Positions 1-64,000 of a stretch of 64,000 nucleotides of DNA are shown here, piece by piece. The notes below the pieces were generated by a model. That model had not been told where the DNA came from and did not search any database. It saw nothing but the letters and a program-made list of their open reading frames with translations. This DNA comes from Gammaproteobacteria bacterium. Its GTDB lineage: Bacteria > Pseudomonadota > Gammaproteobacteria > GCA-001735895. The position numbers were made by a program, and so were the translations under genes. The number at the start of each line of letters is the position of its first letter. Positions within the stretch are counted from its first letter, which is position 1. Location: the NCBI GenBank assembly GCA_052030825.1, contig JBPEYE010000392.1:10012-74011 (forward strand). The letters are read 5' to 3'.

Positions 1-160
1 CGAAGATCGCGGTGCCCTGATCGGCGTGGTAGGCACGCACACCCTCGAAACACCCCATGCCGTAGTGCAGCGTGTGCGTCAGTACGTGAACGGTCGCCTC
101 GCGCCACGGCACCATGGCGCCGTCGAACCAGATAAAGCCATCGCGATCGGCCATCGACAT
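1..160 (-). CDS. ilvE: Branched-chain amino acid aminotransferase, N-terminal 53 aa only (the gene continues beyond the window start)
   Basis: The minus-strand translation from the ATG at 160 gives [53 protein letters not shown], the canonical IlvE N-terminus. An AGGAGA Shine-Dalgarno sits 7 nt upstream, inside the glnE 3' end. The glnE-ilvE adjacency matches Pseudomonas. Confidence 0.85.
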
Positions 161-162
161 CG

Positions 163-2994
163 TCAGTTCTCCTGCTCGCCGAAACACTCGTTCCAGCAAT
201 TCGTTACCCGCTCGAGCTGTGCCGCAATGACCCCGGCATCGACCTCGGCGGCCTGATCCTGCAAAACCGCTTGGTGCAACAGCCGGTGATAGTTTCGGTA
301 GATATCGACCAGTTCCGCGGCCGAGGCCGGAATGCGATTTAACCGCAGCAACGCGTCGAGCAGGCTAATGTTATCAGAACTCAAACAATCGGTGTCAAGA
401 CTATTTGCGTGCAGCAGTACCCAGTACTGGACGAGAAACTCGATATCGACCATCCCGCCCCGCGAGTGCTTGAGGTCCCGGCGCTCATCCTCGGGCGGTC
501 GCTTGTTGCGATAGATCCGCGCGCGCATTTCGGCGACGTCGGCGCGTAGTTTCCCGGCCTCGCGCGGCTGCCTGAGAACCTGCACGCGGACTTCGGCGAA
601 ACGCGCGGCGAGCGCGGCATCGCCGGCGACCGGCCGCGCGCGCACCAGCGCCTGGTGTTCCCAGGTCCAGGCCTTTTCGCACTGGTAGCGCTCGAAAGCC
701 TCAAGCGACGATACCAGCAGTCCCGACGAACCCTCGGGCCGCAGGCGCGAGTCGATCTCGTAGAGCTTGCCCGAGGCGGTCAGGACGCTGGTCATCGAGA
801 TGACCTTTTGCGCGAGCCGCGGAAAGTAGACCGAGTTCTCGATGCACTTGTCGCCGTCGGTATGGGCCGCGTCACCGGTCGAATCGTGAACGAAGATCAG
901 GTCGAGGTCGGAGCTGTAATGCAGTTCTCGACCGCCGAGTTTGCCGTAACCGATAATCGCGAATTCGGCATCCCGAAGTTCACCGTCGATCCGCTGGCAC
1001 GGTCTGCCGTGACGCTTGCCGAGATCCTTGCGCGCCAGCTCCAGCACGGCCGCGAGCACGATCTCGGCGACATCGCTCAGGTAACGCCCGACCTCGACCG
1101 CGTCGATTTCGCCGGCGAGCTCGGCGCCGGCGATGACCAGCGTTTGTTCGCGCTTGAACAAACGCAGGTTATCGAGTTCGAGTTCGGGATCGCCTTCGAC
1201 GTTGGCGAGTTGCTGCAGCAGCCGCGCCTCGAGCTCGGCGCGATCGAACCGACCGCGGTCGGGACGTTGAATCAGATTTTCGAGCAGCATCGGGAAGGAA
1301 GCAACCTCGGTTGCGATCCAGGCGCTCTTGTCGAAGAGCTCGGCGAGCCGTTGCAGCAGCGCCGGGTTTTGCACCAGCAGCTCGAAGTAAACGCTGCGCC
1401 CGGCGATCGCCGCGAACAGGCGCATGAAGCGTTCGAACAGCGAAGCCTGGGCGGTGCTGAACTGAATTCGCGCGAGCAGGTCGGGGAGCAGGCTGTTGAA
1501 GCGTTTCTTGGCCCGCGCCGACATGAATCCCCAGGCCTTCGATGCGATGAAATCGTTGAGTTGCGCGGCGATCGCGGCGGGATCGTCGACGCCGCTGGCG
1601 GCAACGAATTCTTCGCGCCGGGCGTCGCCGGGGGCATCGAGCGTATCATCGAGAATCGTCGCCGACGAATGCTCGGATTCGCGCTTGAACAGCTCGGTGA
1701 AAAACCGGCTGACGGCGTCGCGATGCCGGCGCAAGTCTGCATCGAGCGTTTCCCAGTCGGCGAAATCGAGCGTCGCCGCGATCCTCATGCGGCGCGTCGG
1801 GTCGGTCGGCAACCCGTGGGTTTGTTCGTCGGCGAACATCTGCAGCCGGTTCTCGAGCCGGCGCAGAAAAATGTAGGCATCGCGCAGCGCGGCGACCTGG
1901 TCGCGCGCGACGATGGACTGCGCGGCGAGAGCGTCGAAACAGTCGAATATGCTGCTCGAACGCAACTGGCGATTGCGCCCGCCCCGCAGTATCTGAAACG
2001 CCTGCACGCAAAACTCGATTTCCCGGATGCCGCCCGGACCGAGCTTGATGTTGTCGCGCATGCCGCGACTACGCGCCTGCGCGTCGATCTTGTCTTTCAT
2101 CGACGCCAGCCCCTCGAATACCCGATAGTCGTGGTAGCGGCGATAGACGAAAGGTTGCAGGATCGCTTCGATTGCCGCGCGATCGGCCGCGCTACCGCTG
2201 ACGATACGCGCCTTGACCATGGCGTATTGCTCCCACTCGCGACCGTGCAGCTGGTAGTAGTGCTCGAGCGCGGCATGGCTGAGTACGACCGGTCCGGACT
2301 CGCCCCACGGGCGCAGGCGCAAATCGACGCGGTAAACAAACCCGTCCTCGGTATTGTCGCTGAGCACGCGGGTCAATTGCCGCACCAGTCGGCTGAAATA
2401 CTCCTGGTGGGTCAGCTTGCCGTAGCCGTCGAGCTCGCCATCACTGTCGTAGCAGCAGATCAGGTCGATGTCGGACGAGAAGTTGAGCTCCTGCCCCCCG
2501 AGCTTACCCATCGCGATGAGGTCGAGTTGCATTGGTTCGCCGCGCTCGTCGCGGGGCTGCCCGTGTTTGGCGGCGAGCTCGCGGTGACAGGCATCGAGTG
2601 CGGCCAGGATCAGTCGATCGGCAAGATCGCTCAGGTAGCCAAGAATTTCGCGCAGCGGGGCGCCGGCGACGACATCGAGATAGATAATCGCGACCAGCTT
2701 GCGGTGACGATAACGCCGCAGTGCCGCGCGCAGCTGATCGAGATCAATTCGCTCGCCATCGATGACTTCGATAATCGGTTCGTCGAGGCTGAATTCGTCG
2801 AGTGCCAGCAGCTCGTCGAGCAGGTCCGGATTGCGTCGCAGGCAACGCAGTGCGTAATTGCTGGCAATGGCGAGACGTTCGAAATCGCGGCGGCGGTCGG
2901 CCCCGAGTCCCCGGGTCGCGAGGATCTCGCGCACCGCCTGCCAGTCGCTGTCGCCGTCATCGAGCAGGGCGCCGAGATCGTCACTCCCACTCAT
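163..2994 (-). CDS. glnE: Bifunctional glutamine synthetase adenylyltransferase / adenylyl-removing enzyme
   Basis: A 943-aa ORF with two nucleotidyltransferase-like halves (two GXXXDXD-type regions: [14 protein letters not shown] and [14 protein letters not shown]), typical of GlnE. The stop lies 2 nt before the ilvE start. Confidence 0.93.
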
Positions 2995-3139
2995 GGTGCT
3001 GGCGTTGAATTTAAATGCGAACTATTATTATTCACATTCGTATTTGACGGCATAATTCGTTGCACTCGAACCCGGCTGGCTGTTTATTGCTTGATCCACC
3101 GACCTGTCGCCGGCTCCCGGAGCCCGAGCATACTAGAAT

Positions 3140-4852
3140 TTGGCGCGCATCGCGCGACCGGCCATGAGCGCGCAGCTCGAGTCGCCGCCGCCCGGCGTCG
3201 TGGCGCGCGCGCCGCGGATCGCGTGGCTGCAACGCCTGTGGCCGCCCGGCGTGTTGCTGGTTGCCGCGTTGTTCAGCCTGCCGATCGTGACGATTGCGAG
3301 CTTCATCGTGCACCCGGCGAGCGATGTCTGGCGCCACCTCGTCGACACGGTACTCGCCGAGTACCTGGTGAATTCGGCGCTGTTGATGTTCGGGGTCGGC
3401 TGCGGCACGCTGCTGATCGGTGTCGGTTGCGCCTGGTTGACGAGCGTCTGTGTGTTTCCGGGCAAACGCCTGTTCAGCTGGGCGCTGCTGTTACCGCTTG
3501 CGTTTCCGGGTTATATCATCGCCTACACCTATACCGGGCTACTCGATTTTGCCGGGCCGCTGCAAAGCGCGCTGCGCGAGGCGACCGGCTGGCATCACGG
3601 CGATTACTATTTTCCCGAGATCCAGTCGCTCGGCGGGGCGATGACGATGCTGTCGCTGGTGTTGTACCCGTACGTCTACCTGCTCGCGCGGGCCGCGTTT
3701 CTCGAGCAGTCGGTGTGCGTGCTCGAGGTTAGCCGCACGCTCGGTTGCTCGGTCTGGGCGAGTTTTTATCGCGTCGCCTTGCCGCTCGCAAGGCCGTCGA
3801 TCGTCGCCGGTTTGTCGCTGGCGCTCATGGAGACGCTGGCGGACTATGGCACCGTGTCCTATCTCGGTCTCGACGTCTTTACCACCGGTATATTTCGGAC
3901 CTGGTTCGGCTTCGGCGACGCCGCCGCGGCGGCCAAGCTGGCCGCAATCCTGCTGCTGTTCGTGTTCACGCTGGTTGTCGTCGAGCGCGCGTCGCGGCGG
4001 CAGGCGCGCTATCACCACGCAACCTACCGCTATCGCAATCTGCCGCAATACCGTCTGCGGGGCTGGCGCGCGGCGGCCGCGTTCGCGCTGTGTTTCGTGC
4101 CGCTGGCGCTCGGCTTTCTGGTGCCGGCAAGCCAGCTCTCGCTGTGGGCGATCGAGACCCACGCGCAGATGGTCGACGCGAGCTTCGTCCGCCTCGCTTT
4201 CAACTCGATCATGCTGGCGCTGTCGGCGGCGTTGCTGGCGGTCGTCGTCGCGTTGTTTCTGGCCTACGGCAAGCGCCTGTTCCGTTCGCCGTCGATCAAC
4301 GCGTCCGTCCGCGTGGTTGCGACCGGCTATGCGCTGCCGGGGACGGTGGTCGCGGTCGGCGTGATCATCCCGTTCGCCTGGTTCGACAATGCGCTCGACG
4401 GCTGGATGCGTGAGCAGTTCGGTATCGCTACCGGCCTGCTGCTTTCCGGCAGCCTGGTTGCGGTCATGTTCGCCTACCTGGTCCGTTTCCTGTCGGTGTC
4501 GATCCAGTCGGTCGAATCCGGCCTTGCCAACATCAAGCTGTCGATGGATGACGCGGCGCGTTCGCTGAAGCTGTCGCCGGCCCAGATCCTGTGGCGCGTC
4601 CACATGCCGTTGATGAAGGGCACACTACTGACCGCGCTCCTGATCGTGTTCGTCGATGTCATGAAGGAACTGCCGGCAACTCTGATTCTGCGCCCGTTCA
4701 ATTTCAACACGCTGGCGGTGCGTGCCTACGAGCTCGCCACCGACGAGCGCCTCGCCGACTCGTCGACCGCGGCGCTGGCGATCGTCGCGGTCGGGCTGCT
4801 GCCGGTGGTGCTGTTGAGCTACAGCATCTCGACGTCGAGGGCCGCTTCGTGA
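3140..4852 (+). CDS. ABC transporter permease with two fused permease domains, iron(III)/FbpB-type
   Basis: A 570-aa polytopic membrane protein. It has duplicated EAA-like permease modules and its size and topology match FbpB/HitB/SfuB. No cognate periplasmic binding-protein gene is present in the window. Confidence 0.85.
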   Translation: MARIARPAMSAQLESPPPGVVARAPRIAWLQRLWPPGVLLVAALFSLPIVTIASFIVHPASDVWRHLVDTVLAEYLVNSALLMFGVGCGTLLIGVGCAWLTSVCVFPGKRLFSWALLLPLAFPGYIIAYTYTGLLDFAGPLQSALREATGWHHGDYYFPEIQSLGGAMTMLSLVLYPYVYLLARAAFLEQSVCVLEVSRTLGCSVWASFYRVALPLARPSIVAGLSLALMETLADYGTVSYLGLDVFTTGIFRTWFGFGDAAAAAKLAAILLLFVFTLVVVERASRRQARYHHATYRYRNLPQYRLRGWRAAAAFALCFVPLALGFLVPASQLSLWAIETHAQMVDASFVRLAFNSIMLALSAALLAVVVALFLAYGKRLFRSPSINASVRVVATGYALPGTVVAVGVIIPFAWFDNALDGWMREQFGIATGLLLSGSLVAVMFAYLVRFLSVSIQSVESGLANIKLSMDDAARSLKLSPAQILWRVHMPLMKGTLLTALLIVFVDVMKELPATLILRPFNFNTLAVRAYELATDERLADSSTAALAIVAVGLLPVVLLSYSISTSRAAS

Positions 4853-5901
4853 CCGCGCGGCTCGACGTCGAAGCGGTGGACGCCGGCTACGATGACCTGC
4901 AGGTGCTGGATCGCATCGGGTTTGCGCTCGAGCCGGGCCAGATCGGTTGCATGCTCGGACCAAGCGGATGCGGCAAGACGACCGTTTTGCGTACCATCGC
5001 CGGCTTCGAGGCGGTCTGGAACGGGCGCATTCTGATCGACGGCGACGAGGTCAGCTCGCGCCGCATCAACCTGCCGCCCGAGCAGCGCAACGTCGGTATG
5101 GTGTTCCAGGATTTCGCGTTGTTTCCGCATCTCAAGGTCGAGGACAACGTCCGCTTCGGCCTGCGCGGTCAGCGCAGCGGCGAGCAGCAGGCCCGCATTC
5201 AGGAAATGCTGGCGATCGTCGGCATGCCGGCCTTCGCCCAGGCCTATCCGCACCAGCTCTCGGGCGGACAGCAACAACGCGTGGCGCTGGCGCGTGCGCT
5301 GGCACCGCGTCCGGACATCCTGCTGCTCGACGAACCGTTTTCGAGCATGGACATCGAGCTTCGCGAACAGCTGGCGCGCGAAGTGCGCAATATTCTCAAG
5401 CAGGAGAACACCACCGCGATTCTCGTCACCCACGACCAGCACGAAGCCTTCGCAATGGCGGATACGATCTGCGTCATGCGCGAAGGCCGTATCGAACAAC
5501 AGGGCAGCGGATATGACCTCTATCATCGGCCGGTCAATCGATTCGTCGCCGATTTCGTCGGCCAGGGCGTCATCATTCCGGCAATCGTCGAAGACGCCAC
5601 CGCGGTACGCACCGACCTCGGCCTGATTCGGGGCCGGGAACCGCTCGACGCGGCGCCCGGTACCACCGTCGATGTACTGATCCGTCCCGACGACGTCCTC
5701 CACGACGATGCCTCGAGCGAATCGGCCGTCGTCGTCGAGAAGGCCTTTCGCGGCGCCGATTTCCTGTATTTTTTGCGCATCGACAGCGGCATCGAGGTCA
5801 TGTGCCTTGCGCCGAGCCACCATAATCATAAAATCAACGAGCGCATCGGCATTCGCCTCGAAGTCGATCACCTCGTTACCTTTGCTCGCAGCGAGACCTG
5901 A
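4849..5901 (+). CDS. ABC transporter ATP-binding protein (FbpC/PotA-like)
   Basis: Walker A (GPSGCGKTT), the LSGGQQQRVALARAL signature, Walker B (ILLLDEPFS) and the H-loop are all present. The GTG start at 4849 overlaps the permease stop (GTGA). The ORF-track start at 4591 is too far upstream, since it overlaps the permease. Confidence 0.9.
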   Translation: MTARLDVEAVDAGYDDLQVLDRIGFALEPGQIGCMLGPSGCGKTTVLRTIAGFEAVWNGRILIDGDEVSSRRINLPPEQRNVGMVFQDFALFPHLKVEDNVRFGLRGQRSGEQQARIQEMLAIVGMPAFAQAYPHQLSGGQQQRVALARALAPRPDILLLDEPFSSMDIELREQLAREVRNILKQENTTAILVTHDQHEAFAMADTICVMREGRIEQQGSGYDLYHRPVNRFVADFVGQGVIIPAIVEDATAVRTDLGLIRGREPLDAAPGTTVDVLIRPDDVLHDDASSESAVVVEKAFRGADFLYFLRIDSGIEVMCLAPSHHNHKINERIGIRLEVDHLVTFARSET

Positions 5902-5903
5902 TT

Positions 5904-6110
5904 ATGTTCAGCAAGATCCTGGTTACGATTGTCGTCATCATGGTGTGCGTGTGGGTGCTCGCCAACCGTGCGGCAAAACGGTCGCCGCTGCGCGAAGTTC
6001 CGAATCCCGCGGTCGAGCGACGCAAGCGAATCCTGCTGCAGGCCGCGTTCGCGTTCATGTTCGTGATGGTCGTGGCCGCGGGGGTAATCGTTTACCTTGA
6101 GATGCAGTAG
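5904..6110 (+). CDS. Small hypothetical membrane protein (68 aa, two predicted TM helices)
   Basis: The ATG lies 2 nt after the ATPase stop, so it is tightly coupled. Two hydrophobic helices are separated by a basic loop. There is no recognisable family. Confidence 0.4.
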   Translation: MFSKILVTIVVIMVCVWVLANRAAKRSPLREVPNPAVERRKRILLQAAFAFMFVMVVAAGVIVYLEMQ

Positions 6111-6145
6111 CGCCAATCGGGCGGGATCGGTGTCTGGGGCTGCGA

Positions 6146-6243
6146 GGGGACAGGTACCGAATTCCCGGGCTGCCGGAGTCACGGTCAATAACGGGACGAG
6201 CCGAGGCGGAATCGGGATCTGAGGGAATTCGGAACCTGTCCCC
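6146..6243. repeat. Long inverted repeat: 21-nt arms (GGGGACAGGTACCGAATTCCC / GGGAATTCGGAACCTGTCCCC, 1 mismatch) around a ~56-nt loop
   Basis: Arms at 6146-6166 and 6223-6243 were read directly from the sequence. The structure lies between the convergent fbpC/small-ORF unit and adk. It is a candidate bidirectional terminator or a structured RNA element. Confidence 0.7.
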
Positions 6244-6284
6244 GATCTTGCTGAGGCGATCCCCCGCGTTCTGCGATTTCGGGT

Positions 6285-6923
6285 CTAGCCGATGCGGGGC
6301 TCGAGTGCGGCCATGACCTGGTCGAAATCCGACGACGGCACGCTGACGAGCAAGCCTTCGTCGCGATAAAAGTCGATCAGGGGCGCGGTTTGTTGCTGGT
6401 AGACCTTGAGCCGGTTTTCGATCGCTTCCTCGGTCTCGTCGTCGCGTTGCACGACCGGGCCGCCGCAAACGTCGCAAACGCCGTCGACTTTCGGCGGCCG
6501 CGTCTTGACGTTATAAATTTCGCCGCAATTGGAACAGGTGCGGCGCGTCGTCAGGCGGTCGATGATGACTTCGCGCGGAATATCGAGCTCGAGCGCGCAA
6601 TCGAGCGTCTCGTCGAGCTCGGCGAGCAACGCCTTGAGCGCGCGCGCCTGGGGCAGGGTGCGCGGAAAACCATCGAGCAGGTAGCCGCGCTGGCAATCCT
6701 CCTGTTGCAGGCGCTCGCCCATGATCCCCATGATCAGTTCGTCGGAGACCAGGTCGCCCGCTTTCATCGCCGCTTCGGCCTGCTTGCCGAGCTCGGTGCC
6801 GGCCGCAACCGCCGCGCGCAGGATATCGCCGGTCGATATCTGCACCGATCCGTCGTGTTCCATCAAGGCCTTGGCGATCGTCCCCTTGCCCGCGCCGGGC
6901 GGGCCCAACAGGATGATTTTCAT
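6285..6923 (-). CDS. adk: Adenylate kinase (zinc-lid type)
   Basis: MKIILLGPPGAGKGT P-loop, and a lid with CSNCG...CDVCG cysteines. The true start is the internal Met (MKIILLG) at 6923, not the track start at 6959. Confidence 0.92.
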   Translation of the reverse strand: MKIILLGPPGAGKGTIAKALMEHDGSVQISTGDILRAAVAAGTELGKQAEAAMKAGDLVSDELIMGIMGERLQQEDCQRGYLLDGFPRTLPQARALKALLAELDETLDCALELDIPREVIIDRLTTRRTCSNCGEIYNVKTRPPKVDGVCDVCGGPVVQRDDETEEAIENRLKVYQQQTAPLIDFYRDEGLLVSVPSSDFDQVMAALEPRIG

Positions 6924-6998
6924 GCGATTCCCCGAAATTGCAGCATCGTGTTCCGCCATTCTCCGGTTTTACCCGGCAATGGCAAGACGCGCGGGGAA

Positions 6999-7436
6999 CT
7001 AGCGCTCGTCGAATCCCTGCAGGGTAATGCTCAGACGACGTTGATGCGGTCGATAGCGATGTTCCCACAGGTAGACGCCTTGCCAGGTCCCGAGCGCCAG
7101 GCGACCATCGCGCAACGGCAGCGTGATTTCGGTCTGGGTCAGGACCGAGCGGATATGCGCCGCCATGTCGTCATCGCCTTCCTGGTCGTGGCGGTATGCC
7201 GGGTCGCCGTCGCGCACCAGCCGGGCGAGGTAATTCTCGAGGTCGTGGCGCACGTCGGGATCGGCATTTTCGGTAATGATCAGCGACGCGCTGGTATGGT
7301 GCAAGAACAGGTGGCACAGTCCGCGCCTGATGCCCGCGGCGCGCACCACCGCGTCGACGTCGGCGGAAATCTCGACCGTTGCGCGACCGCCGGTTGCGAT
7401 CGTGAGGGTTTCCTGGACGAAAAGAGGATGGGTCAA
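6999..7436 (-). CDS. YjbQ/UPF0047 family protein (secondary thiamine-phosphate synthase family)
   Basis: A 145-aa protein with conserved HTSASL...ENADPD motifs of the YjbQ family. Its start overlaps the nadB stop (ATGA). Confidence 0.8.
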
Positions 7437-9046
7437 ATCGATACCAGCCTGGCCGGTTCGACCCGGTTGCGCGGATCGAGAATCGTCGGCGCGAGAAAAC
7501 GATCGTCGCGTTCGGGATAGTCGAGGGTAAAGTGCAGGCCGCGGCTTTCGCGCCGCGCCAGCGCCGAGCGAATGATCAGTTCGGCGACGACGACGAGATT
7601 GCGCAACTCGAGCAGATCGGCCGATACCTTGTAGTTCCCGTAGTATTCATTGATCTCGCTCTTCAGCAGCTCACTGCGGTGCAGCGCCCGCGCCAGACGC
7701 TTGTTGGTGCGCACGATACCGACGTAGTCCCACATGAAGCGGCGCAGCTCGTCCCAGTTGTGCGAGACGACAATGTCCTCGTCGGAGTCGGTCACCTGTG
7801 ACTCGTCCCAGCGTGCGAGCCGCGGCCGCGCCGCGCCGAGATCGATTTCGGCGGCGATGCTGCGGGCCGCGGCGCGCGAGAATACCAGGCATTCGAGCAG
7901 CGAGTTGCTGGCCATGCGGTTGGCGCCGTGCAGGCCGGTATAAGCCACCTCGCCAACCGCGTAGAGATTGGCCAGGTCGGTATGGCCGTCGAGATCGACC
8001 ATGACGCCGCCGCAGGTGTAGTGGGCCGCCGGCACCACCGGGATCGGCTGGCGGGTCATGTCGATGTCGAATTCGAGGCAGCGTTCGAAAATCGTCGGGA
8101 AATGCGCCTTGATGAAGGCGCGGCTCTTGTGACTGATGTCGAGGTAGACGCAGTCGCTGCCGATGCGCTTCATTTCATGGTCGATCGCGCGCGCGACGAT
8201 GTCACGCGGCGCGAGTTCGGCGCGCTCGTCGAAGCGCGGCATGAATCGCTCGCCGTTCGGCAACAGCAGCCGTCCGCCCTCGCCGCGGACCGCCTCCGAG
8301 ATCAGGAACGACTTGGCCTCGGGATGATAAAGGCAGGTCGGGTGAAACTGGTTGAACTCCATGTTTGCGACGCGACAGCCGGCGCGCCAGGCCATCGCGA
8401 TGCCGTCGCCGGTCGAGCCGTCGGGATTGCTGGTGTAAAGGTAGACCTTGCTCGCGCCACCGGTCGCGAGGATGATCTGGCGCGCACCGCAGGCGTCGAC
8501 GCGCTGGGTGTCGAGATTGAGCGCATACAACCCGACGCAGCGGTCGTCGCTGCGGATCAGATCGATTGCGATGTGCCGGTCGAAAACGCGCACGTTTTCG
8601 CGTTCGGCGACGTGGGCCTCGAGCGTTTGCTGCAAGGCCTTGCCGGTGGCATCCGCGGCGTGCACCACCCGCCGCCGGCTGTGGCCGCCCTCGCGCGTCA
8701 GGTGAAAGCCGCTGCGGCTGACTTCCTGGCGATCGCGCGAGAACGGCATGCCGAGGTCGGCCAGCCACTCGACGCATTCGCGACCGTTGGCGGCGACGTA
8801 TTCGACGACCCGCTGATCGCACAGTCCGGCGCCGGCCTCGAGGGTGTCGCGGCTGTGCGCTTCGATACTGTCATCGGGTTCGAGTACCGCGGAGATGCCA
8901 CCCTGCGCCCAGTAGCTCGATTGCTCGTCGTGCGGCGCCTTGGCAAGCAGCGCGACGTCGAGCGTTGCCGGCAGGTGCAGCGCCGCGCTGAGGCCGGCGG
9001 CGCCCGAACCGATGATGATGACGTCGAAATCGAATTGCTGGCTCAT
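7433..9046 (-). CDS. nadB: L-aspartate oxidase
   Basis: N-terminal FAD dinucleotide fold [15 protein letters not shown], with fumarate reductase/succinate dehydrogenase flavoprotein-like motifs. It is divergent from rpoE, as in Pseudomonas (nadB-algU). Confidence 0.93.
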
Positions 9047-9115
9047 GCAGCCTCCGTGGGCGAACCGGACCGAGTATAGTGAAATTCGCCGCCCGCCAAA
9101 ACCTCGACGGGGGCC

Positions 9116-9143
9116 GAACTATTTATAATATAATCAGTCCTTA
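9116..9143 (+). promoter_or_regulatory. Candidate sigma-E (ECF) type promoter upstream of rpoE: GAACTA-N16-TCCTTA-like
   Basis: A GAACT -35-like element at 9116-9121, about 85 nt upstream of the rpoE ATG, in an AT-rich divergent region. The -10 match to the TCNAA/TCTGA consensus is poor, so this is a weak call. Confidence 0.25.
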
Positions 9144-9206
9144 TCTCGGATTTCGGATGATAAAAAATTATTATCTCCGTGATCGGCAATTTAATCAGGG
9201 TAATGA

Positions 9207-9782
9207 ATGGGGACTGATCTGCTTGATGCAGAGTTGGTGAAACGAGTACAAGCGGGAGACACCGGAGCCTTCGATATCCTGGTTCAGAAGTACCAGCATA
9301 AGGTGATCAACCTGATCGGTCGCTTTGTTTCCGACCAGGCGGAATGCCAGGATATCGCCCAGGATGCTTTCGTCAAGGCGTACCGTGCGATCGACAGTTT
9401 TCGCGGCGACAGCCAGTTTTACACCTGGCTGTACCGGATCGCGGCCAACACCGCCAAGAACTACCTGGCCTCGCGCGCGCGCAAGTCTCCGGCCTACGCG
9501 GTCGACGTCGAGGATGCCGAGCATTTCGAGGGCGAATCGCGGCTCAAGGAGTATGCCAACCCGGAAAGCATGTTGCTGACCGAGGAGATCGAGGCAACCG
9601 TGTTTCGCGCGATCGAGCGTCTGCCCGACGATCTGAAGTCGGCGATTACGTTGCGCGAAATCGACGGTTTGAGCTATGAAGAGATTGCCGAAGTGATGAA
9701 TTGCCCGATTGGTACGGTCCGATCGCGAATTTTTCGCGCCCGGGACGTTATCGACAAGGAACTTCGGCCACTGTTAGAGTGA
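9207..9782 (+). CDS. rpoE: RNA polymerase sigma-E factor (sigma-24, AlgU/RpoE)
   Basis: ECF sigma regions 2 and 4 (QDAFVKAYRAIDSFRG; ITLREIDGLSYEEIAEVMNCPIGTVRSRIFRAR) are present. It is followed by rseA/rseB/rseC/degP homologs. Confidence 0.95.
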   Translation: MGTDLLDAELVKRVQAGDTGAFDILVQKYQHKVINLIGRFVSDQAECQDIAQDAFVKAYRAIDSFRGDSQFYTWLYRIAANTAKNYLASRARKSPAYAVDVEDAEHFEGESRLKEYANPESMLLTEEIEATVFRAIERLPDDLKSAITLREIDGLSYEEIAEVMNCPIGTVRSRIFRARDVIDKELRPLLE

Positions 9783-9844
9783 CTAAGTACCGGTTCCGAA
9801 AAAAAACCTTATAATTCTTGATGGTTTGAGGCGAGTTCGAATTA

Positions 9845-10453
9845 ATGAAAGAAGACGACGAAAAATTGGCCCCGCTGCTCGACGACGAGCCGGACGGGGC
9901 GTCCGCGTCGGCGATCGACGCGGTCATCGATGACGTCAATTTACAGTATCGGTTGCGGCGCTATCGCCTGATCGGCGAAGCGATGCGCCGCGAACTCCCG
10001 CCGGCGATCGACACCGGCTTCCATGCCAGGGTCATGGCCGTGATTGGCGATAAGACTCGCGCCGTGCCGCCACGCCGGTCGCGCAGCGAAACCAGGATCC
10101 CGGAACTGGGTCGTTGGCGGCCCTTCGCCGGCCTCGCGGTGGCCGCCAGCGTCGCCGTCGTCACCGTCGCCTTATGGCAACCGCTGTCGCAGCCGACCGC
10201 CACTCCCGATCAATCGCTGGTCGCAAACGATCAGACAAAAATCGACAATCTGGCCAGTGGGCCATTATCGGGCGGCGCGGTACCGGCGTCGACGCAGATC
10301 CAGTCGCTGGGTCTGCGCTGGAAGGTCGACAAGGATGCGCCGGACCTGCAGCAAAAACTCAACGCTTACCTGGTCAATCACACCGAGTATTCGAACTCGG
10401 TGCAGGGCCTGATTCCGCAGGCCCGGGTCGCCGGATTCGATGCCCGCCAATAG
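9845..10453 (+). CDS. rseA: Anti-sigma-E factor RseA/MucA
   Basis: The N-terminal anti-sigma domain (DVNLQYRLRRYRLIGEAMRRELP) is followed by a single TM helix and a periplasmic C-terminus. Its position is immediately after rpoE. Confidence 0.88.
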   Translation: MKEDDEKLAPLLDDEPDGASASAIDAVIDDVNLQYRLRRYRLIGEAMRRELPPAIDTGFHARVMAVIGDKTRAVPPRRSRSETRIPELGRWRPFAGLAVAASVAVVTVALWQPLSQPTATPDQSLVANDQTKIDNLASGPLSGGAVPASTQIQSLGLRWKVDKDAPDLQQKLNAYLVNHTEYSNSVQGLIPQARVAGFDARQ

Positions 10454-11435
10454 CCGCGTGACGCGCCTCGCGGTAGCGCCGCGGCACGCCCTGGTCAGCG
10501 CGCTGCTGACCTCGCTGGTCAGCCTGCCGGCCTGGGCCGACCCGGCAATGGACTGGGTGCAGCGGATGTCGGACGCGATGCGCAATCTCAACTATCAGGG
10601 GGTTTTCGTCTACATGCACGAGAACCAGCTCGAAAGCATGGAAATTTCGCACCGGCGCGACCTCGGCGGCGAAAAAGAGCGCCTGATTTCGCTCAACGGC
10701 GAGGCGCGTGAAGTGATTCGCGACAACCAGAACCTGACCTGTATCTGGCCGTCGAGCCGCAAGGTGGTCGTCGACTCGTCGCGCAAGAACAGCTTTTCGC
10801 CGATATTCATCCCCGACGATATCGCGCGACTGGAAAAGTTCTACGAACTCAAACTGCTCGGCGAGGACCGCGTCGCCGGCGCCGAAACCGTCGTCGTCCA
10901 CATCGATCCGCGCGACGAGTTTCGCTATGGCATGAAATTCTGGATCAACTCGGCCAACGGCCTGATGATGAAATCCAGCCTGCTCGACGAAAGCGGTCGC
11001 GAAATCGAGCAGGTGATGTTCACCAGCCTGGTGGTTTACGACGATCCCGCCGAACTCGATTTCGATACCATGCCGGAAATCGACGACAGCTACACCCTCA
11101 TACGCTACCACCGAGGCGACGACGAAGTCGGCGAGGGCGATGCTGCCTGGGAGTTGACGCGGGCGCCGCGCGGTTTCTGGCGCGAATCGGTACTCAAGCG
11201 CCTGGTCCCGGAAAGCGGCCAGACCATCCGCCAGATGGTTTACACCGACGGGCTGGCCTCGCTGTCGATTTTCATCGAAAAGCAGGGCAGTGGCACAATT
11301 CAGGGCGGAACCTCGATGGGCGCGGTCAATGCCTACATGCGCCTGCTCGCCGACCATTCCATTACCGCAATCGGCGAAGTCCCGGCAATCACGGTCCGGC
11401 AGGTCGCCGAGGCGGTGACCTATCGCGGCCAATAA
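10440..11435 (+). CDS. rseB: Sigma-E regulatory protein RseB/MucB
   Basis: Signal peptide, then DWVQRMSDAMRNLNYQGVFVY, matching MucB/RseB. It overlaps the rseA end. Confidence 0.9.
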   Translation: MPANSRVTRLAVAPRHALVSALLTSLVSLPAWADPAMDWVQRMSDAMRNLNYQGVFVYMHENQLESMEISHRRDLGGEKERLISLNGEAREVIRDNQNLTCIWPSSRKVVVDSSRKNSFSPIFIPDDIARLEKFYELKLLGEDRVAGAETVVVHIDPRDEFRYGMKFWINSANGLMMKSSLLDESGREIEQVMFTSLVVYDDPAELDFDTMPEIDDSYTLIRYHRGDDEVGEGDAAWELTRAPRGFWRESVLKRLVPESGQTIRQMVYTDGLASLSIFIEKQGSGTIQGGTSMGAVNAYMRLLADHSITAIGEVPAITVRQVAEAVTYRGQ

Positions 11436-11484
11436 ATTGCTTGCCGGTCTACTTTCACGCCCGCTTTAAACCTATAATTCACGC

Positions 11485-11943
11485 ATGATTACCGAACAGG
11501 CGATCGTTCGCCGCGCGGGCGATGCTCGGGTAGAACTGGAGCTTGAGCGCGATTCGAGTTGCGGCGGTTGCGAGGTCCGCGAAGGCTGCGGCGTCGGTGC
11601 GCTGGCGCGCCTGCTGGGGCGCCGCCGCAAGTCGCTGGTCATCGACACCGACCGGCCGTTGCGGCCGGGCGATCGGGTCGTGCTTGCTTTACCCGAACGT
11701 GCCCTGGTCAGGCTCAGCCTGCTGGTGTACGGCCTGCCGCTCTTCGGTTTGCTCGCTGGCACGGTGTTGCCGGCGGCGTTGTGGCCGCAGGCGTCGGACG
11801 CGTGGATGGTATTCGGCGGTGTCGCCGGATTTTGCGTGGGTACGAAGCTGGCGGCGTGGCGGGCGGGCAGTTTGCCACGCGGCCAGTTGCTGCCGAAGAT
11901 CGTCGAGATCGAGGTGAACCCGGCTAATCGATCCGGGTCATAG
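11485..11943 (+). CDS. rseC: Sigma-E regulatory protein RseC/MucC
   Basis: Small protein with an N-terminal CGGCEVREGCG motif and two C-terminal TM helices, typical of RseC. Confidence 0.85.
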   Translation: MITEQAIVRRAGDARVELELERDSSCGGCEVREGCGVGALARLLGRRRKSLVIDTDRPLRPGDRVVLALPERALVRLSLLVYGLPLFGLLAGTVLPAALWPQASDAWMVFGGVAGFCVGTKLAAWRAGSLPRGQLLPKIVEIEVNPANRSGS

Positions 11944-11976
11944 GAATATTACTTTTCAATCTGGAAACTGAATCGC

Positions 11977-13395
11977 ATGAAATTTCTCAGCCGGATGATC
12001 CAGGCCACGATACTGGTGGCCATCGTCAACCTGCCGCTGGCCGCGCAGGCCGCGTTGCCGGACTTCACCACGATCGTCGAAGACGCCAAGGACTCGGTGG
12101 TCAACATCAGCACCAAGACGCGCGCGCGGCGCAGTAGCAAGCGCGATTTCAAGCTGCCGGATATCCCGGAAGATTCGCCCTTCGGCGAACTCTTCGACAA
12201 GTTCTTCGATCCGGAGGATTTCAACCGGCGTCGCGATGCCGAGTCGCTGGGTTCGGGGTTCGTCATTTCCGAGGACGGCTATATCCTGACCAACCATCAC
12301 GTCGTCAGCGGCGCCGACGAGGTGATCGTGCGCATGGCCAATCGCAAGGAATACGTCGCCAGGTTGATAGGCTCTGACGAGGCCTCCGACGTCGCGGTGC
12401 TGAAGGTCGACGCGGACGACCTGCCGGTACTGAAATACGGCGACTCGGATGATCTCAAGGTCGGCGAGTGGGTGCTTGCGATCGGTTCGCCGTTCGGCTT
12501 CGATCACACCGTGACCGCCGGCATCGTCAGTGCCAAGGGGCGCAGCCTGCCGAGCGACAACTACGTGCCTTTCATTCAGACCGACGTCGCGATCAACCCG
12601 GGCAACTCGGGCGGACCGCTGTTCAATCTCGACGGCGAGGTCGTCGGCATCAATTCACAGATCTACAGTCGCACCGGCGGCTTCATGGGTTTGTCGTTCG
12701 CAATCCCGATCGAGATGGCGGTCGACGTTGCCAACCAGATCAAGGAGACCGGCACCGTGTCTCGCGGCTGGCTCGGCGTCCTGATCCAGGAAGTCACGCG
12801 CGAGTTGGCCGAATCCTTCGGTATGCAGAATCCGCACGGCGCGCTCGTTGCCAAGGTCATGGATGACAGCCCGGCAGCCGCGGCCGGCCTCGAGGTCGGC
12901 GACGTGATCGTCGAATTCAACGGCAAGAAAGTCATGCGCTCGAGCGCGTTGCCGCCGCTGGTCGGCCGCGCCAAGGTCGGCAAGCGCGCCGAGGTCGTCG
13001 TCATTCGCGACCAGAAGCGCACGAAAATTGGCGTGACCATCGCACAATTGCCGTCCTCGATTACCCAGGCCGCGTATTCGCCCGACGCGAACGCGCCGGC
13101 CCAGGAATCGGCGCTTGGCATGAAGGTCGAAAAACTCGGCAGCGCGGCGCGCAAGCGACTCAATATCGACAAGGGCGTCGAGGTTGCCGAAGTCGACGAG
13201 TTCGGGCCCGCCAGCGAAGCCGGCGTACTCAAGGGCGACGTGATCACGATGATCGACAACCGCGAAATCGAAAGCGTCGAGGACTTCGAGGATATCGCCG
13301 CCGAACTTAAGTCCGGGAAGTCGGTTGCGCTGCTCGTGCAGCGTCGCAGCGGTCCGGTATTTCTCGCCATTCGACCCGACGCCGACGAGGGCTGA
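11977..13395 (+). CDS. degP: Periplasmic serine endoprotease DegP/MucD (HtrA family, two PDZ domains)
   Basis: Signal peptide; trypsin-like catalytic motifs (TNHHVV...DVAVLKV...GNSGGPL); two PDZ-like segments. This is the fifth gene of the algU-mucABCD-like operon. Confidence 0.93.
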   Translation: MKFLSRMIQATILVAIVNLPLAAQAALPDFTTIVEDAKDSVVNISTKTRARRSSKRDFKLPDIPEDSPFGELFDKFFDPEDFNRRRDAESLGSGFVISEDGYILTNHHVVSGADEVIVRMANRKEYVARLIGSDEASDVAVLKVDADDLPVLKYGDSDDLKVGEWVLAIGSPFGFDHTVTAGIVSAKGRSLPSDNYVPFIQTDVAINPGNSGGPLFNLDGEVVGINSQIYSRTGGFMGLSFAIPIEMAVDVANQIKETGTVSRGWLGVLIQEVTRELAESFGMQNPHGALVAKVMDDSPAAAAGLEVGDVIVEFNGKKVMRSSALPPLVGRAKVGKRAEVVVIRDQKRTKIGVTIAQLPSSITQAAYSPDANAPAQESALGMKVEKLGSAARKRLNIDKGVEVAEVDEFGPASEAGVLKGDVITMIDNREIESVEDFEDIAAELKSGKSVALLVQRRSGPVFLAIRPDADEG

Positions 13396-13408
13396 AAGCT
13401 CGAGCCGC

Positions 13409-13648
13409 TTGCGACTGACGCTTTATTACCGCGAACAATGCCACCTGTGCGACGCGATGCGCAAATCGCTACATGCGTTTTCGCGTCGGCACCGACCGCT
13501 GGAGTGGCGCGAAGTCGATATCGATCGTGATCCGGAGTTGATCCGCCGCTATGACGCCCGGGTACCTGTCCTGTGTCTCGGTGAGCGCGAAATCTGCCAT
13601 TTCTTTTTCGACGAATCGGCATTGCTAGCCGCGCTGGCTTTGACGTAA
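13409..13648 (+). CDS. Glutaredoxin-like protein (DUF836/Grx2-family thioredoxin fold)
   Basis: [15 protein letters not shown] contains a CxxC motif in a thioredoxin-fold context. A likely TTG start at 13409 sits just after the degP stop. The track start at 13325 overlaps degP and is probably too early. Confidence 0.6.
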
Positions 13649-13728
13649 ACTTCGCGGGTTTTAATCAGCGCCCGGCCGGGGCGTCGGACGGCTCGCAGTT
13701 GACCGGCCGGGACGAACTACGCAGGCGC

Positions 13729-15519
13729 ATGGATTCAATACGCAACTTTTCGATCATCGCCCACATCGATCACGGAAAATCCACCCTCGCCGATCGCTTC
13801 ATCCAGCTCTGCGGCGGCTTGAGCGATCGTGAGATGGAGGCACAGGTGCTCGATTCGATGGATCTCGAGCGTGAGCGCGGGATCACGATCAAGGCGCAGA
13901 CCGTGTCGCTGAACTACCGCGCGCGCGACGGCCAGGACTACGTGCTCAATCTCATCGATACCCCCGGGCACGTCGATTTTTCCTACGAGGTCTCGCGCTC
14001 GCTGGCGGCCTGCGAGGGCGCACTGCTGATCGTCGACGCGTCGCAGGGTGTCGAGGCGCAAAGCGTTGCCAACTGCTATACCGCGATCGATCTGGACCTC
14101 GAGGTCATCCCGGTGCTCAACAAGATCGACCTGCCGGCCGCCGATCCCGACCGGGTGCGACGCGAGATCGAGGAAATCATCGGCCTCGACACCAGCGATG
14201 CGCTCGAAGTCAGCGCCAAGACCGGCGAGGGCGTTGCCGAACTGCTGGAGCAAATCATCGAAAAGATCCCGCCGCCGCGCGGGTCGGTCGAGCACAAGAC
14301 CCAGGCCCTGATCATCGATTCGTGGTTCGATCCCTACGTCGGCGTGATTACGCTGGTGCGCGTCGTCGAGGGCCGGATCGCGCCGAAACAGAAGATCCGC
14401 ATGATGTCGAGCGGTCGCGAGTTTCTGGTCGAAAAGGTCGGCGTGTTTACGCCCAAACGTCGCGATACCGCGGAATTGGCGGCGGGTGGTGTCGGTTACA
14501 TCATTGCCGGAATCAAGGACATCGAGTCGGCGCGCGTCGGCGACACGATCACGCTGGCGCAGGCGCCGGCGGATGCGCCGCTGCCCGACTTCAAGCAGGT
14601 CCAGCCGCGTGTCTTCGCGGGATTGTTCCCGGTCAATTCGGAAGATTACGAGGATACCCGCGAAGCGCTGCGCAAGCTCAAGCTCAACGACGCGTCGCTG
14701 CATTTCGAGCCGGAAACCTCGCAGGCGCTGGGATTCGGCTTCCGCTGCGGCTTTCTCGGACTGCTGCACATGGAGATCGTGCAGGAGCGGCTCGAGCGCG
14801 AATACGCGCTCGACCTGATTACCACCGCCCCGACCGTCGTCTACCAGGTCGAAACGACGTCCGGGGAGACGATCGAAATTCACAATCCGGCCGATTTGCC
14901 GCCGGTCAACAAGATCGAGCGAATCCTCGAGCCGATTATCCAGGCCAATATCCTGCTGCCCGAAGACTACATCGGCGCGGTCATCGCGCTGTGCATCGAA
15001 AAGCGTGGTGCGCAAAAAGACATGCAGTTTCTCGGTCACCAGGTGTCGCTGGTTTTCGAACTGCCGCTGTCGGAAGTCGTGCTCGATTTTTTCGATCGCC
15101 TCAAGTCGGTCAGTCGAGGCTATGCGTCCTTCGATTACGAGTTCCTGCGTTTCGAGCCGTCCGACCTGGTCAAGCTCGACGTGCTGATCAACGGCGAACG
15201 GGTCGATGCGCTGTCGCTGATCGTCCATCGCGGCAACGCCGAGTATCGCGGCCGCGAGCTGGCGTCGAAAATGAAGGAGCTGATCCCGCGACAACTGTTC
15301 GACGTCGCGATTCAGGCCGCGATCGGTAGCAACGTGATCGCGCGCACCAACGTCAAGGCGCTGCGCAAGAACGTGACCGCCAAGTGCTACGGCGGTGACG
15401 TCACGCGCAAGCGAAAATTGCTTGAGAAGCAAAAAGCCGGTAAAAAGCGCATGAAGCAGGTAGGCAGCGTTGAAATTCCGCAGGACGCGTTTCTCGCAGT
15501 ACTTAAGGTAGAAAATTGA
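13729..15519 (+). CDS. lepA: Elongation factor 4 (ribosomal back-translocase LepA)
   Basis: [24 protein letters not shown]1 motif, DTPGHVDF and NKIDL. The true start is the Met at 13729, not the track start at 13699. Confidence 0.95.
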
Positions 15520-15543
15520 TCACAGCCCCGGAGCGCGTCGATC

Positions 15544-16371
15544 GTGCATTTTGATTTCGAGTTATTGCTGCTGGTCCTGACGCTGGTCAGCGGCCTGATC
15601 TGGTTGCTCGACTGGGCGCTGTTCGCGCGCCTGCGACAAGAGCCGGCGACCAGCAAGACGCGGGGCGAACCCGTCGTCGTCGAGTACTCCAAGGCGTTTT
15701 TCCCGGTGTTGCTCGCGGTACTCCTGCTGCGCGCGTTTCTGTACGAACCGTTTCGCATTCCGTCCGGTTCGATGATGCCGTCGCTGCTGGTTGGCGATTT
15801 CATTCTCGTCAACAAATTTGCCTACGGGCTGCGCGCGCCGGTCTGGCACACGCCGCTGACTTCGGGCAAGTCGCCCGAGCGCGGCGATGTCGTGGTATTC
15901 CGGTTTCCCAACGACGAGTCGCAGGATTACATCAAACGCGTCATCGGTTTGCCGGGTGATCATATTAGTTACTATAATCGAAGGTTGAAGATCAACGACA
16001 AGCCACTGAAAGTTGAGAAAAACGGGATCTATCAGGGCCTGGGCGACGCCAACGCCATGCTCGGCGCCGGCGGCTGCGACCGGGTCGGCGCGCGCTGCGA
16101 AATCTTTGTCGAGCAGATCGGCGACACGGGCTATACGGTCATGACCAATCCGTCCACGGCCTACAGCCTGAACGGCGAAATCTTCGTGCCCGAGGGGCAT
16201 TACTTCGTCATGGGCGACAACCGCGATCACAGCAACGATAGCCGCCACTGGGGATTCGTTCCCGAACGCAACCTCGTCGGCCGCGCCGACCTGATCTGGT
16301 TGCACTGGGATTTCCGTGGCAAGGGCACCGGTTTCGACTGGTCGCGGATCGGCAAGAAAATTTCGAACTGA
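15544..16371 (+). CDS. lepB: Signal peptidase I
   Basis: The SGSMMPSL catalytic Ser box, KRVIGLPGD and GDNRDHSNDSRHWGFVP boxes are present. It follows lepA. Confidence 0.93.
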   Translation: MHFDFELLLLVLTLVSGLIWLLDWALFARLRQEPATSKTRGEPVVVEYSKAFFPVLLAVLLLRAFLYEPFRIPSGSMMPSLLVGDFILVNKFAYGLRAPVWHTPLTSGKSPERGDVVVFRFPNDESQDYIKRVIGLPGDHISYYNRRLKINDKPLKVEKNGIYQGLGDANAMLGAGGCDRVGARCEIFVEQIGDTGYTVMTNPSTAYSLNGEIFVPEGHYFVMGDNRDHSNDSRHWGFVPERNLVGRADLIWLHWDFRGKGTGFDWSRIGKKISN

Positions 16372-16381
16372 GGCAGAAACG

Positions 16382-16765
16382 ATGATAAGACGAACCGAAA
16401 GCAGGCGCTCGCAACGCGGGTTGTCGACCGTCGGGTGGATCGGCGTAGTCGCGATCTTCGGCCTGTTATTGATCACATTTTTCAGGGTTTTCCCGATGTA
16501 CTACGAAAACTTCAAGGTCAAGAAAGCGCTTACCGGGCTGGCCGAGGATTCGACGCTCGACGTCAAGTCGAAGCGCGCAATCTGGGAAGCCTTGCAAAAG
16601 CGGCTTTACGTCGATGAAGTTCGCTCGATCAAGCGCGAAGACGTGACCATCGAGCGCGCCGACAACCAGACCACGGTGACGATCAGCTACGAGGCCCGCG
16701 ACGACTACGTCGCCAATCTCTTTATCGGTGGGCGTTTCGTCGAGAGCGTCACGATCGATCGGTGA
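16382..16765 (+). CDS. DUF4845 domain protein (conserved lepB-rnc intergenic gene)
   Basis: Has an N-terminal TM helix. The same short gene sits between lepB and rnc in Pseudomonas. The true start is the ATG at 16382, with a GAAAC-G-ATG context. Confidence 0.7.
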   Translation: MIRRTESRRSQRGLSTVGWIGVVAIFGLLLITFFRVFPMYYENFKVKKALTGLAEDSTLDVKSKRAIWEALQKRLYVDEVRSIKREDVTIERADNQTTVTISYEARDDYVANLFIGGRFVESVTIDR

Positions 16766-17433
16766 ACGCGGACCGGTTTTTTGCCCTAACCGAGTATCAA
16801 TTCGAGCAAGCGGACTTACTGCGCCAGGCGCTGACCCACCGCAGCCATGCTCGCACGGCCAACAACGAGCGGCTCGAGTTCCTCGGCGACAGCGTGCTCG
16901 GCCTGATCATATCCCGGCAGATCTATGCGCGTTTCGGCGAGGCCAGCGAGGGCAAACTCAGCCGCATGCGCGCCGCGCTCGTGAAAAAGCAGACGCTGGC
17001 CGAAATTGCCCGCTCGATCGACCTCGGCGAGCACCTGCACCTCGGTAGCGGCGAACTCAAGAGTGGCGGTTTTCGGCGCGAGTCGATCCTCGCCGATGCG
17101 CTCGAAGCGATTATTGGCGCGGTTTACCTCGATGGCGGCGAAAGCGCCGCCGAAGGGGTCGTGTTGCGGCTCTACGGAAACCGGCTCGACGCGCTCAGCG
17201 AAGCGCAGCAACTCAAGGATGCGAAAACGCGCCTGCAGGAATACCTGCAGGCACGCAAGATGGCGTTACCGAGTTACCGCGTCGAGCAAACCTCCGGCAA
17301 GGCCCACGACCAGACTTTCACCGTCAGCTGCAAGCTCGCCGATCTCGGCTTGCAAAGCAACGGCCGCGGCTCGAGTCGCAAGCAGGCCGAGCAGCAGGCG
17401 GCGCAGGAAATGCTGGCGAGATTGAAGCCGTGA
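16762..17433 (+). CDS. rnc: Ribonuclease III
   Basis: RNase III signature ERLEFLGDSVLG plus a C-terminal dsRBD. The GTG start overlaps the upstream stop (GTGA). Confidence 0.95.
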   Translation: MNADRFFALTEYQFEQADLLRQALTHRSHARTANNERLEFLGDSVLGLIISRQIYARFGEASEGKLSRMRAALVKKQTLAEIARSIDLGEHLHLGSGELKSGGFRRESILADALEAIIGAVYLDGGESAAEGVVLRLYGNRLDALSEAQQLKDAKTRLQEYLQARKMALPSYRVEQTSGKAHDQTFTVSCKLADLGLQSNGRGSSRKQAEQQAAQEMLARLKP

Positions 17434-18332
17434 GCGCAGGTTTTCGTTGCGGCCACGTAGCGCTGGTGGGTAAACCCAATACCGGCAAATCGACGCTGAT
17501 GAACGCGCTGCTCGGTGAGAAAATCAGTATCACCGCGCATCGGCCGCAAACCACCCGCCACCAGATTCTCGGAATCCTGACCCGTGATGCCTACCAGTGC
17601 GTGTTCATCGATACGCCGGGCCTCCATGACGGACGCAAGAAAGCGATTCATCGCTACATGAATCGCGCCGCGAACAGCGTGCTCGACGATGCCGACGTCA
17701 TTTGCCTGCTCGTCGATGCGACCGACTTCGACGATGACGACGCGAAAATCCTTGCCCGGATCGGCAGCCGCGAGAACGCCTTGGTGGTATTGAACAAGAT
17801 CGATCGAATCGCGCGCGAGGACTGCCTGCCGCAGATCGAGCGCATCGCCGGATATGCCCCCGGGCGCGAAATCGTGCCGATTTCGGCGCTCAAGCGCGAC
17901 AACCTCGAGACCCTGCTCGAGGTCATCGCCAATCGCCTGCCGCCGGCGCCGCCGCTGTATCCGGACGACCAGCTGACCGACCGGTCGATGCGCTTCGTCG
18001 CCGCCGAAATCGTGCGCGAGAAGCTGTTCCGTGCCCTCGAGCGGGAGCTGCCTTACTCGATCACGGTCAATGTAGACCATTACGTCGACGAAGCGGACCT
18101 GACCCGAATCTCGGCCACCATCTGGGTCGAGCGCAAGTCGCAGAAAGCGATCGTCATCGGCAAGCAGGGGGCGGGGCTCAAACGCGTAGGCTCGCTTGCC
18201 CGCGCCGATCTCGAGCGCCTGCTCGGGCGCCGGGTCTACCTGCAGCTGTGGGTCAAGCACCGCGAGGACTGGGCCGACGACGAACGATCGCTGGCCGCTT
18301 TCGGTTATTCCGATGCAGAACCGGGTCACTGA
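17430..18332 (+). CDS. era: GTPase Era
   Basis: GKPNTGKSTL G1 motif, DTPG and NKID, plus a C-terminal KH domain. The GTG start overlaps the rnc stop (GTGA). Confidence 0.95.
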   Translation: MSAGFRCGHVALVGKPNTGKSTLMNALLGEKISITAHRPQTTRHQILGILTRDAYQCVFIDTPGLHDGRKKAIHRYMNRAANSVLDDADVICLLVDATDFDDDDAKILARIGSRENALVVLNKIDRIAREDCLPQIERIAGYAPGREIVPISALKRDNLETLLEVIANRLPPAPPLYPDDQLTDRSMRFVAAEIVREKLFRALERELPYSITVNVDHYVDEADLTRISATIWVERKSQKAIVIGKQGAGLKRVGSLARADLERLLGRRVYLQLWVKHREDWADDERSLAAFGYSDAEPGH

Positions 18333-19011
18333 TCAGCCAGGGTATATCCTGCGCCGTCGCGATTGGCGCGATACCAGCCTGATACTCGACGTTCTGACCC
18401 GCGAGCACGGTTGCATCAGCCTGCTCGCGAAGGGTGCGCGCCGGGCTTCGCGCCGGGCTTGCTACGAGCCTTTCGTCGCCCTGTCCCTGAGCTGGAGCGG
18501 ACGCGCCGAACTCAAGACCCTGACCGGGATCGAGAGCGAAACGCTCGACGTCGATGCCGCCAATTACCTGCTGCTACTGTATGTCAACGAGCTGATTGCG
18601 GCATTGTTGCCGCGCCACGACGCCAACGACGCGATCTTCGACGCCTACAGTGAACTGCTGGCGCGCGCGCGACGCCCGATCGGCGAGCCGGAACTGCGGC
18701 GTTTTGAACTGACGCTGGTACGCCAGCTGGGTTACTTCCCGGATATCTCGCGCGACGCCGAGAGCGGCGCAGGCATCGATCCCGCCGCGAGTTACCGCTT
18801 CGAGCTCGATGCCGGTTTCATCGCCTGCGATGCCGCGGCAGGCGACGCGGTGCTCGGCCGCACGGTGCTCGACTGGCTCGACGAACGCTATGACGCGGCA
18901 CCGGTGCGACAACTCGCGAGCGCGGTGCTGCGCGCGACGATTGACTGTAACTTGCATGGAAAAACGCTAAAATCCCGCGAAGTTTACGCACAAATCGTGA
19001 GGCGCAAATGA
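18313..19011 (+). CDS. recO: DNA repair protein RecO
   Basis: The position after era and the N-terminal OB-fold-like region ([23 protein letters not shown]) support RecO. The likely start is the internal Met at 18313; the track start at 18196 overlaps era. Confidence 0.8.
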
Positions 19012-19748
19012 ATCACCCGATCACGCTCGGGGTCAATATCGATCACGTCGCGACGCTGCGCCAGGCGCGCGGCACGCGCTTTCCCGATCCTGTTTACGCG
19101 GCCCAGATCGCCGAATATGCCGGTGCCGACTCGATCACCTTTCACCTGCGCGAAGATCGGCGCCATATCCAGGAACGCGATGCGCTGCTGCTCAAGCAGG
19201 TGGTCAACACCAAGCTCAATCTCGAGATGGCGGTTACCGCCGAGATGCTCGAATTCGCCTGCGAGTTGCGCGCCGAGGACGTTTGCCTGGTGCCCGAAAA
19301 ACGCGAGGAACTGACCACCGAGGGTGGCCTCGACGTCGCCGGTCAGCTCGAGCAGGTCAGGGCAGCCTGCGCGCGTCTGGCCGAGGTCGGTACACGCGTC
19401 TCGCCGTTCATCGACGCCAGCCGCGAGCAAATCGATGCGGTGGTCGAGTGCGGCGCACCCTGTATCGAGATCCACACCGGCCATTACGCCGACGCCCGCG
19501 GCGCGGAACGCGACGCGTTGCTTGCCGGCATCAACGAGGCCGTGGCCTACGCCAGCGAGCGCGGCCTGCAGGTTAACGCGGGTCACGGTCTCAACCGGCA
19601 CAACGTCCGGCCGATCGCTGCCAACCCGCAGATCACCGAGCTCAACATCGGTCACGCGATCGTCGCCGACGCGGTATTCGTCGGTTTCGCGCGGGCGGTG
19701 GCGGACATCAAGCAGCTGATGCTGGACGCCCGGGCGCGGGGATCATGA
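19008..19748 (+). CDS. pdxJ: Pyridoxine 5'-phosphate synthase
   Basis: [18 protein letters not shown]...[14 protein letters not shown] is the canonical PdxJ N-terminus. The ATG overlaps the recO stop (ATGA). Confidence 0.95.
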
Positions 19749-20122
19749 TCGCGGGCATCGGCGTCGACATTGCCGAGACCGCCCGATTCGAAGCCGTGCT
19801 CGCGCGTTACGGCGAGCGTTTCGCGCGGCGGGTGCTGACCGAGCCCGAGCGCGCCGAGTTCGAGCGCCGACGCCGGTCGGCCGCCTACCTCGCGACCCGT
19901 TTCGCCGCCAAGGAAGCGGTGGCCAAGGCGCTCGGCACCGGCATCGGGCGTGATCTGTCGTTTCAGTCGGTGCAGGTCGACAACGACGATCGCGGGCGCC
20001 CGCTGCTGCGTTTTGTCGCCGCGGGCGAGCGACTGGCCGCGCAACGCGGGATTCGCAACGCCCTGTTATCACTCTCCGACGAGAAACACTACGTCGTCGC
20101 GATGGTCGTCCTCGAGGCCTGA
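19745..20122 (+). CDS. acpS: Holo-[acyl-carrier-protein] synthase
   Basis: [11 protein letters not shown]...[16 protein letters not shown] is the AcpS phosphopantetheinyl transferase family signature. The ATG overlaps the pdxJ stop (ATGA). Confidence 0.93.
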
Positions 20123-20163
20123 ACCGCCCGAACCCCGGCGGCCCGGTTTCGTCGCCGACCGCC

Positions 20164-22887
20164 TCAGTCGCCGGGTGACGCGGCGGACAAGTGCGCCAGA
20201 TGCGCTTCGACCTCGCTTACGATGGCGTCGATTTCAGCCACGATTTCGTCAACCAGCCCGGTCTCGCCGATAGCTTCCTGCCGCGCGAGACCCTGCTGCA
20301 GCGCGAGGACCGAGCGGCGCAGGCGCGGCAGGCTGGCGTAACAGGTGACGCCATGCAGCTTGTGCGCCAGTGCGCCCAGTCGCTCGCGATCCCCGCTCGC
20401 CAGCGCTTGCAGCAGTTGCGCCCGGTGATCCGGCAGGTCGCGTTCGAGGATCTCGAAAATCTGCCGGAGCAGGTCGGCGTTATCGGCGGCGAGGGCCAGC
20501 GAGCGGTCGAGATCGAGCGTGCAAATCGGCGTCGCGGCCGGGCTTGCGTCGGCGGGCGCGGCGACAGCGATACGCGGGCCACTGCGCTCGAGCACCGAGC
20601 GAAAGCGGGATTCGTCGATCGGTTTGCCGAGAAAGAAATCGAAACCCTCGTCGAGCAGTCGTTCGGCCTCGCCGTCGAGCATATTGGCGGTCAGCGCAAC
20701 CGCCGGAGTCCGCGCGGCGGGTTTCGCCGCGCGCATCCGGCGCAATAATTCGACCCCGTCGATATCCGGCATCTGGATGTCGAGGACGATGAGATCGAAG
20801 CTGTCATCGCGAAAGCACTGCAGTGCCGCTTCGCCGTGTTCGGCTTCGGTGACCTCGTGGCCCCATAGGCGGATCAGTTCGCTCGCGAGTTTCAGGTTGA
20901 TCGGATTGTCGTCGACCAGCAACACCCGTTTCCCGTTGCCGGTAGACGGGGCCGGCTTTGACGGCGACGGCACCGGCGCTGCCGTGCCGGTTTCGAGGAG
21001 GCGCGCCAGCGCGCGGCTGGTGTTGACGACGGAAACGAATTCGCCGCGACCGGCGTCACCCTCGGGTTCCGGGCGCGCATCGTAATCCATGCGAATGACG
21101 CGGACCGCGGCCAGGATTTCGGCGCTCAGAATGACGTCGAGATCGAGCGTTGAATGGCGCTGGTCGAATACCAGGATATCGATGTACGGCAGGCAGCGGT
21201 GGATATTCTCGGTGATCGAGGCGGCATCGGTCGCCGCGTCGACCAGGCTGCTTTCGACGTCGACGCCGGCGCGCTCGTAGAGGCTGCGGGTTTCCATCAG
21301 GCAGAGCTTGTCAGCGGCAAATACGAGCGCCCGCAGTGCCGTTCTTGCGGGAGATGGCGAGTCGTCGTGCGACTTTTTCAGCCGCAGGTGCAGGGTGAAC
21401 TCGGAGCCGACTCCGGGCTCCGAGCGCATCACGATATCGCCTCCCATCAACGTCGCCAGATTCTTGCTGATGACGAGGCCAAGGCCGGTACCGGTGAATC
21501 GCCGGCTGTCCGAGCGCTCGATCTGACTGAAAGCCTTGAACAATCGATCCTGGTCGGCGGGGGAGATCCCGATGCCGGTATCCTCGACCGAGATTGCCAG
21601 GTCGATCTCGTCATCGCGCTCCGATTCGACCTGCACCCGGATCGCAACCCGGCCCTCGTCGGTGAACTTGATCGCGTTACCGATGAGGTTGAGCAGGACC
21701 TGTTTGAGGCGGAGCTTGTCGCCGACGACCCGGCGCGGCGTGTCGCTGTAAATGATCAGGTTCAGATCGATATTCTTGGTGAGCAGGTTGATGAACAGGA
21801 TATCGCGGGTTTGCTCGATGACTTCGTAGAGATCGAAGGCCTCGTCGACGAGATGAAGCTTGCCCGACTCCATCTTCGAAAAGTCGAGAATCTCGTTGAC
21901 GATACTGGTCAGGTCTCCGGTCGATTTGAGCACGATTTCGACGTAACGCTGCTGGGTCGCGTCGAGCTTCGACTGGCCCAACAGACTGATGAACCCCTTG
22001 ATGCCGTTGATCGGGGTGCGTATCTCGTGACTCATGTTGGCCAGAAACTCGGACTTGATCCGGTTGGCCTTTTGCGCCTCGTCGCGTGCCAGCCCGAGTT
22101 CACGATTCTTGGTTTCGAGGTCGGTAATGGCCGCGTTGAGTTGCTGGGTCGCCTGCTGAATGCGCTGGTTGAGATGCCGGCGGTTGGCCAGCAAGGCCTG
22201 GGTCATGCGATTGAAACCCTGCTGCACGGCGCCAATCTCGTTGCCTTCGACCGGCTCGATCGACTTGCCGAGCTGGCCGGTTTCGACTTCCCTGAGGTGT
22301 TCAATCAGCCGGTAGATCGGCCGCGTGATGCGTCGGCTGATAACGGTAACGACGATAACCGCCATAATCAGGATCGCGATGAAGAACAGGATCGAATCGG
22401 CGATGATGCGCCGGGCGGTTTGCTCGAGCTGCGAACGCGACAGATAGAGATGCACCCAACCGAGGGTTTCGATGTCGTCGATCGCCTTGGCGCCACCGGG
22501 CGCGAATACCACGGGGAGCCGGATACTGTGCGACAGAATCGGCTGGCGCAGGTAGCGGTAGTCGGCGGTGGCGTCTGACTCCCAGTTCGCCGAAACCGCT
22601 TCGGCGACGCGCCGACCGTCGCGGTCGAAAACTGTCGCCCGCACGATTTCATTGTGGTCGACCGATTGCGAAAGCAGGTACTGGATTTGCGCGTGGTTAC
22701 CGTTAAAAAGATTGTACTCGGAGGCGCCGGCAATCTGTTGAGCGATGATCTGTCCCTTGCTGTGGAGCAAATCGCCGGCCTGCTCGATGCTGCCGTCGAT
22801 ATGCTTGTAGGTGAACAGCAAATCGATCAGCACGACCGGGATCAGCGTGATCAGCAGGATTTGCGACTGGATACCGGGCCGGCGCAT
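20164..22887 (-). CDS. gacS: Hybrid sensor histidine kinase / response regulator with HPt domain (GacS/BarA-type unorthodox kinase)
   Basis: The 907-aa protein has, in order: TM1, a periplasmic region, TM2, HAMP, HisKA (MSHEIRTPINGI), HATPase_c (GTGLGL), a degenerate receiver-like segment (~480-600), a receiver (LLVDDNPINLKLA...DLIVLDIQMPDIDG), and a C-terminal HPt (HKLHG). Its position next to rlmD matches the E. coli barA-rlmD arrangement. The symbol is assigned by architecture only. Confidence 0.8.
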   Translation of the reverse strand: MRRPGIQSQILLITLIPVVLIDLLFTYKHIDGSIEQAGDLLHSKGQIIAQQIAGASEYNLFNGNHAQIQYLLSQSVDHNEIVRATVFDRDGRRVAEAVSANWESDATADYRYLRQPILSHSIRLPVVFAPGGAKAIDDIETLGWVHLYLSRSQLEQTARRIIADSILFFIAILIMAVIVVTVISRRITRPIYRLIEHLREVETGQLGKSIEPVEGNEIGAVQQGFNRMTQALLANRRHLNQRIQQATQQLNAAITDLETKNRELGLARDEAQKANRIKSEFLANMSHEIRTPINGIKGFISLLGQSKLDATQQRYVEIVLKSTGDLTSIVNEILDFSKMESGKLHLVDEAFDLYEVIEQTRDILFINLLTKNIDLNLIIYSDTPRRVVGDKLRLKQVLLNLIGNAIKFTDEGRVAIRVQVESERDDEIDLAISVEDTGIGISPADQDRLFKAFSQIERSDSRRFTGTGLGLVISKNLATLMGGDIVMRSEPGVGSEFTLHLRLKKSHDDSPSPARTALRALVFAADKLCLMETRSLYERAGVDVESSLVDAATDAASITENIHRCLPYIDILVFDQRHSTLDLDVILSAEILAAVRVIRMDYDARPEPEGDAGRGEFVSVVNTSRALARLLETGTAAPVPSPSKPAPSTGNGKRVLLVDDNPINLKLASELIRLWGHEVTEAEHGEAALQCFRDDSFDLIVLDIQMPDIDGVELLRRMRAAKPAARTPAVALTANMLDGEAERLLDEGFDFFLGKPIDESRFRSVLERSGPRIAVAAPADASPAATPICTLDLDRSLALAADNADLLRQIFEILERDLPDHRAQLLQALASGDRERLGALAHKLHGVTCYASLPRLRRSVLALQQGLARQEAIGETGLVDEIVAEIDAIVSEVEAHLAHLSAASPGD

Positions 22888-23029
22888 GATCTCAGCCTTT
22901 GCCGGCGCGCGTGCGCGCGGAGACGCGATCGGTCGCTTGTTGCGCCGGCGTCGTTGGCTGTGTCGCGCCCCGTTGTGATTGCACGCCTGGCCTCCATTGT
23001 CGAGAAAATCGCTTATCGGCGATTCGCCA

Positions 23030-23045
23030 TTACAGTAAACTGTAA
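23030..23045. promoter_or_regulatory. Perfect palindrome TTACAGTAAACTGTAA in the gacS/exonuclease divergent intergenic region
   Basis: 6-bp arms TTACAG/CTGTAA with a 4-nt spacer, read directly from the sequence. It is a candidate operator. It does not have the LexA-box geometry (ACAG-N4-CTGT, not CTGT-N8-ACAG). Confidence 0.35.
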
Positions 23046-23058
23046 AACCCTGGCCAAA

Positions 23059-23084
23059 CCGTCTCGGGAAGACGGATTTTTTAT
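23059..23084 (+). terminator. Intrinsic-terminator-like hairpin (CCGTCT-cggga-AGACGG) followed by ATTTTTTAT, inside the divergent promoter region
   Basis: Stem-loop at 23059-23075 followed by a T6 run. No plus-strand gene lies upstream. It may mark the 3' end of a small RNA or an attenuator in the 5' leader of the exonuclease gene, or of gacS in the reverse reading. Confidence 0.35.
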
Positions 23085-23312
23085 GGTTTTGCAGGATTAT
23101 ATCGAAAACACCCCGCGGGTTACATTTCGGCCGATCGGCCCGATCGTCTTGACGATCTACCGATACGCAAAGCGAACCGGTGTTGCCGGATTTCGCCGAA
23201 CGGCCCGCGGTGCCCGGCCGTCGCGCTGCGCCATGCGTGCGTTGTCTTCATCGTCGGCGATCGTGGCGCCCGCCAATCTGCGCACGGCGCGACGCCGCGT
23301 CCGGCCAGCCGA

Positions 23313-24084
23313 GTGTCGATGAACGTCTTCGTTTTCGATATCGAAACGATTCCCGATATCGAAGGCTGCCGGCGGATCTACGATTTGCACGGGCTGTCCG
23401 ACGACGACGTCGCGCGTGCGGTCTACCAGCTGCGGCGACAGCAATCGGGCGGCGAGTTTTTGCGCCATCATCTGCACCGCATCGTCGCGATCTCGGCGGT
23501 ACTGCGTACTGCCAGGCAATTCAAGGTCTGGTCGCTGGGGAGCGAGGATTCGGATGAGCGCGACCTGCTGCAACGCTTCTTCAGCGGCATCGAACGGTAC
23601 ACACCGCGCCTCGTTTCGTGGAACGGTGGCGGTTTCGACCTGCCGGTGATTCACTATCGTAGCCTGCTGTACCCGATCGATGCCGCGCATTACTGGGAAA
23701 CCGGCCACAACGACAACAATTTCCGCTACAACAATTACCTGAGTCGCTACCACGATCGCCACACCGACCTGATGGATGTGCTCGCCGGCTATCAGCCGCG
23801 GGCCAGTGCCGCACTCGACGAAATCGCCGCGCTGTGCGGCTTTCCGGGCAAGATGGGTATGAGCGGCGCAAAGGTGTGGGACGCTTACCAGCGCGGCGAG
23901 ATCGCGGCGATTCGCAACTACTGCGAGACCGACGTGCTCAATACCTATCTGGTCTACCTCAATTACGAGCGAAATCGCGGCAACCTCGATATCGAAGCCT
24001 ACCGCGCCGAGTGCCGACGGGTGCGTGACGAACTGAAAGCTTCCGCTGCGCCCCATCTGCTCGAGTTCGAATCCGCCTGGATCG

Positions 24085-24098
<14 letters not shown>
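23313..24098 (+). CDS. Predicted 3'-5' exonuclease, PolB-exonuclease-domain-like (DnaQ-fold, PF10108-like)
   Basis: MNVFVFDIETIPD (Exo I DxE motif), WNGGGFDLPVI (Exo II) and YCETDV (Exo III YxxxD) together define a DEDDy fold related to family-B polymerase exonuclease domains. Confidence 0.75.
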
Positions 24099-25759
<1,661 letters not shown>

Positions 25760-25805
25760 GTATCCGCAGCAGCGAGGGTCGCTGGTGTCGAACCAGCGAG
25801 AAACG

Positions 25806-25882
25806 TTGGCGTCCCCGGCAGGACTCGAACCTGCAACCTACGCCTTAGGAGGGCGTCGCGCTATCCAGTTGTGCCACGGGGA
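25806..25882 (-). tRNA. tRNA-Arg (anticodon CCT)
   Basis: The reverse complement GTCCCCGTGGCACAACTGGATAGCGCGACGCCCTCCTAAGGCGTAGGTTGCAGGTTCGAGTCCTGCCGGGGACGCCA folds as a cloverleaf with anticodon loop CTCCTAA, a T-arm GGTTCGAGTCC and a 3' CCA. A TAGAAT -10-like hexamer lies 8 nt upstream of the mature 5' end. Confidence 0.92.
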
Positions 25883-25923
25883 CACGGCGTGTTGATTCTA
25901 ACAGCTGGCACCGGTTCGGCGCA

Positions 25924-26940
25924 TCATTCCTGGTAGTAATAGTCGTACTTGACCAGCAGATTGCGCATGAAATCCCACGCCTCGTTGTAAGTCAGCCCGC
26001 TGTCCTGCGGAATGATGATCTTGACATAGAGGTCCTTGCCTTTTTCCTGTTTCAGGCGGCCGAGTCGGCGCTCGACCTCGGCCAGGTTCAAGCGGCTGAA
26101 GTCGCCGCCGGGCTCGCGATAGCGGATGATGTTGCCGTCTTCGCCCTTGATGTAGTAAACCTCGGCGATGTACTTGCCCCTCGCGCTGCGCGCAGGCTTG
26201 ATCAGTTCCTCGTACTTCGACTTGACCGTTTCGTACTCGCCCTTGAGCGTCAGCAGTTGTCGATTGTAGGCTGCGATTTCGTCGTTCAGCAGGGATTTCT
26301 CGCGCGCCAGCTGGTCGCGTTCCTCGGTCAGCAGCGCGATATTGCGCTGTTGATTCTCGCTCGAGGCGACCAGCGCGGCGATTTCCTGACGCGCCGCGGT
26401 AAGGCTTTCGCGGGTCTGTTCGCTCGCCAGTTCCTGTTGCGCGAGACGCTGTCGGAGATCGTCGAGCCGGGCGGACAACTCCTGGGATTGCGCCGCCATC
26501 GCATCGATTTCGAGGTTGGCGGTCTCGAGGCGGGCCCGGGTCTGATCCAGCGTTTGCCGCAGATCGACGTTGGACCGCTCGAGCGATGCAAGGTCCGCCG
26601 CCTGCGCGCGAATCCTGGTTTGCGCGCTGGCGAGCTCCTCGTCGCGCTTTAGCAGCCGCAGGCGCAGGATCGAGTTGGCCTGCTCGGCATTGGCGAGGCG
26701 TTCCTCCAGAGTCACGTTTTCCTGGGTCGTCGATTCGATGATCTGTGCCGCGAGGCGTTCAGCGGCGACGCTTTCCTGAAGCTCGGCGACCAGTTGCCAG
26801 TTGCGCACGACCAGCAGGCTCGTCGCCATCAGGAAGATCAGCGTGATGACCATCATGACGTCGGTGAACGACGGCCAGAAGCTGTTCTCGCCGCCGATTC
26901 CCGCGTGGCTGCCGCCGATCGGAGGGAAGTCCGCGTGCAT
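25924..26940 (-). CDS. ExbD/TolR/MotB-like membrane protein: N-terminal stator-type TM helix with conserved Asp, ~220-aa coiled coil, and a C-terminal domain of unknown family. No OmpA/peptidoglycan-binding domain.
   Basis: The N-terminus SFWPSFTDVMMVITLIFLMATSLLVV matches the ExbD/TolR/MotB plug/TM region, including the protonatable Asp. Residues ~45-260 are heptad-rich (LxxxLxxL, Q/E/R/A rich). The C-terminal ~80 aa (KYIAEVYYIKGEDGNIIRY...LVKYDYYYQE) has no family I recognise. It sits 4 nt downstream of the MotA-like gene. Confidence 0.75.
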   Translation of the reverse strand: MHADFPPIGGSHAGIGGENSFWPSFTDVMMVITLIFLMATSLLVVRNWQLVAELQESVAAERLAAQIIESTTQENVTLEERLANAEQANSILRLRLLKRDEELASAQTRIRAQAADLASLERSNVDLRQTLDQTRARLETANLEIDAMAAQSQELSARLDDLRQRLAQQELASEQTRESLTAARQEIAALVASSENQQRNIALLTEERDQLAREKSLLNDEIAAYNRQLLTLKGEYETVKSKYEELIKPARSARGKYIAEVYYIKGEDGNIIRYREPGGDFSRLNLAEVERRLGRLKQEKGKDLYVKIIIPQDSGLTYNEAWDFMRNLLVKYDYYYQE

Positions 26941-26944
26941 CGGC

Positions 26945-27886
26945 CTAGCCGGGACGGCGCTCCGGCGGCAGGCGGAAACCCTCGCGCAGGATTTGCTTGA
27001 TGCCGTCGATTTCCGCGCCGAGCGCGTCGAGCTGGTCGCGGTTCGCGGCGATGTTCTGCTGCAGCGCCAGGGCCGACTCGTGGTAAACCCCCTGCGTCAG
27101 CCGGAGATTGTCCGCCGCCTCGACGACCGACTGGAGCAGCTCGTTGATCTGGTGCACGATTTCGGCCTCGGTCTTGACGTGCTGCGGCAGCAGGTAGACC
27201 GAGGTCAGGTGCTCGATCCCGCTGAGGAAGTGGGTCTGAACGTCGGCCAGGCGGGTATAGAAGTAACCGAATATCAGATAGGCGACGATCGCGGTGATCG
27301 TCGTCGACAGCGCGGTCGACATGCCGTGGATGACGAGTCCCATGCCGCCGAGGCTGGCGTCGGCCGAGTCGAGCAGATCGGATGCGCCGAGCAGCGCGAT
27401 CGACAGCGCGACGATGGTGCCGAAGACACCGGTCAGAATCAGGATGTTGTTGATGAAGCGGATCAGTCCGAAACGGGTCGCCTCGTCGGCATTCAGCATC
27501 GCCGCCAGCGCACCGTGATTGATTTCCCCGCGCGCCTGCCGGATCGAGCGCATCGTCGTATAACGGCGCGCCAGCACCGAATCGGCAGGCAACCCCTCGA
27601 GCAAATCGGTTTTGCGCGCCTCGACGTTACTGACGAACAGCGCGATTGCCGCTTCCTCGCGGCGATACCGGTACAGGTGATAGAGAATATTGCCGAGCCC
27701 GATGACGAGCAGCGCGAGGATCGCGCTGTTGATGATCACGCCGGTATTGGTCAGCTGATTTTCGAGGTAGAACGGGAAGATCAGGTCGCGGTTCCAGCCA
27801 ATCAGCGCGATCGCGGCCAGGATGACAACGCCGAACTGGATGATGATCCGGGAACTGAGGCTCGTAAGCAGGCGCTGCATATCCAT
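26945..27886 (-). CDS. MotA/TolQ/ExbB proton-channel family protein (4 TM helices) with a ~110-aa cytoplasmic coiled-coil C-terminus
   Basis: Topology is TM1-TM2, a cytoplasmic loop, then TM3-TM4. The TM3-TM4 pair (FINNILILTGVFGTIVALSIALLGA; GMGLVIHGMSTALSTTITAIVAYLIFGYFY) resembles the MotA_ExbB channel core. Confidence 0.75.
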   Translation of the reverse strand: MDMQRLLTSLSSRIIIQFGVVILAAIALIGWNRDLIFPFYLENQLTNTGVIINSAILALLVIGLGNILYHLYRYRREEAAIALFVSNVEARKTDLLEGLPADSVLARRYTTMRSIRQARGEINHGALAAMLNADEATRFGLIRFINNILILTGVFGTIVALSIALLGASDLLDSADASLGGMGLVIHGMSTALSTTITAIVAYLIFGYFYTRLADVQTHFLSGIEHLTSVYLLPQHVKTEAEIVHQINELLQSVVEAADNLRLTQGVYHESALALQQNIAANRDQLDALGAEIDGIKQILREGFRLPPERRPG

Positions 27887-28064
27887 GGGCGGGATCTCTG
27901 GCGGTTGGTCGGCCCGGCGGGCGCGGCGGGCTTGGCTTGTGTATTGAATAATGTTTTCCGGGTGAAGTCAAAGCGCCGGCACCGATCATCTTGAAGCCGT
28001 GTCCGGAATGGCAAAAATCGATTAAAAACAGTAATATGGACGGTCCGAAAAGAAAAAAGGCAGG

Positions 28065-29360
28065 GTGGATATCGTGATTTTGGCTACCGTCTTGCGACGC
28101 TTTTTTGACCACGGCAGGCTAACGATGATCGATGCCCGGGGCGAACGCCATCGCCTCTGCGAACGAGAGGGCCCGACCGTTGTATTTCGAATCACCGATC
28201 GCTCGACCGAACGCAAGCTCCTGCGCTGCAGTTCGCTCGCCTGGGGCGAGGCCTACATGGACGGAGGCCTGGTCGTGGAGGAGGGCAGCCTGGCCGAGTT
28301 TCTCGAGATTCTCGAGCATTCGGACAAGCAGTTCGATGCGACCTGGATTGCCGAACTGAAGCGCATCATTTACAGCATCATTGCCGCCGGCGCGCATTAC
28401 AACCCGATCGGCCGGGCGCAGAAGAACGTGGCCCACCACTACGACCTGTCGGGCGAGTTGTATGACCAGTTTCTCGACGCCGACCGGCAATATTCCTGTG
28501 CCTATTTTCGCCACGGCGACGAAGACATCGACACCGCGCAGTTGCTGAAGAAACGTCACATCGCGGCCAAGCTCGACATCAAACCGGGGATGCGCGTACT
28601 CGACATCGGCTCGGGCTGGGGCGGGCTTGCGCTTTACATTGCCAAGCAGTTCGATTGTCGCGTTACCGGCGTGACCCTGTCCGAGGAACAGTTGAAGCTG
28701 TCGCGCCAGCGCGCGGTCGACGCCGGGCTGGAAGACCGGGTGCACTTCGAATTGCGCGATTATCGGATGCTCGACGAGCGCTTCGACCGCGTCGTCTCGG
28801 TCGGCATGCTCGAGCACGTCGGCCAGTTCCAGTACGGCGAGTACTTCCGCAAGGTCCGCGATTTGCTCGAGCCCGACGGTGTTGCGCTGATCCACACGAT
28901 CGCGCGCATGAACAAGCCGCGGCCGATCAATGCGTGGATCCGCAAGTACATCTTTCCGGGCGCCTACCTGCCGTCGGCGTCACAGTTGACCCGCGCCATC
29001 GAGAACACCGGATTGTGGCTGACCGATTTCGAGAATCTGCGCCTGCACTACGCCGAAACGCTCAAGCGCTGGCACGAGCGCTTCGCCAGCAACCGGGCTC
29101 GCGTTGCCGAACTCTATGACGAGCGCTTTTGCCGCATGTGGGAGCTTTACCTGCTCGGTTGCGAGGCGACCTTCCGCTACCTCGACATTACCGTGTTCCA
29201 GCTGCAGATCACGCGCGACGTGGGCGCGCTGCCGATTACGCGCGATTACATGCACGAGGTCGAGCGCGAACTCGCGCGCAAGGATCGGCCGACGGTTACC
29301 GCGATCGGCAGCGGCAAGCGCACCCGCCGCAAGGCCGCCGGCCGCGCCAGCACGGGCTAG
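28065..29360 (+). CDS. cfa: Cyclopropane-fatty-acyl-phospholipid synthase
   Basis: SAM-binding motif VLDIGSGWGGLALYIA plus conserved CFAS blocks (EHVG, YFPG). Start GTG at 28065, or the internal Met at 28125. Confidence 0.9.
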   Translation: MDIVILATVLRRFFDHGRLTMIDARGERHRLCEREGPTVVFRITDRSTERKLLRCSSLAWGEAYMDGGLVVEEGSLAEFLEILEHSDKQFDATWIAELKRIIYSIIAAGAHYNPIGRAQKNVAHHYDLSGELYDQFLDADRQYSCAYFRHGDEDIDTAQLLKKRHIAAKLDIKPGMRVLDIGSGWGGLALYIAKQFDCRVTGVTLSEEQLKLSRQRAVDAGLEDRVHFELRDYRMLDERFDRVVSVGMLEHVGQFQYGEYFRKVRDLLEPDGVALIHTIARMNKPRPINAWIRKYIFPGAYLPSASQLTRAIENTGLWLTDFENLRLHYAETLKRWHERFASNRARVAELYDERFCRMWELYLLGCEATFRYLDITVFQLQITRDVGALPITRDYMHEVERELARKDRPTVTAIGSGKRTRRKAAGRASTG

Positions 29361-29372
29361 GGAGCCGACCGC

Positions 29373-30740
29373 TCAGAGCATCTGCTTGCGCAGATGATTG
29401 ATCAGGTCGATACGCGTGATCAACCCGTAGAAGACGTCCCCGTCGGCAATGATCGCGACCTTGTCCGACTTGAACAGCGTGACGATGTCGTCGATCGAAG
29501 CGCTCGGCGGCATCGTGTCGAGATCCCTGACCATGACCTCGCCGACCGCCATCTGGAAGCTGTCCTTGTCCTCGTAAATCCCGAGCAGGATGTCCGATTC
29601 GTCGATCAGCCCGACGATGTGCCCGGCGTCGACCACCGGTAGCTGCGAAACGTCGAACATGCGCATGCGTTTGTAGGTCGTGATCAGATTGTCTTCCGGG
29701 GTCACCGTCACCATGTCGCCGCTGTCCATCGGTCGCGCGATGAGATCGCGCAGGTCGCCGTGGGACTCGCGTTCGAGCAGGCCCTGGTCGGCGAGCCACG
29801 AATCGTTGAACGATTTGTTCAGGTACTTGTTGCCGGTGTCGCAGGCGAAGGTCAGAACGCGCTTCGGTTCGGTCTGTTCGCGGCAGTAGCGCAATGCCGC
29901 CGACAGCAGCGTGCCGCTCGACGACCCGGCGATGATGCCCTCGAGGCGCAGCAACTCGCGCTGCGTGGCAAAGGCTTCGCGGTCGGAAATGGCATAGGCT
30001 TTCTTGACCAGGCTGATATCGCAGATCGGCGGCAGGAAATCCTCGCCGATGCCCTCGACCAGCCACGAGCTGGCCTTCGGCGTGGTGCCGGTATTGATCG
30101 TGTCGGCGAGAATCGAACCGACCGGGTCGGCGACGATCATTTCGAGCTCGGGCAGATTCTCGTGGAAAAAATGACCGAGCCCGGTCACCGTGCCGCTGGA
30201 ACCGACGCCGACGACCACCGCGTCGAGTCGGCCGTCCATCTGCCGCAGGATTTCGGGGCCGGTGACGGTCTCGTGGGTTTTCGGGTTGTTCGGATTGGAG
30301 AATTGATCGATGAAGTACGAATTCGGAATTTCAGCGGCGAGGCGCTTGGCGTAGTCCTGGTAGTACTCGGGGTGACCTTTTTGCACGTCCGAGCGCGTCA
30401 GCCGCACGTCGACGCCCATCGCGCGAATATGGCGAATCTTGTCGGGGCTCATCTTGTCCGGAATTACGAGAATCAGCTGATAGCCCTTCTGCGCCGCGAC
30501 GAGGCCGAGGCCGAGGCCGGTGTTGCCGGCGGTCGCCTCGATGATCGTGCCGCCGGGTTTTATCTTGCCCTCGCGTTCGGCCGCTTCGATCATGCACACC
30601 GCGATGCGGTCCTTGATCGAGCCGCCGGGATTCTCCGACTCCATCTTGACATAGAGTTCGCAGGGGCCGGTGTCGAACTTGCTGAGTTTCAGGATTGGCG
30701 TTTCGCCGATCAATTCGAGCACTGAATTAACGATGGTCAT
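29373..30740 (-). CDS. Cystathionine beta-synthase (PLP cysteine-synthase fold plus tandem CBS domains)
   Basis: N-terminal PLP fold-II with the lysine motif (SIKDR) and GNTG loop, and a C-terminal Bateman (2x CBS) module. Confidence 0.88.
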   Translation of the reverse strand: MTIVNSVLELIGETPILKLSKFDTGPCELYVKMESENPGGSIKDRIAVCMIEAAEREGKIKPGGTIIEATAGNTGLGLGLVAAQKGYQLILVIPDKMSPDKIRHIRAMGVDVRLTRSDVQKGHPEYYQDYAKRLAAEIPNSYFIDQFSNPNNPKTHETVTGPEILRQMDGRLDAVVVGVGSSGTVTGLGHFFHENLPELEMIVADPVGSILADTINTGTTPKASSWLVEGIGEDFLPPICDISLVKKAYAISDREAFATQRELLRLEGIIAGSSSGTLLSAALRYCREQTEPKRVLTFACDTGNKYLNKSFNDSWLADQGLLERESHGDLRDLIARPMDSGDMVTVTPEDNLITTYKRMRMFDVSQLPVVDAGHIVGLIDESDILLGIYEDKDSFQMAVGEVMVRDLDTMPPSASIDDIVTLFKSDKVAIIADGDVFYGLITRIDLINHLRKQML

Positions 30741-30762
30741 GGTCGCTCCTCCTGCGGCGGAC

Positions 30763-31872
30763 TCAGAAACGGGAACCAGTATAACTGACGCGGCAGGCGG
30801 ACAGCGCGAGCCACTCGGGATCGATCTCGATGCCCCAGCCGGGCGCGTCTGAAATTTCGACTCGGCCGTCGGTGATTTCGTAACCGGGACTGAATATTCC
30901 CGCTTGCCACGGGTAATAGTCGAGCCCCTCGATCGAGTACTCGACGTACTTGCCGGCGTTTTCGATCGCCGCCATGAAATGGATCGAGAACAGCGTCACC
31001 AGCGACAGGTTGGCCGAGTGCAGCGTGCACGGCAAGCCGGCGGTGCGCGCGTATTCGGCGACCTCGAGGGTGCGCGTGATACCCCCCATGTAGCAGATGT
31101 CGGGCTGTATCACGTCGACCGCGCGGGTATCGATCATTTGCCGCCACACGATCAGGTTGTTGTCCTGTTCGCCACCGGTCACGTCGATGTCGAGCGCCGC
31201 GGTAACCTCGCGCGTCCAGTCGAGTTGCCAGTAGGGACAGGGCTCCTCGAAGTGGTTTATGCCGTAATCGGTGAGCAGCCGGCCGATTTCGATGGCCTTT
31301 TGCGGCGTGTACGCGCTGTTGGCATCGACCAGCAGCGTCGCGTCGTCGCCGAGCGTCTCGCGCATCGTCTTGACGATCGCCTCGGTGCGCCCCGGCCACT
31401 GGTCGCTATCGCGGCCGCACTCGCGCCCGATGCGGAACTTGAAGGCGCTGAAACCGTGCGCTTCGCGCAGCCCGAGCATGCGTTCGGCCTCGGCTTCGGG
31501 CGTAATTTCGCGCTGCATGCTCGACGCGTAGACCGGGAAATCGCGACGTTCGCCGCCGAGCAATTGCTGCACGCGCTTGCCGGCACGCTTGCCGGCGATG
31601 TCCCACAACGCGGTGTCGACGCCGGCGAGCGCGCGGTACAGGTAGGTTCCCTGGAACTTGTGCTCGCGCTCGAGCACGGTCTGCGTGACCGCGTCGATGT
31701 CGGCCGCGTTCATGCCGAGTACATGGGGTGCGACCTGGCGATGCAGCACCTCGACCGTGAGATCGGCCATGTAGGGCGAAACCTGTCCCCAGCCCTCGTC
31801 GCCTTCGTCGCTGCGCACCCGGACCAGCGCCACGTATTCGGTGGCGAAGGTCTCGATGCTGGCGATAATCAT
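30763..31872 (-). CDS. Mandelate racemase/muconate-lactonizing enzyme family protein (enolase superfamily; function unassigned)
   Basis: A 369-aa protein with a capping domain and a TIM barrel with metal-ligand positions (KFRIG..., LLVDANSAYT, EEPC, DVIQPD). Its start follows the upstream stop after 1 nt. Confidence 0.8.
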   Translation of the reverse strand: MIIASIETFATEYVALVRVRSDEGDEGWGQVSPYMADLTVEVLHRQVAPHVLGMNAADIDAVTQTVLEREHKFQGTYLYRALAGVDTALWDIAGKRAGKRVQQLLGGERRDFPVYASSMQREITPEAEAERMLGLREAHGFSAFKFRIGRECGRDSDQWPGRTEAIVKTMRETLGDDATLLVDANSAYTPQKAIEIGRLLTDYGINHFEEPCPYWQLDWTREVTAALDIDVTGGEQDNNLIVWRQMIDTRAVDVIQPDICYMGGITRTLEVAEYARTAGLPCTLHSANLSLVTLFSIHFMAAIENAGKYVEYSIEGLDYYPWQAGIFSPGYEITDGRVEISDAPGWGIEIDPEWLALSACRVSYTGSRF

Positions 31873-31873
31873 C

Positions 31874-33073
31874 TCAGCCGGCGAGCCGGTCGAGCGCCTG
31901 CCTGAGATCGGCGATCAGGTCATCGGCCGACTCGAGCCCCGCCGACAGCCGCACGAGGCCGTCGGTGATCCCGGCGGCGAGCCGTTCCTCGACCGGCATG
32001 TCGGCATGGGTCATCGTCACCGAATGCGTGACCAGCGATTCGACCGAACCGAGATTTTCGGCGAGGCTCCAGAGTTCGAGCGTATCCATCAATTGCTTGC
32101 CGGCGGCGACGCCGCCCTTGACCTCGAACCACAGCATCGAGCCGTGCCCGCTGGCCTGGCGGTCGGCGAGTTCCTTTTGCGGGAAGGACTCGAGGCCGGG
32201 ATAGGCAACCCGCTCGACCATCGGGTGGGTCTCGAGAAAGCGCCCGACCTCGAGCGCGTTTTTCGACTGCGCCTCGAGGCGCGTGCTCATCGTCTTGATG
32301 CCCTGCAGGGTGTAGAACGCCACCATCGGCGACATGTTGCTGCCGAGGCAGTTGCGCACGAACATGATGCGCTCGAGATGGTCGGGGTCGGACGCGGTAA
32401 TCGAGCCGCCGACGCTGATGTTATGACCTTCCATGAACTTGGTCGTACTGTGCAGCGTGATGTCGGCGCCGAGCTCTAGCGGACGCTGGTAGTAGGGCGT
32501 CAGGAAGGTGTTGTCGACGACGTGCGGGATACCGCGGGCGCGGGCGATCTCGGACACCGCGGCGATATCGGTCAGCTTGAGCGTCGGGTTGGCCGGCGTC
32601 TCGGTAAAAATCAGCTTCGTGTTGTCACGAATCGCCGCGTCGACATTGGCGGCGTCGGCGGTGTCGACGAAACTGGCCTCGAGCCCCCAGCGGTTCAGTA
32701 CCTTGGTCGTCACCCGGTGGGTGCCGCCGTAGACGACGTCGGACAGGACGATATGATCGCCGGCGTCGAGCAGCGCCATCAGCGTGCAGGAGGTCGCGGC
32801 CATCCCGGTGGCGAAACACAGGCTGCCGACGCCGCCCTCGAGCGCGGTGATGCGCGCCTCGAGCGCGGTCACGGTCGGATTACCCGAGCGGCTGTAGGAA
32901 TAGCCCTTGGCGAGATACTGGTCGACCGATTCCTGGACGTAGGTCGTGCTCTGGTAGATCGGCGTCAGGATCGCACCGGTGACCGGGTCGGGGGACACGC
33001 CGGCGTGCACCTCGCGGGTCTTGAAATGGGGCTTGTCGCGGCCGCTCATCGGCTCTCCTCGGGGTGGTGGCAA
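31874..33073 (-). CDS. Cystathionine gamma-lyase / gamma-synthase family PLP enzyme (trans-sulfuration)
   Basis: Cys/Met-metabolism PLP family with the lysine motif (TKFMEGHN-like region) and an N-terminal YSRSGNPT block. The alternative Met start at 33049 is likelier. Confidence 0.88.
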   Translation of the reverse strand: MPPPRGEPMSGRDKPHFKTREVHAGVSPDPVTGAILTPIYQSTTYVQESVDQYLAKGYSYSRSGNPTVTALEARITALEGGVGSLCFATGMAATSCTLMALLDAGDHIVLSDVVYGGTHRVTTKVLNRWGLEASFVDTADAANVDAAIRDNTKLIFTETPANPTLKLTDIAAVSEIARARGIPHVVDNTFLTPYYQRPLELGADITLHSTTKFMEGHNISVGGSITASDPDHLERIMFVRNCLGSNMSPMVAFYTLQGIKTMSTRLEAQSKNALEVGRFLETHPMVERVAYPGLESFPQKELADRQASGHGSMLWFEVKGGVAAGKQLMDTLELWSLAENLGSVESLVTHSVTMTHADMPVEERLAAGITDGLVRLSAGLESADDLIADLRQALDRLAG

Positions 33074-33097
33074 AGGCGCTCAGTGTAGCATTTCGCA

Positions 33098-35254
33098 ATG
33101 ACAGCACAAGCCGGCGGCGTCGCGGTGAAACACTGGCGCCGGCACCTGCCTTCTTGCACAATGGCCCGCATGGCTGCCGTCGCCTATCCCGCGGTGGGCT
33201 TCTCCGCCTGCCCCCACGACTGCCCGAGCACCTGCGCGCTCGAAGTCGAACTGCTCGACGCGCGCACCGTCGGGCGCGTGCGCGGTGCGCGCGATAACAG
33301 CTACACCGCCGGGGTACTGTGCGCCAAGGTCGCCCGTTACGCCGAGCGCGTGCACCATCCCGAGCGTCTCGGCAAACCCTTGCGACGGCGTGGACCCAAA
33401 GGGCAGGGTCGCGACGCCTTCGTCGAAATTGGCTGGGACGACGCGCTCGACGAAATCGCCGATCGATACGCATGCGCCATTCAGCGCCACGGCAGCGAAA
33501 CGCTGTGGCCGTACCACTACGCCGGTACGATGGGGCTGCTGCAACGCGACAGCATCGAACTGTTTCGCAACCTGCTGAAGACGTCGCGGCAGCATTCGAC
33601 TTTCTGCATCACCCTCGCCGATGCCGGCTGGCTTGCCGGCGCCGGGATCAAGCGCGGCGCCGATCCGCGCCGAATGGCGGACAGCGACCTGATCGTCAAC
33701 TGGGGCGGAAACCCGGTCTATACCCAGGTCAACGTAATGCACCACGTCGCCCGCGCGCGGCGTGAGCGCGGCGCGCGGCTGATCGTCGTCGACACCTACC
33801 GTAACGCAACCGCGCAAAAGGCGGACCAGTTCCTGATGCTGTGTCCGGGCACTGACGGCGCGCTCGCCTGCGCGGTCATGCATCAGCTGTTTGCCGATGA
33901 TCTCGTCGACCGCGCCTACCTCGAGCGCTATACCGATGCGCCGGACGAACTCGAGGCGCATCTGGCGGCGCGCACGCCGGCCTGGGCCGCGGAAATTACC
34001 GGCCTCGACGCGGCCGAAATCATCGAGTTCGCGCGCTGCTACGGCTCGACGCCGAACAGTTTTCTGCGTCTCGGCTATGGTTTTACGCGCTCGCGTAATG
34101 GCGCGGTCAACATGCATGCCGCCGCCTGTCTGCCGGCATTGACCGGCGCCTGGCAATATCCGGGCGGCGGCGCACTCTACGCCAACGGCGGTATGTACGC
34201 CATCGATCAGTCCGTCATCAAGGGGCTCGACGTGCTCGACCCGGCGACCCGTGTCCTCGACCAGTCGCGCATCGGCGACGTACTCGTCGGCAATCCGCGC
34301 GATCTGGGCGACGGACCGCCGGTCACCGCGCTGCTGGTGCAGAACACCAACCCGGTGGTGGTCGCGCCGGAGACGCGCAAGGTGCTCGACGGTTTCGCGC
34401 GCAACGACCTGTTCGTTTGCGTGCACGAGCAGTTCATGACCGAAACCGCGGCGCAGGCCGACATCGTGCTGCCGGCGACGATGTTTCTCGAGCACGACGA
34501 TTTTTACCAGGCCGGCGGGCATACCCACCTGCAGGTCACGCGCGCGCTGATCGAGCCGTTCGCCGAGTGCCGATCGAATCACTGGGTGCTGGGGCAGATC
34601 GCCAGGCGCCTCGGCCACAGCCATCCAGGGTTCGAGCAAACGCCGCGCGCGCTGATCGACGACGCCCTGCGGCGCAGCGGGTTGCCCGACGAGGCGACGC
34701 TTTTCGCGGCGCACTGGCACGATTGCGCGACGGACTTCGAACACACCAATTTTCTCGACGGATTCGAAACCCCGGACCGCCGGTTTCATTTCAAACCCGA
34801 CTGGAGCGGGGTCGGACCGGATCACGCGGCACTGCCGGCGCTGCCGGATCATTTGCCGGTGATGCACGAAGCCGATGACCAGCATCCTTTTCGCCTGGTC
34901 GCGGCGCCGGCGCGGCAATTCCTCAATACCAGCTTTACCGAAACCCCGACCTCGCGCCGCGCCGAGCGCCGGCCGACGCTGTTGATTCATCCGGCCGATG
35001 CCGCCGCGCTCGGCGTCGTCGACGGAGGTCTCGCCCGCATCGGCAACCGGCTGGCCGACATCTTGCTGCACGCGCGGCATTTCGACGGCGTGCAGCGCGG
35101 CGTCGTCATCGTCGAGAGTATCTGGCCGAATCGCGATTTCATCGAGGGTCTCGGGGTCAACGCGCTGGTGTCGGCCGAACCCGGGCTGCCCAACGGCGGT
35201 GCGATCTACCACGATACCGCGGTCTGGATTCGTGCTGCGGCGGAGGACGATTGA
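33098..35254 (+). CDS. Molybdopterin-dependent oxidoreductase (MopB superfamily, FdhF/YdeP-like), N-terminal [4Fe-4S] motif
   Basis: CPHDCPSTC...C cysteine cluster at the N-terminus, with molybdopterin-guanine-dinucleotide binding blocks. About 700 aa. The start may be the Met at 33161. Confidence 0.85.
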   Translation: MTAQAGGVAVKHWRRHLPSCTMARMAAVAYPAVGFSACPHDCPSTCALEVELLDARTVGRVRGARDNSYTAGVLCAKVARYAERVHHPERLGKPLRRRGPKGQGRDAFVEIGWDDALDEIADRYACAIQRHGSETLWPYHYAGTMGLLQRDSIELFRNLLKTSRQHSTFCITLADAGWLAGAGIKRGADPRRMADSDLIVNWGGNPVYTQVNVMHHVARARRERGARLIVVDTYRNATAQKADQFLMLCPGTDGALACAVMHQLFADDLVDRAYLERYTDAPDELEAHLAARTPAWAAEITGLDAAEIIEFARCYGSTPNSFLRLGYGFTRSRNGAVNMHAAACLPALTGAWQYPGGGALYANGGMYAIDQSVIKGLDVLDPATRVLDQSRIGDVLVGNPRDLGDGPPVTALLVQNTNPVVVAPETRKVLDGFARNDLFVCVHEQFMTETAAQADIVLPATMFLEHDDFYQAGGHTHLQVTRALIEPFAECRSNHWVLGQIARRLGHSHPGFEQTPRALIDDALRRSGLPDEATLFAAHWHDCATDFEHTNFLDGFETPDRRFHFKPDWSGVGPDHAALPALPDHLPVMHEADDQHPFRLVAAPARQFLNTSFTETPTSRRAERRPTLLIHPADAAALGVVDGGLARIGNRLADILLHARHFDGVQRGVVIVESIWPNRDFIEGLGVNALVSAEPGLPNGGAIYHDTAVWIRAAAEDD

Positions 35255-35619
35255 TGAAACAGCATGAAAAAATCGACTACGTCGAATTCCCGGCCCGCGA
35301 TCTCGAGGCGACCCGAAGGTTTTTCAGCGCCGCCTTCGGCTGGACCTTCGACGAATACGGGCCCGACTATTGCGCGTTCACCGGCCAGGGTCTCGACGGC
35401 GGCTTTTATCGCGCGCCGCTGTATTCGAGCACGCAAGCCGGCGGCGCCTTGCTGGTGTTCTACAGCGACGACCTCGAGGCGACCCTGGCATCCGTCGAGC
35501 GCGCCGGCGGCAAGATCGTCAAACCGATCTTCGCCTTTCCCGGGGGGCGTCGTTTTCATTTTACCGAACCCAGCGGCAACGAGCTTGCGGTCTGGTCGGA
35601 TGCCGGCAGCGAGGAATAG
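35254..35619 (+). CDS. VOC family protein (glyoxalase/bleomycin-resistance/dioxygenase fold)
   Basis: A 121-aa protein with a VOC beta-alpha-beta-beta-beta module. The ATG overlaps the upstream stop (TGATG) and a GGAGG Shine-Dalgarno lies 7 nt upstream. Confidence 0.75.
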   Translation: MKQHEKIDYVEFPARDLEATRRFFSAAFGWTFDEYGPDYCAFTGQGLDGGFYRAPLYSSTQAGGALLVFYSDDLEATLASVERAGGKIVKPIFAFPGGRRFHFTEPSGNELAVWSDAGSEE

Positions 35620-35623
35620 ACCG

Positions 35624-36256
35624 GTGGTCGGGATTTCCGCGGACGAAGCCCTCGAGCGCCTGGTCGACGGCAACCGGCGCTTCGTTGCCGATCTGCGCGC
35701 CGGCCTCGGCGAATCGGCGAGTGCGCGGAGCTATCAGCTGGTCGCCGAGCAGCGCCCGTTCGCGATCGTGATTGGCTGCTCCGATGCGCGCGTGCCGGCC
35801 GAGATCGTCTTCGATCAGGGCCTCGGCGAACTGTTCGTGATCCGCGTCGCCGGCAACGTCATTGCGCCGTCGCAGATCGGTAGCGTCGAGTTCGCCGCCG
35901 AACGCTTCGGCACGCCGCTGGTGGTGGTGCTCGGCCACACCGGTTGCGGTGCGGTCGAGGCCACGCTCGAAGAACTCGAGCGCCCGAGCGACAGCCGCTC
36001 GCCGAACCTGAGCGCAATCGTCGAGCGCATCCGGCCGGCCGTCGAGCCGCTGTTGCAATCCGGGTCGGGCGACGATGCCGCGCGCCTGATGTCGCGGGCG
36101 GTGCGCGCCAACATTCGTGCATCGGTCGACCAATTGCGTCATGGCTCGGAAATCCTCGAGCGGCTGCTCGACGACGGCCGCCTCGTGATCGTCGGCGCCG
36201 AGTACTCGCTCGAAACCGGCGAGGTCGAGTTTCTCGAATCCGGCGACGAGTCGTGA
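35624..36256 (+). CDS. Beta-class carbonic anhydrase
   Basis: CSDARV...HTGCGAV zinc ligands (Cys, Asp-Arg dyad, His, Cys). The GTG start at 35624 follows the VOC stop by 4 nt. The longer track ORF from 35264 is a frame artefact. Confidence 0.85.
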   Translation: MVGISADEALERLVDGNRRFVADLRAGLGESASARSYQLVAEQRPFAIVIGCSDARVPAEIVFDQGLGELFVIRVAGNVIAPSQIGSVEFAAERFGTPLVVVLGHTGCGAVEATLEELERPSDSRSPNLSAIVERIRPAVEPLLQSGSGDDAARLMSRAVRANIRASVDQLRHGSEILERLLDDGRLVIVGAEYSLETGEVEFLESGDES

Positions 36257-38001
36257 GCGAGGGGCAGGCCGACCCTCGCGAAGCATTACGCCGCCTCGCG
36301 GCGGCGCCATTGCCGGTCGTCGCCGACTTGCGGGCCCGCGCGCGCGAAACGGCCGCGCAAATACGTCTCGGGCGCTCGGCGTTCCTCGAGGCGCACGGCG
36401 TTGACTCCGAATTCGACTACAAGCGCCAGGCCATGCGCGACGGACAGATCATGTATCACGCGCACATCGGCCTCAACGATGTCGACGCGACGACTGCGGC
36501 GCTGGCCGCGATCCATCGAGCACTCGCGGCGTCCGGTCATCGCCTCGACCGTGCCGGCTTCGCGCTCGATCGGCGTATGGGCCTCCCCCCCGGCCGACGC
36601 GCCGCGGTCGCGGCGGAAACCGGGCCGATGCTGGAGCGCGCAAGCGACTGGCGGGCGCTGGCGCAAACGGCGCCGATTCAGCCCCACCTCGGCGATTTCA
36701 TGATCGGCCAGCCGGCCTCGGTCGCCAACGCGGTCGCCGCGCTCGAGATCGGCTGTACCACCGTCGGTAACCTGTCACAGTACTTCAGCTTTGCCGCGCC
36801 CGGCTGGGACGATATTGCCGAAACCGCGGGGCAAACCTGCGAAGCGATGCTGATGCTCGCCGAGCTTCGCGAGCGTGGCGTGATGCTGCATTCCTACCTC
36901 GAAGACGGCTTCGGCGCGCTGTTCCGGCACTGCGCAACGGTCGCCGCCTGGGCGATGCTCGAGCATTACCTCGTCGAAGCGCTGCTCGGAGGACGGCTGG
37001 CGCACTGCATCGGCGGCCTGACCCGCGATCCGATTCGCCGGGTCGGCTGGGTCATCGCGCTCGATCGTATCCATCAGGGCGATCACGTCGGCTCGATGAT
37101 CTACGGCGATACGCTGTCCTTCGGCCACGAGTTCGAACGCAACCGCGCGCTGACCGCCGAGTACCTGAGCTGGGATATTCTTGCCCAGCTGCATACGCCG
37201 AGCGGCCACGCGGTGCTGCCGTTGCCGGTCACCGAGGCGCTTCGCATCCCGTCGGCGGACGAGATCATCGAGGCGCAATTATTCGGCCGACGCGTCGAGG
37301 CGAGCGCGCGACGGCTCTACCCGCATGTCGATTTCGGCGCCGCCGAGGCGTTCGCCGATGCCGTTTGCCGCGACGGCCAGGTCATATTCGAACGCGCGCT
37401 CGCCGGGCTCGCCGACGCTGGGGTCGACACGCGAAACCCGCTGCGCCTGCTTTACGTGCTCAAGCAACTGGGCGCGGCGCGCTTCGAATCGCTGTTCGCC
37501 GCTGATCTCGAGCTCGACGCGGCGCTGGTCACCGACATGTGCGCGCTGTCGCGCGACCTCGTCGACGAACACCGCGATCTGTTTGCCAGCGACGAGATGC
37601 GCGCGCGCGTCGCCGGGCGGCGCTTCGTCGTCGCCTCGACCGACGTCCACGAACACGCCGCCGGCGCGCTCGCGCAGTTGCTCGGCGAGGCCGGTGCCGG
37701 GGTGGTCTGGCTCGGTGCCGAGCAATCGCCGGGCGACCTCGTCGCCGCGTTGCTGCGCGAGTCGGCTGACGCGCTGCTGGTGAGTACCCACAACGGCATG
37801 GCCCTCGAATACGCGCGACAATTGCGCGAACGGCTCGATCGCGCGAATCTGTCGCTGCCGGTCGTCATCGGCGGGGTGCTGAACCAGAAGACTGCCGACG
37901 CCGAGTTGCCGGCGCCGGTGCTCGATGAGCTACGCGCGCTCGGCATGCGGCCGGCGGTGAGCCTGCCGGGGCTCGGCAAGCTGCTCGAGTTCAAACCCTA
38001 G
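36253..38001 (+). CDS. Cobalamin-binding-domain protein: ~430-aa N-terminal domain of uncertain family fused to a C-terminal B12-binding Rossmann-like domain
   Basis: The C-terminus (VVASTDVHEHAAG...VSTHNG...VVIGGV) resembles the DxHxxG-SxL-GG B12-binding domain but with atypical spacing. The N-terminal family is not recognised; any mutase or TIM-barrel assignment is a guess. The GTG start overlaps the carbonic anhydrase stop (GTGA). Confidence 0.65.
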   Translation: MSEGQADPREALRRLAAAPLPVVADLRARARETAAQIRLGRSAFLEAHGVDSEFDYKRQAMRDGQIMYHAHIGLNDVDATTAALAAIHRALAASGHRLDRAGFALDRRMGLPPGRRAAVAAETGPMLERASDWRALAQTAPIQPHLGDFMIGQPASVANAVAALEIGCTTVGNLSQYFSFAAPGWDDIAETAGQTCEAMLMLAELRERGVMLHSYLEDGFGALFRHCATVAAWAMLEHYLVEALLGGRLAHCIGGLTRDPIRRVGWVIALDRIHQGDHVGSMIYGDTLSFGHEFERNRALTAEYLSWDILAQLHTPSGHAVLPLPVTEALRIPSADEIIEAQLFGRRVEASARRLYPHVDFGAAEAFADAVCRDGQVIFERALAGLADAGVDTRNPLRLLYVLKQLGAARFESLFAADLELDAALVTDMCALSRDLVDEHRDLFASDEMRARVAGRRFVVASTDVHEHAAGALAQLLGEAGAGVVWLGAEQSPGDLVAALLRESADALLVSTHNGMALEYARQLRERLDRANLSLPVVIGGVLNQKTADAELPAPVLDELRALGMRPAVSLPGLGKLLEFKP

Positions 38002-38015
38002 GCGGTGCTCGCACC

Positions 38016-39593
38016 TCAGGCGAACGGTTCCGGCGCCCGCCAGTTGAACAACGGCGCGGCCGCGCGAACCCGTTGGCGCTGCCGGCGAAACCGCTCGCGC
38101 AACGCGGCCGGCGCGTTATCCGGGCCACCGAGCGCGCGGTAGATGCCGAGTTCCGAATCGGCGGTTTTTTCGCCGCCGACGAAGATCGCGTCACTGTCGG
38201 CGCACAGCCCGGCGAGCGCGCGGTAGTAGTCGGCGCGTCGCTCGAGGAGGAATTCACGCGCGGCAATAAAGCGTTCAGGATCGTCGGCGCTCATCGTCAC
38301 CCGGTTGTGCGGATCGACGCCGAACGGGTTCAAATGGCCGTAGACCAGGATCTCGCCGTCGATGTCGTCCTGAGCCCGGTAATAGGCGTCGACCGCGGCG
38401 ACGTACTCGCGGTTGATTTGCCACATCCGCGTCATCGCCGCTTCGACCTTATCCAGCGGCAGGCGGATATCGGCATCGGTGTGATTCTTGTAAACCTGGC
38501 GGCGCGGCGGCCGCTGCATGCGCGCGGCGTAGGGAATCGCCTCGCGAACCGCGCGCATGACTTCCGGATCGTTGAAGATTTCCGCATGCTCGAGATCGAT
38601 GCCGGCCAGCGTAAAACGTTCGCCTTCGGCGTCGTCCAGCAGGGTGCCGAGGAAGTCGTCGATCGAGCCGTCACCGAGTCCGCTGACGAAAATCAGCCCG
38701 TCGGCGCCGGCGGCTGCGATCTTGCGCTCCAGCGCGCGCGCGTGGGGGCCGGCCGGGTTGCGGTCGGCAACCGCGAGCAGCGGCTGCATCGACGCGCGGC
38801 TGACGTGTTCGAGACCGAGAATCAGCGCGCTGTCGCCGGCTGCGGAGGCGACCGTATCGCCATCGAATTCGAGCCAGGCATGGCCGGCGAGATGCGCCAG
38901 CAGGCGCGCGAGGTTTTCGGGTACGTCGTCGACCGGCAGCGCGAACGAAATTTCGTTGGCCGGGAAGCGGTGATAGCGGCAGCGCAGCGCGCCGATCATG
39001 CCGCTCCAGCCGTAGGTGCCGGCATAGTCGGCAACCGCAGCGCCGTCGACGGTCGTGAGTTTTTCGCCGTCGTGCAGCGCAATCGCGTCGACGCTGTCGC
39101 TGAAGTAACGTCGTTGCGGCCCCATGCCGCCGGTCATGAAGGTGGCGCCGACCGCGGCATATTGATAGCTGGTCAGATCGGCCCCGGGCACGCGAAAGCC
39201 GCGCCCCAGCTGCTCCTCGAGTGCGCGGCTCAACTGGTCGAGGGTGACCGCGGCGCCGGCGCCCACCCGTTGTCGGCCTTCGTCGATGACGATTTCGTCG
39301 AGTTCGAGCGCGGCCGGGTCGGCGACCTCGCCGACGCGAACGCGGGGCTCGGGTGGCGCATCGAGACGCAGGCCGATGACGGTGCTCCCCGGCGGTTTCG
39401 GCGCCTGGAATATGCCGCCGGCGCCGGAAGTGCCCGACATCGGCAACAGGCGCAGGGCGTCGCCATATCGCTCCACGAGCGCCCGGATCGCCGCGTCGAG
39501 GTCGCGACGCAACGGGAAGCCGACGTCGAAAACGACCGCATTGTTCTCGCCGTCGGTGGCCTGCTCGAAGGGGTTGCCCAACACGCCGTTCAT
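38016..39593 (-). CDS. Hypothetical 525-aa protein, possibly an FAD-linked oxidase (PCMH-type FAD-binding domain)
   Basis: A long ORF with protein-like composition. The N-terminal LLPMSGTSGAGG...VIGLRLD resembles FAD_binding_4 motifs. It is convergent with the B12-domain gene. Confidence 0.5.
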   Translation of the reverse strand: MNGVLGNPFEQATDGENNAVVFDVGFPLRRDLDAAIRALVERYGDALRLLPMSGTSGAGGIFQAPKPPGSTVIGLRLDAPPEPRVRVGEVADPAALELDEIVIDEGRQRVGAGAAVTLDQLSRALEEQLGRGFRVPGADLTSYQYAAVGATFMTGGMGPQRRYFSDSVDAIALHDGEKLTTVDGAAVADYAGTYGWSGMIGALRCRYHRFPANEISFALPVDDVPENLARLLAHLAGHAWLEFDGDTVASAAGDSALILGLEHVSRASMQPLLAVADRNPAGPHARALERKIAAAGADGLIFVSGLGDGSIDDFLGTLLDDAEGERFTLAGIDLEHAEIFNDPEVMRAVREAIPYAARMQRPPRRQVYKNHTDADIRLPLDKVEAAMTRMWQINREYVAAVDAYYRAQDDIDGEILVYGHLNPFGVDPHNRVTMSADDPERFIAAREFLLERRADYYRALAGLCADSDAIFVGGEKTADSELGIYRALGGPDNAPAALRERFRRQRQRVRAAAPLFNWRAPEPFA

Positions 39594-39608
39594 CGCGCCG
39601 CCCCGGGA

Positions 39609-42263
39609 TCAGGCCGCCTTGCGCGCATCGAGCGCGCGCTTCAGTTTCCGCGCGAGCTCGTCGAGCATCGCCTCGTCGGTAATCGCCTCGCCGTCGGCCG
39701 TCGTCAGGTAAAAGATATCGTCGATCTTTTCGCCGAGCGTCGAGATCTTGGCGTGGGTGATATCGATGTCCATTTCGGCAATGACATTGGCGATGACCGA
39801 CAGCATTCCGGGCATGTCGAGCGCGCTGATTTCCATCACCGTGCGGCCGTTGAGGTAGTCCTGCTCGAACTGGACCTCGGTCGGGTGATCGAAGGCCTTG
39901 AGGTGCCGCGGCGGGCGCACGTGATACTCGCCGGCGTAAATCGAGTCCGAGCGCAGCGCGACAAGCAGCTTTTGCCGGATTTGCGCGATCAGTTCGGGGT
40001 CGGTAACCGGCTGGTTATTCTGATCCTGGATGATGAAGGTATCCATGATCTTGCCGTCGCTGGTGGTGAAAATCTCGGCGTTCAGAATCGACAGGCCGAG
40101 CGCGCCGATGGTGCCGGTGACTTGCGAAAACGCGTGCGCGACTTCGTCGGCGTAGACGAACAGCTTGGTATTCTTGGTATGGCGAGCCTGGCGCACGCTG
40201 ACCAGGATCGGCTCGTTCGGGTGGCTCAGTATCTGGTCGACGTGCCAGCGTACCTCGAGCGGATGATGGCGCAGGAAGTAATCGCCCGGCACCCCGTCGC
40301 AGACCGATGCGATCTGCGCGGCCGAGTAGGGCAGGTCGCTCATCGTCTCCATCGCCGCGTCGCGATTTTCGCGGATGATTTCGTCGATATCGGGCGCATG
40401 CTCGATGCCACGGCGAATGACCTTCTTGGTCGCCTGGTAGAGCTGCTTGAGCAGCGCGTCCTTCCAGTTGTTCCACAGCTTCGGGTTGGTGCTGCGAATG
40501 TCGGCCACGGTCAGCAGATACAGGTAATTCAGCATGTTCATGCTGCCGATCTGGCGCGCGAATTCGCGCACCACGTCGGGATCGCTGATGTCCTTGCGTT
40601 GCGCGGTTACGGACATCAGCAGGTGGTCGCGCACGAGCTGCGAGACGATCCGGGTTTCCTTGCGATTGAGCTTGTGCTGGACGCAGAAACGGGTGGCCTC
40701 CTCGGCGCCGAGGATCGAGTGATCGCCGCCGCGTCCTTTGGCGATGTCGTGAAACAGGGCGGCGATATACAGCAGCGTCGGGTTTTCGAGCTTGCTGTAG
40801 ACGTAGTTGCAAAACGGAAACTCGTCCTCGTGCTTCTTCAGCGCGAAGCGGCGCAGATTGCGAATCACGAAGATGGTGTGCTGATCGACGGTATAGGCAT
40901 GAAACAGGTCGTACTGCATGCGCCCGGTAATCTTGCCGAAAGCCGGAATGTAGGCGGCGAGGAAGCCGTAGGAATTCATCCGCCGCATCTGGTGGGTCAT
41001 GCCGCTCGGCGCGCTCATCAGCTGCATGAACAATCGGTTGACCTCGGCATTGTTACGGAACGCATCGTCGACGAGATAGAGGTGCTCGCGCACGAGGCGG
41101 ATCGTCGCCGCGGTAACGCCTGCGCAGCGCTCGTTGAGCGAGACCAGCAGGAACAGTTCGACCAGCGCCGGCGGATGTCGTTTGAAGACCTCCGGATCAG
41201 TGACTTCGATGAAGTCGTTGCGCAGCCGGAAGCGCTCGTTCAACGGCTTGATCTTGCCCTTCGAGCCGGACAGGAGGATCTCTTCGCGAAAGATTTGCAG
41301 CAGCATCTCGCTCAGGCGTTCGAGTTCCATGATGGTGCGGTAATACTGCTGCATGAATTGCTCGATCGCGAGATTGTGCTCGCCGGAGACGAAACCGAAG
41401 GCTTCGGCGATCCGGTTCTGATAATCGAACAGCAGCCGATCCTCGCGGCGCCCGGCCAGGCGATGCAGCGCGAAACGCACCCGCCACAGGTGTTTTTGCC
41501 CGGCGTCGAGATGCGCGTACTCGGCCTCGGTCAGAAATCCGTGCTCGACGAGCTCGTGCAGCGACTTGGCGCCGTAATGACGTTTCGCAACCCAGCCGAT
41601 GATCTGGATGTCGCGCAAGCCGCCGGGACCCTCCTTGATATTCGGCTCGAGGTTGTAGGCGGTGTCGTTGAAACGCTGGTGGCGCGCGCGCTGCTCGTCG
41701 AGCTTGGCCTCGAAAAATTGCCGCGACGACCACAGCTTGCGCGGCGAGATCGCCTGCTCGAACTTCGCGTAGAGCTTCTCATTGCCGTCGACCAATCGCG
41801 ACTCGATCATGTTGGTCATGACGGTGACGTCGGCCTTGCCCTGGGCAACGCAATCGCGCACGCTGCGCACGCTGTGTCCGACCTCGAGGCCGAGGTCCCA
41901 GAGCAGCGTCAGAAATGCCGCGATCTTGCGTTCGAGCTCGCGGTCTGCTTTCTTCTCGAGCAGGATCATCAGGTCGATGTCGGAGCCGGGCAGGATCTCC
42001 GAGCGACCGTAGCCGCCGACCGCGACGAGCGCCGGCCCGCGTGCCCGCGAGCTGCCGAAAAAGTGATCGAAACAGAAGCGCAGCAGGCGATCGATGACCC
42101 CGGCGCCGACATGTACCAGTTCGGCGGTGTCGACGCCGGCGTCGAAATCCTGGTAAATTCGCGCGCGCGCCTGCTCGAGCGCGGCGGCCAGCGGCGCCGG
42201 TCGCGACAGCGCGTTCGCGTCCGCGCGCGCGAGCGCCGCGTCGATGATTTCCAGAGGTCCCAC
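39609..42263 (-). CDS. glnD: [Protein-PII] uridylyltransferase / uridylyl-removing enzyme
   Basis: Nucleotidyltransferase motif GGYGRSEILPGSDIDL, an HD domain (HDIAKG) and two C-terminal ACT domains. Confidence 0.95.
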   Translation of the reverse strand: MGPLEIIDAALARADANALSRPAPLAAALEQARARIYQDFDAGVDTAELVHVGAGVIDRLLRFCFDHFFGSSRARGPALVAVGGYGRSEILPGSDIDLMILLEKKADRELERKIAAFLTLLWDLGLEVGHSVRSVRDCVAQGKADVTVMTNMIESRLVDGNEKLYAKFEQAISPRKLWSSRQFFEAKLDEQRARHQRFNDTAYNLEPNIKEGPGGLRDIQIIGWVAKRHYGAKSLHELVEHGFLTEAEYAHLDAGQKHLWRVRFALHRLAGRREDRLLFDYQNRIAEAFGFVSGEHNLAIEQFMQQYYRTIMELERLSEMLLQIFREEILLSGSKGKIKPLNERFRLRNDFIEVTDPEVFKRHPPALVELFLLVSLNERCAGVTAATIRLVREHLYLVDDAFRNNAEVNRLFMQLMSAPSGMTHQMRRMNSYGFLAAYIPAFGKITGRMQYDLFHAYTVDQHTIFVIRNLRRFALKKHEDEFPFCNYVYSKLENPTLLYIAALFHDIAKGRGGDHSILGAEEATRFCVQHKLNRKETRIVSQLVRDHLLMSVTAQRKDISDPDVVREFARQIGSMNMLNYLYLLTVADIRSTNPKLWNNWKDALLKQLYQATKKVIRRGIEHAPDIDEIIRENRDAAMETMSDLPYSAAQIASVCDGVPGDYFLRHHPLEVRWHVDQILSHPNEPILVSVRQARHTKNTKLFVYADEVAHAFSQVTGTIGALGLSILNAEIFTTSDGKIMDTFIIQDQNNQPVTDPELIAQIRQKLLVALRSDSIYAGEYHVRPPRHLKAFDHPTEVQFEQDYLNGRTVMEISALDMPGMLSVIANVIAEMDIDITHAKISTLGEKIDDIFYLTTADGEAITDEAMLDELARKLKRALDARKAA

Positions 42264-42264
42264 T

Positions 42265-43032
42265 TCAGAACCCGTAGTCGGGATGCAGAGTCAGCACTTC
42301 GAAGCCGTCTTCGGTGACCAGGTTGGTATGCTCCCACTGTGCCGACAGACTGTGGTCCTTGGTCACCACGGTCCAGTCGTCGGGCAGCAGCTTGACCTGC
42401 CGGCGGCCAAGGTTGACCATCGGCTCGACGGTGAAGGTCATGCCCGGCTCGAGCATCAGCCCGGTGCCCGGCTTGCCGTAGTGCAGCACCTGCGGATCTT
42501 CGTGAAACACCTTGCCGATGCCGTGGCCGCAGTACTCGCGCACGATCGAGCAATTATTGCGCTCGGCATGGCTCTGGATCGCGTGGCCGATATCGCCGAG
42601 GCGGATGCCGGGCCGAATCATTTCGATGCCGATTTTCATGCATTCGTAGGCAATGCGGCAAATTCGTTCGCCCTGAACGGTGGGTTTGCCGACCTGGAAC
42701 ATGCGGCTGGTATCGCCGTGGTAGCCGTCCTTGATCACGGTGATATCGATGTTGATGATGTCGCCGTGCTTGAGCTTCTTGTCGCTCGGAATGCCGTGGC
42801 AGACGACATGGTTGACCGAGGTGCAAATCGATTTCGGGAAGCCGCGATAGTTGAGCGGTGCCGGAATGACGCCGAGCTCGTCGACCATGTAGTCGTGGCA
42901 GATGCGATCGAGCGTCTCGGTCGTGATCCCGGGCTCGACGTGCGGCTCGATCATGCGCAGCACGTCGGCCGCGAGCCGGCCGGCGACGCGCATCTTTTCG
43001 ATTTCGTCCGAGGTCTTGATCGTCACGCCCAC
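42265..43032 (-). CDS. map: Methionine aminopeptidase, type I
   Basis: [18 protein letters not shown]...metal ligands (D, D, H, E, E) are present. It is immediately upstream of glnD, as in E. coli. The likely GTG start is at 43026-43032; the track start at 43140 is too early. Confidence 0.9.
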
Positions 43033-43232
43033 CAATCTGCCGCCAGCCGGTTGTTGCGAAACCGCGATTATGTTATAAAGCGCGCGCCCTCGGCAACCGC
43101 GGGGTCCGGATTCGCCCGGAACCCGCCGGCCGGCGGCCAATTAACGACACACACATGCCGACAACGCCCTCATGGGTGCCCGTGATACCAGTGAGCGGGT
43201 CGTGTGCGGCGGGCATGTGGAGGCTTAACCCC

Positions 43233-43251
43233 GGTCGGCAAATTGCCGACC
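43233..43251 (+). promoter_or_regulatory. Perfect 9-bp-stem hairpin GGTCGGCAA-A-TTGCCGACC in the rpsB 5' leader, ~20 nt upstream of the start codon
   Basis: Read directly from the sequence. Its position is consistent with an S2 autoregulatory leader structure, which is established knowledge for gammaproteobacterial rpsB-tsf operons. Confidence 0.4.
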
Positions 43252-43271
43252 AACTGACATCTGGAGCAACC

Positions 43272-44537
43272 ATGTCTAATTTCACGATGCGTGAAATGTT
43301 GGAAGCGGGCGTGCATTTCGGTCACCAGACCCGTTTCTGGAACCCGAAGATGGCACCGTTCATTTTCGGCGAGCGCAACAAGATTCACATCATCAATCTC
43401 GAGCAGACCCTGCCGCTGTGCAAGGATGCGACCAATTATCTCGGCAAGGTCGCGTCGAAAAAGGGCAAGATCCTGTTCGTCGGCACCAAGCGTGCCGCCA
43501 GCGACGCGCTCCGCGAGGAAGCCCAGCGCTGCGGAATGCCGTACGTCAACCATCGCTGGCTTGGCGGCATGCTGACCAATTTCCGCACCGTGCGCGCGTC
43601 GATCAAGCGCCTCAAGGAACTCGAGGAAATGGCCGAGAGCAATTCCTACGAAAAGATCAACAAGAAGGAAATCCTGCAGCTGTCGCGCGAGCAGGAAAAG
43701 CTCGAGAAAACGCTCGGCGGGATCAAGGACATGGGTGGCCTGCCCGACGCGCTGTTCGTCATCGATGTCGGCTACGAAAAGATTGCAGTTCAGGAAGCGG
43801 TCAAGCTCGGTATCCCGGTTGTCGGCGTCGTCGACACCAATAATTCGCCCGATGAGATCGACTACATCATCCCGGGTAACGACGACTCGATGCGGGCCAT
43901 ACGCCTGTACGCGCGCCTCGCCGCCGACGCGATTCTCGAAGGCAAGCAGAGCATCGTCGCCGGCGTCGACGGTGACGACGAATTGATCGAGGTCGAAGGC
44001 GAAGCCGAGGCCGCGCCCCGGGTCAAGATCAGTAGCAAGGTCCCGGCCGCCGGAGCGGCCAAGAGCGAAGCGCTCGATCCCGCCGCGGCGGTCGCCGAGG
44101 CCGAACTCGAGGCCGCGAGCGGCGACGACGGCGAAACCGCCGAGCCGAGCGCGACATCGGCGCAAGCCGCCGCGACCGAGGTCGAGGCGCCAGCCGAACC
44201 CGAGCCGGCCGCCGAACCCGAGCCGGCGGTTGAAACCAAGCCGGCCGCTGAAACCGAGCCGGTCGCGGAAACCAAGCCGGTCGCGGAAGCCGAGTCGGCC
44301 GTCGAAGCCGAAGCCTCCGACGAAACCGAGCCGGCCGCCGAACCCGAACCGCAGGCCGCCACCGAGACCGGCGCGGACGAAGACGCCGAACCCGCGGCGG
44401 CCGCGCCCAAGAAAGCCGCCACCAAGAAGGCCGCCACCAAGAAGGCGGCGACCAAGAAAGCCGCCACCAAGAAGGCGGCGACCAAGAAGGCAGCAAGCAA
44501 GAAAGCCGCCACCAAGAAGGCGGCGACCAAGGATTAA
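43272..44537 (+). CDS. rpsB: 30S ribosomal protein S2 with an unusual ~170-aa low-complexity C-terminal extension (acidic/Pro-Ala-rich, then KKAAT repeats)
   Basis: [27 protein letters not shown] is the S2 core (~250 aa). An in-frame tail follows: [12 protein letters not shown]-type repeats, then 8x KKAAT. The ATG at 43272 has a GGAGCAACC Shine-Dalgarno. The track start at 43155 is too early. Confidence 0.9.
44409..44528 (+). repeat. Eight tandem 15-nt coding repeats (AAGAAGGCSGCSACC) encoding (KKAAT)8 at the 3' end of rpsB
   Basis: Read directly from the sequence. The units are in frame with rpsB, and degenerate PAxExE hexapeptide repeats precede them (44170-44400). Confidence 0.9.
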
Positions 44538-44578
44538 TCGGGATCCGCCGAAACGGCGACCAAACACGAGGTATCGAA

Positions 44579-45451
44579 GTGACAATCACAGCAGCATTAG
44601 TCAAGGAACTGCGCGAACGCACCGGCGCCGGCATGATGGAGTGCAAGAAGGCGCTCCAGGAAACCGACGGCGACATCGAGGCCGCCGCGGAATTGATGCG
44701 CAAGTCCGGCGCCGCCAAGGCCGACAAGAAGGCGGGGCGGGTCGCCGCCGACGGCGCGATCAAGGTCAGCGTCAGCGATGACGGAAAAACCGCGGTGATT
44801 CTCGAAGTGAATTCCGAAACCGATTTCGTCGCCAAGGACGAGAATTTCCAGGCTTTTGCCGATGCGGCCGCCGCGCTGTCGCTCGCCGAGCGACCGGATT
44901 CGGTCGAAGCCCTGCTGGCGTTGTCGATGGCCGACGGCCAGAGCGTCGAAGCGGCGCGCCAGGCGTTGATCGGCAAGGTTGGCGAGAACATCCAGCTGCG
45001 GCGGTTCGAAATCGTCACCGCCACCGGCAAGATCGCATCGTATTTGCACGGCGCTCGAATCGGTGTGCTCGTCGATTCCGATGCCGACGCGGAGCTGGCG
45101 CGTGACATCGCGATGCATATTGCCGCGTCGAGCCCGCAATTCGTCGACCGGAACTCGATTCCGGCCGAGTTTGTCGACAAGGAAAAGGCGATCCTCGTCG
45201 CCCAGGCGGAGTCGAGCGGCAAGCCGCCGGAAATCATCGAGAAGATGATTCAGGGCCGACTCAACAAGTTTCTCGGCGAGATCACGCTGCTCGGACAGCC
45301 GTTCGTCAAGGATCCGGACCAGACCGTGGGCGAGTTGCTGAAGGCTGCCAATGCGAACGTCAAGCGCTACGTGCGCTACGAAGTCGGCGAAGGCATCGAC
45401 AAGAAGGTCGAGGACTTCGCCGCCGAGGTGGCCTCGCAGCTCAAGTCCTGA
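44579..45451 (+). CDS. tsf: Elongation factor Ts
   Basis: [26 protein letters not shown]-like N-terminus plus the dimerisation core. GTG start with a GAGG Shine-Dalgarno. Confidence 0.95.
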
Positions 45452-45457
45452 TCGGTG

Positions 45458-45486
45458 CCGGCCGCGAAAATCGCGGCCTTTTTTTT
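45458..45486 (+). terminator. Rho-independent terminator after tsf (CCGGCCGCG-aaaat-CGCGGCC + T8)
   Basis: A GC-rich stem-loop followed by 8 T residues, read directly from the sequence. Confidence 0.8.
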
Positions 45487-45602
45487 GGCGGTGACCGCAA
45501 GGGCGGGCTATTGCGCTTAATATCCCGTCGCATAACGGCTAAACTCGCGCCCTGCGGACGGCCTGCGCCAGCGCCCGGGCCCGACGCGCTCGAGAGGTAC
45601 GG

Positions 45603-46334
45603 ATGAAAAAGCTCAAACATCGACGGCTCCTGGTCAAGCTCAGTGGCGAGGCGTTGCTCGGCCAGCGCGCGGCAGGCATCGACCCGGCCATGCTCGACCG
45701 GCTCGCCGTCGAGCTGCAGGCGCTCGCCGAGGCCGGTGTCGAAGTCGGTTGCGTCATCGGGGGTGGCAACCTGTTTCGCGGTGCCGGGCTCGCCGCGGGC
45801 GGACTCGACCGGGTCACCGGCGACCAGATGGGAATGCTGGCGACGGTCATGAATGCACTGGCGCTGGCCGACAACCTGCGCCGCCGGGGCGCCGACGCGG
45901 CGGTTATGTCGGGGCTCGATATGCCGCAGATCTGCGATCGCTACACCCAGCGCGATGCGCGCCGGCGAATTGCCGCCGGCGAAATCCTGATATTCGCCGC
46001 CGGCACCGGCAGTCCTTATTTCACGACCGATACCGCTGCCAGCCTGCGCGCGATCGAAATCCGGGCCGACCTGATGATCAAGGCCACGCGGGTCGACGGA
46101 ATCTACGACCGGGACCCGCTCGAGTACCCCGACGCGCAGCGTTTCGATATTCTCGATTTCGACGAAGCCATCGATCGCAGGCTCGCGGTCATGGATGTGG
46201 CGGCCATGATTTTATGTAATGATAACGGGTTAGACTTGGTGGTTTGCGACATCAACCAGTCAGGTGCTTTGCTGGGTCTCGCGCAGGGCAAGGCCATCGG
46301 CACCCGGGTCACCTGCAAAGAGGTAACACGATGA
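45603..46334 (+). CDS. pyrH: UMP kinase
   Basis: [10 protein letters not shown]...GGGNLFRG is the amino-acid-kinase fold with the PyrH signature. Confidence 0.95.
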
Positions 46335-46888
46335 TCGAAGATATCAAGCAAGACGCTCGCACGCGGATGCACAAGAGCATCGAGGCGTTTCAGGCCGAGC
46401 TTTCCAAGATCCGCACCGGCCGCGCGCACCCGAGCCTGCTTAACCATGTCCAGGTGGACTACTACGGCAGCGAGGTGCCGATCGGCCAGGCCGCCAATAT
46501 CACGGTCGAGGATGCCCGCACGCTGGCGGTCACGCCGTGGGACAAGTCGATGGTCGCGGTCATCGAGAAAGCGATTTTGACCTCGGACCTCGGGCTCAAC
46601 CCGTCGACCGCGGGCAACGTCATTCGCGTGCCGATGCCACCGTTGACCGAGGAACGACGCAAGGAACTGGTCCGGGTCGTTCGCGAACTGGCGGAAAACG
46701 CGCGCGTCGCGGTGCGTAACATTCGCCGCGACGCCAACCATGATTTGAAGGATCTGGCCAAGGACAAGGACATCTCCGAGGACGACGAGCATCGCGGCCA
46801 GGAACTCGTGCAAAAGGTAACCGACGAATCGGTCGAGGAGATCGACGCGCTGTTGCAGCAGAAAGAAAAGGAACTGATGGAGATCTGA
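46331..46888 (+). CDS. frr: Ribosome recycling factor
   Basis: [32 protein letters not shown] is the canonical RRF N-terminus. The ATG overlaps the pyrH stop (ATGA). The track start at 46244 is too early. Confidence 0.95.
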
Positions 46889-46907
46889 GGCCGGTGCGCA
46901 GCACGAG

Positions 46908-47645
46908 ATGAATTCTGGTTTGCAGGCGCCACCGCGCCACGTCTGCATCATCATGGACGGCAATGGGCGCTGGGCGCGAAAGCGGCTGATGCCGCGCAGT
47001 TTCGGCCATCGCAAGGGCGTCGACGCGACCCGCGGCGCGATCGAGTTTTTCGCCCGCGCCGGGGTCGAGCACCTGACGCTTTATGCCTTCAGCAGCGAAA
47101 ACTGGAATCGTCCCGCCGACGAAGTCAGCCAGCTCATGGAGCTGTTTCTGCAATCGCTCGAGAATAATACGGCCGAACTCTGCGCGCAGGAGATCCGCAT
47201 TCGATTCATCGGCGATCGCGACCGCTTCGACGCAAAGCTTCGCGCGCAGCTGCAGGAATCCGAGCGTCTCACCCGCGACAACCGTCGGCTGACGGTAAAC
47301 GTCGCGGTCAACTACGGCGGCCACTGGGACCTGGTACAGGCGGCGCGCAAGCTGGCGCGCCGCGCGGCCGCCGGCGAACTGGATGCCGACTCGATCGACG
47401 ACGCGAGCTTTGCCGCCGAACTCGCGCTCGGCGACTGTCCCGAGGCTGATTTGTTCATTCGGACCGGCGGCGAGCAGCGGATCAGCAATTTCCTGCCGTG
47501 GCAACTGGCGTACGCCGAATTCTACTTTTGCGATACGCTGTGGCCGGATTTCGGTGAGGCGGAAATGCAGCAGGCGCTCGACGAGTTCGCCAACCGGCAA
47601 CGCCGCTTCGGCAAAACCGGCGAACAGCTCGAAGGCGCGTCCTGA
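46908..47645 (+). CDS. uppS: Ditrans,polycis-undecaprenyl-diphosphate synthase
   Basis: HVCIIMDGNGRWA...LTLYAFSSENWNRP are cis-prenyltransferase motifs. Confidence 0.95.
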   Translation: MNSGLQAPPRHVCIIMDGNGRWARKRLMPRSFGHRKGVDATRGAIEFFARAGVEHLTLYAFSSENWNRPADEVSQLMELFLQSLENNTAELCAQEIRIRFIGDRDRFDAKLRAQLQESERLTRDNRRLTVNVAVNYGGHWDLVQAARKLARRAAAGELDADSIDDASFAAELALGDCPEADLFIRTGGEQRISNFLPWQLAYAEFYFCDTLWPDFGEAEMQQALDEFANRQRRFGKTGEQLEGAS

Positions 47646-48469
47646 TGCTCAAACAGCGGGTCATTACCGGCGCAGTTCTCGCCATTTTATTCGTCGGTGC
47701 CATTCATTACGGCTCGAACCTGTGGGTCAGCATCCTGTTCGCGGTGGTTCTGTTTTCGGCCGCGCGCGAGCTCGTCGCGCTGACGCTGACCGCCCAGCTC
47801 GTCGCCAGCAGCCTGCTGGCCGCGATCTTCACGCTGGTCTTCTGGTGGTCGCTGCCGGTTTTGAAGACGGGCCCGGACTGGCTTTACTGGCAGACGCTCA
47901 CCGGCGCGGTCGCGTGGTGTCTGATCACGCTCGCATTGCCGCTTTACCGCCACAGCGGTCATTGGCCGCTGTTGGCGAGGGTGCTGGCGCTGGGATTCGG
48001 CCTCGACCTGCTGTGGATCTGCGGGCACGCGCTCGTTTTCCTGCACGCGGAATCGGCCGGTGGCTGGCTGCTGCTCTACGCGCTTTCCCTGGTATGGATC
48101 GCCGACATCGGTGCCTATTTCAGCGGTCGGCGATTCGGTAAGCACAAGCTCGCGCCGGCGATCAGTCCCGGCAAGACGCGCGAGGGTGTGCTCGGCGCAG
48201 TGCTGGCCAATCTCGTCTGGATCGCGACTATCTATATCGTTGCCAACGGCTTCGGGCTCGGCGTCGTTACCTTCGCTGCGATCAGCCTTGCGGCAGCATT
48301 ATTGTCGATCGGCGGCGATCTCGCAATCAGCGTGCTCAAGCGCGAGGCCGGGGTCAAGGACAGTGGCAAGCTGCTGCCCGGACACGGCGGCGTGCTCGAT
48401 CGCATCGACAGTATCATCGCCGCGGCGCCGGTATTCGCCGCCGGCTGGCTGCTGGCGGGCGCGGCATGA
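47645..48469 (+). CDS. cdsA: Phosphatidate cytidylyltransferase
   Basis: A polytopic membrane protein with the C-terminal CTP-transferase signature (SxxKRxxGVKDSGxLxPGHGGxLDRxDS). The ATG overlaps the uppS stop. Confidence 0.92.
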
Positions 48470-49641
48470 CCCGCCTGACGCTGCTGGGCGCTACTGGATC
48501 GATCGGCCAGTCGACGCTCGATATCGTGCGCCGGCACCGCGCGCGCTTCACGATTCATGCATTGACCGCCGACACCCGGGTCGATGCCCTGTTCGATCTG
48601 TGTCGAGAATTCGAACCGGCATTCGCGGTGATGCGCGATCCACGCAGCGCGACCGAACTGGCCGATGCCCTCGGCAACGCGTCGACCCGCGTACTCACCG
48701 GGGAGGCCGGACTGTGCGAGGTCGCGGCGGCGGGCGAAGTCGATACGGTGGTCGCCGGGATCGTCGGTGCCGGCGGATTGCTGCCGACGCTGGCCGCGGT
48801 CACGGCCGCCAAGCGGGTGCTGCTCGCCAACAAGGAGGCGCTGGTCATGGCCGGCGATCTGTTCATGCGCGAATTGCACCGCCACGGCGCCGAGTTACTG
48901 CCGCTGGACAGCGAACACAACGCGATCTTCCAGTGCCTGCCGTCGGTGGCGATCGGGGACGGAATCGAAGCCGCCGGCGTCGAACGGATCATCCTGACCG
49001 GTTCCGGCGGGCCGTTTCGCGACCTTGATCTTGCCGCGCTCGAGCGGGTTACGCCGGCCGAGGCCTGCGCCCACCCGAACTGGGACATGGGGCCGAAGAT
49101 TTCGGTGGATTCGGCAACGATGATGAACAAGGGCCTCGAAATGATCGAAGCCTGCTGGTTGTTTGCGGTCGATCAGTCGCGCATCGATATCGTGCTGCAT
49201 CGGCAGAGCATTGTGCATTCGATGGTGGCCTATCGCGATGGCTCGGTCATCGCACAACTCGGCAATCCCGATATGCGGACGCCGATCGCCAACGCGCTGG
49301 CATGGCCGGAACGCATCGATAGCGGGGTTGAACCTCTGGATCTGTTGCAGGTCGGATCACTTGATTTCATGCCGGCCGACGAGCGTCGCTATCCGTGCCT
49401 CGCGCTGGCCCGTGAAGCCTGGCACCGCGGCGGTACCGCGCCGGCAATACTGAACGCGGCCAATGAAGTCGCGGTGGCCGCGTTTCTCGACGGAGATATT
49501 CCCTTCACCGGGATCGCGCGTGTCATCGAGGCCGTTCTCGAGCGCAGCCGCGGCGCGCCCGCCGCAAGCCTCGACGCAATTCTGGACGCCGACGACAAAG
49601 CGCGTAAACTGGCGCGCGAACGCTTGAGCGAGCAATTCTGA
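48466..49641 (+). CDS. dxr: 1-deoxy-D-xylulose 5-phosphate reductoisomerase
   Basis: [23 protein letters not shown]-binding N-terminus plus Dxr catalytic blocks. ATGA overlap with cdsA. Confidence 0.95.
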
Positions 49642-49645
49642 ACGT

Positions 49646-51025
49646 ATGGATTTTTTGAGTTTTGTCTACAGCGTGCTGGCCTTCATCGTCGCGATCGGCG
49701 TGCTGGTGACGGTCCACGAATTTGGTCATTTCTGGGTTGCCCGGCGACTCGGGGTCAAGGTGTTGCGCTTTTCGGTCGGTTTCGGCAAGCCGCTGTGGCT
49801 CAGGCGCGCGGGTCCCGACCAGACCGAGTACGTGATTGCGGCAATTCCGCTGGGCGGCTACGTCAAGATGCTCGACGAGCGCGAGGGCGAGGTCGAGGCG
49901 CGGGAACTCGATCGCGCCTTCAATCGCAAGTCGGTAGGCCGTCGCATCGCGATCGTCGCTGCCGGCCCGGCGTTCAATTTCCTGTTCGCCATTCTCGCCT
50001 ATTACCTGATATTTCTCGCCGGCGTCAGTGGCGTCAAGCCGGTCATCGGCGATATCGCCGCGCCGAGCCCGGCGCATACAGCGGGGGTTCAGGCGGGTGA
50101 CATGATACTTTCGGTCAACGGCATCGAAACGACGACCTGGGAAAAGGCACGATTCACGTTGCTCGACGAGGCGGTGGGTGCCGATGAAATCAGGCTCGAA
50201 GTACAGACTTCGCGCCTGGGTATCGAGGAAAAAGTGCTCGACATACGCGGACTGAACCTGTTGCAGGACGAGCAGATCGATCTGCTGCGCGATCTCGGAC
50301 TGTCGCAATGGCGACCGCGAATTCCGCCGACCATCGACGAGGTGCTCGCCGACGGCGCGGCGGCGCGCGCGGGATTGCGCGACGAAGATCTGATCGTCGC
50401 GCTCGACGGCGTCAGCATCGAAAGCGCGACCCAGTGGGTCGAGCTGATCCGCGCCAATCCGGGTCGCGAGATGCCGTTGCGGGTCAGGCGCGGCGGCGAC
50501 GAGGTCGAGCTGCGCATCGTGCCTGAAACCCGCACCGACGGCGACGCGACCTACGGCTATATCGGCGTGCGCAATCGCGTCGATCTGCCCGAATCGATTC
50601 GCAGCGAGATGCTCGTGACCGAGCGCTACGGGCCGGTCGAGGGTCTCGTCAACGCGTTCGACAAGACCTGGAGAATGACCTGGCTGACGCTGCGCGTACT
50701 CGGCAAGCTGGTAACCGGCGAAGCCAGTTTCAGAAACCTGAGCGGGCCGATAACGATCGCGCACTATGCGGGACTCTCGGCGCAAATCGGACTCGAGCCG
50801 TTTCTCGGCTTTCTCGCCATCATCAGCATCAGCCTCGGGGTTCTCAATTTGCTGCCGGTGCCGATGCTCGACGGCGGACATCTTCTCTATTACCTGATCG
50901 AAATCTTCAAGGGCAGCCCCGTTTCGGAGCAAACCGAGATCATCGGCCAGAAAATCGGCATCCTGGTGCTGTTTTGCCTGATGTCGGTTGCGATCTACAA
51001 CGACTTGTTGCGCCTGGTCGAGTAA
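49646..51025 (+). CDS. rseP: Regulator of sigma-E protease RseP (site-2 zinc metalloprotease)
   Basis: HEFGHFWVA zinc motif, two PDZ domains and a C-terminal LDGG motif. Confidence 0.93.
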   Translation: MDFLSFVYSVLAFIVAIGVLVTVHEFGHFWVARRLGVKVLRFSVGFGKPLWLRRAGPDQTEYVIAAIPLGGYVKMLDEREGEVEARELDRAFNRKSVGRRIAIVAAGPAFNFLFAILAYYLIFLAGVSGVKPVIGDIAAPSPAHTAGVQAGDMILSVNGIETTTWEKARFTLLDEAVGADEIRLEVQTSRLGIEEKVLDIRGLNLLQDEQIDLLRDLGLSQWRPRIPPTIDEVLADGAAARAGLRDEDLIVALDGVSIESATQWVELIRANPGREMPLRVRRGGDEVELRIVPETRTDGDATYGYIGVRNRVDLPESIRSEMLVTERYGPVEGLVNAFDKTWRMTWLTLRVLGKLVTGEASFRNLSGPITIAHYAGLSAQIGLEPFLGFLAIISISLGVLNLLPVPMLDGGHLLYYLIEIFKGSPVSEQTEIIGQKIGILVLFCLMSVAIYNDLLRLVE

Positions 51026-51027
51026 CT

Positions 51028-53337
51028 TTGAACGGCTGGATCCGACTCAGTGCACTGTTGTTGCTGCTGGTGAGCGCCACGGCGCGCGCGGACAGTTTCG
51101 TCGTTGAAAACATCGAGGTCATCGGCATCAAGAAAATTACGATCGGCACGGTATTCAGCTACCTGCCGATCAACGTCGGTGAGAGTTTCGATCTCGATCG
51201 CAGCCCCGAGATTATTCGCGAACTCTACTCCACCGGATTTTTCGACGACATCGAGCTGTTGCGGCGTGACAACGTGCTGGTCATCAAGGTCAGCGAACGG
51301 CCGTCGATCGCCGAGGTCAATTTCGAAGGCAACAAGGACATCGAGGACGAGACCCTGGAGCAGGCGCTCGACGGTATCGGCATGGCCAAGGGACGGATTT
51401 TCGACGAGCACAAGCTCGATCGCCTCAAGCTCGAATTGCAGCAGGTGTATTACTCGCTCGGCAAATACGCCGCGCGCATCGAGGCCAGTTGGCGCGCGCT
51501 CGACGAAGACCGGGTCGCCATCGACATCAAGATCTCGGAAGGCGTCTCGGCGACGATCAAATCGATCAACATTACCGGCAATCGCGATTTCGACGAAGAC
51601 GAGTTGCTCGACATTTTCGAGCTCGAGCCGTCCAGCGAGGGCTGGTTTCCGAATGACGAGTATTCGAGCTCCAAGCTGGCGGCGGATCTCGAAGCGCTCA
51701 AGTCGTTTTACCTCGATCGCGGCTACATCCAGTTTCGGGTCGACTCGCAACAGGTCACGATCAGCCCCGATCGCAAGGATATCAACCTGACGATCAACGT
51801 TTCCGAGGGCGAGCCGTTTCGCGTGAGCAGCATCGCGATTGCCGGCGAGATGGTTGTCGACGAGGCCGAGTTGCGCGCGCTGGTCAGCTTCCGCGAGGGT
51901 GAGATCTTTTCGCGAAAGGTCGTCAGCGATGTCATCAGCGCGATGCAGAAGCGGCTGGGCGAGGACGGCTACGCCTACGCGGAGATCCGCGTCGACAACG
52001 ACATCAACGAAGCCGAAAACACGGTTGCGCTGCAATTTCTGGTTCAGCCGGGCAACCGAATGCGGGTCCGCTACATCAACTTCTCGGGTAACGAAAAGAC
52101 TCGCGATATCGTACTGCGCCGCGAGATGCGACAATTCGAGGGTGAACTGTACCAGCGCTCGAAAGTCGATCGTTCGCGGGTGCGATTGCAACGCCTCAAC
52201 TATCTCGGCCAGGTCAACTTCGCGCTCGAACGGGTACCGGGCAGCGAGGACCTGCTCGATATCAACGTCACCGTCACCGAGCGATTTTCGGGAAACCTGC
52301 AGCTCGGCATCGGCTATTCCCAGGTGCAGGGCGCGATCGTCAATCTCGGATTCTCCCACGAGAATATTCTCGGTACCGGTAAAACCATTGACCTGACTTT
52401 CGACAATTCGGCGGCGTCCGAGCGCTACCGGTTCCGGTACGTCAACCCGTACTACACCAGCGACGGGATCAGCCGCGGCTTCAATTTTTCGTTTACCGAG
52501 ACCGATGCCTCCGAGAACAATACCAGTAATTACCTGCTCAATCGGATCAACCTGTCGATGGAGTACGGGATTCCGCTCTCCGAGTTCAATACCCTGCGCC
52601 TCGAGTTCGGCGTGCTGCGCAACGAACTCGAGACGACCGACGCGTCGTCCGACGAAGTGTTCGACTTCCTCATCGCCAACAGCGACGACTTCGACGAATC
52701 GACGCCGCGCTCGGAGATCGACAAGGCCATCTTCGATACCTTGTTCGGTGCGATCAGCTTTGCCAAGGATACGCGCAACCGACGCATTTTCGCGAGTTCG
52801 GGCCATCTCAACAGCGTCAGTCTCGAGCTGCACGGCGGCGACCTGGATTTTTACCGGGCACGCTACCGGCACCAGAGCGCGTTTGCGGTCACCGACGACA
52901 TCACCTTCGCCTTCAGCGGTCGCGTCGGCTACGGCGACAGCTACGGCGAAACCGACGACTTGCCGATATTCGAGAAATTCAACGCCGGTGGCGTGCGCTC
53001 GGTGCGCGGCTACGAATTCAACAGCCTGGGGCCGCTGGACAGCAATGGCGATCCGTTCGGCGGTAATTTGCAGGTGATATCGACCGCCGAGTTTCTGTTT
53101 CCGATCGAAGCCCTGGGCAGTTCAGAAACCTTCAGGCTTGGGTTATACTTCGACGTCGGCAACGTGTTTGCCGACGTCGATTCGTTCGAATCGGACGAGC
53201 TGCGTCAGTCGCTCGGAATCTCGGCCAAATGGTTTTCGTTGATAGGTCCGATCGAATTCAGCTACGCGGTTCCGTTGAATGAAGAATCCGGTGACGATAC
53301 CCGGAATTTCCAGTTCGCCCTCGGGGCGGCGTTTTAG
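51028..53337 (+). CDS. bamA: Outer membrane protein assembly factor BamA
   Basis: Signal peptide, five POTRA repeats and a C-terminal 16-strand barrel ending in an aromatic residue (GAAF). The likely TTG start at 51028 lies just after the rseP stop. The track start at 50974 overlaps rseP. Confidence 0.9.
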   Translation: MNGWIRLSALLLLLVSATARADSFVVENIEVIGIKKITIGTVFSYLPINVGESFDLDRSPEIIRELYSTGFFDDIELLRRDNVLVIKVSERPSIAEVNFEGNKDIEDETLEQALDGIGMAKGRIFDEHKLDRLKLELQQVYYSLGKYAARIEASWRALDEDRVAIDIKISEGVSATIKSINITGNRDFDEDELLDIFELEPSSEGWFPNDEYSSSKLAADLEALKSFYLDRGYIQFRVDSQQVTISPDRKDINLTINVSEGEPFRVSSIAIAGEMVVDEAELRALVSFREGEIFSRKVVSDVISAMQKRLGEDGYAYAEIRVDNDINEAENTVALQFLVQPGNRMRVRYINFSGNEKTRDIVLRREMRQFEGELYQRSKVDRSRVRLQRLNYLGQVNFALERVPGSEDLLDINVTVTERFSGNLQLGIGYSQVQGAIVNLGFSHENILGTGKTIDLTFDNSAASERYRFRYVNPYYTSDGISRGFNFSFTETDASENNTSNYLLNRINLSMEYGIPLSEFNTLRLEFGVLRNELETTDASSDEVFDFLIANSDDFDESTPRSEIDKAIFDTLFGAISFAKDTRNRRIFASSGHLNSVSLELHGGDLDFYRARYRHQSAFAVTDDITFAFSGRVGYGDSYGETDDLPIFEKFNAGGVRSVRGYEFNSLGPLDSNGDPFGGNLQVISTAEFLFPIEALGSSETFRLGLYFDVGNVFADVDSFESDELRQSLGISAKWFSLIGPIEFSYAVPLNEESGDDTRNFQFALGAAF

Positions 53338-53346
53338 AGAGAAACA

Positions 53347-53880
53347 TTGACCAGGCTATCGCGAATCACGCTTACGCTGCTGATCGGCGCAATCGCGGCA
53401 CCCGGCGCGATTGCGCAGCAGGCACCGTTCAAGATCGGCTTCGTCAATACCGCGCGGGTTTTGAAGGAGGCGCCGCAGGCGTTGCGCGTCGAGGAGCGCC
53501 TCAAGTCCGAGTTCGAGCCGCGCGAGGCGCAACTCAAGGAGAAGCGCCAGGAAATTCTCCAGCTCGAGGAACAGCTCAAATCCGAGCCGACGCTGGGCAG
53601 CACGGCGCGACGTAAACTCGAACGCGAAATTCGACTCAAGGTCAGCCAGCTCAAGTTTCTCGAGCAGGAATTTCGCGAGGATCAGAATCTGCGTCGCAAC
53701 GAGGAAATCCGCGAACTGCAGCAAGTCATTTCGAACGTCCTTAAAATGCAGGGCGACGCGGGCCAGTTCGATCTCATCCTGACCGAGGGCGTCAGCTATG
53801 TCTCCGATCGCATCGACATCACGTCGCAGACCATCGAGATGCTGAAAGAACTCGCGGAATCGGGCGAGGAAGCCCAGTAG
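53347..53880 (+). CDS. skp: Periplasmic chaperone Skp (OmpH)
   Basis: Signal peptide plus a coiled-coil OmpH fold, in the bamA-skp-lpxD position. Probable TTG start. Confidence 0.85.
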   Translation: MTRLSRITLTLLIGAIAAPGAIAQQAPFKIGFVNTARVLKEAPQALRVEERLKSEFEPREAQLKEKRQEILQLEEQLKSEPTLGSTARRKLEREIRLKVSQLKFLEQEFREDQNLRRNEEIRELQQVISNVLKMQGDAGQFDLILTEGVSYVSDRIDITSQTIEMLKELAESGEEAQ

Positions 53881-53932
53881 CGCGCCGCGCGCGACGCGTT
53901 GACGGGCGCCCGGTCAATCGCCGAATTCTGCG

Positions 53933-54955
53933 ATGAGCATCGATCTGCAAACGCTTGCCGAACGGCTCGGGCTCGAACTGCGCGGCACCGCGGCAGTCGA
54001 GATCAGTGGCGTCGCTTCGCTGCCGTCGGCGACTGCCGGCGATCTCTGTTTCATCCAGGACCGCAATTACCTCGGGCAACTGGCCGCAAGTCGTTGTGCC
54101 GCGGTCATCCTGCCGTCGGATCTCGCCGCCGAAGCCGGCGATCGGCCGCACCTGGTGGCGGCCGATCCCTATTACAGTTTCATCCAGGCTATCGCCCTGA
54201 TACGACCGACGACGCCGGCGGCGGCGTCGGTCGATGACTCGGCACGCGTCGACGCCGGCGCACGGGTTGGCAACGGGGTCGCGATCGGCCCGCTGGCGGT
54301 TGTCGGTGACGGCGTCGAGATCGGCGACGGTACGACGATTGGCGCCGGCGCCGTCATCGAGCGTGACGTTCGCATCGGCCGCGATTGCCGAATCCATAGC
54401 CGGGTAACGCTGGCGCGTGCGGTACGCATCGGTGATCGCTGCGAGCTTCATGCCGGAGCGGTGATCGGAGCCGATGGTTTCGGTCTGCTGATGCACGACG
54501 ACGCCTGGGTCAAGATTCCGCATCTCGGCGGCGTCGAAATCGGCGACGACGTCGAGATCGGCGCCAACACGACCATCGACCGCGGTGCGCTCGACGATAC
54601 CGTGATCGAGGCCGGCTGCAAGCTCGATAACCTGATCCAGGTTGCGCACAACGTCCGCATCGGCGCGCACACCGCGGTCGCGGCCTGCGTCGGCATCGCC
54701 GGTAGCGCGACCATCGGGCGCTACTGTAAAATTGCCGGCGCCGCGGTGGTACTCGGGCATCTCAGTGTCGCCGATCACGTGACGATTACCGCGATGTCGC
54801 TCGTGACCAAGGACATCAAGAAATCCGGGGTTTACTCGTCGGGTACCCCGCTACTCGAAAACCGGCTGTGGCATCGCAACAATGCGCGCTACAAGACGCT
54901 CGACGAGCTCGCGCGCAGCGTTGCCCGGCTGCAAAAGACGAAAGGTAGGCGATAG
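53933..54955 (+). CDS. lpxD: UDP-3-O-(3-hydroxyacyl)glucosamine N-acyltransferase
   Basis: N-terminal LpxD domain and a left-handed beta-helix of hexapeptide repeats. Confidence 0.93.
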
Positions 54956-54989
54956 TTTGGACAGCTCAACCAGTAACCGAGGCGCAGGC

Positions 54990-55433
54990 GTGAACTTCGA
55001 TATCAACCAGGTAATGGAACTGTTGCCGCACCGGTACCCGTTCCTGCTGATCGATCGCGTGATCGATCTCGAGGCGGGCCAGAGCCTGACCGCGCTGAAG
55101 AACGTGACCATCAACGAGCCTTTCTTCGGCGGTCATTTTCCGGGTCGCCCGGTCATGCCGGGAGTCCTGGTGCTCGAGGCGATGGCGCAGGCGACCGGTC
55201 TGCTCGCGTTTTCCGAAATGGGCCCCGAGCATCGGACCAAGCTCTATATGCTGGTCGGCATCGACAAGGCGCGCTTTCGCGGCCAGGTCGTGCCCGGTGA
55301 CCAGCTGGTGCTCAAGATCGCGCTGAAGCGCAAGATGCGCGGGATCGGCTTTTACCAGTGCGAGGCGAGGGTCGATGGCGAACTCGCGGCCGAAGCCGAA
55401 ATGATGTGCTCGTCGCAGGATCGCGACGCGTGA
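54990..55433 (+). CDS. fabZ: 3-hydroxyacyl-[ACP] dehydratase FabZ
   Basis: [13 protein letters not shown]...[17 protein letters not shown] is the hot-dog fold with the catalytic His. The start is ambiguous: TTG at 54957, GTG at 54990 or ATG at 55014. Confidence 0.9.
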
Positions 55434-56200
55434 TCCACGCCACCGCGATCGTCGATCCGCAGGCCCGCCTCGCCGCCGACGTCGCGGTCGGGCCGTACAG
55501 CGTCATCGGCGCGGGCGTCGAAATCGATGTCGGTACCGTCGTCGGTCCGCATGTCGTCATCATGGGGCCGACGCGTATCGGCCGCAACAATCGTGTTTTC
55601 CAGTTCGCCTCGGTTGGCGAAGCGCCGCAGGACAAGAAGTATGGCGGCGAACCGACGTCGCTGCACATCGGCGACGACAACGTGATTCGCGAGTACGTGA
55701 CCCTGAACCGGGGTACCAACGACGGCAACGGCAAAACCGTCATCGGCAACGATAATCTGTTCATGGCCTATAGCCACGTCGCGCACGACTGCATCGTCGG
55801 CGATCACACGATTTTCGCCAATGCGGCGTCGCTCTCGGGTCACGTCGAGGTCGGCGACTACGCGATTCTCGGCGGATTCACGTCGGTTCATCAGTTTACC
55901 CAGATCGGTGGGCGGGCATTTTGTGGCCTCGGCTCGGTGGTCACCCAGGATGTGCCGCCATTTTGCACCGCCGCCGGCAATCGCGCGCGTACCGTGGGGA
56001 TCAACAAGGAGGGGTTGCGGCGCAGCGGATTCGCCGACGACCTGATCCGCGCCTTGCACAAATCCTTTCGTGAACTATTAAAGTCGAAGCGGTCCAAGAG
56101 TGACGCGATTGATAATCTGAAGCCATTGTGTGATAAATATCCCGAGGTCGAAGAGTTCGTCCGCTTCGTCCGCGACAGCAAAAGAGGGATCGCCAGCTAG
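55430..56200 (+). CDS. lpxA: Acyl-[ACP]--UDP-N-acetylglucosamine O-acyltransferase
   Basis: IHATAIVDP... is a left-handed beta-helix with a C-terminal helical domain. The GTG start overlaps the fabZ stop (GTGA). The track start at 55358 is too early. Confidence 0.93.
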
Positions 56201-56255
56201 CGGATTCGCGGCCGGCGGCGCCAGGGCAGGCGCAAGACATAACAGACCGAAGAGT

Positions 56256-59200
56256 ATGGACGTAAGAGCGCGATTACAGTTTTGGGCAGGCATCCTCTGC
56301 CTCTGCCTTTGCATTAGCCTGGCCGCCCCTGCGCGGGGCCAGGATCTGCTGCGCTCGGTCGTCGATGTCGATTTCGCCGCGATCATCGGCGAGGCCGGCG
56401 CGGTCAAGCTGACCGACGACGGCGTCATTTACGTCAGCAGCCAGCGCGAAGGCACCCTGTTGCGGATCGGCGAGTCCCGGATCGAGACCTTTTCGCTGTG
56501 GCCGTCGGTTTTTGTCGATGCCGATCTCGGCGGTATCGATTTGCTCGCGGACGGATCGCTGGTCGTCGTCAACGAGGGCAGCGGCCAGGTCGGCATTTTC
56601 GATTACGCGATCAAGCCGCGAACGCTGTTTTCGCGGACCGGCGACGAAGCCGGTGAACTCAAGCGTCCCGGCCCGGTGGCGGCGTCGGTCAACGGCCGGA
56701 TCTATGTCGGCGATGCGCGCAACCGCCGAATCAGCGTTTTCAACGACCAGGGTCTGTATTTGTTCAGCATCGGCCGTCGCGGCATCCGCGCATACGACCT
56801 CGAGGGCGTCGAGCATATCGCCATCGATGCCGAAGAGAACGTCTACGTGCTCGAAGGCCCGACCCGGGTTTCGATTTTCAACCGTGACGGCGGCTTGATC
56901 GAACGTTTCGAAGTCGACACGTTGCGCGAGATATTCGGCGGCGTACCGGAGTTCAGCGCGATGACCGCGGATCTCTCCGGAATCCTGTATCTCGGTGACC
57001 GCAGTTCCAGCCGGATCTCGGAATTCGACTGGCGCGCGCGCGAGATTCGTAACCAGTTCGGCGCGCTCGGTCAGTCGCGCACCCAGTATCTCGACATCAC
57101 CGCGCTGAGCGTCAACAATCGCAGCCAGCTGGCGATTCTCGATCGCAAGAACGGCAAGGTCGAGGTTTTCAGGCTCGATAGCGAAACCTATCGACCGCCG
57201 CAAGTCGCCGACCGCATCGAGTACGGTATAGCGATCGGCGGGGATTGCGACGCGATCTATGCCTTCGACCGCGAGCGCATCTTGTGCCTGCGCTCCGGCA
57301 GCGGCATTTTCCTCGTCTCGGCCGACGGCTCGCAAGCGGTTCGTTTTGCCGAGACCGCAACCACGCCGACCGCGGTTCACGTCGGCGAATTCACGGTCGC
57401 CGTGCTGGATCGCAACCTGCTGCGGGTGTTTCATCGTGACGGCGGCGAGCTGTTTGCGATCGGTCGCTACGGTACTGCGCCCGGCGGTTTCATCGATCCC
57501 GGCGACGTGTTCGTGCACGAAGGCCATTACTACGTGTCCGATTTCGGCAACAACCGGATCCAGGTATTTTCCGGCGACGGCCAGTTCGTCGAGGAAATCA
57601 GGGGCGAGCAGGGCGGCGAACGCCTGTTCGACAAGGTCGGCCAGATCGCGGTCGACAGCGAGGGCCGGCTCTACGTTGCCGATCGCGGTGCCGAGCGCGT
57701 TATCCAGGTCATCGATCGAACGCGCAGACGGGTGGCGCAGATCGGCGCCGGCGATGATTCCATTCACCGCTTCAGGCGCTTTTACGCGCTCGACGTCGAC
57801 CGTCAGGATCGGCTCTACGTGCTCGCGGGGTCGGAAGCCAATGATTACTGGGTCGGCATCTACAGTGACTTGCAGCCTTACCGGCGATTCGGCGCGGGTG
57901 GCGATAGCGCTACGCTGGCCGCGTTCTCCGAGGCATCGTCGTTGTCGGTTTACTCGGGGGCGATCAACCGGATTTACGTCAACGATCGGGAGCGAGGTCA
58001 CGGCCATCGCTTCGAGCTGTTCGAGTACCCGGATGCCGCCTTCGGCCTCGGAATCGCCGCCAACCGGCAAACGATCGGCCTCGCCTGGATCAGCTCGAAA
58101 TCGCCGTTGATCGATCATTACGTAGTCGAGGCGGCCCGCGAGCGGGACGGCGAATACGTCCGGGTCGCGCACACCACGGACCGGGAACTGCAGCTGAAGA
58201 ACGAGGAGTGGGGTGATTACAGCTGGTTTCGCGTCGTTTCGGTCAGCGCCCGCGGATTGCGTGCACCGGCGTCGACCCCGAAGCAGAACCTGTTCAAGAT
58301 CATCGCCGGCGACTTCGAGCGCGGCGCATACGGCGACGCGGTCCGGCTCGCCGACCGTTTGCTGAGGATCGACCCCGATAATGCCGACGCGCGCGAGTTA
58401 CTGGCGCTCAGCCTGTATCGTCTCGGCGATTACACGCGCGCCATCACCGAATTCAAGCGTCTCGAATCGGTTGCGGCCTATCACGACCAGGCCCTGCGTT
58501 ACCAGGTACAGGCGTACTACGAACTGGGGCAACTGCTCGATGCACGGGCGATCGCCGATCGTCTCATCGAGGCCGAACCGCCCGATGCCGAGCCTTACCT
58601 GGTCTGCGCGCGACTGAGCCTCGACCTGGCCGACTCGATCGGCGCGGTGGGTTGCGCCGAGGAAGGTCTCGACCGGCATCCCCGCCATGCCGATCTGCGC
58701 TATCTGCTGGGCCGCGCCTACATCGAGGCGGGTATCGCCGAGGACGGGCTGCAGGCATTCGCGCGGGTGATCGAATCCCATCCCGGACGGCACGACCTGC
58801 GAATGCGAATCGCCGACGATCTCTATCGACTCGGGCGCTACGAGGACGCGTTGAAGGAATACGACGCGCTCGTCGAGGCCGCGGCAAACCCCGGGCTGGC
58901 GGCAGTCGGCAAGGCGCGGTCGCTGATTCGGCTCGATCGCGACGAGGAAGCCAAGGCGATCGCGGTCAAGCTGTCCGGCAATCGCGAAACCCGCGGTGAC
59001 GGTTACTATCTGCTCGGCAAGATCGCGTTGCGGCAGAACCGCTACAAGGAAGCCGTGTTGCGCCTGACGCGTGCCGGCAAGGACAGCCCCAATCTCGTCG
59101 ACAACTGGCTTTCGCTGGCGCAGGCCTACGTCGAGATCAATCAGCGCGGCAAGGCGATCGAGACCCTGGCGCAGGGCATCGAGCGCAACCCGCAAGCCTT

Positions 59201-61226
59201 CGAGCTCCAGCTCCTTGCCGGGCGGATCGAACTCGAACGCGAGCGCTACGCCGAGGCCAATGCCCGTCTCGAAGCGGCCGTCGCGCTAAACCCGCAATCA
59301 CTGCCGGCGCGCATCCTGTATTCGCGCGGGCTGTTCGCGACGCGCAATTACCGCTCCGCCGCAATCCATGCCGACGCCGCGGCGCGCATTGCTCCCCGTG
59401 ATATCGAAGTGCTCGTGCTGCAGGCGGACATCGCCAATCAGCAGGGCAAGACCGGTTCGGCGATCGAGCATCTCAAAACCGCGATCAGCCTCGATCCGGC
59501 GTCGCCCGATCTGAAGTACCGCATCGGCCGGGTCTACCAGGATGCCAATCTGTTCGACCTGGCGCAGGCGCAATTCGAGCAGGCGGCGGCGATTCGGCCC
59601 GATTGGGACGATCCGTGGGTTGCACTGGGCAACCTCTACCGCGAGCGCCGCCGCTTCGACGACGCGGTCGCCGCCTTCGAGCAGGCGGTCGAGCGCAAGC
59701 CTTCCGAGGCCAATCGTGCGCTGCTCAATCTGGCCTTCGCCGAGCGCAAGAAGTCGCTCGAGTTCGCGAGCAACGCGCCGCAGCTGGTGCTGTCCGATCT
59801 CAACCTGCAGCGCGTGTTTTCGGCGGCTTACAAGAAATACCAGGACAAGCCGATCGGTTCGATCAAACTGCAAAACATCAGCGCGACCGACTACGGTAAC
59901 CTGACGCTGTCGTTCCAGATTCGCGAATTCATGGATTTTCCGACGCAGGTGCCGATTGCCAAAATCAAGGGCGGCGAGACGCTCGAAATACCCATTACCG
60001 CGACCTTCAACAACCGGATACTCGAGGTCGACGAGGATACCGGCGTGCAGGTCGAAGCTCGCCTCGTTTTTCTGCGTGACGGGCAGAAAGACGCTATCTC
60101 GCTGACCCAGCCGATGACGATTTACGGCAAGAACGCAATCGTCTGGCGGGAAGCGCAGATGATCGGCTCGTTCGTGACGCCGAAGGACGATACGCTGCGC
60201 GATTACGTGCGCCAGGTGATCAATCGCTATCAACCCGACCCCGGACCGCTGAACGACAAGCTGGTCGCGGCGATGGCTTATTTCAGCAGCCTGACCGCCG
60301 CCGGGATCAACTACATCGTCGATCCGAATACACCGTTTGCCGAGCTGCGCGACGACCAGATCGACTACGTGCAGTTCCCGCGCGAAACCCTGCGCCTCAA
60401 GAGCGGTGACTGCGACGATCTGTCGGTGTTGATCAGCGCGGGACTCGAAAATCTCGGTATCCGAACCGCGCTGATCGAAGTGCCCGGGCATCTTTTCGTG
60501 ATGTTCGATACCGGGCTCAACGTCGAAGACGCCGGGCTGATCAGTCAAGACCCCAGCCTGCTCGCGTTTCGCAACGGGCGGATCTGGATTCCGCTCGAGG
60601 CAACGATGATCAACACCAGTTTCAACGAGGCCTGGGCCGAGGGCGCGCGCAAATACCAGCAGGCGCTGGCCGCCGAGGAACTCGGTATCGTCGATCTCGA
60701 AACGGCCTGGCAGCAATACAAGCCCGTGACCCTGCAAAAGGCCGGTTACACGATCGAGCTCCCGGAACCACGACGTACCGAAAGCCTCGTGCAACAGGCG
60801 CGCAAGCGCCTGTTGGCCAAGAGTATCGATCGGCTGGTGCTGCCCTTCGTGGCCATGGTGGCCAACGATCCGGACAATGTCGCCGCGCGCCTGCAGATCG
60901 CGATCCTGTATTCGCGTTACGGACTCTACGAGGATGCCGAAATTGCCTTCGAGGCGCTCAAGGAGCTCGCGCCAGACGACAGCGCGGTCAGGACCAATCT
61001 CGGCAACCTGTACTTTTTGCAGCAGAACTACTCGGGTGCGATCGAGCAGTATCGGCTCGCAACCGAGCTCGACGGCGACGACGGCGGTATCTGGATAAAC
61101 CTCGCGATGGCCCAGTATCGACTCGGCGATGTCGAAAAAGCGAGAAATAATTACATCAAAGCCGTGCAATTGAATGCTAATCTAGGCACTCGGTACGATG
61201 CATTCAGTAAATTGCTGAGCCAGTAA
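56256..61226 (+). CDS. Giant secreted multidomain protein (1656 aa): signal peptide, >10 NHL-repeat beta-propeller blades, a ~12-repeat TPR array, a transglutaminase-like cysteine-protease core, and C-terminal TPRs
   Basis: Signal peptide MDVRARLQFWAGILCLCLCISLAAPARGQ. NHL motifs include YVGDARNRRISVF, YYVSDFGNNRIQVFSGDG and LYVADRGAERVIQVID. Long TPR stretches run across 700-1190. The putative transglutaminase-like triad is Cys (KSGDCDDLSVL), His (VPGHLFVMF) and a downstream Asp. The Met start at 56256 has a GAAGAG Shine-Dalgarno. Confidence 0.85.
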   Translation: MDVRARLQFWAGILCLCLCISLAAPARGQDLLRSVVDVDFAAIIGEAGAVKLTDDGVIYVSSQREGTLLRIGESRIETFSLWPSVFVDADLGGIDLLADGSLVVVNEGSGQVGIFDYAIKPRTLFSRTGDEAGELKRPGPVAASVNGRIYVGDARNRRISVFNDQGLYLFSIGRRGIRAYDLEGVEHIAIDAEENVYVLEGPTRVSIFNRDGGLIERFEVDTLREIFGGVPEFSAMTADLSGILYLGDRSSSRISEFDWRAREIRNQFGALGQSRTQYLDITALSVNNRSQLAILDRKNGKVEVFRLDSETYRPPQVADRIEYGIAIGGDCDAIYAFDRERILCLRSGSGIFLVSADGSQAVRFAETATTPTAVHVGEFTVAVLDRNLLRVFHRDGGELFAIGRYGTAPGGFIDPGDVFVHEGHYYVSDFGNNRIQVFSGDGQFVEEIRGEQGGERLFDKVGQIAVDSEGRLYVADRGAERVIQVIDRTRRRVAQIGAGDDSIHRFRRFYALDVDRQDRLYVLAGSEANDYWVGIYSDLQPYRRFGAGGDSATLAAFSEASSLSVYSGAINRIYVNDRERGHGHRFELFEYPDAAFGLGIAANRQTIGLAWISSKSPLIDHYVVEAARERDGEYVRVAHTTDRELQLKNEEWGDYSWFRVVSVSARGLRAPASTPKQNLFKIIAGDFERGAYGDAVRLADRLLRIDPDNADARELLALSLYRLGDYTRAITEFKRLESVAAYHDQALRYQVQAYYELGQLLDARAIADRLIEAEPPDAEPYLVCARLSLDLADSIGAVGCAEEGLDRHPRHADLRYLLGRAYIEAGIAEDGLQAFARVIESHPGRHDLRMRIADDLYRLGRYEDALKEYDALVEAAANPGLAAVGKARSLIRLDRDEEAKAIAVKLSGNRETRGDGYYLLGKIALRQNRYKEAVLRLTRAGKDSPNLVDNWLSLAQAYVEINQRGKAIETLAQGIERNPQAFELQLLAGRIELERERYAEANARLEAAVALNPQSLPARILYSRGLFATRNYRSAAIHADAAARIAPRDIEVLVLQADIANQQGKTGSAIEHLKTAISLDPASPDLKYRIGRVYQDANLFDLAQAQFEQAAAIRPDWDDPWVALGNLYRERRRFDDAVAAFEQAVERKPSEANRALLNLAFAERKKSLEFASNAPQLVLSDLNLQRVFSAAYKKYQDKPIGSIKLQNISATDYGNLTLSFQIREFMDFPTQVPIAKIKGGETLEIPITATFNNRILEVDEDTGVQVEARLVFLRDGQKDAISLTQPMTIYGKNAIVWREAQMIGSFVTPKDDTLRDYVRQVINRYQPDPGPLNDKLVAAMAYFSSLTAAGINYIVDPNTPFAELRDDQIDYVQFPRETLRLKSGDCDDLSVLISAGLENLGIRTALIEVPGHLFVMFDTGLNVEDAGLISQDPSLLAFRNGRIWIPLEATMINTSFNEAWAEGARKYQQALAAEELGIVDLETAWQQYKPVTLQKAGYTIELPEPRRTESLVQQARKRLLAKSIDRLVLPFVAMVANDPDNVAARLQIAILYSRYGLYEDAEIAFEALKELAPDDSAVRTNLGNLYFLQQNYSGAIEQYRLATELDGDDGGIWINLAMAQYRLGDVEKARNNYIKAVQLNANLGTRYDAFSKLLSQ

Positions 61227-61235
61227 GGGCACACC

Positions 61236-61778
61236 ATGAGAAAGACACTATTGATACTCTGCTGCCTGGGCGCGGTTGCAACCGCCCCGGTGTCCGCAAC
61301 CCAGGGTACGACGACGATCGTCGAGGGCGCTTCGCACAGCGTTTTCACCGGCCTGTTCAAGTCGGTGTGGGCGCGATTGCGCGAATTGAGCCCTTCGCAG
61401 AAAGAATCTGCCAACGCCGAACAGGTCTACACCGCCGGATTACGCGGCGCCGAGGCCACCGATACCCTGCTCAAGCCCTACTGGAAGAATGACCTGACCG
61501 AGGATCCCGCCTTCCAGACCCAGCTCAAGGCTTTCAGCCTAGCGCAGGCGCGCATGGACCAGGGCGAACTATCGGCGGCGATCGATGCCTTCGACCGCTT
61601 TCTCGAGGTACACGGTGACAGCAGCCTGCGCCCCAACGCGCTGTTCGGCAAAAGCCTGAGCCTTGCCGGCGCCGGTGACAGCGAAGCGGCGCGCACCGCG
61701 ATGCGGCAGTTCCTCGACGAGAATCCCAACCACCCGCTCGCCCCGGACGCCCGCCAGGTCATCGACGCGCTCAATTGA
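61236..61778 (+). CDS. Small secreted protein with a TPR-like helical C-terminus (180 aa)
   Basis: Signal peptide MRKTLLILCCLGAVATAPVSA. It starts 10 nt after the giant gene and is probably co-transcribed. Confidence 0.6.
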   Translation: MRKTLLILCCLGAVATAPVSATQGTTTIVEGASHSVFTGLFKSVWARLRELSPSQKESANAEQVYTAGLRGAEATDTLLKPYWKNDLTEDPAFQTQLKAFSLAQARMDQGELSAAIDAFDRFLEVHGDSSLRPNALFGKSLSLAGAGDSEAARTAMRQFLDENPNHPLAPDARQVIDALN

Positions 61779-61837
61779 CCGCGGCCGGCCCGGGCGAATC
61801 GTGACCCGGGCTTGTGTCGCCCGCGCAGTTGCCTATC

Positions 61838-62512
61838 ATGGCGAGCGTGAACCTGCTCGCGATCGACACTTCGACCGAAGCCTGCTCGGCGGCACTGTTG
61901 CGCACCGACGGTGGCGTTTTCGATACCTTCGAGGTTGCCCCGCGGAGGCACGCGACGCTGCTGCCCGAAATGATGGATACGGTGCTCGCGGCGGCCGGCG
62001 TCGCGCGTAGCGAGCTCGACTATTGCGCCTTTGCCAACGGTCCGGGCGCATTCACCGGAATTCGCATTGCCGCCGCGCAGGCGCAGGGGATCGGTGTCGC
62101 CCTCGATATCCCGCTGCTGCCGGTTTCGACCCTGGCGGTGCTCGCGCAGACGCACTTCGAGCGGGCCGAATCGCGCAAGCTGCTCGCCGCGCTCGATGCG
62201 CGCATGAATGAAATCTACTGGGCGGTTTACGTTCGCGGCGCCGACGGTTGCGCCGAACTGCACGGTTGCGAAGGTCTTGACGCGGCGACCGCGGTGCCCA
62301 TCCCGGCTGACCTCGACATCGGCGTCGGTCACGGATGGACCGACGAACTGCGCGCGCGGGCCGAATGCCCCTGCGCCCCGGACCTGTTACCGCACGCGCG
62401 TGCGCTCCTCGCGCTTGCGCGCCGCGATGCGCTGGCCGGTGGTGGCGTTGCGGCGGACGGCATCACGATCAATTATTTGCGCCAGCGGGTTGCCGACAAG
62501 GCACCGGGGTGA
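61838..62512 (+). CDS. tsaB: tRNA threonylcarbamoyladenosine biosynthesis protein TsaB (YeaZ)
   Basis: LLAIDTSTEACSAAL...FANGPGAFTGIRI matches the inactive Kae1/YgjD paralog family. The start is the Met at 61838. Confidence 0.88.
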   Translation: MASVNLLAIDTSTEACSAALLRTDGGVFDTFEVAPRRHATLLPEMMDTVLAAAGVARSELDYCAFANGPGAFTGIRIAAAQAQGIGVALDIPLLPVSTLAVLAQTHFERAESRKLLAALDARMNEIYWAVYVRGADGCAELHGCEGLDAATAVPIPADLDIGVGHGWTDELRARAECPCAPDLLPHARALLALARRDALAGGGVAADGITINYLRQRVADKAPG

Positions 62513-63540
62513 TCGCCGTTCCGTACGGCGCGCCGGCGGCAACCGGCCGCATCAAGCTCGTGGCCGAGGATTTCGAGGTCGACGAGGAACTCGGTTTCGA
62601 ACCCGGCGGGGGTGGCGAGCATCTCTGGCTCCGGGTCGAGAAGCGGGATATCGATACCCCCGAGCTGATCCGTCGCGTCGCCCGCGAGCAGGGGCTGAAA
62701 CCGGGGCGGATCGGCTACAGCGGCCTCAAGGACCGGCGCGCGCTGACCCGGCAGTGGCTAAGCCTGCATCTGCCCGGCGCGGCGCGCGAACACCGCGTCG
62801 CCGACGGCGACGGATATCGCGTGCTGGCCGCCACGTGGAATCGGCGCAAACTCAGAATCGGCACCCATCGCGGCAACCGCTTCCGTTTGCGCGTGCGCGA
62901 GCTTGACGGCTTCGACGCGCTCGCGCGAGCCCGGCTCGAACGGATCCGGCAATCGGGTTTCGCCAATTATTTCGGCCGTCAGCGCTTCGGTCGCCAGGGG
63001 GATAACGTCGCCCAGGCGCTGGCGACGCTCGGCCGTGAGCGGTCGGGTCGGCGGCGGCGCGGGCTATTGCTGTCGTCGCTGCGCGGATTTCTGTTCAACG
63101 AAATCCTGTCGCGGCGTATCGCCGCAGGCCAATGGGATGCGCCGCTCGATGGCGATGCCTATATGCTCGACGGCAGCCGCTCGGTGTTCCGCGCACCGCT
63201 CGACGCGACCATCCGCGCCCGTTTCGCCGCGCTCGACATCCATTCCGTGGGGTCGCTATACGGACCCGATCGGGAACCGCTTGGCGGCGCGGCCGAGCGC
63301 GCCGAGCAGGGAGTTTACGCCGATTATCCCGAGATTACCGCGCGCCTGGCCGAAGCCGGAGTGAAAGCGCAATGGCGTGCGCTGCGTGCGGTCGCGAAAG
63401 ACTTGGAATATCGCCACGACGACGCGTCGCGGACGCTGGAACTGAAGCTGCGGCTGGCGTCGGGCTGCTATCTCACCAGCCTGCTCGATCATTTCATCGT
63501 TGCCGCCGACGAGGACCCGGACGCGCCGGGTTTGCGATAG
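62509..63540 (+). CDS. truD: tRNA pseudouridine(13) synthase TruD
   Basis: EDFEVDEELGFEP...GEHLWLRVEK...GLKDRRA contains the TruD catalytic Asp motif. The GTG start overlaps the tsaB stop (GTGA). The track start at 62335 is too early. Confidence 0.88.
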   Translation: MIAVPYGAPAATGRIKLVAEDFEVDEELGFEPGGGGEHLWLRVEKRDIDTPELIRRVAREQGLKPGRIGYSGLKDRRALTRQWLSLHLPGAAREHRVADGDGYRVLAATWNRRKLRIGTHRGNRFRLRVRELDGFDALARARLERIRQSGFANYFGRQRFGRQGDNVAQALATLGRERSGRRRRGLLLSSLRGFLFNEILSRRIAAGQWDAPLDGDAYMLDGSRSVFRAPLDATIRARFAALDIHSVGSLYGPDREPLGGAAERAEQGVYADYPEITARLAEAGVKAQWRALRAVAKDLEYRHDDASRTLELKLRLASGCYLTSLLDHFIVAADEDPDAPGLR

Positions 63541-64000
63541 ACGCAGAACCAGCCCTCGGGCGCACCGCCGCGATAGTAGGGCAGCAGCTCGCGACTGACG
63601 CACCGCGCCTGGCCGGCGGCTTCGAGCGCGGCGAATTTGGCCGCGAATCCGCGCGTGTCCCACAGTTCGTGGTGCACGGTGCAGGCGAGTACGCCGGCGG
63701 GCTTGAGGATGCGCAAGATCTCGTCGAGCGGCTCTGGGCCGACGTGACCGTGGGTAAACGTACCCGACGAAATCACGCCGTCGTAGCTCGCATCGTCGCG
63801 CTCGAGCGGCGCGGTCACGTCGCCGACCAGTAGCTCGCGGTAGATGCCGCGTTCGCCGGCGACTCGCACCATGTCGGGCGACAGGTCGATGCCATCGAGC
63901 CGGTCATAGCCGTGATCGGCGAGGTAGACGCAGGTCAGGCCGGTGCCGCAACCGATGTCGAAGATCGCCGATTGCCGGTCCGGCAGCTGATCGGCAAGCC
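63489..64000 (-). CDS. Class I SAM-dependent methyltransferase, C-terminal part only (the N-terminus lies beyond the window end)
   Basis: The minus-strand translation continues past 63872 with motif I DIGCGTGL, then LKPAGVL. The ORF runs off the window. Its 3' end overlaps the truD 3' end by ~50 nt (convergent). Confidence 0.75.
   Translation of the reverse strand, partial: LADQLPDRQSAIFDIGCGTGLTCVYLADHGYDRLDGIDLSPDMVRVAGERGIYRELLVGDVTAPLERDDASYDGVISSGTFTHGHVGPEPLDEILRILKPAGVLACTVHHELWDTRGFAAKFAALEAAGQARCVSRELLPYYRGGAPEGWFCVYRKPGASGSSSAATMK

Follow-up and report, generated by a model that had tools for sequence, protein, structure and literature searches.

A predicted relative of the Tol/Ton/flagellar-stator motors in environmental Gammaproteobacteria, encoded by two genes and carrying a coiled-coil rod on its B subunit

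How 5:2 motors convert rotation at the inner membrane into work in other parts of the envelope is an unsettled question, and in the Tol and Ton systems the answer is blurred by a separate, flexible arm protein. In GldM, the B-type subunit spans the periplasm as a chain of globular domains, and the Zorya protein ZorA has a tail of about 500 aa. ZorA has three transmembrane (TM) segments, and in its partner ZorB no flexible linker separates the TM helix from the periplasmic part (PMC11946911). In TolQ-like motors with 'transpore-helix'-vWA proteins, the Asp-bearing B-type helix leads straight into a long periplasmic output part of the same protein, and there is no additional arm protein of the TolA/TonB type (PMC12204202). 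Here, a gene pair, A and B, is described from a gammaproteobacterial contig. Judged from its sequence, the pair is a widespread and so far undescribed relative of the proton-driven Tol/Ton/flagellar-stator motors.

The analysed stretch of 64,000 nucleotides (the window) contained A and B as neighbouring genes separated by 4 nt (Table 1). An A-type gene beside a B-type gene with an Asp-bearing TM helix is a feature of the superfamily, and the pair has it. A sequence-only reading of the window had described a two-gene minus-strand cassette with this 4-nt gap and a tRNA-Arg(CCT) directly 3' of it on the same strand; both open reading frames were found where it had placed them, and ARAGORN and Rfam agreed on the tRNA, which begins 40 nt from the stop codon of B. 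A scan for sigma-70-type promoters upstream of A returned one site against 0.6 expected, which, coming from the consensus alone, is weak evidence.

Table 1. Positions of the A-B gene pair, its predicted parts and adjacent elements in the window.
Feature	Position	Strand	Description	Basis
Gene A	26945-27886	minus	313 aa, predicted MotA/TolQ/ExbB-superfamily membrane subunit, presumed pentameric ring	ORF
A TM1	27791-27847	minus	residues 14-32	Kyte-Doolittle peak 2.24
A TM2	27683-27739	minus	residues 50-68	Kyte-Doolittle peak 2.36
A channel core	27230-27478	minus	residues 137-219: TM3, short acidic periplasmic loop, Ser/Thr-rich TM4	
A C-terminal tail	26948-27229	minus	residues 220-313, helical, ends with invariant ILREGFRLP	
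ILREGFRLP motif of A	26966-26992	minus	residues 299-307	alignment conservation
Gene B	25924-26940	minus	338 aa, predicted ExbD/TolR-type axle subunit, coiled-coil rod inserted	ORF
B transmembrane helix	26806-26877	minus	residues 22-45	
B Asp27 codon	26860-26862	minus	within B transmembrane helix	
B coiled-coil rod	26203-26805	minus	residues 46-246, ~30 nm if straight	
B C-terminal head	25927-26202	minus	residues 247-338, predicted TolR/ExbD-like beta-beta-beta-alpha-beta-alpha domain	
tRNA-Arg(CCT)	25807-25883	minus	3' neighbour of B, conserved	ARAGORN, Rfam
Candidate sigma-70-type promoter	27985-28014	minus	TTGCCA-18-GATGAT, upstream of A	consensus scan

Hydrophobicity analysis of A (Kyte-Doolittle) gave peaks at residues 14-32, 50-68 and 148-166. 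A match to the Pfam family MotA_ExbB (PF01618) covered a further segment, the fourth, which is rich in Ser and Thr (residues 181-206). For the window protein, this match reached 17.9 bits (E 0.0027; curated cut-off 22.9 bits), and the orthologues from loci L082 and L079 exceeded the cut-off with 26.1 and 26.0 bits, respectively. The match fell in the same region in 7 of the 8 orthologues scanned. By transitivity through the orthologues above the cut-off, A can be assigned on sequence grounds to the MotA/TolQ/ExbB superfamily, in agreement with its earlier description as a four-TM protein of this type. The PADLOC model for ZorA also matched A (E 0.003). E. coli ExbB and TolQ aligned with A in hhalign over the last two TM helices (P 0.019), and the channel core aligned to ExbB residues 135-215; a PDB profile search with A found neither MotA, ExbB nor TolQ. 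The channel core was almost invariant throughout the family alignment (NNILILTGVFGTIV...GMGLVIHGMSTALSTTITAI). Residues 144-166 and 181-206 were nearly invariant and Thr/Ser-rich (LTGVFGT; MSTALSTTIT), as is characteristic of a pore-lining TM pair. The loop at residues 71-143 contained 12 Lys and Arg residues and the loop at 167-181 none, a distribution that fits a MotA-like N-in/C-in topology and would place the tail in the cytoplasm. Close homologues of A were approximately 70% identical, and the tail measured 96 residues (GYFY to GFRL) in 55 of 61 loci.

The N-terminus of B contained SFWPSFTDVMMVITLIFLM. Its helix matched ZorB1 (PADLOC E 2.9e-5) and the PDB chain 8vvn_B, deposited as 'Chemotaxis protein MotB-related protein' (E 0.025). 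In an hhalign comparison with E. coli ExbD (P 8.5e-4), D27 stood opposite D25. Asp27 was retained in 142 of 143 representative clusters of the family. ExbD and TolR have one TM helix, at the N-terminus, in which a protonatable Asp is conserved close to the cytoplasmic end, and the matches identify the B helix as one of the ExbD/TolR/ZorB type. The near-invariance of this Asp, together with that of the channel helices of A, suggests selection for ion coupling. The module proposed from the letters alone (MotA/ExbB-like plus ExbD/MotB-like, with a TM Asp that homologues should share) was thus borne out by the Pfam scores of the A orthologues, the ExbD, ZorB1 and 8vvn_B matches of the B helix and the conservation of the Asp. 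A positive-inside check of B did not favour an N-in orientation (net charge of the N flank −2.2, of the C flank about 0). The N flank of E. coli ExbD, which is oriented N-in, is just as acidic and presents the same anomaly, and the positive-inside rule is uninformative as a topology test for B. By homology, the rod of B would be periplasmic.

AlphaFold (AF2) modelled residues 25-246 of B as one single helix, and one heptad register ran unbroken from approximately residue 70 to residue 246, in keeping with the heptad-rich coiled coil that had been noticed on the B subunit. Asn occupied the 'a' positions 47, 75, 89 and 124 of the rod. Across homologues, ~55 rod residues next to the membrane and a neck of ~20 residues were conserved, separated by a heptad spacer that varied; both ends were conserved on every face, and the middle kept the a/d positions alone. 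Insertions and deletions in the rod occurred in multiples of seven. The distance from helix to head ranged from 128 to 489 residues in the B family. Its remainder modulo 7 was 2 for 83 of the 113 representative clusters and for 117 of 119 close homologues, which implies a rod in register at both ends. Another 15 of the 113 clusters had a distance of 6 mod 7, corresponding to a four-residue stutter. The rod length is thus quantised in heptads, and the rod is modelled as continuous and rigid. A hairpin, in which the rod would fold back and bring the head to the membrane, was rejected, since the register has no break, AF2 predicted one helix, and a hairpin does not require a total length fixed modulo seven.

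Computed rod lengths spanned 16–70 nm over the family, with a mode of approximately 26–30 nm, and this spread is difficult to match to a single fixed width of the periplasm. The suggestion that the rod could extend as far as the outer membrane fits the modal length and sits poorly with members whose rods compute to 45–70 nm. The A tail and the B rod lengthened together in about four lineages. This co-lengthening is not predicted by the motor model proposed below, in which the two parts lie on opposite sides of the membrane.

The C-terminal ~90 aa of B were predicted to form a compact domain (AF2 pLDDT 85, pTM 0.76), corresponding to the distinct aromatic-rich domain read from the sequence. Its best structural match was the periplasmic domain of TolR, and the predicted structure contained an alpha/beta domain of the TolR/ExbD fold. 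We conclude that the head has a TolR/ExbD-like fold in the predicted model. Pfam searches with a single head sequence did not find ExbD; with 36 diverse heads, 1 of 36 matched it (E 0.04). The ExbD family HMM (PF02472) matched neither full-length B nor its parts, PDB profile searches with the head found neither TolR nor ExbD with shallow or deep alignments, and hhalign detected no similarity of the head to E. coli TolR, ExbD or MotB. An OmpA-like peptidoglycan-binding domain, as in MotB and ZorB, was not found in B.

Relatives of A were present in at least 486 species genomes, and the 80 that were listed came nearly all from uncultured Gammaproteobacteria. Relatives of B formed 248 clusters at 50% identity (E<=1e-30), with one cultured carrier, Pseudobacteriovorax antillogorgiicola. 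The carriers are widespread in environmental Gammaproteobacteria and include a gutless-worm symbiont. Neither A nor B of the window scored above threshold against Pfam, NCBIfam or PADLOC, and the ExbD, TolR, TolQ and ExbB models of Pfam and NCBIfam did not recognise the family. Since these resources miss it, current annotations call its members "hypothetical", "SMC" or "myosin heavy subunit". For B homologues, precomputed Pfam labels (PF23649 and others) were not reproducible, and the local matches were only to generic coiled-coil families. Searches of the literature turned up no description of the A-B family.

The genes flanking the pair encode a P-II protein (glnB) and a cyclopropane-fatty-acid synthase (cfa). 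The sequence-only reading had named both correctly; seen from the operon, cfa is upstream and divergent, with glnB on the far side of the tRNA. Relatives down to ~65% identity had the gene order cgl-enolase-cbs-(cfa)-A-B-tRNA-glnB-rlmD in common, and the A-B-tRNA-Arg(CCT) linkage persisted where the flanks differed. The tRNA was located 3' of B in 19 of 35 loci scanned, at a distance of ~30–130 nt (~270 nt in one locus). A preceded B in nearly every one of the ~90 loci examined, among them 80 genome loci and 5 distant contexts, and B followed A wherever enough DNA was available. In two distant lineages the pair was part of an origin-proximal block, yidC-mnmE-(A-B)-mnmG, and in one distant locus a TonB-dependent receptor was encoded 4 kb away. 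No constant third gene accompanied the pair across the ~90 neighbourhoods, which also contained no ZorC, ZorD, ZorE or other defence genes. A TonB/TolA-like gene was found neither there nor around the pair in the window, and TolB/Pal genes were missing beside the motor pair in the window surroundings and the related loci. The GC content of the A-B region was typical, no plasmid or phage sequences matched A-B and, as read before, no integrase was seen near the cassette in the window. A mobile island at a tRNA hot spot was rejected because of the shared synteny, the typical GC content and the lack of plasmid and phage matches; the earlier placement of the cassette in such an island was contradicted further by the A-B-tRNA linkage within varying flanks, and its reading as a defence-like module by the missing defence genes and the weak Zorya HMM matches. 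A-B is a conserved chromosomal gene pair with housekeeping neighbours and not a mobile or defence island.

We hypothesize, with confidence slightly better than even, that A-B is an ion-driven motor of the 5:2 class of MotAB, ExbBD and TolQR, complete in itself, inherited with the chromosome and equipped with a built-in rod. Its most likely role would be a putative transmission of force or torque across the envelope. A would form a membrane ring of four-helix, MotA-like subunits, each with a cytoplasmic tail of ~100 residues whose tip is conserved. The ring pore would hold two B subunits, giving a presumed A5B2 stoichiometry by homology, with the protonatable Asp27 located there. From the B helices, with no flexible linker in between, a parallel two-stranded coil of ~200 residues (~30 nm) would extend in register, and a short neck would link this coil to the TolR/ExbD-like head; B would in effect be a TolR/ExbD with a rigid rod between helix and head. 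For the rotation, the head ligand and the physiological role, we infer the following: proton flow at the A/B interface would drive rotation between ring and axle, the rod would deliver force or torque to the head, well away from the inner membrane, and the head may grip peptidoglycan or the beta-strand of a partner, like the heads of TolR and ExbD. A-B alone would then do the task of TolQR or ExbBD plus a separate TolA/TonB arm, probably for envelope maintenance. A more specific version, which we regard as possible but doubtful, is a minimal two-protein trans-envelope drive shaft: the dimeric axle itself, and not the ring, would be the output, passing proton-driven torque or rotation through the in-register coil to an outer-membrane-proximal head, and the A tail, whose length co-varies with that of the rod, would be the counter-anchor.

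Other explanations place the output elsewhere. The best sequence-level matches of both proteins were the ZorA and ZorB models (E 0.003 and 2.9e-5), B also matched the NCBIfam ZorB1 model (E 0.011) and the 'MotB-related protein' chain of the PDB, and A has a helical tail whose tip is invariant; the tail serves as the output element of ZorAB (PMC11946911). On this basis, A-B could be an envelope sensor with the head anchored to the wall and the A ring and tail spun by ion flow, the tip ILREGFRLP recruiting or activating a cytoplasmic partner, encoded at another locus, for a defence or envelope-stress signal. This seems unlikely given that ZorC, ZorD, ZorE and other defence genes are absent from all neighbourhoods examined, the synteny is vertical and of a housekeeping kind without plasmid or phage copies, the tail of A has ~100 aa against ~500 aa in ZorA, B has no OmpA-like peptidoglycan domain, and A is predicted to have four TM segments against three in ZorA. 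The predicted fold of the head would also suit an ordinary TolQR/ExbBD paralogue, working with a TolA/TonB-type arm encoded elsewhere, in which the rod just positions the head. The ExbD fold reportedly binds the TonB D-box by strand addition (PDB 8vgd), and the receptor 4 kb from the pair in one distant locus points the same way. However, no locus examined has an adjacent TonB or TolA gene, the 200-residue rod and the four-TM, tailed A are constant over hundreds of clusters, and the ExbD, TolR, TolQ and ExbB models of Pfam and NCBIfam miss the family, so that a paralogue of this sort appears improbable.

An inverted topology, with the rod and head of B in the cytoplasm beside the A tail and acting on the cytoskeleton or nucleoid, would account for the co-lengthening of tail and rod in about four independent lineages and for the origin-proximal yidC-mnmE-(A-B)-mnmG block in two distant ones, and the flanking charges of B, at face value, favour N-out/C-in. 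It is nevertheless very improbable. It would flip a helix that matches ExbD and ZorB position by position and would move the Asp to the periplasmic end, away from the Ser/Thr ring in the cytoplasmic half of A; ExbD of E. coli is N-in with an equally acidic N flank; and no TolR/ExbD fold is known to lie anywhere but in the periplasm. We give the least credence, and very little of it, to a passive tether or spacer of the envelope without motor activity. The rod makes up the bulk of the mass of B and its modal length is near a typical periplasmic width, but the near-invariance of the TM Asp of B and of the helices lining the channel of A speaks for selection on ion coupling, and a nearly four-fold variation in length makes a poor ruler. 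Read as the self-contained motor proposed above, the A-B family would have its arm built into the axle as a stiff coil whose length evolves in whole heptads. It would offer a clean two-gene system, with a single Asp, for asking whether an axle transmits torque or tension.

Among the known systems, TolQ-TolR likewise has adjacent A-type and B-type genes in a housekeeping context and an N-terminal B helix with an essential Asp, and TolR supplies the structural match for the predicted head. In contrast to the short linker of TolR, a feature of the ExbD/TolR family, B has ~200 residues of continuous, predicted rigid coiled coil between helix and head. TolQ has three TM helices, whereas four and a 100-aa tail are predicted in A; the head shows no HMM-level similarity to TolR; and none of the Tol-Pal genes tolA, tolB and pal occurs alongside A-B. 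The correspondence with ExbB-ExbD lies in the B helix (D27/D25) and the last two helices of A (ExbB 135-215), and the differences in rod, four-TM tailed A and head are those noted for TolQR. A TonB gene is missing from the A-B loci, and no TonB-dependent receptor is constant near them; the TolA or TonB arm encoded with the motor in Tol-Pal and Ton was absent around the pair in the window and in the related loci. MotA-MotB and PomAB share with A-B a four-TM A subunit, whose TM2 and TM3 are joined by a cytoplasmic loop, and a B-type helix with an Asp. The loop is ~118 aa long in MotA and ~73 aa in A, no plug-and-linker segment like that of MotB was identified in B by eye, and the hhalign matches to E. 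coli MotA/MotB were weaker than those to ExbB/ExbD. Unlike MotB/PomB-type stators, B has no OmpA-like domain and A-B no flagellar context.

Zorya ZorA-ZorB gave the best sequence-level matches for both proteins. ZorA, like A, has a C-terminal helical tail, and neither ZorB nor B has a flexible linker between the TM helix and the periplasmic part. Zorya carries its long coiled coil on the A subunit, whereas here it belongs to the B subunit, the A tail being about five times shorter, and the head of ZorB is OmpA-like, as opposed to the TolR-like predicted head of B. Zorya loci combine a long-tailed ZorA, ZorB and effector genes (ZorC/D, ZorE or ZorF/G); the A-B loci have neither effectors nor a defence-island context. 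In GldL-GldM, the B-type subunit itself crosses the periplasm, as proposed for B; the periplasmic part of GldM is a chain of globular domains, that of B a coiled coil. The transpore-helix-vWA motors (PMC12204202) share with A-B the design of a two-gene motor with the output part fused onto the B-type helix. Their output is a vWA domain and their pairs are heterologous, whereas A-B combines a coiled coil and a TolR-like predicted head in one B gene.

Three minus-strand features, gene A (MotA/TolQ/ExbB-like), gene B (ExbD/TolR-like) and a tRNA-Arg(CCT), occupied positions 25806–27886 of the window, and the GC content of the A-B region was typical for its surroundings. On the A side lay a divergently oriented gene for a cyclopropane-fatty-acid synthase (cfa), then genes for cystathionine beta-synthase, an enolase-superfamily enzyme and cystathionine gamma-lyase; the other flank encoded P-II, an RlmD-like methyltransferase, a PolB-like exonuclease and a hybrid histidine kinase (Pfam). 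A plus-strand ORF over the A and B DNA was rejected as an antisense artefact of high GC. Together with two minus-strand ORFs, it belonged to a set of long antisense or overlapping ORFs (397–511 aa), high-GC products that simple ORF calling would mistake for genes. The spacer between B and the tRNA contained an extended −10-like element (TGTTAGAAT), a candidate from which the tRNA may be transcribed by its own promoter rather than by read-through from B. Rfam also matched a t44 RNA at 53.6 bits (gathering score, 44), between large ORFs that, as a passing guess, may be glnD, map and rpsB; for comparison, rpsB-map-glnD was directly upstream of A-B in other clades.

Features of the window discussed in the text
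Feature	Positions	Strand	Description
Gene A	26945-27886	minus	ORF, 313 aa
Gene B	25924-26940	minus	ORF, 338 aa; start 4 nt past A stop
B residues 1-21	26878-26940	minus	conserved segment ahead of the helix
B stop-tRNA spacer	25884-25923		40 nt; -10-like element 12 nt ahead of tRNA
tRNA-Arg(CCT)	25807-25883	minus	40 nt past B stop
Long ORF	26801-27994	plus	397 aa; antisense to A and B
Long ORF	23959-25494	minus	
Long ORF	23157-24425	minus	
t44 RNA match	43130-43229	plus	Rfam

Hydropathy analysis of A gave clear segments at residues 14–32, 50–68 and 148–166, and a fourth, Ser/Thr-rich one at 181–206. With 12 Lys and Arg residues in loop 71–143 and none in 167–181, the predicted topology is that of MotA, with a cytoplasmic N-terminus, large loop and C-terminal tail. 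The window copy scored 17.9 bits against Pfam MotA_ExbB (residues 137–219), under the threshold of 22.9, and ZorA models matched it weakly (PADLOC, E 0.003). A MotA_ExbB match was present at the equivalent place in seven of eight orthologues, two of them above the cut-off (26.1 and 26.0 bits); at the level of sequence profiles, the orthologues settle the family membership that the sequence-only reading had assigned. Residues 144–219 aligned with ExbB 135–215 (hhalign, P 0.019). No solved MotA, ExbB or TolQ was found by sequence with the A profile, which marks the A family as divergent. The pore-lining helices were almost invariant among homologues, as was the motif ILREGFRLP, which ends a helical tail of ~100 residues. 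Measured from GYFY to GFRL, the tail was 96 residues long in 55 of 61 loci; in loci L047 and L053 it contained a 43-residue tandem duplication.

The N-terminal segment of B (SFWPSFTDVMMVITLIFLM) matched ZorB1 (PADLOC, E 2.9e-5; NCBIfam, E 0.011), and the membrane end matched a chain of known structure, 8vvn_B, whose deposited name is 'Chemotaxis protein MotB-related protein' (E 0.025). Asp27 in the transmembrane helix was aligned opposite D25 of E. coli ExbD (hhalign, P 8.5e-4). This Asp, whose lack of conservation had been named as a refuting outcome, was kept in 142 of the 143 representatives with the helix motif, out of 150 representatives of B clusters at 50% identity. Residues 1–21 were conserved as well (F5, I8, G9, A13–G17, E18–F21). 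In Zorya, the entrance to the ZorA tail is plugged by the first residues of ZorB (PMC11946911), and by analogy a similar contact of B with the cytoplasmic part of A is possible.

The last 92 residues of B were placed by no HMM or profile searched. Predicted alone, this head was modelled with confidence (pLDDT 85, pTM 0.76) and had the order beta-beta-beta-alpha-beta-alpha. Foldseek returned no significant E-value, with TolR giving the top TM-scores (0.61/0.55) among the matches listed, and the helix-strand-helix part was collinear with ExbD 79–124 (hhalign, not significant). The modelled fold is quite probably TolR/ExbD-like. The sequence-only reading had denied B the usual periplasmic domains, which this fold assignment corrects. 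With an ExbD-type helix at its other end, B is read here as a homologue of TolR/ExbD into which a rod has been inserted.

AlphaFold predicted B residues 25–246 as one helix, and a single heptad register ran from ~residue 70 to 246. The a/d positions were occupied by Leu, Ile and Val, with Asn at 'a' positions 47, 75, 89 and 124, a sequence pattern typical of parallel, in-register dimers. Close homologues differed by indels of one or more whole 7-residue units. Between the helix motif (WPSFTD) and the neck motif (KPARS), family members spanned 128 to 489 residues; this spacing was 2 mod 7 in nearly all close homologues (117 of 119) and in 83 of the 113 representative clusters, another 15 of which had 6 mod 7, corresponding to a stutter of 4 residues (chi-square p ~1e-68 for the mod-7 bias, without correction for phylogeny). 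Rod length is therefore free to vary but its phase is not. This requires an uninterrupted coil that keeps register with both the membrane helices and the head, and implies that neither end has a flexible linker. A rod folded back as a hairpin is likewise disfavoured by the quantised length. All faces of the coil were conserved over its first ~55 and last ~20 residues, while the middle kept only the a/d pattern. Computed lengths were ~30 nm for the window coil (residues 46–246) if straight and ~16–70 nm over the family. The longest rods (homologue P0364, L053 and L047) grew by tandem duplication, with ~4 copies of a ~50-residue unit in P0364 and 14-residue repeats (EIASLTQDRQRQDE) in L053. When L036, L044, L047, L049, L050, L052, L053, L072, L073 and L081 were compared with the other related loci, an A tail extended by 14 to 43 residues was always accompanied by a B rod extended by 14 to 280, whereas some long rods went with tails of normal length. 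This co-elongation arose about four times independently, and a placement of tail and rod on opposite sides of the membrane leaves it unexplained.

A pattern scan with one genome per species found relatives of A in at least 486 genomes; the 80 carriers listed were nearly all uncultured Gammaproteobacteria, one of them the Gamma 3 symbiont of Olavius algarvensis. In the neighbourhood census proposed earlier as a check on co-occurrence, B followed A in every one of the 80 loci retrieved that had sufficient DNA. Searching 1.8 billion cluster representatives with a B profile gave 402 clusters (258–604 aa) at E ≤ 1e-10, of which 248 reached E ≤ 1e-30, with one cultured carrier, Pseudobacteriovorax antillogorgiicola (WP_132318978.1, annotated "hypothetical protein"). 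The window gene order was common to relatives down to ~65% identity; other clades had rpsB-map-glnD-pepP, tgt-queA with an MlaC-family gene, thiC and pcm, yidC-mnmE-(A-B)-mnmG, or crp and che genes. In two distant lineages A-B came right after yidD-yidC-mnmE, an origin-proximal housekeeping block (L081, a 2.47-Mb contig with mnmG after A-B; L090, with A-B near dnaA-rnpA). The MlaC-family gene, for a periplasmic lipid-binding protein (Pfam E 2e-26), preceded A by ~50 nt in the same orientation in one clade (L054-L065, L071, L074; e.g. L059 7307–7948). With the cfa neighbour in the window, it gives a weak hint of a membrane-lipid link.

Insertion at a tRNA hot spot and a defence-like module had both been suggested for the pair. 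The tRNA-Arg(CCT) followed B immediately in many loci with differing flanks, which marks it as an old neighbour and not as evidence of insertion; the typical GC content and the absence of matches in 72,556 plasmids and 50,697 phage records likewise speak against this origin. Where the tRNA was not adjacent (among L001-L069), extra genes were inserted between it and B: 4.6 kb with a permease, a sugar-binding protein and an AraC regulator in L002, 1.6 kb in L004 and a liv-type ABC operon in L054-L063. No integrase was seen. Across the loci examined, A-B had no constant third gene and no recurring TonB/TolA-like, OmpA-like or defence gene nearby, the last of which disfavours the defence-like module.

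The best-supported model is a proton-driven motor of an A ring and a B dimer with a stiff two-stranded rod and a TolR-like head. Proton flow would drive the ring and dimer, with putative stoichiometry and rotation, and the B axle would be prolonged into the rod, presumably in the periplasm. By analogy, the head might hold peptidoglycan or a partner strand. B would thus contain the force-transmitting arm that the Tol and Ton systems encode as a protein of its own. This motor model is strained by the B flanking charges, which depart from the positive-inside rule (E. coli ExbD has the same anomaly), by rods of ~16–70 nm and by the joint lengthening of A tail and B rod in ~four lineages.

Full-text literature searches found no paper on the A-B family. 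The closest published concept is a two-gene motor in which a TolQ-like protein is paired with a "transpore-helix"-vWA protein (PMC12204202). Heterogeneous non-flagellar B subunits were noted in a survey of MotAB relatives, the A-B architecture being absent (PMC12505986). The family is real, widespread, uncharacterised and experimentally tractable; it is not a new principle. Compared with the named systems, A-B lacks their defining features, namely an OmpA-like domain, effectors, TolA/TonB/Pal or a short linker. By sequence, the nearest models to A and B are ZorA and ZorB; by head fold, TolR is nearest to B, and by topology, MotA is nearest to A.

Follow-up and report, generated by a model that had tools for sequence, protein, structure and literature searches.

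The window analysed here, a stretch of 64,000 nucleotides from a gammaproteobacterial contig, carries at 33098-38001 on the plus strand four head-to-tail genes for a molybdoenzyme (Mo enzyme), a VOC protein, a beta-carbonic anhydrase (CA) and a cobalamin protein (B12 protein). The best explanation, to which we give a probability of about 0.6 as a whole, is that these genes form one transcript, that the locus is a mosaic specific to its lineage and not a conserved pathway of four parts, and that the B12 protein is a B12 radical isomerase. The fourth gene is the notable part: its product belongs to a widespread but unstudied family of putative B12 radical enzymes shaped like glutamate mutase.

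Table 1. Genes of the string and the convergent flavoprotein gene, in window positions.
Gene	Position	Strand	Product and domain matches
Mo gene	33098..35254	+	MopB (bis-MGD) molybdoenzyme; Pfam Molybdop_Fe4S4, Molybdopterin and Molydop_binding
VOC gene	35254..35619	+	121 aa, glyoxalase/bleomycin-resistance fold; Pfam Glyoxalase, 52 bits
Beta-carbonic anhydrase gene	35624..36256	+	210 aa; Pfam Pro_CA, 135 bits
B12 gene	36253..38001	+	582 aa, single chain; Pfam B12-binding, 43 bits (cut-off 32.1), residues 460-545
Flavoprotein gene	38016..39593	-	525 aa, convergent, divergent VAO/PCMH-type; weak Pfam FAD_binding_4 match

Junctions and gene products

The stop codon of the Mo gene (TGA, 35252-35254) shares one nucleotide with the VOC start codon (ATG at 35254, with GGAGGA 6 nt upstream), forming TGATG. 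After a 4-nt gap behind the VOC stop codon (TAG, 35617-35619), the CA gene begins at GTG 35624 with GAGGA 8 nt upstream; its Shine-Dalgarno spacing made us prefer it to an alternative in-frame start, ATG 35600. The GTG of the B12 gene overlaps the CA stop codon (TGA, 36254-36256) in a GTGA junction. Within the gene string no internal promoter or terminator signals rose above chance, and a search for a cobalamin riboswitch found none. Tight or overlapping junctions are commonplace in bacterial operons. Though not unusual in themselves, the close junctions argue for co-transcription, and a single transcript very probably covers all four genes. A preliminary description of this DNA had proposed such a tightly packed co-directional string; its reading frames and junctions were borne out, and Pfam confirmed all four domain assignments.

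The true start of the Mo gene is most likely Met22 (33161), since translation from this codon gives 697 aa, as in the 100%-identical database protein P0271, and the alignment of orthologues starts at the same residue. The product has an N-terminal Fe-S motif, C-x3-C-x3-C...C, no Tat signal, and the motif STFCITLADAGW, which is conserved among orthologues. It is a cytoplasmic MopB oxidoreductase, probably with Cys ligation of Mo. It had been described as an enzyme of the FdhF/YdeP type, and it does share with FdhF/FdhH its size, cytoplasmic location, N-terminal Fe-S domain and trio of MopB domains (best PDB E-value, 1e-37). However, in alignments to FdhH, HDCR FdhF and others, Cys-Ile replaced the [Sec/Cys]-His dyad of formate dehydrogenases, the Arg of RGQNNVQG (Arg333 motif) was missing, and the C-x3-C-x3-C spacing also differed. 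The dyad and the Arg333 motif were missing in the orthologues as well. No curated NCBIfam cut-off was reached: the best score, to Fdh-alpha TIGR01591, was 216 bits against a cut-off of 666, nearly equalled by the DmsA, type II DMSO reductase, PhsA and BisC models, and TIGR01701 gave 47 bits against 582. Judged by the missing catalytic residues and the scores below cut-off, the enzyme is not a formate dehydrogenase.

The nearest solved relatives of the VOC protein are Rv0577 and uncharacterised VOC proteins, and it has no methylmalonyl-CoA epimerase signature. The CA matches M. tuberculosis Rv3588c (CanB; PDB 2a5v/1ym3) at 1e-31; its zinc site (CSDAR and HTGCG) is intact, the zinc ligands and the Asp-Arg pair are kept, and there is no difference of consequence. 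The AlphaFold model of the flavoprotein (pLDDT 84.5) was matched by Foldseek to D-lactate dehydrogenase, D-2-hydroxyglutarate dehydrogenase and AGPS (1e-14 to 1e-12), which suggests a fold like that of D-2-hydroxyacid dehydrogenases. Its family is small, comprising 331 proteins, all of about 525 aa.

Variation of the locus within its clade

We searched 83 loci by tblastn with the proteins of the window, using the B12 homologue as anchor. The close clade comprises 27 loci from gammaproteobacterial MAGs; since many are short contigs, gene absences are partly uncertain. VOC and the 525-aa flavoprotein were each found in 20 of these 27 loci, the full Mo gene in 13 and the CA in 6, and Mo, VOC, B12 and flavoprotein genes occurred together in 13. 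VOC is the most constant gene directly 5' of the B12 gene; it was present in every locus with B12 identity of at least 64% and enough upstream sequence, including loci without a Mo gene. Only in this clade does the flavoprotein accompany VOC and the B12 gene, and it is absent wherever VOC is absent. These three genes lie between a cystathionine gamma-lyase-family gene and glnD. Four loci with B12 at 62-63% identity (L015, L018, L021 and L022) adjoin glnD and have neither VOC, Mo, CA nor flavoprotein gene.

Only C-terminal remnants of the Mo gene are left in L008 and L039. Its deletion left VOC, B12 and flavoprotein genes intact in L008, and likewise in L010, L016 and L020. The CA slot was empty in most clade loci and held an unrelated membrane protein of about 200 aa in two (L013 and L014), so the earlier proposal that the CA serves formate/CO2 chemistry finds no support here; the CA of the window is an ordinary beta-CA in a variable slot. 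Mo orthologues with 67-69% identity stand alone in other, unrelated loci and have no VOC, CA or B12 neighbours, and the neighbours of distant B12 homologues are wholly different from those in the window. On this gene-content comparison, VOC, the B12 enzyme and the convergent VAO-type flavoprotein appear to be the stable unit of the clade, the Mo enzyme and the beta-CA appear to be facultative additions, and the Mo-VOC-CA-B12 arrangement seems confined to one clade of gammaproteobacterial MAGs. Operon conservation had been suggested as a check: the neighbours are kept in close relatives only, where the whole region is syntenic, and their co-occurrence therefore has little functional weight.

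The B12 protein, its family and a candidate reaction

The B12 protein consists of a TIM barrel (about residues 1-330), a helical part (about 335-455) and a GlmS-type, His-on B12 Rossmann domain (457-582, with D464-x-H466). The C-terminal cobalamin-binding domain of the preliminary description is thus confirmed by its Pfam match. The motif called atypical there (TDVHEHAAG) does deviate, but simply as a plain DxHxxG with Gly changed to Ala (D464-V-H466-E-H-A469); the change is seen in this clade only, where Ala is invariant (22 of 22), and in the wider family 24 of 37 members have Gly. In 32 of the 37, GlmS was the best NCBIfam match of the B12 domain.

The N-terminal 440 residues gave no Pfam or NCBIfam match in 37 diverse family members. 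A PDB sequence search matched small subunits of B12 mutases through the B12 domain only, and no sequence similarity of the N-terminal domain to GlmE or MCM was detectable. A guess at a mutase or TIM-barrel relationship nevertheless proved apt at the level of fold: the AlphaFold model (pLDDT 82.6, pTM 0.87) was matched by Foldseek to MCM (TMq 0.52), ornithine aminomutase OraE, GlmE (TMt 0.50-0.52, 1cb7_B and 6h9e_B) and lysine aminomutase KamD, with E-values of 2e-9 to 1e-6. The predicted architecture is therefore like that of glutamate mutase and MCM, in which a TIM barrel for the substrate is joined to a B12 domain, here His-on and of the GlmS type. Compared with GlmE/GlmS, both parts are in one chain. 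The MCM family (MCM, ICM and HCM) has the same order of barrel, linker and B12 Rossmann domain in one chain and gave the best full-length Foldseek matches (2e-9 and weaker, TMq up to 0.53), but the B12 protein is about 150 residues shorter and has no MM_CoA_mutase Pfam match, and neither a MeaB-type G-protein chaperone nor acyl-CoA genes turned up near its gene. One homologue, P0145 (36% identity over 554 aa), runs on into a partial GlmL/MutL reactivase domain of 139 residues (profile positions 3-140 of 450; Pfam 3e-44, NCBIfam 7.6e-43). From the fold and this GlmL-bearing homologue, we infer use of adenosylcobalamin rather than methylcobalamin.

Clustering at 50% identity divides the family into 371 representative clusters. 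We compared 60 distant loci (Desulfobacterales, Synergistaceae, Anaerolineae, Alpha- and Gammaproteobacteria); in 35 of them a P5C-reductase (P5CR)-family gene lay within 3 kb of the B12 gene, usually at less than 200 nt and on the same strand. Other partners were an AIG2/GGACT-like protein (14 loci), a HyuA-like ASKHA ATPase (13) and a GntR regulator (13). These loci also carry Dpp, TRAP and Liv transporters and M19, M20, M24 and M42 peptidases; the P5CR/B12 pairs are set among amino-acid and dipeptide uptake genes. In Phyllobacterium zundukense, the pair adjoins a proline-racemase / FAD-oxidoreductase / DapA-family / aldehyde-dehydrogenase cluster. P5CR, AIG2 and HyuA partners were not found in the window or its clade, and for this reason the B12 protein there could have another function than its homologues of 46-62% identity.

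HypD, a glycyl-radical trans-4-hydroxy-L-proline dehydratase, also has an adjacent P5C reductase (PMC7077986). The B12 family shares this pairing of a radical enzyme with a P5CR-family gene, known here from gene context, and lies in amino-acid and dipeptide uptake loci, once beside a cluster resembling hydroxyproline catabolism; its fold and cofactor are unrelated to those of HypD. Hydroxyproline dehydration is without precedent in B12 enzymology (PMC7077986). The B12 eliminases known so far bind the cofactor base-on, whereas the present family is of the His-on type.

Most likely, the B12 protein is a radical isomerase, as yet uncharacterised, that uses adenosylcobalamin and acts on a substrate resembling an amino acid. 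Adenosylcobalamin would be held base-off/His-on via H466, and Co-C homolysis would give a 5'-deoxyadenosyl radical. This radical would take hydrogen from a small, carboxylate-bearing, amino-acid-like substrate in the barrel, and a 1,2-rearrangement, with or without elimination, would follow. In most other lineages the product may be, or collapse to, a cyclic imine that the adjacent P5CR-family enzyme would reduce. For the lineage of the window, which has no P5CR partner close by, candidates for downstream or upstream steps are the VOC protein and the FAD enzyme.

Alternative explanations

The tight Mo-VOC-CA-B12 coupling in this genome could reflect a real local pathway invisible to comparative data. 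In a separate rival model, a formate-dehydrogenase-like Mo enzyme would interconvert formate and CO2, the CA would handle CO2/bicarbonate and the B12 protein would act in the same C1-related pathway. The coupling, the intact CA zinc site and the nominally formate-dehydrogenase best PDB and NCBIfam similarities of the Mo enzyme speak for it. But the family score is about one third of the cut-off, the catalytic dyad and Arg333 motif are absent even in orthologues, the CA is infrequent in the clade, and Mo orthologues occur elsewhere without CA or B12 neighbours; this model is largely refuted and very improbable. A clade-specific pathway, recently assembled and partly lost again, could instead join Mo enzyme, VOC, CA, B12 mutase and flavoprotein on one substrate family, for example a small organic acid that is oxidised or reduced and then rearranged. 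The stop/start overlaps and the 13 loci with Mo, VOC, B12 and flavoprotein genes together count in its favour. Glutamate mutase slowly accepts 2-hydroxyglutarate, and this, with the D-2-hydroxyacid-dehydrogenase fold of the flavoprotein, makes a hydroxy-acid variant conceivable. We still consider such a pathway unlikely, given the deletion of the Mo gene beside intact VOC, B12 and flavoprotein genes, the variable CA slot and the region-wide synteny.

Whether the fourth protein is an isomerase of its own kind can be questioned in two ways. It might be a methylcobalamin protein, with fused methyltransferase and corrinoid domain, or else a regulator that senses B12: MetH and corrinoid proteins, too, have His-on B12 domains, profile and Foldseek searches matched MetH, corrinoid proteins and CarH via the Rossmann domain, and MttB-family genes lie near the B12 gene in L049 and L068. 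We regard this as distinctly improbable, however. The full-length structural matches, at TMq 0.5, are adenosylcobalamin mutases and aminomutases, with MetH at 0.25-0.4; one homologue bears the partial GlmL domain, none of 37 family members matched the B12-binding_2 cap, the neighbourhoods show no recurrent RamA-type activase or methyl-acceptor methyltransferase, and the protein has no DNA-binding domain. The second proposal, a fused glutamate mutase (GlmE-GlmS) or an orthologue of 2-methyleneglutarate mutase, is just as much a long shot. At the level of general layout, fold and domain order agree with 2-methyleneglutarate mutase, whose one chain of about 600 aa ends in a B12 domain, and the GlmS-type domain and the GlmL-bearing homologue fit as well. 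Against this, none of the 37 members matched Pfam Met_asp_mut_E or NCBIfam GlmE, and no methylaspartase, methylitaconate isomerase or nicotinate-fermentation gene recurred in the neighbourhoods, as judged by ORF clustering and tblastn screens of the fetched loci rather than by searches for these families by name. The partners found there are instead P5CR-, AIG2- and HyuA-like proteins, or, in the window, VOC and the flavoprotein.

The gene string and its conservation

According to the preliminary description, four plus-strand genes chained by their stop and start codons form an operon for a molybdenum (Mo) enzyme, a VOC protein, a beta-carbonic anhydrase (CA) and a B12 protein (582 aa), with formate/CO2 chemistry as a tentative link. 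The ORFs and junctions were found exactly as described, and Pfam bore out all four domain assignments. The gene string is real. The likeliest start of the Mo gene is Met22 (33161), as judged from an identical database protein of 697 aa and from the orthologue alignment. The CA gene could also begin at an in-frame ATG, at 35600, though the GTG is the more probable start. A consensus scan found no promoters inside the string, and terminators were not in excess. Rfam detected no cobalamin riboswitch or other RNA upstream; its sole matches in the window were the tRNA gene and the t44 sRNA, both of which are ordinary. By analogy with the map-rpsB order in two homologous loci (L001 and L003), t44 probably lies upstream of rpsB. 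Long antisense ORFs of 710 and 1414 aa (33080-35212, minus strand; 38073-42317, plus strand) mirror real genes. They are a high-GC artefact and could mislead an ORF-based reading.

Features of the gene string and its surroundings
Feature	Position	Strand	Remarks
tRNA gene	25810-25883	-	Rfam match
Conserved pair	25924-27886	-	313-aa weakly MotA/ExbB-like protein and 338-aa coiled-coil protein; no confident Pfam match
CMAS (cyclopropane-fatty-acyl-phospholipid-synthase-like methyltransferase)	28065-29360	+	308 bits; flanked by the MotA/ExbB-like pair and by the CBS gene
Three genes divergent from the Mo gene	29373-33073	-	PALP+CBS (cystathionine beta-synthase-like); enolase-superfamily MR_MLE; cystathionine gamma-lyase/synthase family
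Mo-enzyme ORF	33098-35254	+	stop TGA at 35252-35254
VOC gene	35254-35619	+	ATG at 35254, TAG ending at 35619; TGATG, 1-nt overlap with the Mo stop; GGAGGA 6 nt upstream
CA gene	35624-36256	+	GTG at 35624, stop TGA at 36254-36256; GAGGA 8 nt upstream
B12 gene	36253-38001	+	GTG at 36253; GTGA junction overlapping the CA stop TGA
525-aa flavoprotein-like gene	38016-39593	-	small family of 331 proteins, all ~525 aa, mostly labelled hypothetical
t44 sRNA	43130-43229	+	53.6 bits

We searched 83 loci with the window's proteins, 80 retrieved from species-representative genomes by means of a family alignment and three from encoding contigs. The order Mo-VOC-(CA)-B12 was seen only where the B12 protein was at least 64% identical. 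All of these loci came from gammaproteobacterial MAGs, and they were syntenic from the CBS, MR_MLE and cystathionine-lyase genes through glnD-map-rpsB. Within this clade, the VOC gene and the convergent 525-aa gene were nearly constant companions of the B12 gene, and the VOC-B12 spacing was 10-120 nt in most loci. The Mo gene was full in 13 clade loci and absent in three (L010, L016 and L020). In two others, L008 (2291-2443) and L039 (7375-7494), its last ~40-50 codons remained just before an intact VOC gene; the stubs are deletion remnants and show that some lineages lost the Mo enzyme recently. The CA gene was present in only six relatives' loci (L002, L003, L004, L007, L017 and L035). Where the B12 protein was 62-63% identical (L015, L018, L021 and L022), its gene adjoined glnD without the Mo, VOC, CA and 525-aa genes. 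Mo orthologues at 67-69% identity, on long contigs, stood alone amid unrelated genes with no VOC, CA or B12 neighbour. Outside the immediate clade the genes are not kept as neighbours, an outcome that the preliminary description had itself named as refuting, and the clade can do without the Mo and CA genes. For annotation, the case shows that genes whose stop and start codons overlap need not belong to one pathway.

The CMAS gene, common among the fetched loci only to the closest relative, L004, looks like a recent insertion. The MR_MLE gene had no match in several relatives (L013, L016 and L025), and the MotA/ExbB-like and coiled-coil pair accompanied the locus in many. In the CA slot of L013 (7317-7913) and L014 (7339-7962) we observed a predicted multi-pass membrane protein of ~200 aa with the shared motif YWFYRHW, which is unrelated to CA. 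The AlphaFold model of the 525-aa protein (pLDDT 84.5) resembled VAO-type flavoenzymes at 1e-14 to 1e-12; its structural matches were D-lactate dehydrogenase, D-2-hydroxyglutarate dehydrogenase and alkyl-DHAP synthase.

The Mo enzyme and the formate reading

The Mo enzyme scored above the Pfam gathering cut-offs for Molybdop_Fe4S4 (27.9 bits), Molybdopterin (124.5 bits) and Molydop_binding (55.9 bits). This domain trio places it, by sequence, in the MopB / DMSO-reductase superfamily. It has an N-terminal Fe-S motif, C38-x3-C42-x3-C46, and no Tat signal. It reached none of the NCBIfam cut-offs: 216 bits against 666 for Fdh-alpha (TIGR01591), 203 against 778 for DmsA/YnfE, 166 against 985 for Type II DMSO reductase, 149 against 694 for PhsA, 148 against 1018 for BisC and 46.9 against 582 for FdhF/YdeP (TIGR01701).

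We aligned the enzyme with FdhH, HDCR FdhF, F420-FDH and the NAD-FDHs of Rhodobacter and Methylobacterium. In E. coli FdhH the Mo ligand U140 is followed by the catalytic H141, whereas the enzyme here never shows [C/U]-H. In place of the [Sec/Cys]-His dyad it has C-I, or A-D by another gap placement. The catalytic Arg (R333, RGQNNVQG) is also absent; the region aligns as ...YANG---GMYAIDQ, with no QNN. The local motif STFCITLADAGW is kept in 16 orthologues, and its Cys, by count back from a conserved Ala-Gly, is likely the Mo ligand. On its catalytic residues and the family cut-offs, we rejected a formate-dehydrogenase identity for the enzyme. The preliminary assignment to the FdhF/YdeP type fell with the missing dyad and Arg and with the TIGR01591 and TIGR01701 scores, and the labels "anaerobic selenocysteine-containing dehydrogenase" and formate dehydrogenase on this MopB family are unfounded.

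The CA itself is a standard beta-CA (Pro_CA, 135 bits in Pfam). Its zinc site (CSDAR and HTGCG) is intact in alignment with M. tuberculosis Rv3588c, its closest relative. Its presence and absence across loci led us to reject functional coupling. The proposed CA link to formate and CO2 does not hold, with a facultative CA and a Mo enzyme that lacks the formate-dehydrogenase residues, and the reading of the string as a formate/CO2/B12 operon is unsupported. An analogue of methylmalonyl-CoA epimerase was considered for the VOC protein and found no support in Pfam, NCBIfam or structure matches. NCBIfam returned no epimerase model and the matches were the generic Glyoxalase, Glyoxalase_6 and Ble-like; the nearest structures were Rv0577 and proteins of no known function.

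Domains, fold and class of the B12 protein

The C-terminal 120 residues of the B12 protein matched the B12-binding domain (PF02310, 43 bits against a cut-off of 32.1), as had been proposed from the sequence. In PDB this domain matched the small subunit of a B12 mutase (8e-9), HcmB and GlmS, and GlmS was its top NCBIfam match in 32 of 37 diverse family members. In alignments with 2yxb and 4r3u, D464 and H466 fall on the motif positions. The motif had been called atypical; D464-V-H466-E-H-A469 is a DxHxxG with Ala for the final Gly; this Ala is found in the clade, and Gly in 24 of the 37 members.

The N-terminal ~440 residues matched no Pfam or NCBIfam model in any of the 37 members, and Met_asp_mut_E and MM_CoA_mutase gave no match at E<=1. 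When the family profile was searched against PDB, only B12 domains were matched; the N-domain reached no solved structure. An exhaustive search with the N-domain gave 371 representative clusters at 50% identity, mostly of ~585 aa, with some split at ~430 aa. A pattern scan of 185,579 species-representative genomes found at least 538 carriers, spanning several phyla.

AlphaFold predicted a beta/alpha barrel, a helical region and a Rossmann domain (pLDDT 82.6, pTM 0.87). Against PDB, Foldseek matched this predicted model to methylmalonyl-CoA mutase (best E 2e-9, TMq at most 0.53), to GlmE (TMt 0.50-0.52 over ~445 columns), to ornithine 4,5-aminomutase and to KamD of lysine 5,6-aminomutase. Weaker matches, to MetH and CarH, ran through the Rossmann domain. 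The earlier guess of a mutase or TIM-barrel relationship for the N-domain agrees with the matches of the model to methylmalonyl-CoA mutase, GlmE, OraE and KamD. The predicted fold of the protein is mutase-like, and its family is widespread and uncharacterised.

A homologue of 857 aa in the representative library, P0145, which is 36% identical over 554 residues, runs as a called gene past the B12 domain into a partial GlmL/MutL domain (Pfam 3e-44 over 139 residues, profile positions 3-140 of 450; NCBIfam accessory_GlmL 7.6e-43). The fusion may be genuine, or it may come from a truncated contig or from two genes called as one. GlmL/MutL serves glutamate mutase as its accessory protein. The window itself yielded no reactivase or chaperone of the GlmL or MeaB kind.

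Other classes of B12 protein were also considered, PLP aminomutases first. In OraE and KamE, the PLP lysine lies ~11 residues after the cobalt-ligand His. The equivalent position here, 477, was Leu in 28 of the 37 members and never Lys, and no Lys is invariant in the family; this argues against an aminomutase of the OraSE or KamDE type. The MetH match might suggest a corrinoid methyltransferase. The B12-binding_2 cap (PF02607) had no match in the 37 members, which speaks against the MetH and MtaC type, as does the GlmL-bearing homologue. Taken together, the GlmS-type B12 domain, the predicted mutase fold, the homologue with a partial GlmL domain and the lack of both the PLP Lys and the cap favour a radical enzyme that resembles the carbon-skeleton mutases and binds adenosylcobalamin His-on, over an aminomutase, methyltransferase or sensor. 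Conserved residues that may line its pocket are R100, R107, R108, R116, D148, D218, E237 and E328. Its cofactor would be adenosylcobalamin, and its substrate would be amino-acid-like and carboxylate-bearing.

Partner genes elsewhere and a possible reaction

We examined 60 loci whose B12 homologue was 35-62% identical, from Desulfobacterales, Synergistaceae, Anaerolineae, Aminicenantes, Alphaproteobacteria, Oceanospirillales and rhizobial plasmids. The dominant partner is a P5C reductase (P5CR)-family gene (P5CR_dimer and F420_oxidored), within 3 kb in 35 loci and usually less than 200 nt away on the same strand. Other neighbours were an AIG2/GGACT-like protein (14 loci), a HyuA-like ASKHA ATPase (13 loci, mostly Synergistaceae; adjacent to the B12 homologue and with a faint MutL match), a GntR regulator (13 loci) and a complete 5-oxoprolinase-like gene (2 loci). 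Dpp, TRAP and Liv transporters and M19, M20, M24 (prolidase-like) and M42 peptidases were also found. No P5CR, AIG2, HyuA or OPLAH homologue was present elsewhere in the 64-kb window, and the P5CR, AIG2 and HyuA partners are lacking in the clade as well. In the P5CR-linked lineages a cyclic imine would be the product of the B12 enzyme; in the window's lineage, VOC and the flavoprotein would stand in place of the P5CR step.

In L036 (9836-13435) and L078, gammaproteobacterial MAGs with B12 identity of 56-59%, a full-length 1199-aa 5-oxoprolinase-like gene (HyuA-HyuB fusion) lies directly downstream of the B12 gene; it may reflect a link to lactam opening or a coincidence. Two unusual fusions adjoin B12 homologues. 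In L027 (10569-12221), an M19 membrane dipeptidase and an AIG2/GGACT-like domain form one protein. In L051 (9702-12071), the fusion is of an APH-type kinase with a class-III aminotransferase, the architecture of hydroxylysine kinase/phospho-lyase.

A tentative reading, to which we give a probability of roughly 0.15, is that the 582-aa family comprises adenosylcobalamin enzymes that turn a hydroxylated or modified amino acid into a cyclic imine for P5CR-type reduction, and that the lineage here has been re-wired to the VOC protein and the VAO-type flavoprotein. Candidate substrates would be 4- or 3-hydroxyproline or 5-hydroxylysine, from imported dipeptides or gamma-glutamyl compounds. HypD, the glycyl-radical trans-4-hydroxy-L-proline dehydratase, offers a parallel, for it too pairs a radical enzyme with a P5CR gene. 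By this analogy, a B12 counterpart of HypD is an attractive but unproven reading; the base-on cofactor binding of known B12 eliminases speaks against it.

In the literature accessible without subscription, we found no characterised member of the family and no paper on it. The family is apparently new and unstudied, inside the known class of adenosylcobalamin isomerases. Known adenosylcobalamin isomerases and eliminases catalyse no more than about a dozen reactions, and B12 enzymology would gain from a new family. Study of this one could uncover a route that depends on B12 in the turnover of amino acids or collagen peptides in sediments, guts and rhizospheres. Its wide spread, its N-terminal catalytic domain without a Pfam or NCBIfam match and its strongly conserved reductase partner make it a well-defined target that can be approached at low cost, with a single protein, a coupled NAD(P)H assay and carriers available in culture. 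The cultured carriers include Shinella, Maritalea porphyrae, Sulfitobacter and Phyllobacterium zundukense. In P. zundukense, a GntR-P5CR-B12 unit is divergent from a cluster of proline-racemase-family, FAD oxidoreductase, DapA-family, aldehyde dehydrogenase and amino-acid ABC transporter genes, the composition of bacterial hydroxyproline catabolic clusters. A DapA-family and aldehyde-dehydrogenase pair is also found in the homologous locus L031.

Follow-up and report, generated by a model that had tools for sequence, protein, structure and literature searches.

A conserved two-gene unit downstream of lpxA in uncultured Gammaproteobacteria encodes a predicted exported NHL/TPR protein with a divergent transglutaminase-like core and a small TPR partner

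The locus described here lies in a 64-kb window, i.e., the whole stretch of DNA that was analysed, and all its features are read on the forward strand. The gene order is lpxA, a gene encoding a 1656-residue exported multidomain protein (here referred to as the giant protein), a gene encoding a 180-residue secreted TPR protein, tsaB and truD. An earlier note, made from the sequence alone, had placed the giant gene 55 nt after lpxA and a small secreted TPR-like gene between it and tsaB-truD, and on these points the open reading frames, Pfam and NCBIfam agree. The identities of lpxD, fabZ, lpxA, tsaB and truD were verified using Pfam and NCBIfam.

The lpxA gene (UDP-GlcNAc O-acyltransferase) is listed at 55358–56200 (NCBIfam PRK05289, E = 4e-106, and TIGR01852, E = 6e-100, both above cut-off; Pfam Hexapep and Acetyltransf_11). 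Because its relatives are 256 residues long, the real start is probably found near 55430, and 55358 is only the start of the listed reading frame. The 55-nt intergenic spacer (56201–56255) contains a Shine-Dalgarno-like element, GAAGAG, and in a pattern scan it displayed no terminator-like or sigma-70-like site; co-transcription of the giant gene with lpxA is plausible from the sequence. The giant reading frame (56256–61226) is open from 56130 on, and the ATG at 56256, which follows the lpxA stop at 56200, was taken as the start, a choice backed by ortholog lengths of ~1650–1660 residues and by the Sec-type signal peptide that begins there. The downstream flank, which is usual in this clade, is composed of tsaB (61814–62512; NCBIfam TIGR03725, E = 2e-49, above cut-off) and truD (listed frame 62335–63540; Pfam TruD, E = 8e-49). 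The latter is called as a 343-residue protein in near-identical contigs (L085), which places its start near 62509.

The giant protein is represented by more than 120 full-length ortholog clusters at 35–86% identity, each of ~1650 residues. Its N-terminal signal peptide is followed by two six-bladed NHL propellers and an Ig/FN3 domain; then come about 15 TPRs, a beta-sandwich, a transglutaminase-like (TGc-like) core and, at the C-terminus, three more TPRs. The Sec-type signal peptide (residues 1–28; 56256–56339), read from the sequence as MDVRARLQFWAGILCLCLCISLAAPARG|QD with a predicted signal peptidase I site at ARG|QD, is the least conserved segment of the protein (21–46% identity among orthologs). 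It is followed by propeller 1 (residues ~30–306; 56343–57173), which has 24 strands in the AlphaFold2 (AF2) model and is matched by Pfam NHL (E = 2e-13, 49.9 bits, i.e., above the PF01436 gathering threshold of 20) and by the six-bladed propeller family DUF5128 (E = 5e-11); its Foldseek matches are NHL domains and double-propeller sensors at E-values of 1e-16 to 1e-13. Propeller 2 (residues ~320–577; 57213–57986) is defined by the AF2 model and Foldseek. It harbors two invariant cysteines, Cys331 and Cys344 (C304 and C317 in the numbering of the modelled fragment), which probably form a disulfide. The seven-stranded Ig/FN3-like beta-sandwich (residues ~582–664; 57999–58247) completes this N-terminal part, and a relative (P0333) displays a Pfam fn3 match at the equivalent position.

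The model of residues 28–680 (pLDDT 92) comprises about 47 strands, which are accounted for by the two propellers and the seven-stranded domain. In Foldseek searches, the NHL domains of TRIM71, Thin and TRIM2 were found at E ~1e-15, and the best fold matches, at E ~1e-16, were the Bacteroides hybrid two-component periplasmic sensors BT4663, BT4673 and BT3049 together with PorZ, where two tandem propellers are also followed by an Ig-like domain. However, the identity of these proteins to the giant is only 9–12%, and they are built from Reg_prop repeats followed by a kinase or a T9SS C-terminal domain, whereas the giant protein has NHL-type blades followed by TPRs and an enzyme core.

TPR array A (residues ~669–1180; 58260–59795) holds about 15 repeats and contains a near-invariant cysteine pair, Cys784/Cys800. 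The TPR families lie well above threshold in the giant protein (TPR_19, 169.6 bits, E = 2e-50; TPR_16, 126.4 bits; TPR_2, 123.2 bits; and others). The similarity to PrsT, the XrtA/PEP-CTERM TPR protein (TIGR02917), concerns TPRs only, and with 164.4 bits against a cut-off of 312.2 the giant is not a member of that family. Array A is followed by a second beta-sandwich (residues 1181–1296; 59796–60143; strands 21–116 of the modelled fragment, pLDDT 94), for which Foldseek returned Ig-like and chaperone-like matches, and, beyond the core, a linker helix and TPR array B with three repeats (residues ~1501–1656; 60756–61226 including the stop codon; Pfam TPR_11 at 1583–1624) lead to a conserved C-terminus, ...SKLLSQ in the consensus of 24 orthologs. 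The clear signal peptide and the two propellers with at least ten NHL blades that the earlier note had described are thus borne out, the model giving 12 blades (2 x 6); the TPR arrays stood as well, with a count (~15 + 3) rather higher than the proposed dozen.

The transglutaminase-like, papain-fold core occupies residues 1297–1500 (60144–60755), an assignment based on invariant motifs, Foldseek, and Pfam Transglut_core matches in relatives. The predicted catalytic residues are Cys1386 (codon TGC, 60411–60413; invariant column C206, at the N-terminus of helix 206–219 in the AF2 model), His1412 (codon CAT, 60489–60491; invariant H232, at the start of strand 232–242) and Glu1448 (codon GAG, 60597–60599; invariant E268, right after strand 262–267). 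The motifs SGDCDD...PGH...PLEAT are recovered in the relatives as invariant G-D-C-D-D, H and W-x-P-x-E-x-T; in fragment numbering, G204, D205, C206, D208, H232, W264, P266, E268 and T270 are invariant among 18 sequences down to 28% identity. The score of the giant itself is below the Pfam gathering threshold for Transglut_core, PF01841 (12.3 against 23 bits, E = 0.22, isolated central region), and a match of the same region to DUF553 is also sub-threshold (E = 0.015, 15.2 against 20.5 bits), but Transglut_core is matched at E <= 0.1 by 15 of 18 relatives, with a best value of 7.7e-6. In the model of the beta-sandwich and core (pLDDT 94), the Cys is located at a helix N-terminus and the His and Glu on consecutive strands, and the top Foldseek matches are PNGase (2f4m), TG2, TG3 and protein 4.2 at modest E-values of 5e-4 to 1e-2, the low TM-scores being explained by the fact that two domains were searched together. 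Despite the sub-threshold Pfam score, the invariant triad, the confident model, the fold matches and the weak matches of the relatives support a divergent TGc-like fold with a predicted Cys1386-His1412-Glu1448 triad. The Cys and His proposed earlier, and the position of the core between the TPR arrays, thereby find support, while the proposed Asp is replaced by a Glu, a conservative variant.

Within the TGc superfamily (PF01841; PNGase, transglutaminases 2 and 3, and bacterial TGc "putative cysteine proteases"), the modelled giant shares the papain-like alpha+beta core with the Cys at a helix N-terminus and the His and acid on following strands, and its fold matches 2f4m, 2q3z and 1l9n. It differs in having GDCDD where G-x-C-x-x-F/Y is usual, in the Glu mentioned above, and in that the core is embedded in a 1656-residue exported NHL/TPR scaffold. 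A profile search of the PDB was performed with a trimmed alignment (A2), a first alignment (A1) being dominated by the C-terminal TPRs, and the only solved TGc-type structure reached was that of LapG (4u65), of the LapG/BTLCP periplasmic calcium-dependent cysteine proteases, at a non-significant E-value of 0.21 and over an alignment limited to ...DY...P.E.L..G.GDC[DE]D... around the catalytic Cys. LapG and the giant are both exported proteobacterial proteins, but LapG is a small single-domain enzyme, unlike the multidomain giant, where the LapG-type Pfam family Peptidase_C93 found no match. The known substrate of LapG is LapA. The BDI_1141-type "putative protease" (3kd4; Foldseek rank 15) also carries a beta-sandwich directly before its TGc core, but the match is weak (E = 4.5e-3, 9% identity) and 3kd4 lacks propellers and TPRs.

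A domain of this kind could also be a binding module without catalytic activity, like that of erythrocyte protein 4.2, in which case the giant would be a pure scaffold or adhesin. The sub-threshold Pfam score, the presence of protein 4.2 among the fold matches and the fact that NHL, TPR and Ig binding domains form the bulk of the protein are consistent with such a module. However, the Cys, His and Glu and their surrounding motifs are retained down to the most distant sequences aligned, and no other domain of the protein is as conserved as the core (53–92% identity as compared to 28–82% for the propellers; e.g., 62% where the propellers are at ~30%). Furthermore, Cys1386 is the sole unpaired Cys of the mature protein, the remainder being the two conserved pairs. 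A dead module is therefore unlikely, and the conservation of the motif residues and of the core, the placement of the three residues in the model and the Transglut_core matches of the relatives were all counted in favor of an active enzyme over a relic.

The small partner gene (61236–61778) starts 9 nt past the stop codon of the giant gene and encodes a Sec-exported protein with a signal peptide, a C-terminal TPR (Pfam) and a conserved motif, ET.SHSVF.GLF.SVW.RL. In all loci where the sequence was long enough, tblastn placed it directly 3' of the giant gene and in the same orientation; the median gap across loci is ~11 nt. In the PDB it weakly matches 3qky (E = 0.021) and 2xev (E = 0.73). A lipoprotein signal was considered for both proteins and rejected; there is no lipobox with a small residue before a Cys, and partners in other lineages carry A-x-A signal peptidase sites. 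In the contig index searched, the small partner was matched exactly only on Logan contigs of ~3 kb, and the giant protein had no exact match. In Treponema, a separate TPR gene abuts the gene carrying the TGc module. Sequence comparison indicates that the two genes form a conserved, native two-gene unit that is vertically inherited.

The order lpxD-fabZ-lpxA-giant-small-tsaB-truD is found in 24 of the 74 assessable GTDB species genomes, including that of the Olavius algarvensis Gamma 3 symbiont, and the same order, from bamA-skp onwards, also occurs on metagenome contigs where the ortholog is only 49–60% identical. This is the outcome that the earlier note had itself named as speaking against its reading of an unusual position, and a loss of synteny peculiar to this genome is not supported; placement after lpxA is normal for a group of uncultured sulfur-oxidiser-like Gammaproteobacteria. 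In the other 50 genomes, which belong to Acidiferrobacterales, Thiohalomonas, Betaproteobacteria and Zetaproteobacteria, the pair resides elsewhere, in many unrelated contexts (e.g., glgB or xseB-ispA-dxs), and a comparison of these contexts revealed no conserved neighbor, besides the small partner, that hints at a substrate.

This distribution bears on the possibility that the pair is part of an outer-membrane/lipid A operon, i.e., that it is co-transcribed with bamA-skp-lpxD-fabZ-lpxA and acts on LPS, on outer-membrane proteins or on their assembly. Such a role would fit the short spacer with neither terminator nor promoter match, the adjacency held in 24 species genomes, the weak likeness of the partner's TPR to BamD and YbgF, and the PorZ-like N-terminal fold of the giant. 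PorZ is an LPS-binding T9SS component. However, the scores of the small partner are far below the cut-offs for BamD (TIGR03302; 25.6 against 81.4 bits) and CpoB/YbgF (TIGR02795; 35.3 against 90.1 bits), and because the pair is found in differing contexts in 50 genomes, the adjacency to lpxA reflects clade history rather than a conserved functional link. We consider a dedicated role in this operon improbable. The lpxA-tsaB placement is an old rearrangement common to one gammaproteobacterial clade that includes the Olavius symbiont, and it carries no particular message on lipid A synthesis; in this clade lpxB is simply not beside lpxA.

In E. coli-like Gammaproteobacteria the canonical cluster is rseP-bamA-skp-lpxD-fabZ-lpxA-lpxB-rnhB-dnaE. 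Here, the canonical order is kept from dxr to lpxA, but downstream of lpxA lie the giant and small genes, tsaB and truD instead of lpxB. The absence of lpxB from its expected place, pointed out previously, was confirmed: tblastn with an LpxB query (a sequence validated as Pfam LpxB, E = 2e-159) did not find the gene in the 64-kb window or in 84 related loci, and a scan of 29 further reading frames of the window gave no LpxB match.

This absence, together with the different sites that the pair occupies in different lineages, i.e., its movement during evolution, might point to a recently acquired island or lineage-specific insertion that displaced lpxB from behind lpxA; the earlier note had named a lineage-specific insertion as an alternative. 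In contrast, the GC content (0.624), GC3 (0.789) and codon usage equal those of the flanks, and therefore this is not a recent insertion. The borders harbor no tRNA, repeat or integrase (the only tRNA of the window is at 25807), the arrangement is kept down to 49% ortholog identity with flank identities dropping in parallel, and the genes that follow are tsaB and truD rather than lpxB-rnhB, which argues against a simple insertion between lpxA and lpxB. Displacement by an insertion is thus very improbable. Horizontal transfer was likewise rejected, given the composition and the lack of a bordering tRNA. For this lineage the synteny break is the usual state and calls for no special explanation.

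Of the readings considered, the most improbable is that the giant serves in anti-phage defence and is related to ProA. It draws on a homologous beta-sandwich and TGc module: positions ~11–317 of NCBIfam NF058533 are matched by each of the 18 sequences in the central-module alignment (E down to 5e-16). However, the scores are 44–48 bits where the cut-off is 1500, and the matches cover positions 11–325 only, i.e., the first sixth of a 1903-position model of which the rest is absent. The family lies outside ProA, and the giant is exported, vertically inherited and found in a housekeeping context. A defence or phage origin was rejected, as PADLOC gave only TPR-type matches and PHROGs none. A literature search for ProA returned no publication on it.

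Apart from the synteny break, the locus leads to a large family of exported proteins that is still uncurated and whose centre is a divergent TGc-like core bearing a Cys-His-Glu triad. It comprises 7727 representative clusters at E <= 1e-3, or 1887 at E <= 1e-30, with relatives in at least 578 species genomes. The 1650-residue NHL/TPR form always comes with the small TPR partner and is conserved among uncultured chemolithoautotrophs of marine and fresh waters, one of which is an animal symbiont. A literature search retrieved no experimental study of any family member, and nothing on this family among reports of NHL/TPR/transglutaminase proteins in Zetaproteobacteria or sulfur oxidisers; the NHL proteins UetH and UetI of a Tenderiales preprint are unrelated to the giant protein.

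Taken together, we favor, as rather probable, a native two-gene unit in which an envelope cysteine protease or transamidase, exported by Sec and carried on a large binding scaffold, works with a small TPR partner. It is reasonable to regard the giant as an envelope or extracellular protein; the signal peptides on both proteins, the cysteine content of the mature giant (two conserved pairs and the predicted catalytic Cys) and distant homologs where the TGc module is fused to an outer-membrane beta-barrel were counted for export. The two propellers, the Ig/FN3 domain and array A form a large binding scaffold ahead of the core, and the protein may act either in the periplasm or on the cell surface. 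There, the TPR/propeller scaffold would hold a protein or an envelope polymer, and the free Cys would attack one of its peptide or isopeptide/amide bonds. Reaction of the acyl-enzyme with water could then lead to cleavage, and reaction with an amine to a cross-link, while the small TPR protein might serve as an adaptor or regulator. Protease, transglutaminase and amidase chemistries cannot be told apart by sequence.

The pair is a useful annotation target that leaves current views unchanged. If an activity and a substrate were defined, thousands of entries now named "tetratricopeptide repeat protein" would gain an annotation, and an envelope-processing step particular to these bacteria might come to light. 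A bolder proposal, which we regard as a long shot, is that the pair is an unrecognised envelope machine of sulfur- and iron-oxidising Proteobacteria, where the periplasmic TGc enzyme would cross-link or process a specific envelope or extracellular component; if true, this would define a new envelope-maturation pathway. The lineages concerned are the Gamma 3-symbiont clade, Acidiferrobacterales, Thiohalomonas, Gallionellaceae and other Betaproteobacteria, and Zetaproteobacteria, and candidate targets are an outer-membrane-to-peptidoglycan tether or proteins coating sulfur or iron deposits. In Treponema, a separate TPR gene abuts the gene carrying the TGc module.

The giant gene that follows lpxA occupies an open frame from 56130 to 61226 on the forward strand, where the ORF listing and translation give a protein of 1656 residues from an ATG at 56256. 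This start, found 55 nt past the lpxA stop and preceded by a GAAGAG Shine-Dalgarno-like element, was assigned because the orthologs are about 1650-1660 residues long. As read from the sequence, the protein opens with a Sec-type signal peptide, MDVRARLQFWAGILCLCLCISLAAPARG, followed by QD. Upstream on the same strand are lpxD (53933-54955), fabZ (54882-55433) and lpxA (55358-56200). The small partner (61236-61778, forward strand), which has 180 residues with a signal peptide and TPR, begins 9 nt past the giant's stop and is followed on the same strand by tsaB and then truD, both identified by domain and family matches. The gene order described in the earlier note, i.e., a giant gene after lpxA and then a small secreted TPR gene, tsaB and truD, was borne out by the ORFs, the signal peptide and the family matches. 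The C-terminal end of the giant protein (61200-61226), with the consensus Y.A(F/Y)SKLLSQ-COOH in the alignment of 24 orthologs, is kept in orthologs down to about 35% identity. Such conservation is unusual for a C-terminus, and the SKLLSQ tail may be a docking motif, e.g., for a PDZ or TPR partner.

Pfam searches with the giant protein matched NHL at 49.9 bits, above the cut-off of 20, as well as DUF5128, a family of six-bladed propellers, and numerous TPR families. An AlphaFold2 model of residues 28-680, built on the 24 orthologs (pLDDT 92), contains 24 and then about 23 short strands followed by a seven-strand sandwich, a predicted arrangement of two six-bladed propellers and an Ig/FN3 domain. 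The best PDB fold matches of this region are of two kinds: the double-propeller-plus-Ig periplasmic sensors of Bacteroides hybrid two-component systems together with PorZ (E about 1e-16), and eukaryotic NHL domains. The mature protein has five cysteines, composed of the conserved pairs 331/344 and 784/800 and a lone Cys1386, a distribution consistent with an exported enzyme whose catalytic thiol is free. The domain reading of NHL propellers, TPRs and a transglutaminase-like core was largely right, as judged from Pfam, the models, the fold matches and the alignments.

The assignment of the transglutaminase-like (TGc) core is supported at the superfamily level and lies below Pfam's own membership threshold: residues 1181-1525 gave no above-threshold Pfam match (Transglut_core E 0.22, DUF553 E 0.015). 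It is made because of the invariant motifs, the layout of the model, the Foldseek matches and the Transglut_core matches of relatives. The motifs G-D-C-D-D, His and W-x-P-x-E-x-T are invariant in central-module alignments that reach down to 28% identity. In the AlphaFold2 model of the central region (pLDDT 94), a beta-sandwich precedes an alpha/beta core in which Cys1386 is at the beginning of a helix, His1412 at the beginning of the next long strand and Glu1448 just past the strand that follows; this predicted layout is the papain/TGc arrangement. The best Foldseek matches in the PDB, with modest E-values of 5e-4 to 1e-2, are mouse PNGase, transglutaminases 2 and 3, protein 4.2 and the "putative protease" BDI_1141. 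Transglut_core was reached at E<=0.1, with a best value of 7.7e-6, by 15 of the 18 central-module relatives, so that the domain search is sub-threshold for the giant protein and weakly positive among its relatives. When PDB sequences were searched with the trimmed module profile, the sole match was to the LapG-like cysteine protease 4u65, around the catalytic Cys, with an E of 0.21 that is not significant. The Cys-His-Asp core that had been proposed thus stands as a TGc core with a different third residue, which is an invariant Glu1448 instead of the usual Asp. Conservation of the giant protein is highest in the sandwich and core (59-62% identity in the related protein P0117, the propellers of which are 30-31% identical). 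The invariance of the triad and the conservation of the core, which is higher than that of any other domain, weaken the possibility that the giant protein is a dead-enzyme scaffold.

Homolog searches identified full-length orthologs of the giant protein in more than 120 clusters at 35-86% identity, all from uncultured bacteria and named "tetratricopeptide repeat protein". The order frr-uppS-cdsA-dxr-rseP-bamA-skp-lpxD-fabZ-lpxA-giant-small-tsaB-truD is identical on three metagenome or MAG contigs with orthologs that are 60%, 51% and 49% identical. In a GTDB scan of one genome per species, at least 578 genomes encode the central module, and contexts were tallied for the best 80 loci. The pair has lpxA upstream and/or tsaB downstream in 24 of these, including the Olavius algarvensis Gamma 3 endosymbiont, and is found in other contexts in 50; six contigs are too short to tell. 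The position that the earlier note regarded as unusual is therefore ordinary for the lineage, a result that the note itself had listed as refuting its reading. In the Olavius symbiont scaffold DS021198 (locus L007, 5600-6400), lpxA appears split: tblastn covers the C-terminal part only, and two short ORFs of 112 and 153 residues replace the 256-residue lpxA, perhaps through a frameshift, or through a sequencing error in the old assembly.

The 50 other-context loci come from Thiohalomonas, Acidiferrobacterales, Ca. Muproteobacteria, Thiotrichaceae, and Beta- and Zetaproteobacteria, and are spread over many neighbourhoods, e.g., with glgB upstream and xseB-ispA-dxs downstream. This occurrence of the pair elsewhere in 50 genomes weakens the reading that it is functionally tied to outer-membrane or lipid A biogenesis, as does the fact that the similarities of the small partner to BamD and YbgF are far below cut-off. 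A pattern scan found no terminator or promoter match in the gap between lpxA and the giant gene, so co-transcription is plausible, but because the pair occupies such different settings in other genomes, it does not count as evidence for a lipid A role. An E. coli LpxB query, recognized by Pfam as full-length LpxB (E 2e-159), was searched by tblastn against the window and 84 related loci and matched none of them, and LpxB was not among the 29 other window ORFs scanned with Pfam. Consequently, lpxB is absent from the 56 kb that precede the pair in the window and from the roughly 2 kb that follow it; in the relatives, it is absent from about 6 kb before the pair and 10 kb after it.

A reading of the giant as an anti-phage ProA-like protein draws on NCBIfam NF058533, the 1903-position model "anti-phage protein ProA", whose first approximately 320 positions are matched by 18 of 18 family members with E down to 5e-16; hence ProA shares the beta-sandwich and TGc module (59796-60755 in the giant gene). 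Against this reading, the matches reach about 48 bits, where the model's cut-off is 1500; PADLOC returned TPR-type matches only and PHROGs none, and the gene encodes an exported protein and is inherited vertically. Literature searches found no paper describing ProA.

In GC content (0.624), GC3 (0.789) and codon usage, the giant gene cannot be told apart from the housekeeping genes on either side; the sole tRNA in the window, tRNA-Arg(CCT) at 25807-25883 on the reverse strand, is far from the locus; and across related loci the identities of the flanks and of the giant drop together with distance. These observations argue against a recent insertion, which was rejected on composition and deep synteny, and the lineage-specific insertion suggested earlier found no support in the GC and codon comparison. 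By tblastn, the small partner directly follows the giant on the same strand wherever the locus extends far enough downstream, at a median gap of about 11 nt, and no other neighbour is conserved across lineages among the loci compared. Deep synteny, varied contexts, a constant partner and native composition indicate that the pair is an old, self-contained two-gene unit, whose site after lpxA is a trait common to one clade.

Export signals are found on both proteins, and the models show a large predicted binding scaffold (propellers, Ig domain and TPRs) together with an intact, strongly conserved predicted papain-fold triad. The giant protein is probably an envelope cysteine protease or transamidase, periplasmic or at the surface; the propeller/Ig/TPR scaffold would capture its substrate, either a protein or some other envelope polymer that contains amides, with the small TPR protein as a putative adaptor or regulator. 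A location near the outer membrane is proposed because the distant homologs P0223 and P0229 have the module after an OMP-type beta-barrel: in P0229 (locus L088, 6001-7671) the N-terminal part ahead of the module aligns with P0223, a protein matching the OMP beta-barrel family PF13505. This arrangement suggests outer-membrane anchoring. Other small OMP beta-barrel genes lie near the P0229 locus. The TPR partnership is proposed because, on an uncultured Treponema contig (L090, 4133-7566), a separate 621-residue TPR gene abuts, with a 2-nt gap, the gene for a 521-residue protein with an N-terminal extension and the same beta-sandwich/TGc module, i.e., the TPR and TGc parts are split over two genes. 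The module profile matches 7727 representative clusters at E<=1e-3, 1887 of them still at E<=1e-30, with length classes of about 700, 1150, 1240 and 1650 residues; the class of the related protein P0333 has propellers, FN3, module and the second TPR array, without the long TPR array. The giant protein represents a widespread variant of the transglutaminase-like enzyme family, set apart by its exported NHL/TPR architecture and by a small TPR protein as its obligate partner.

Elsewhere in the window, glnE (163-2994) and glnD (39609-42263; GlnD_UR_UTase, HD and ACT domains), both on the reverse strand, place two nitrogen-signalling nucleotidyltransferases within 64 kb. A 1414-residue ORF opposite glnD (38073-42317, forward strand) has no Pfam match; rather than a gene, it is most likely a shadow ORF of high-GC DNA. 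A hybrid histidine kinase at 20164-22887 (reverse strand) has sCache, HAMP, HisKA, HATPase, receiver and Hpt domains. The region 28065-33073 holds a cyclopropane-fatty-acyl-phospholipid synthase (CMAS) gene on the forward strand and, adjoining it, a reverse-strand run of a PALP+CBS (cystathionine beta-synthase-like) enzyme, an MR/MLE enolase-superfamily gene and a Cys/Met-metabolism PLP enzyme. At 33098-36256, a molybdopterin oxidoreductase gene is directly followed by a beta-carbonic anhydrase gene, whose listed ORF carries about 165 additional residues at the N-terminus and is overlapped by the next ORF (35944-38001, with a C-terminal B12-binding domain), so the real starts there are probably later.
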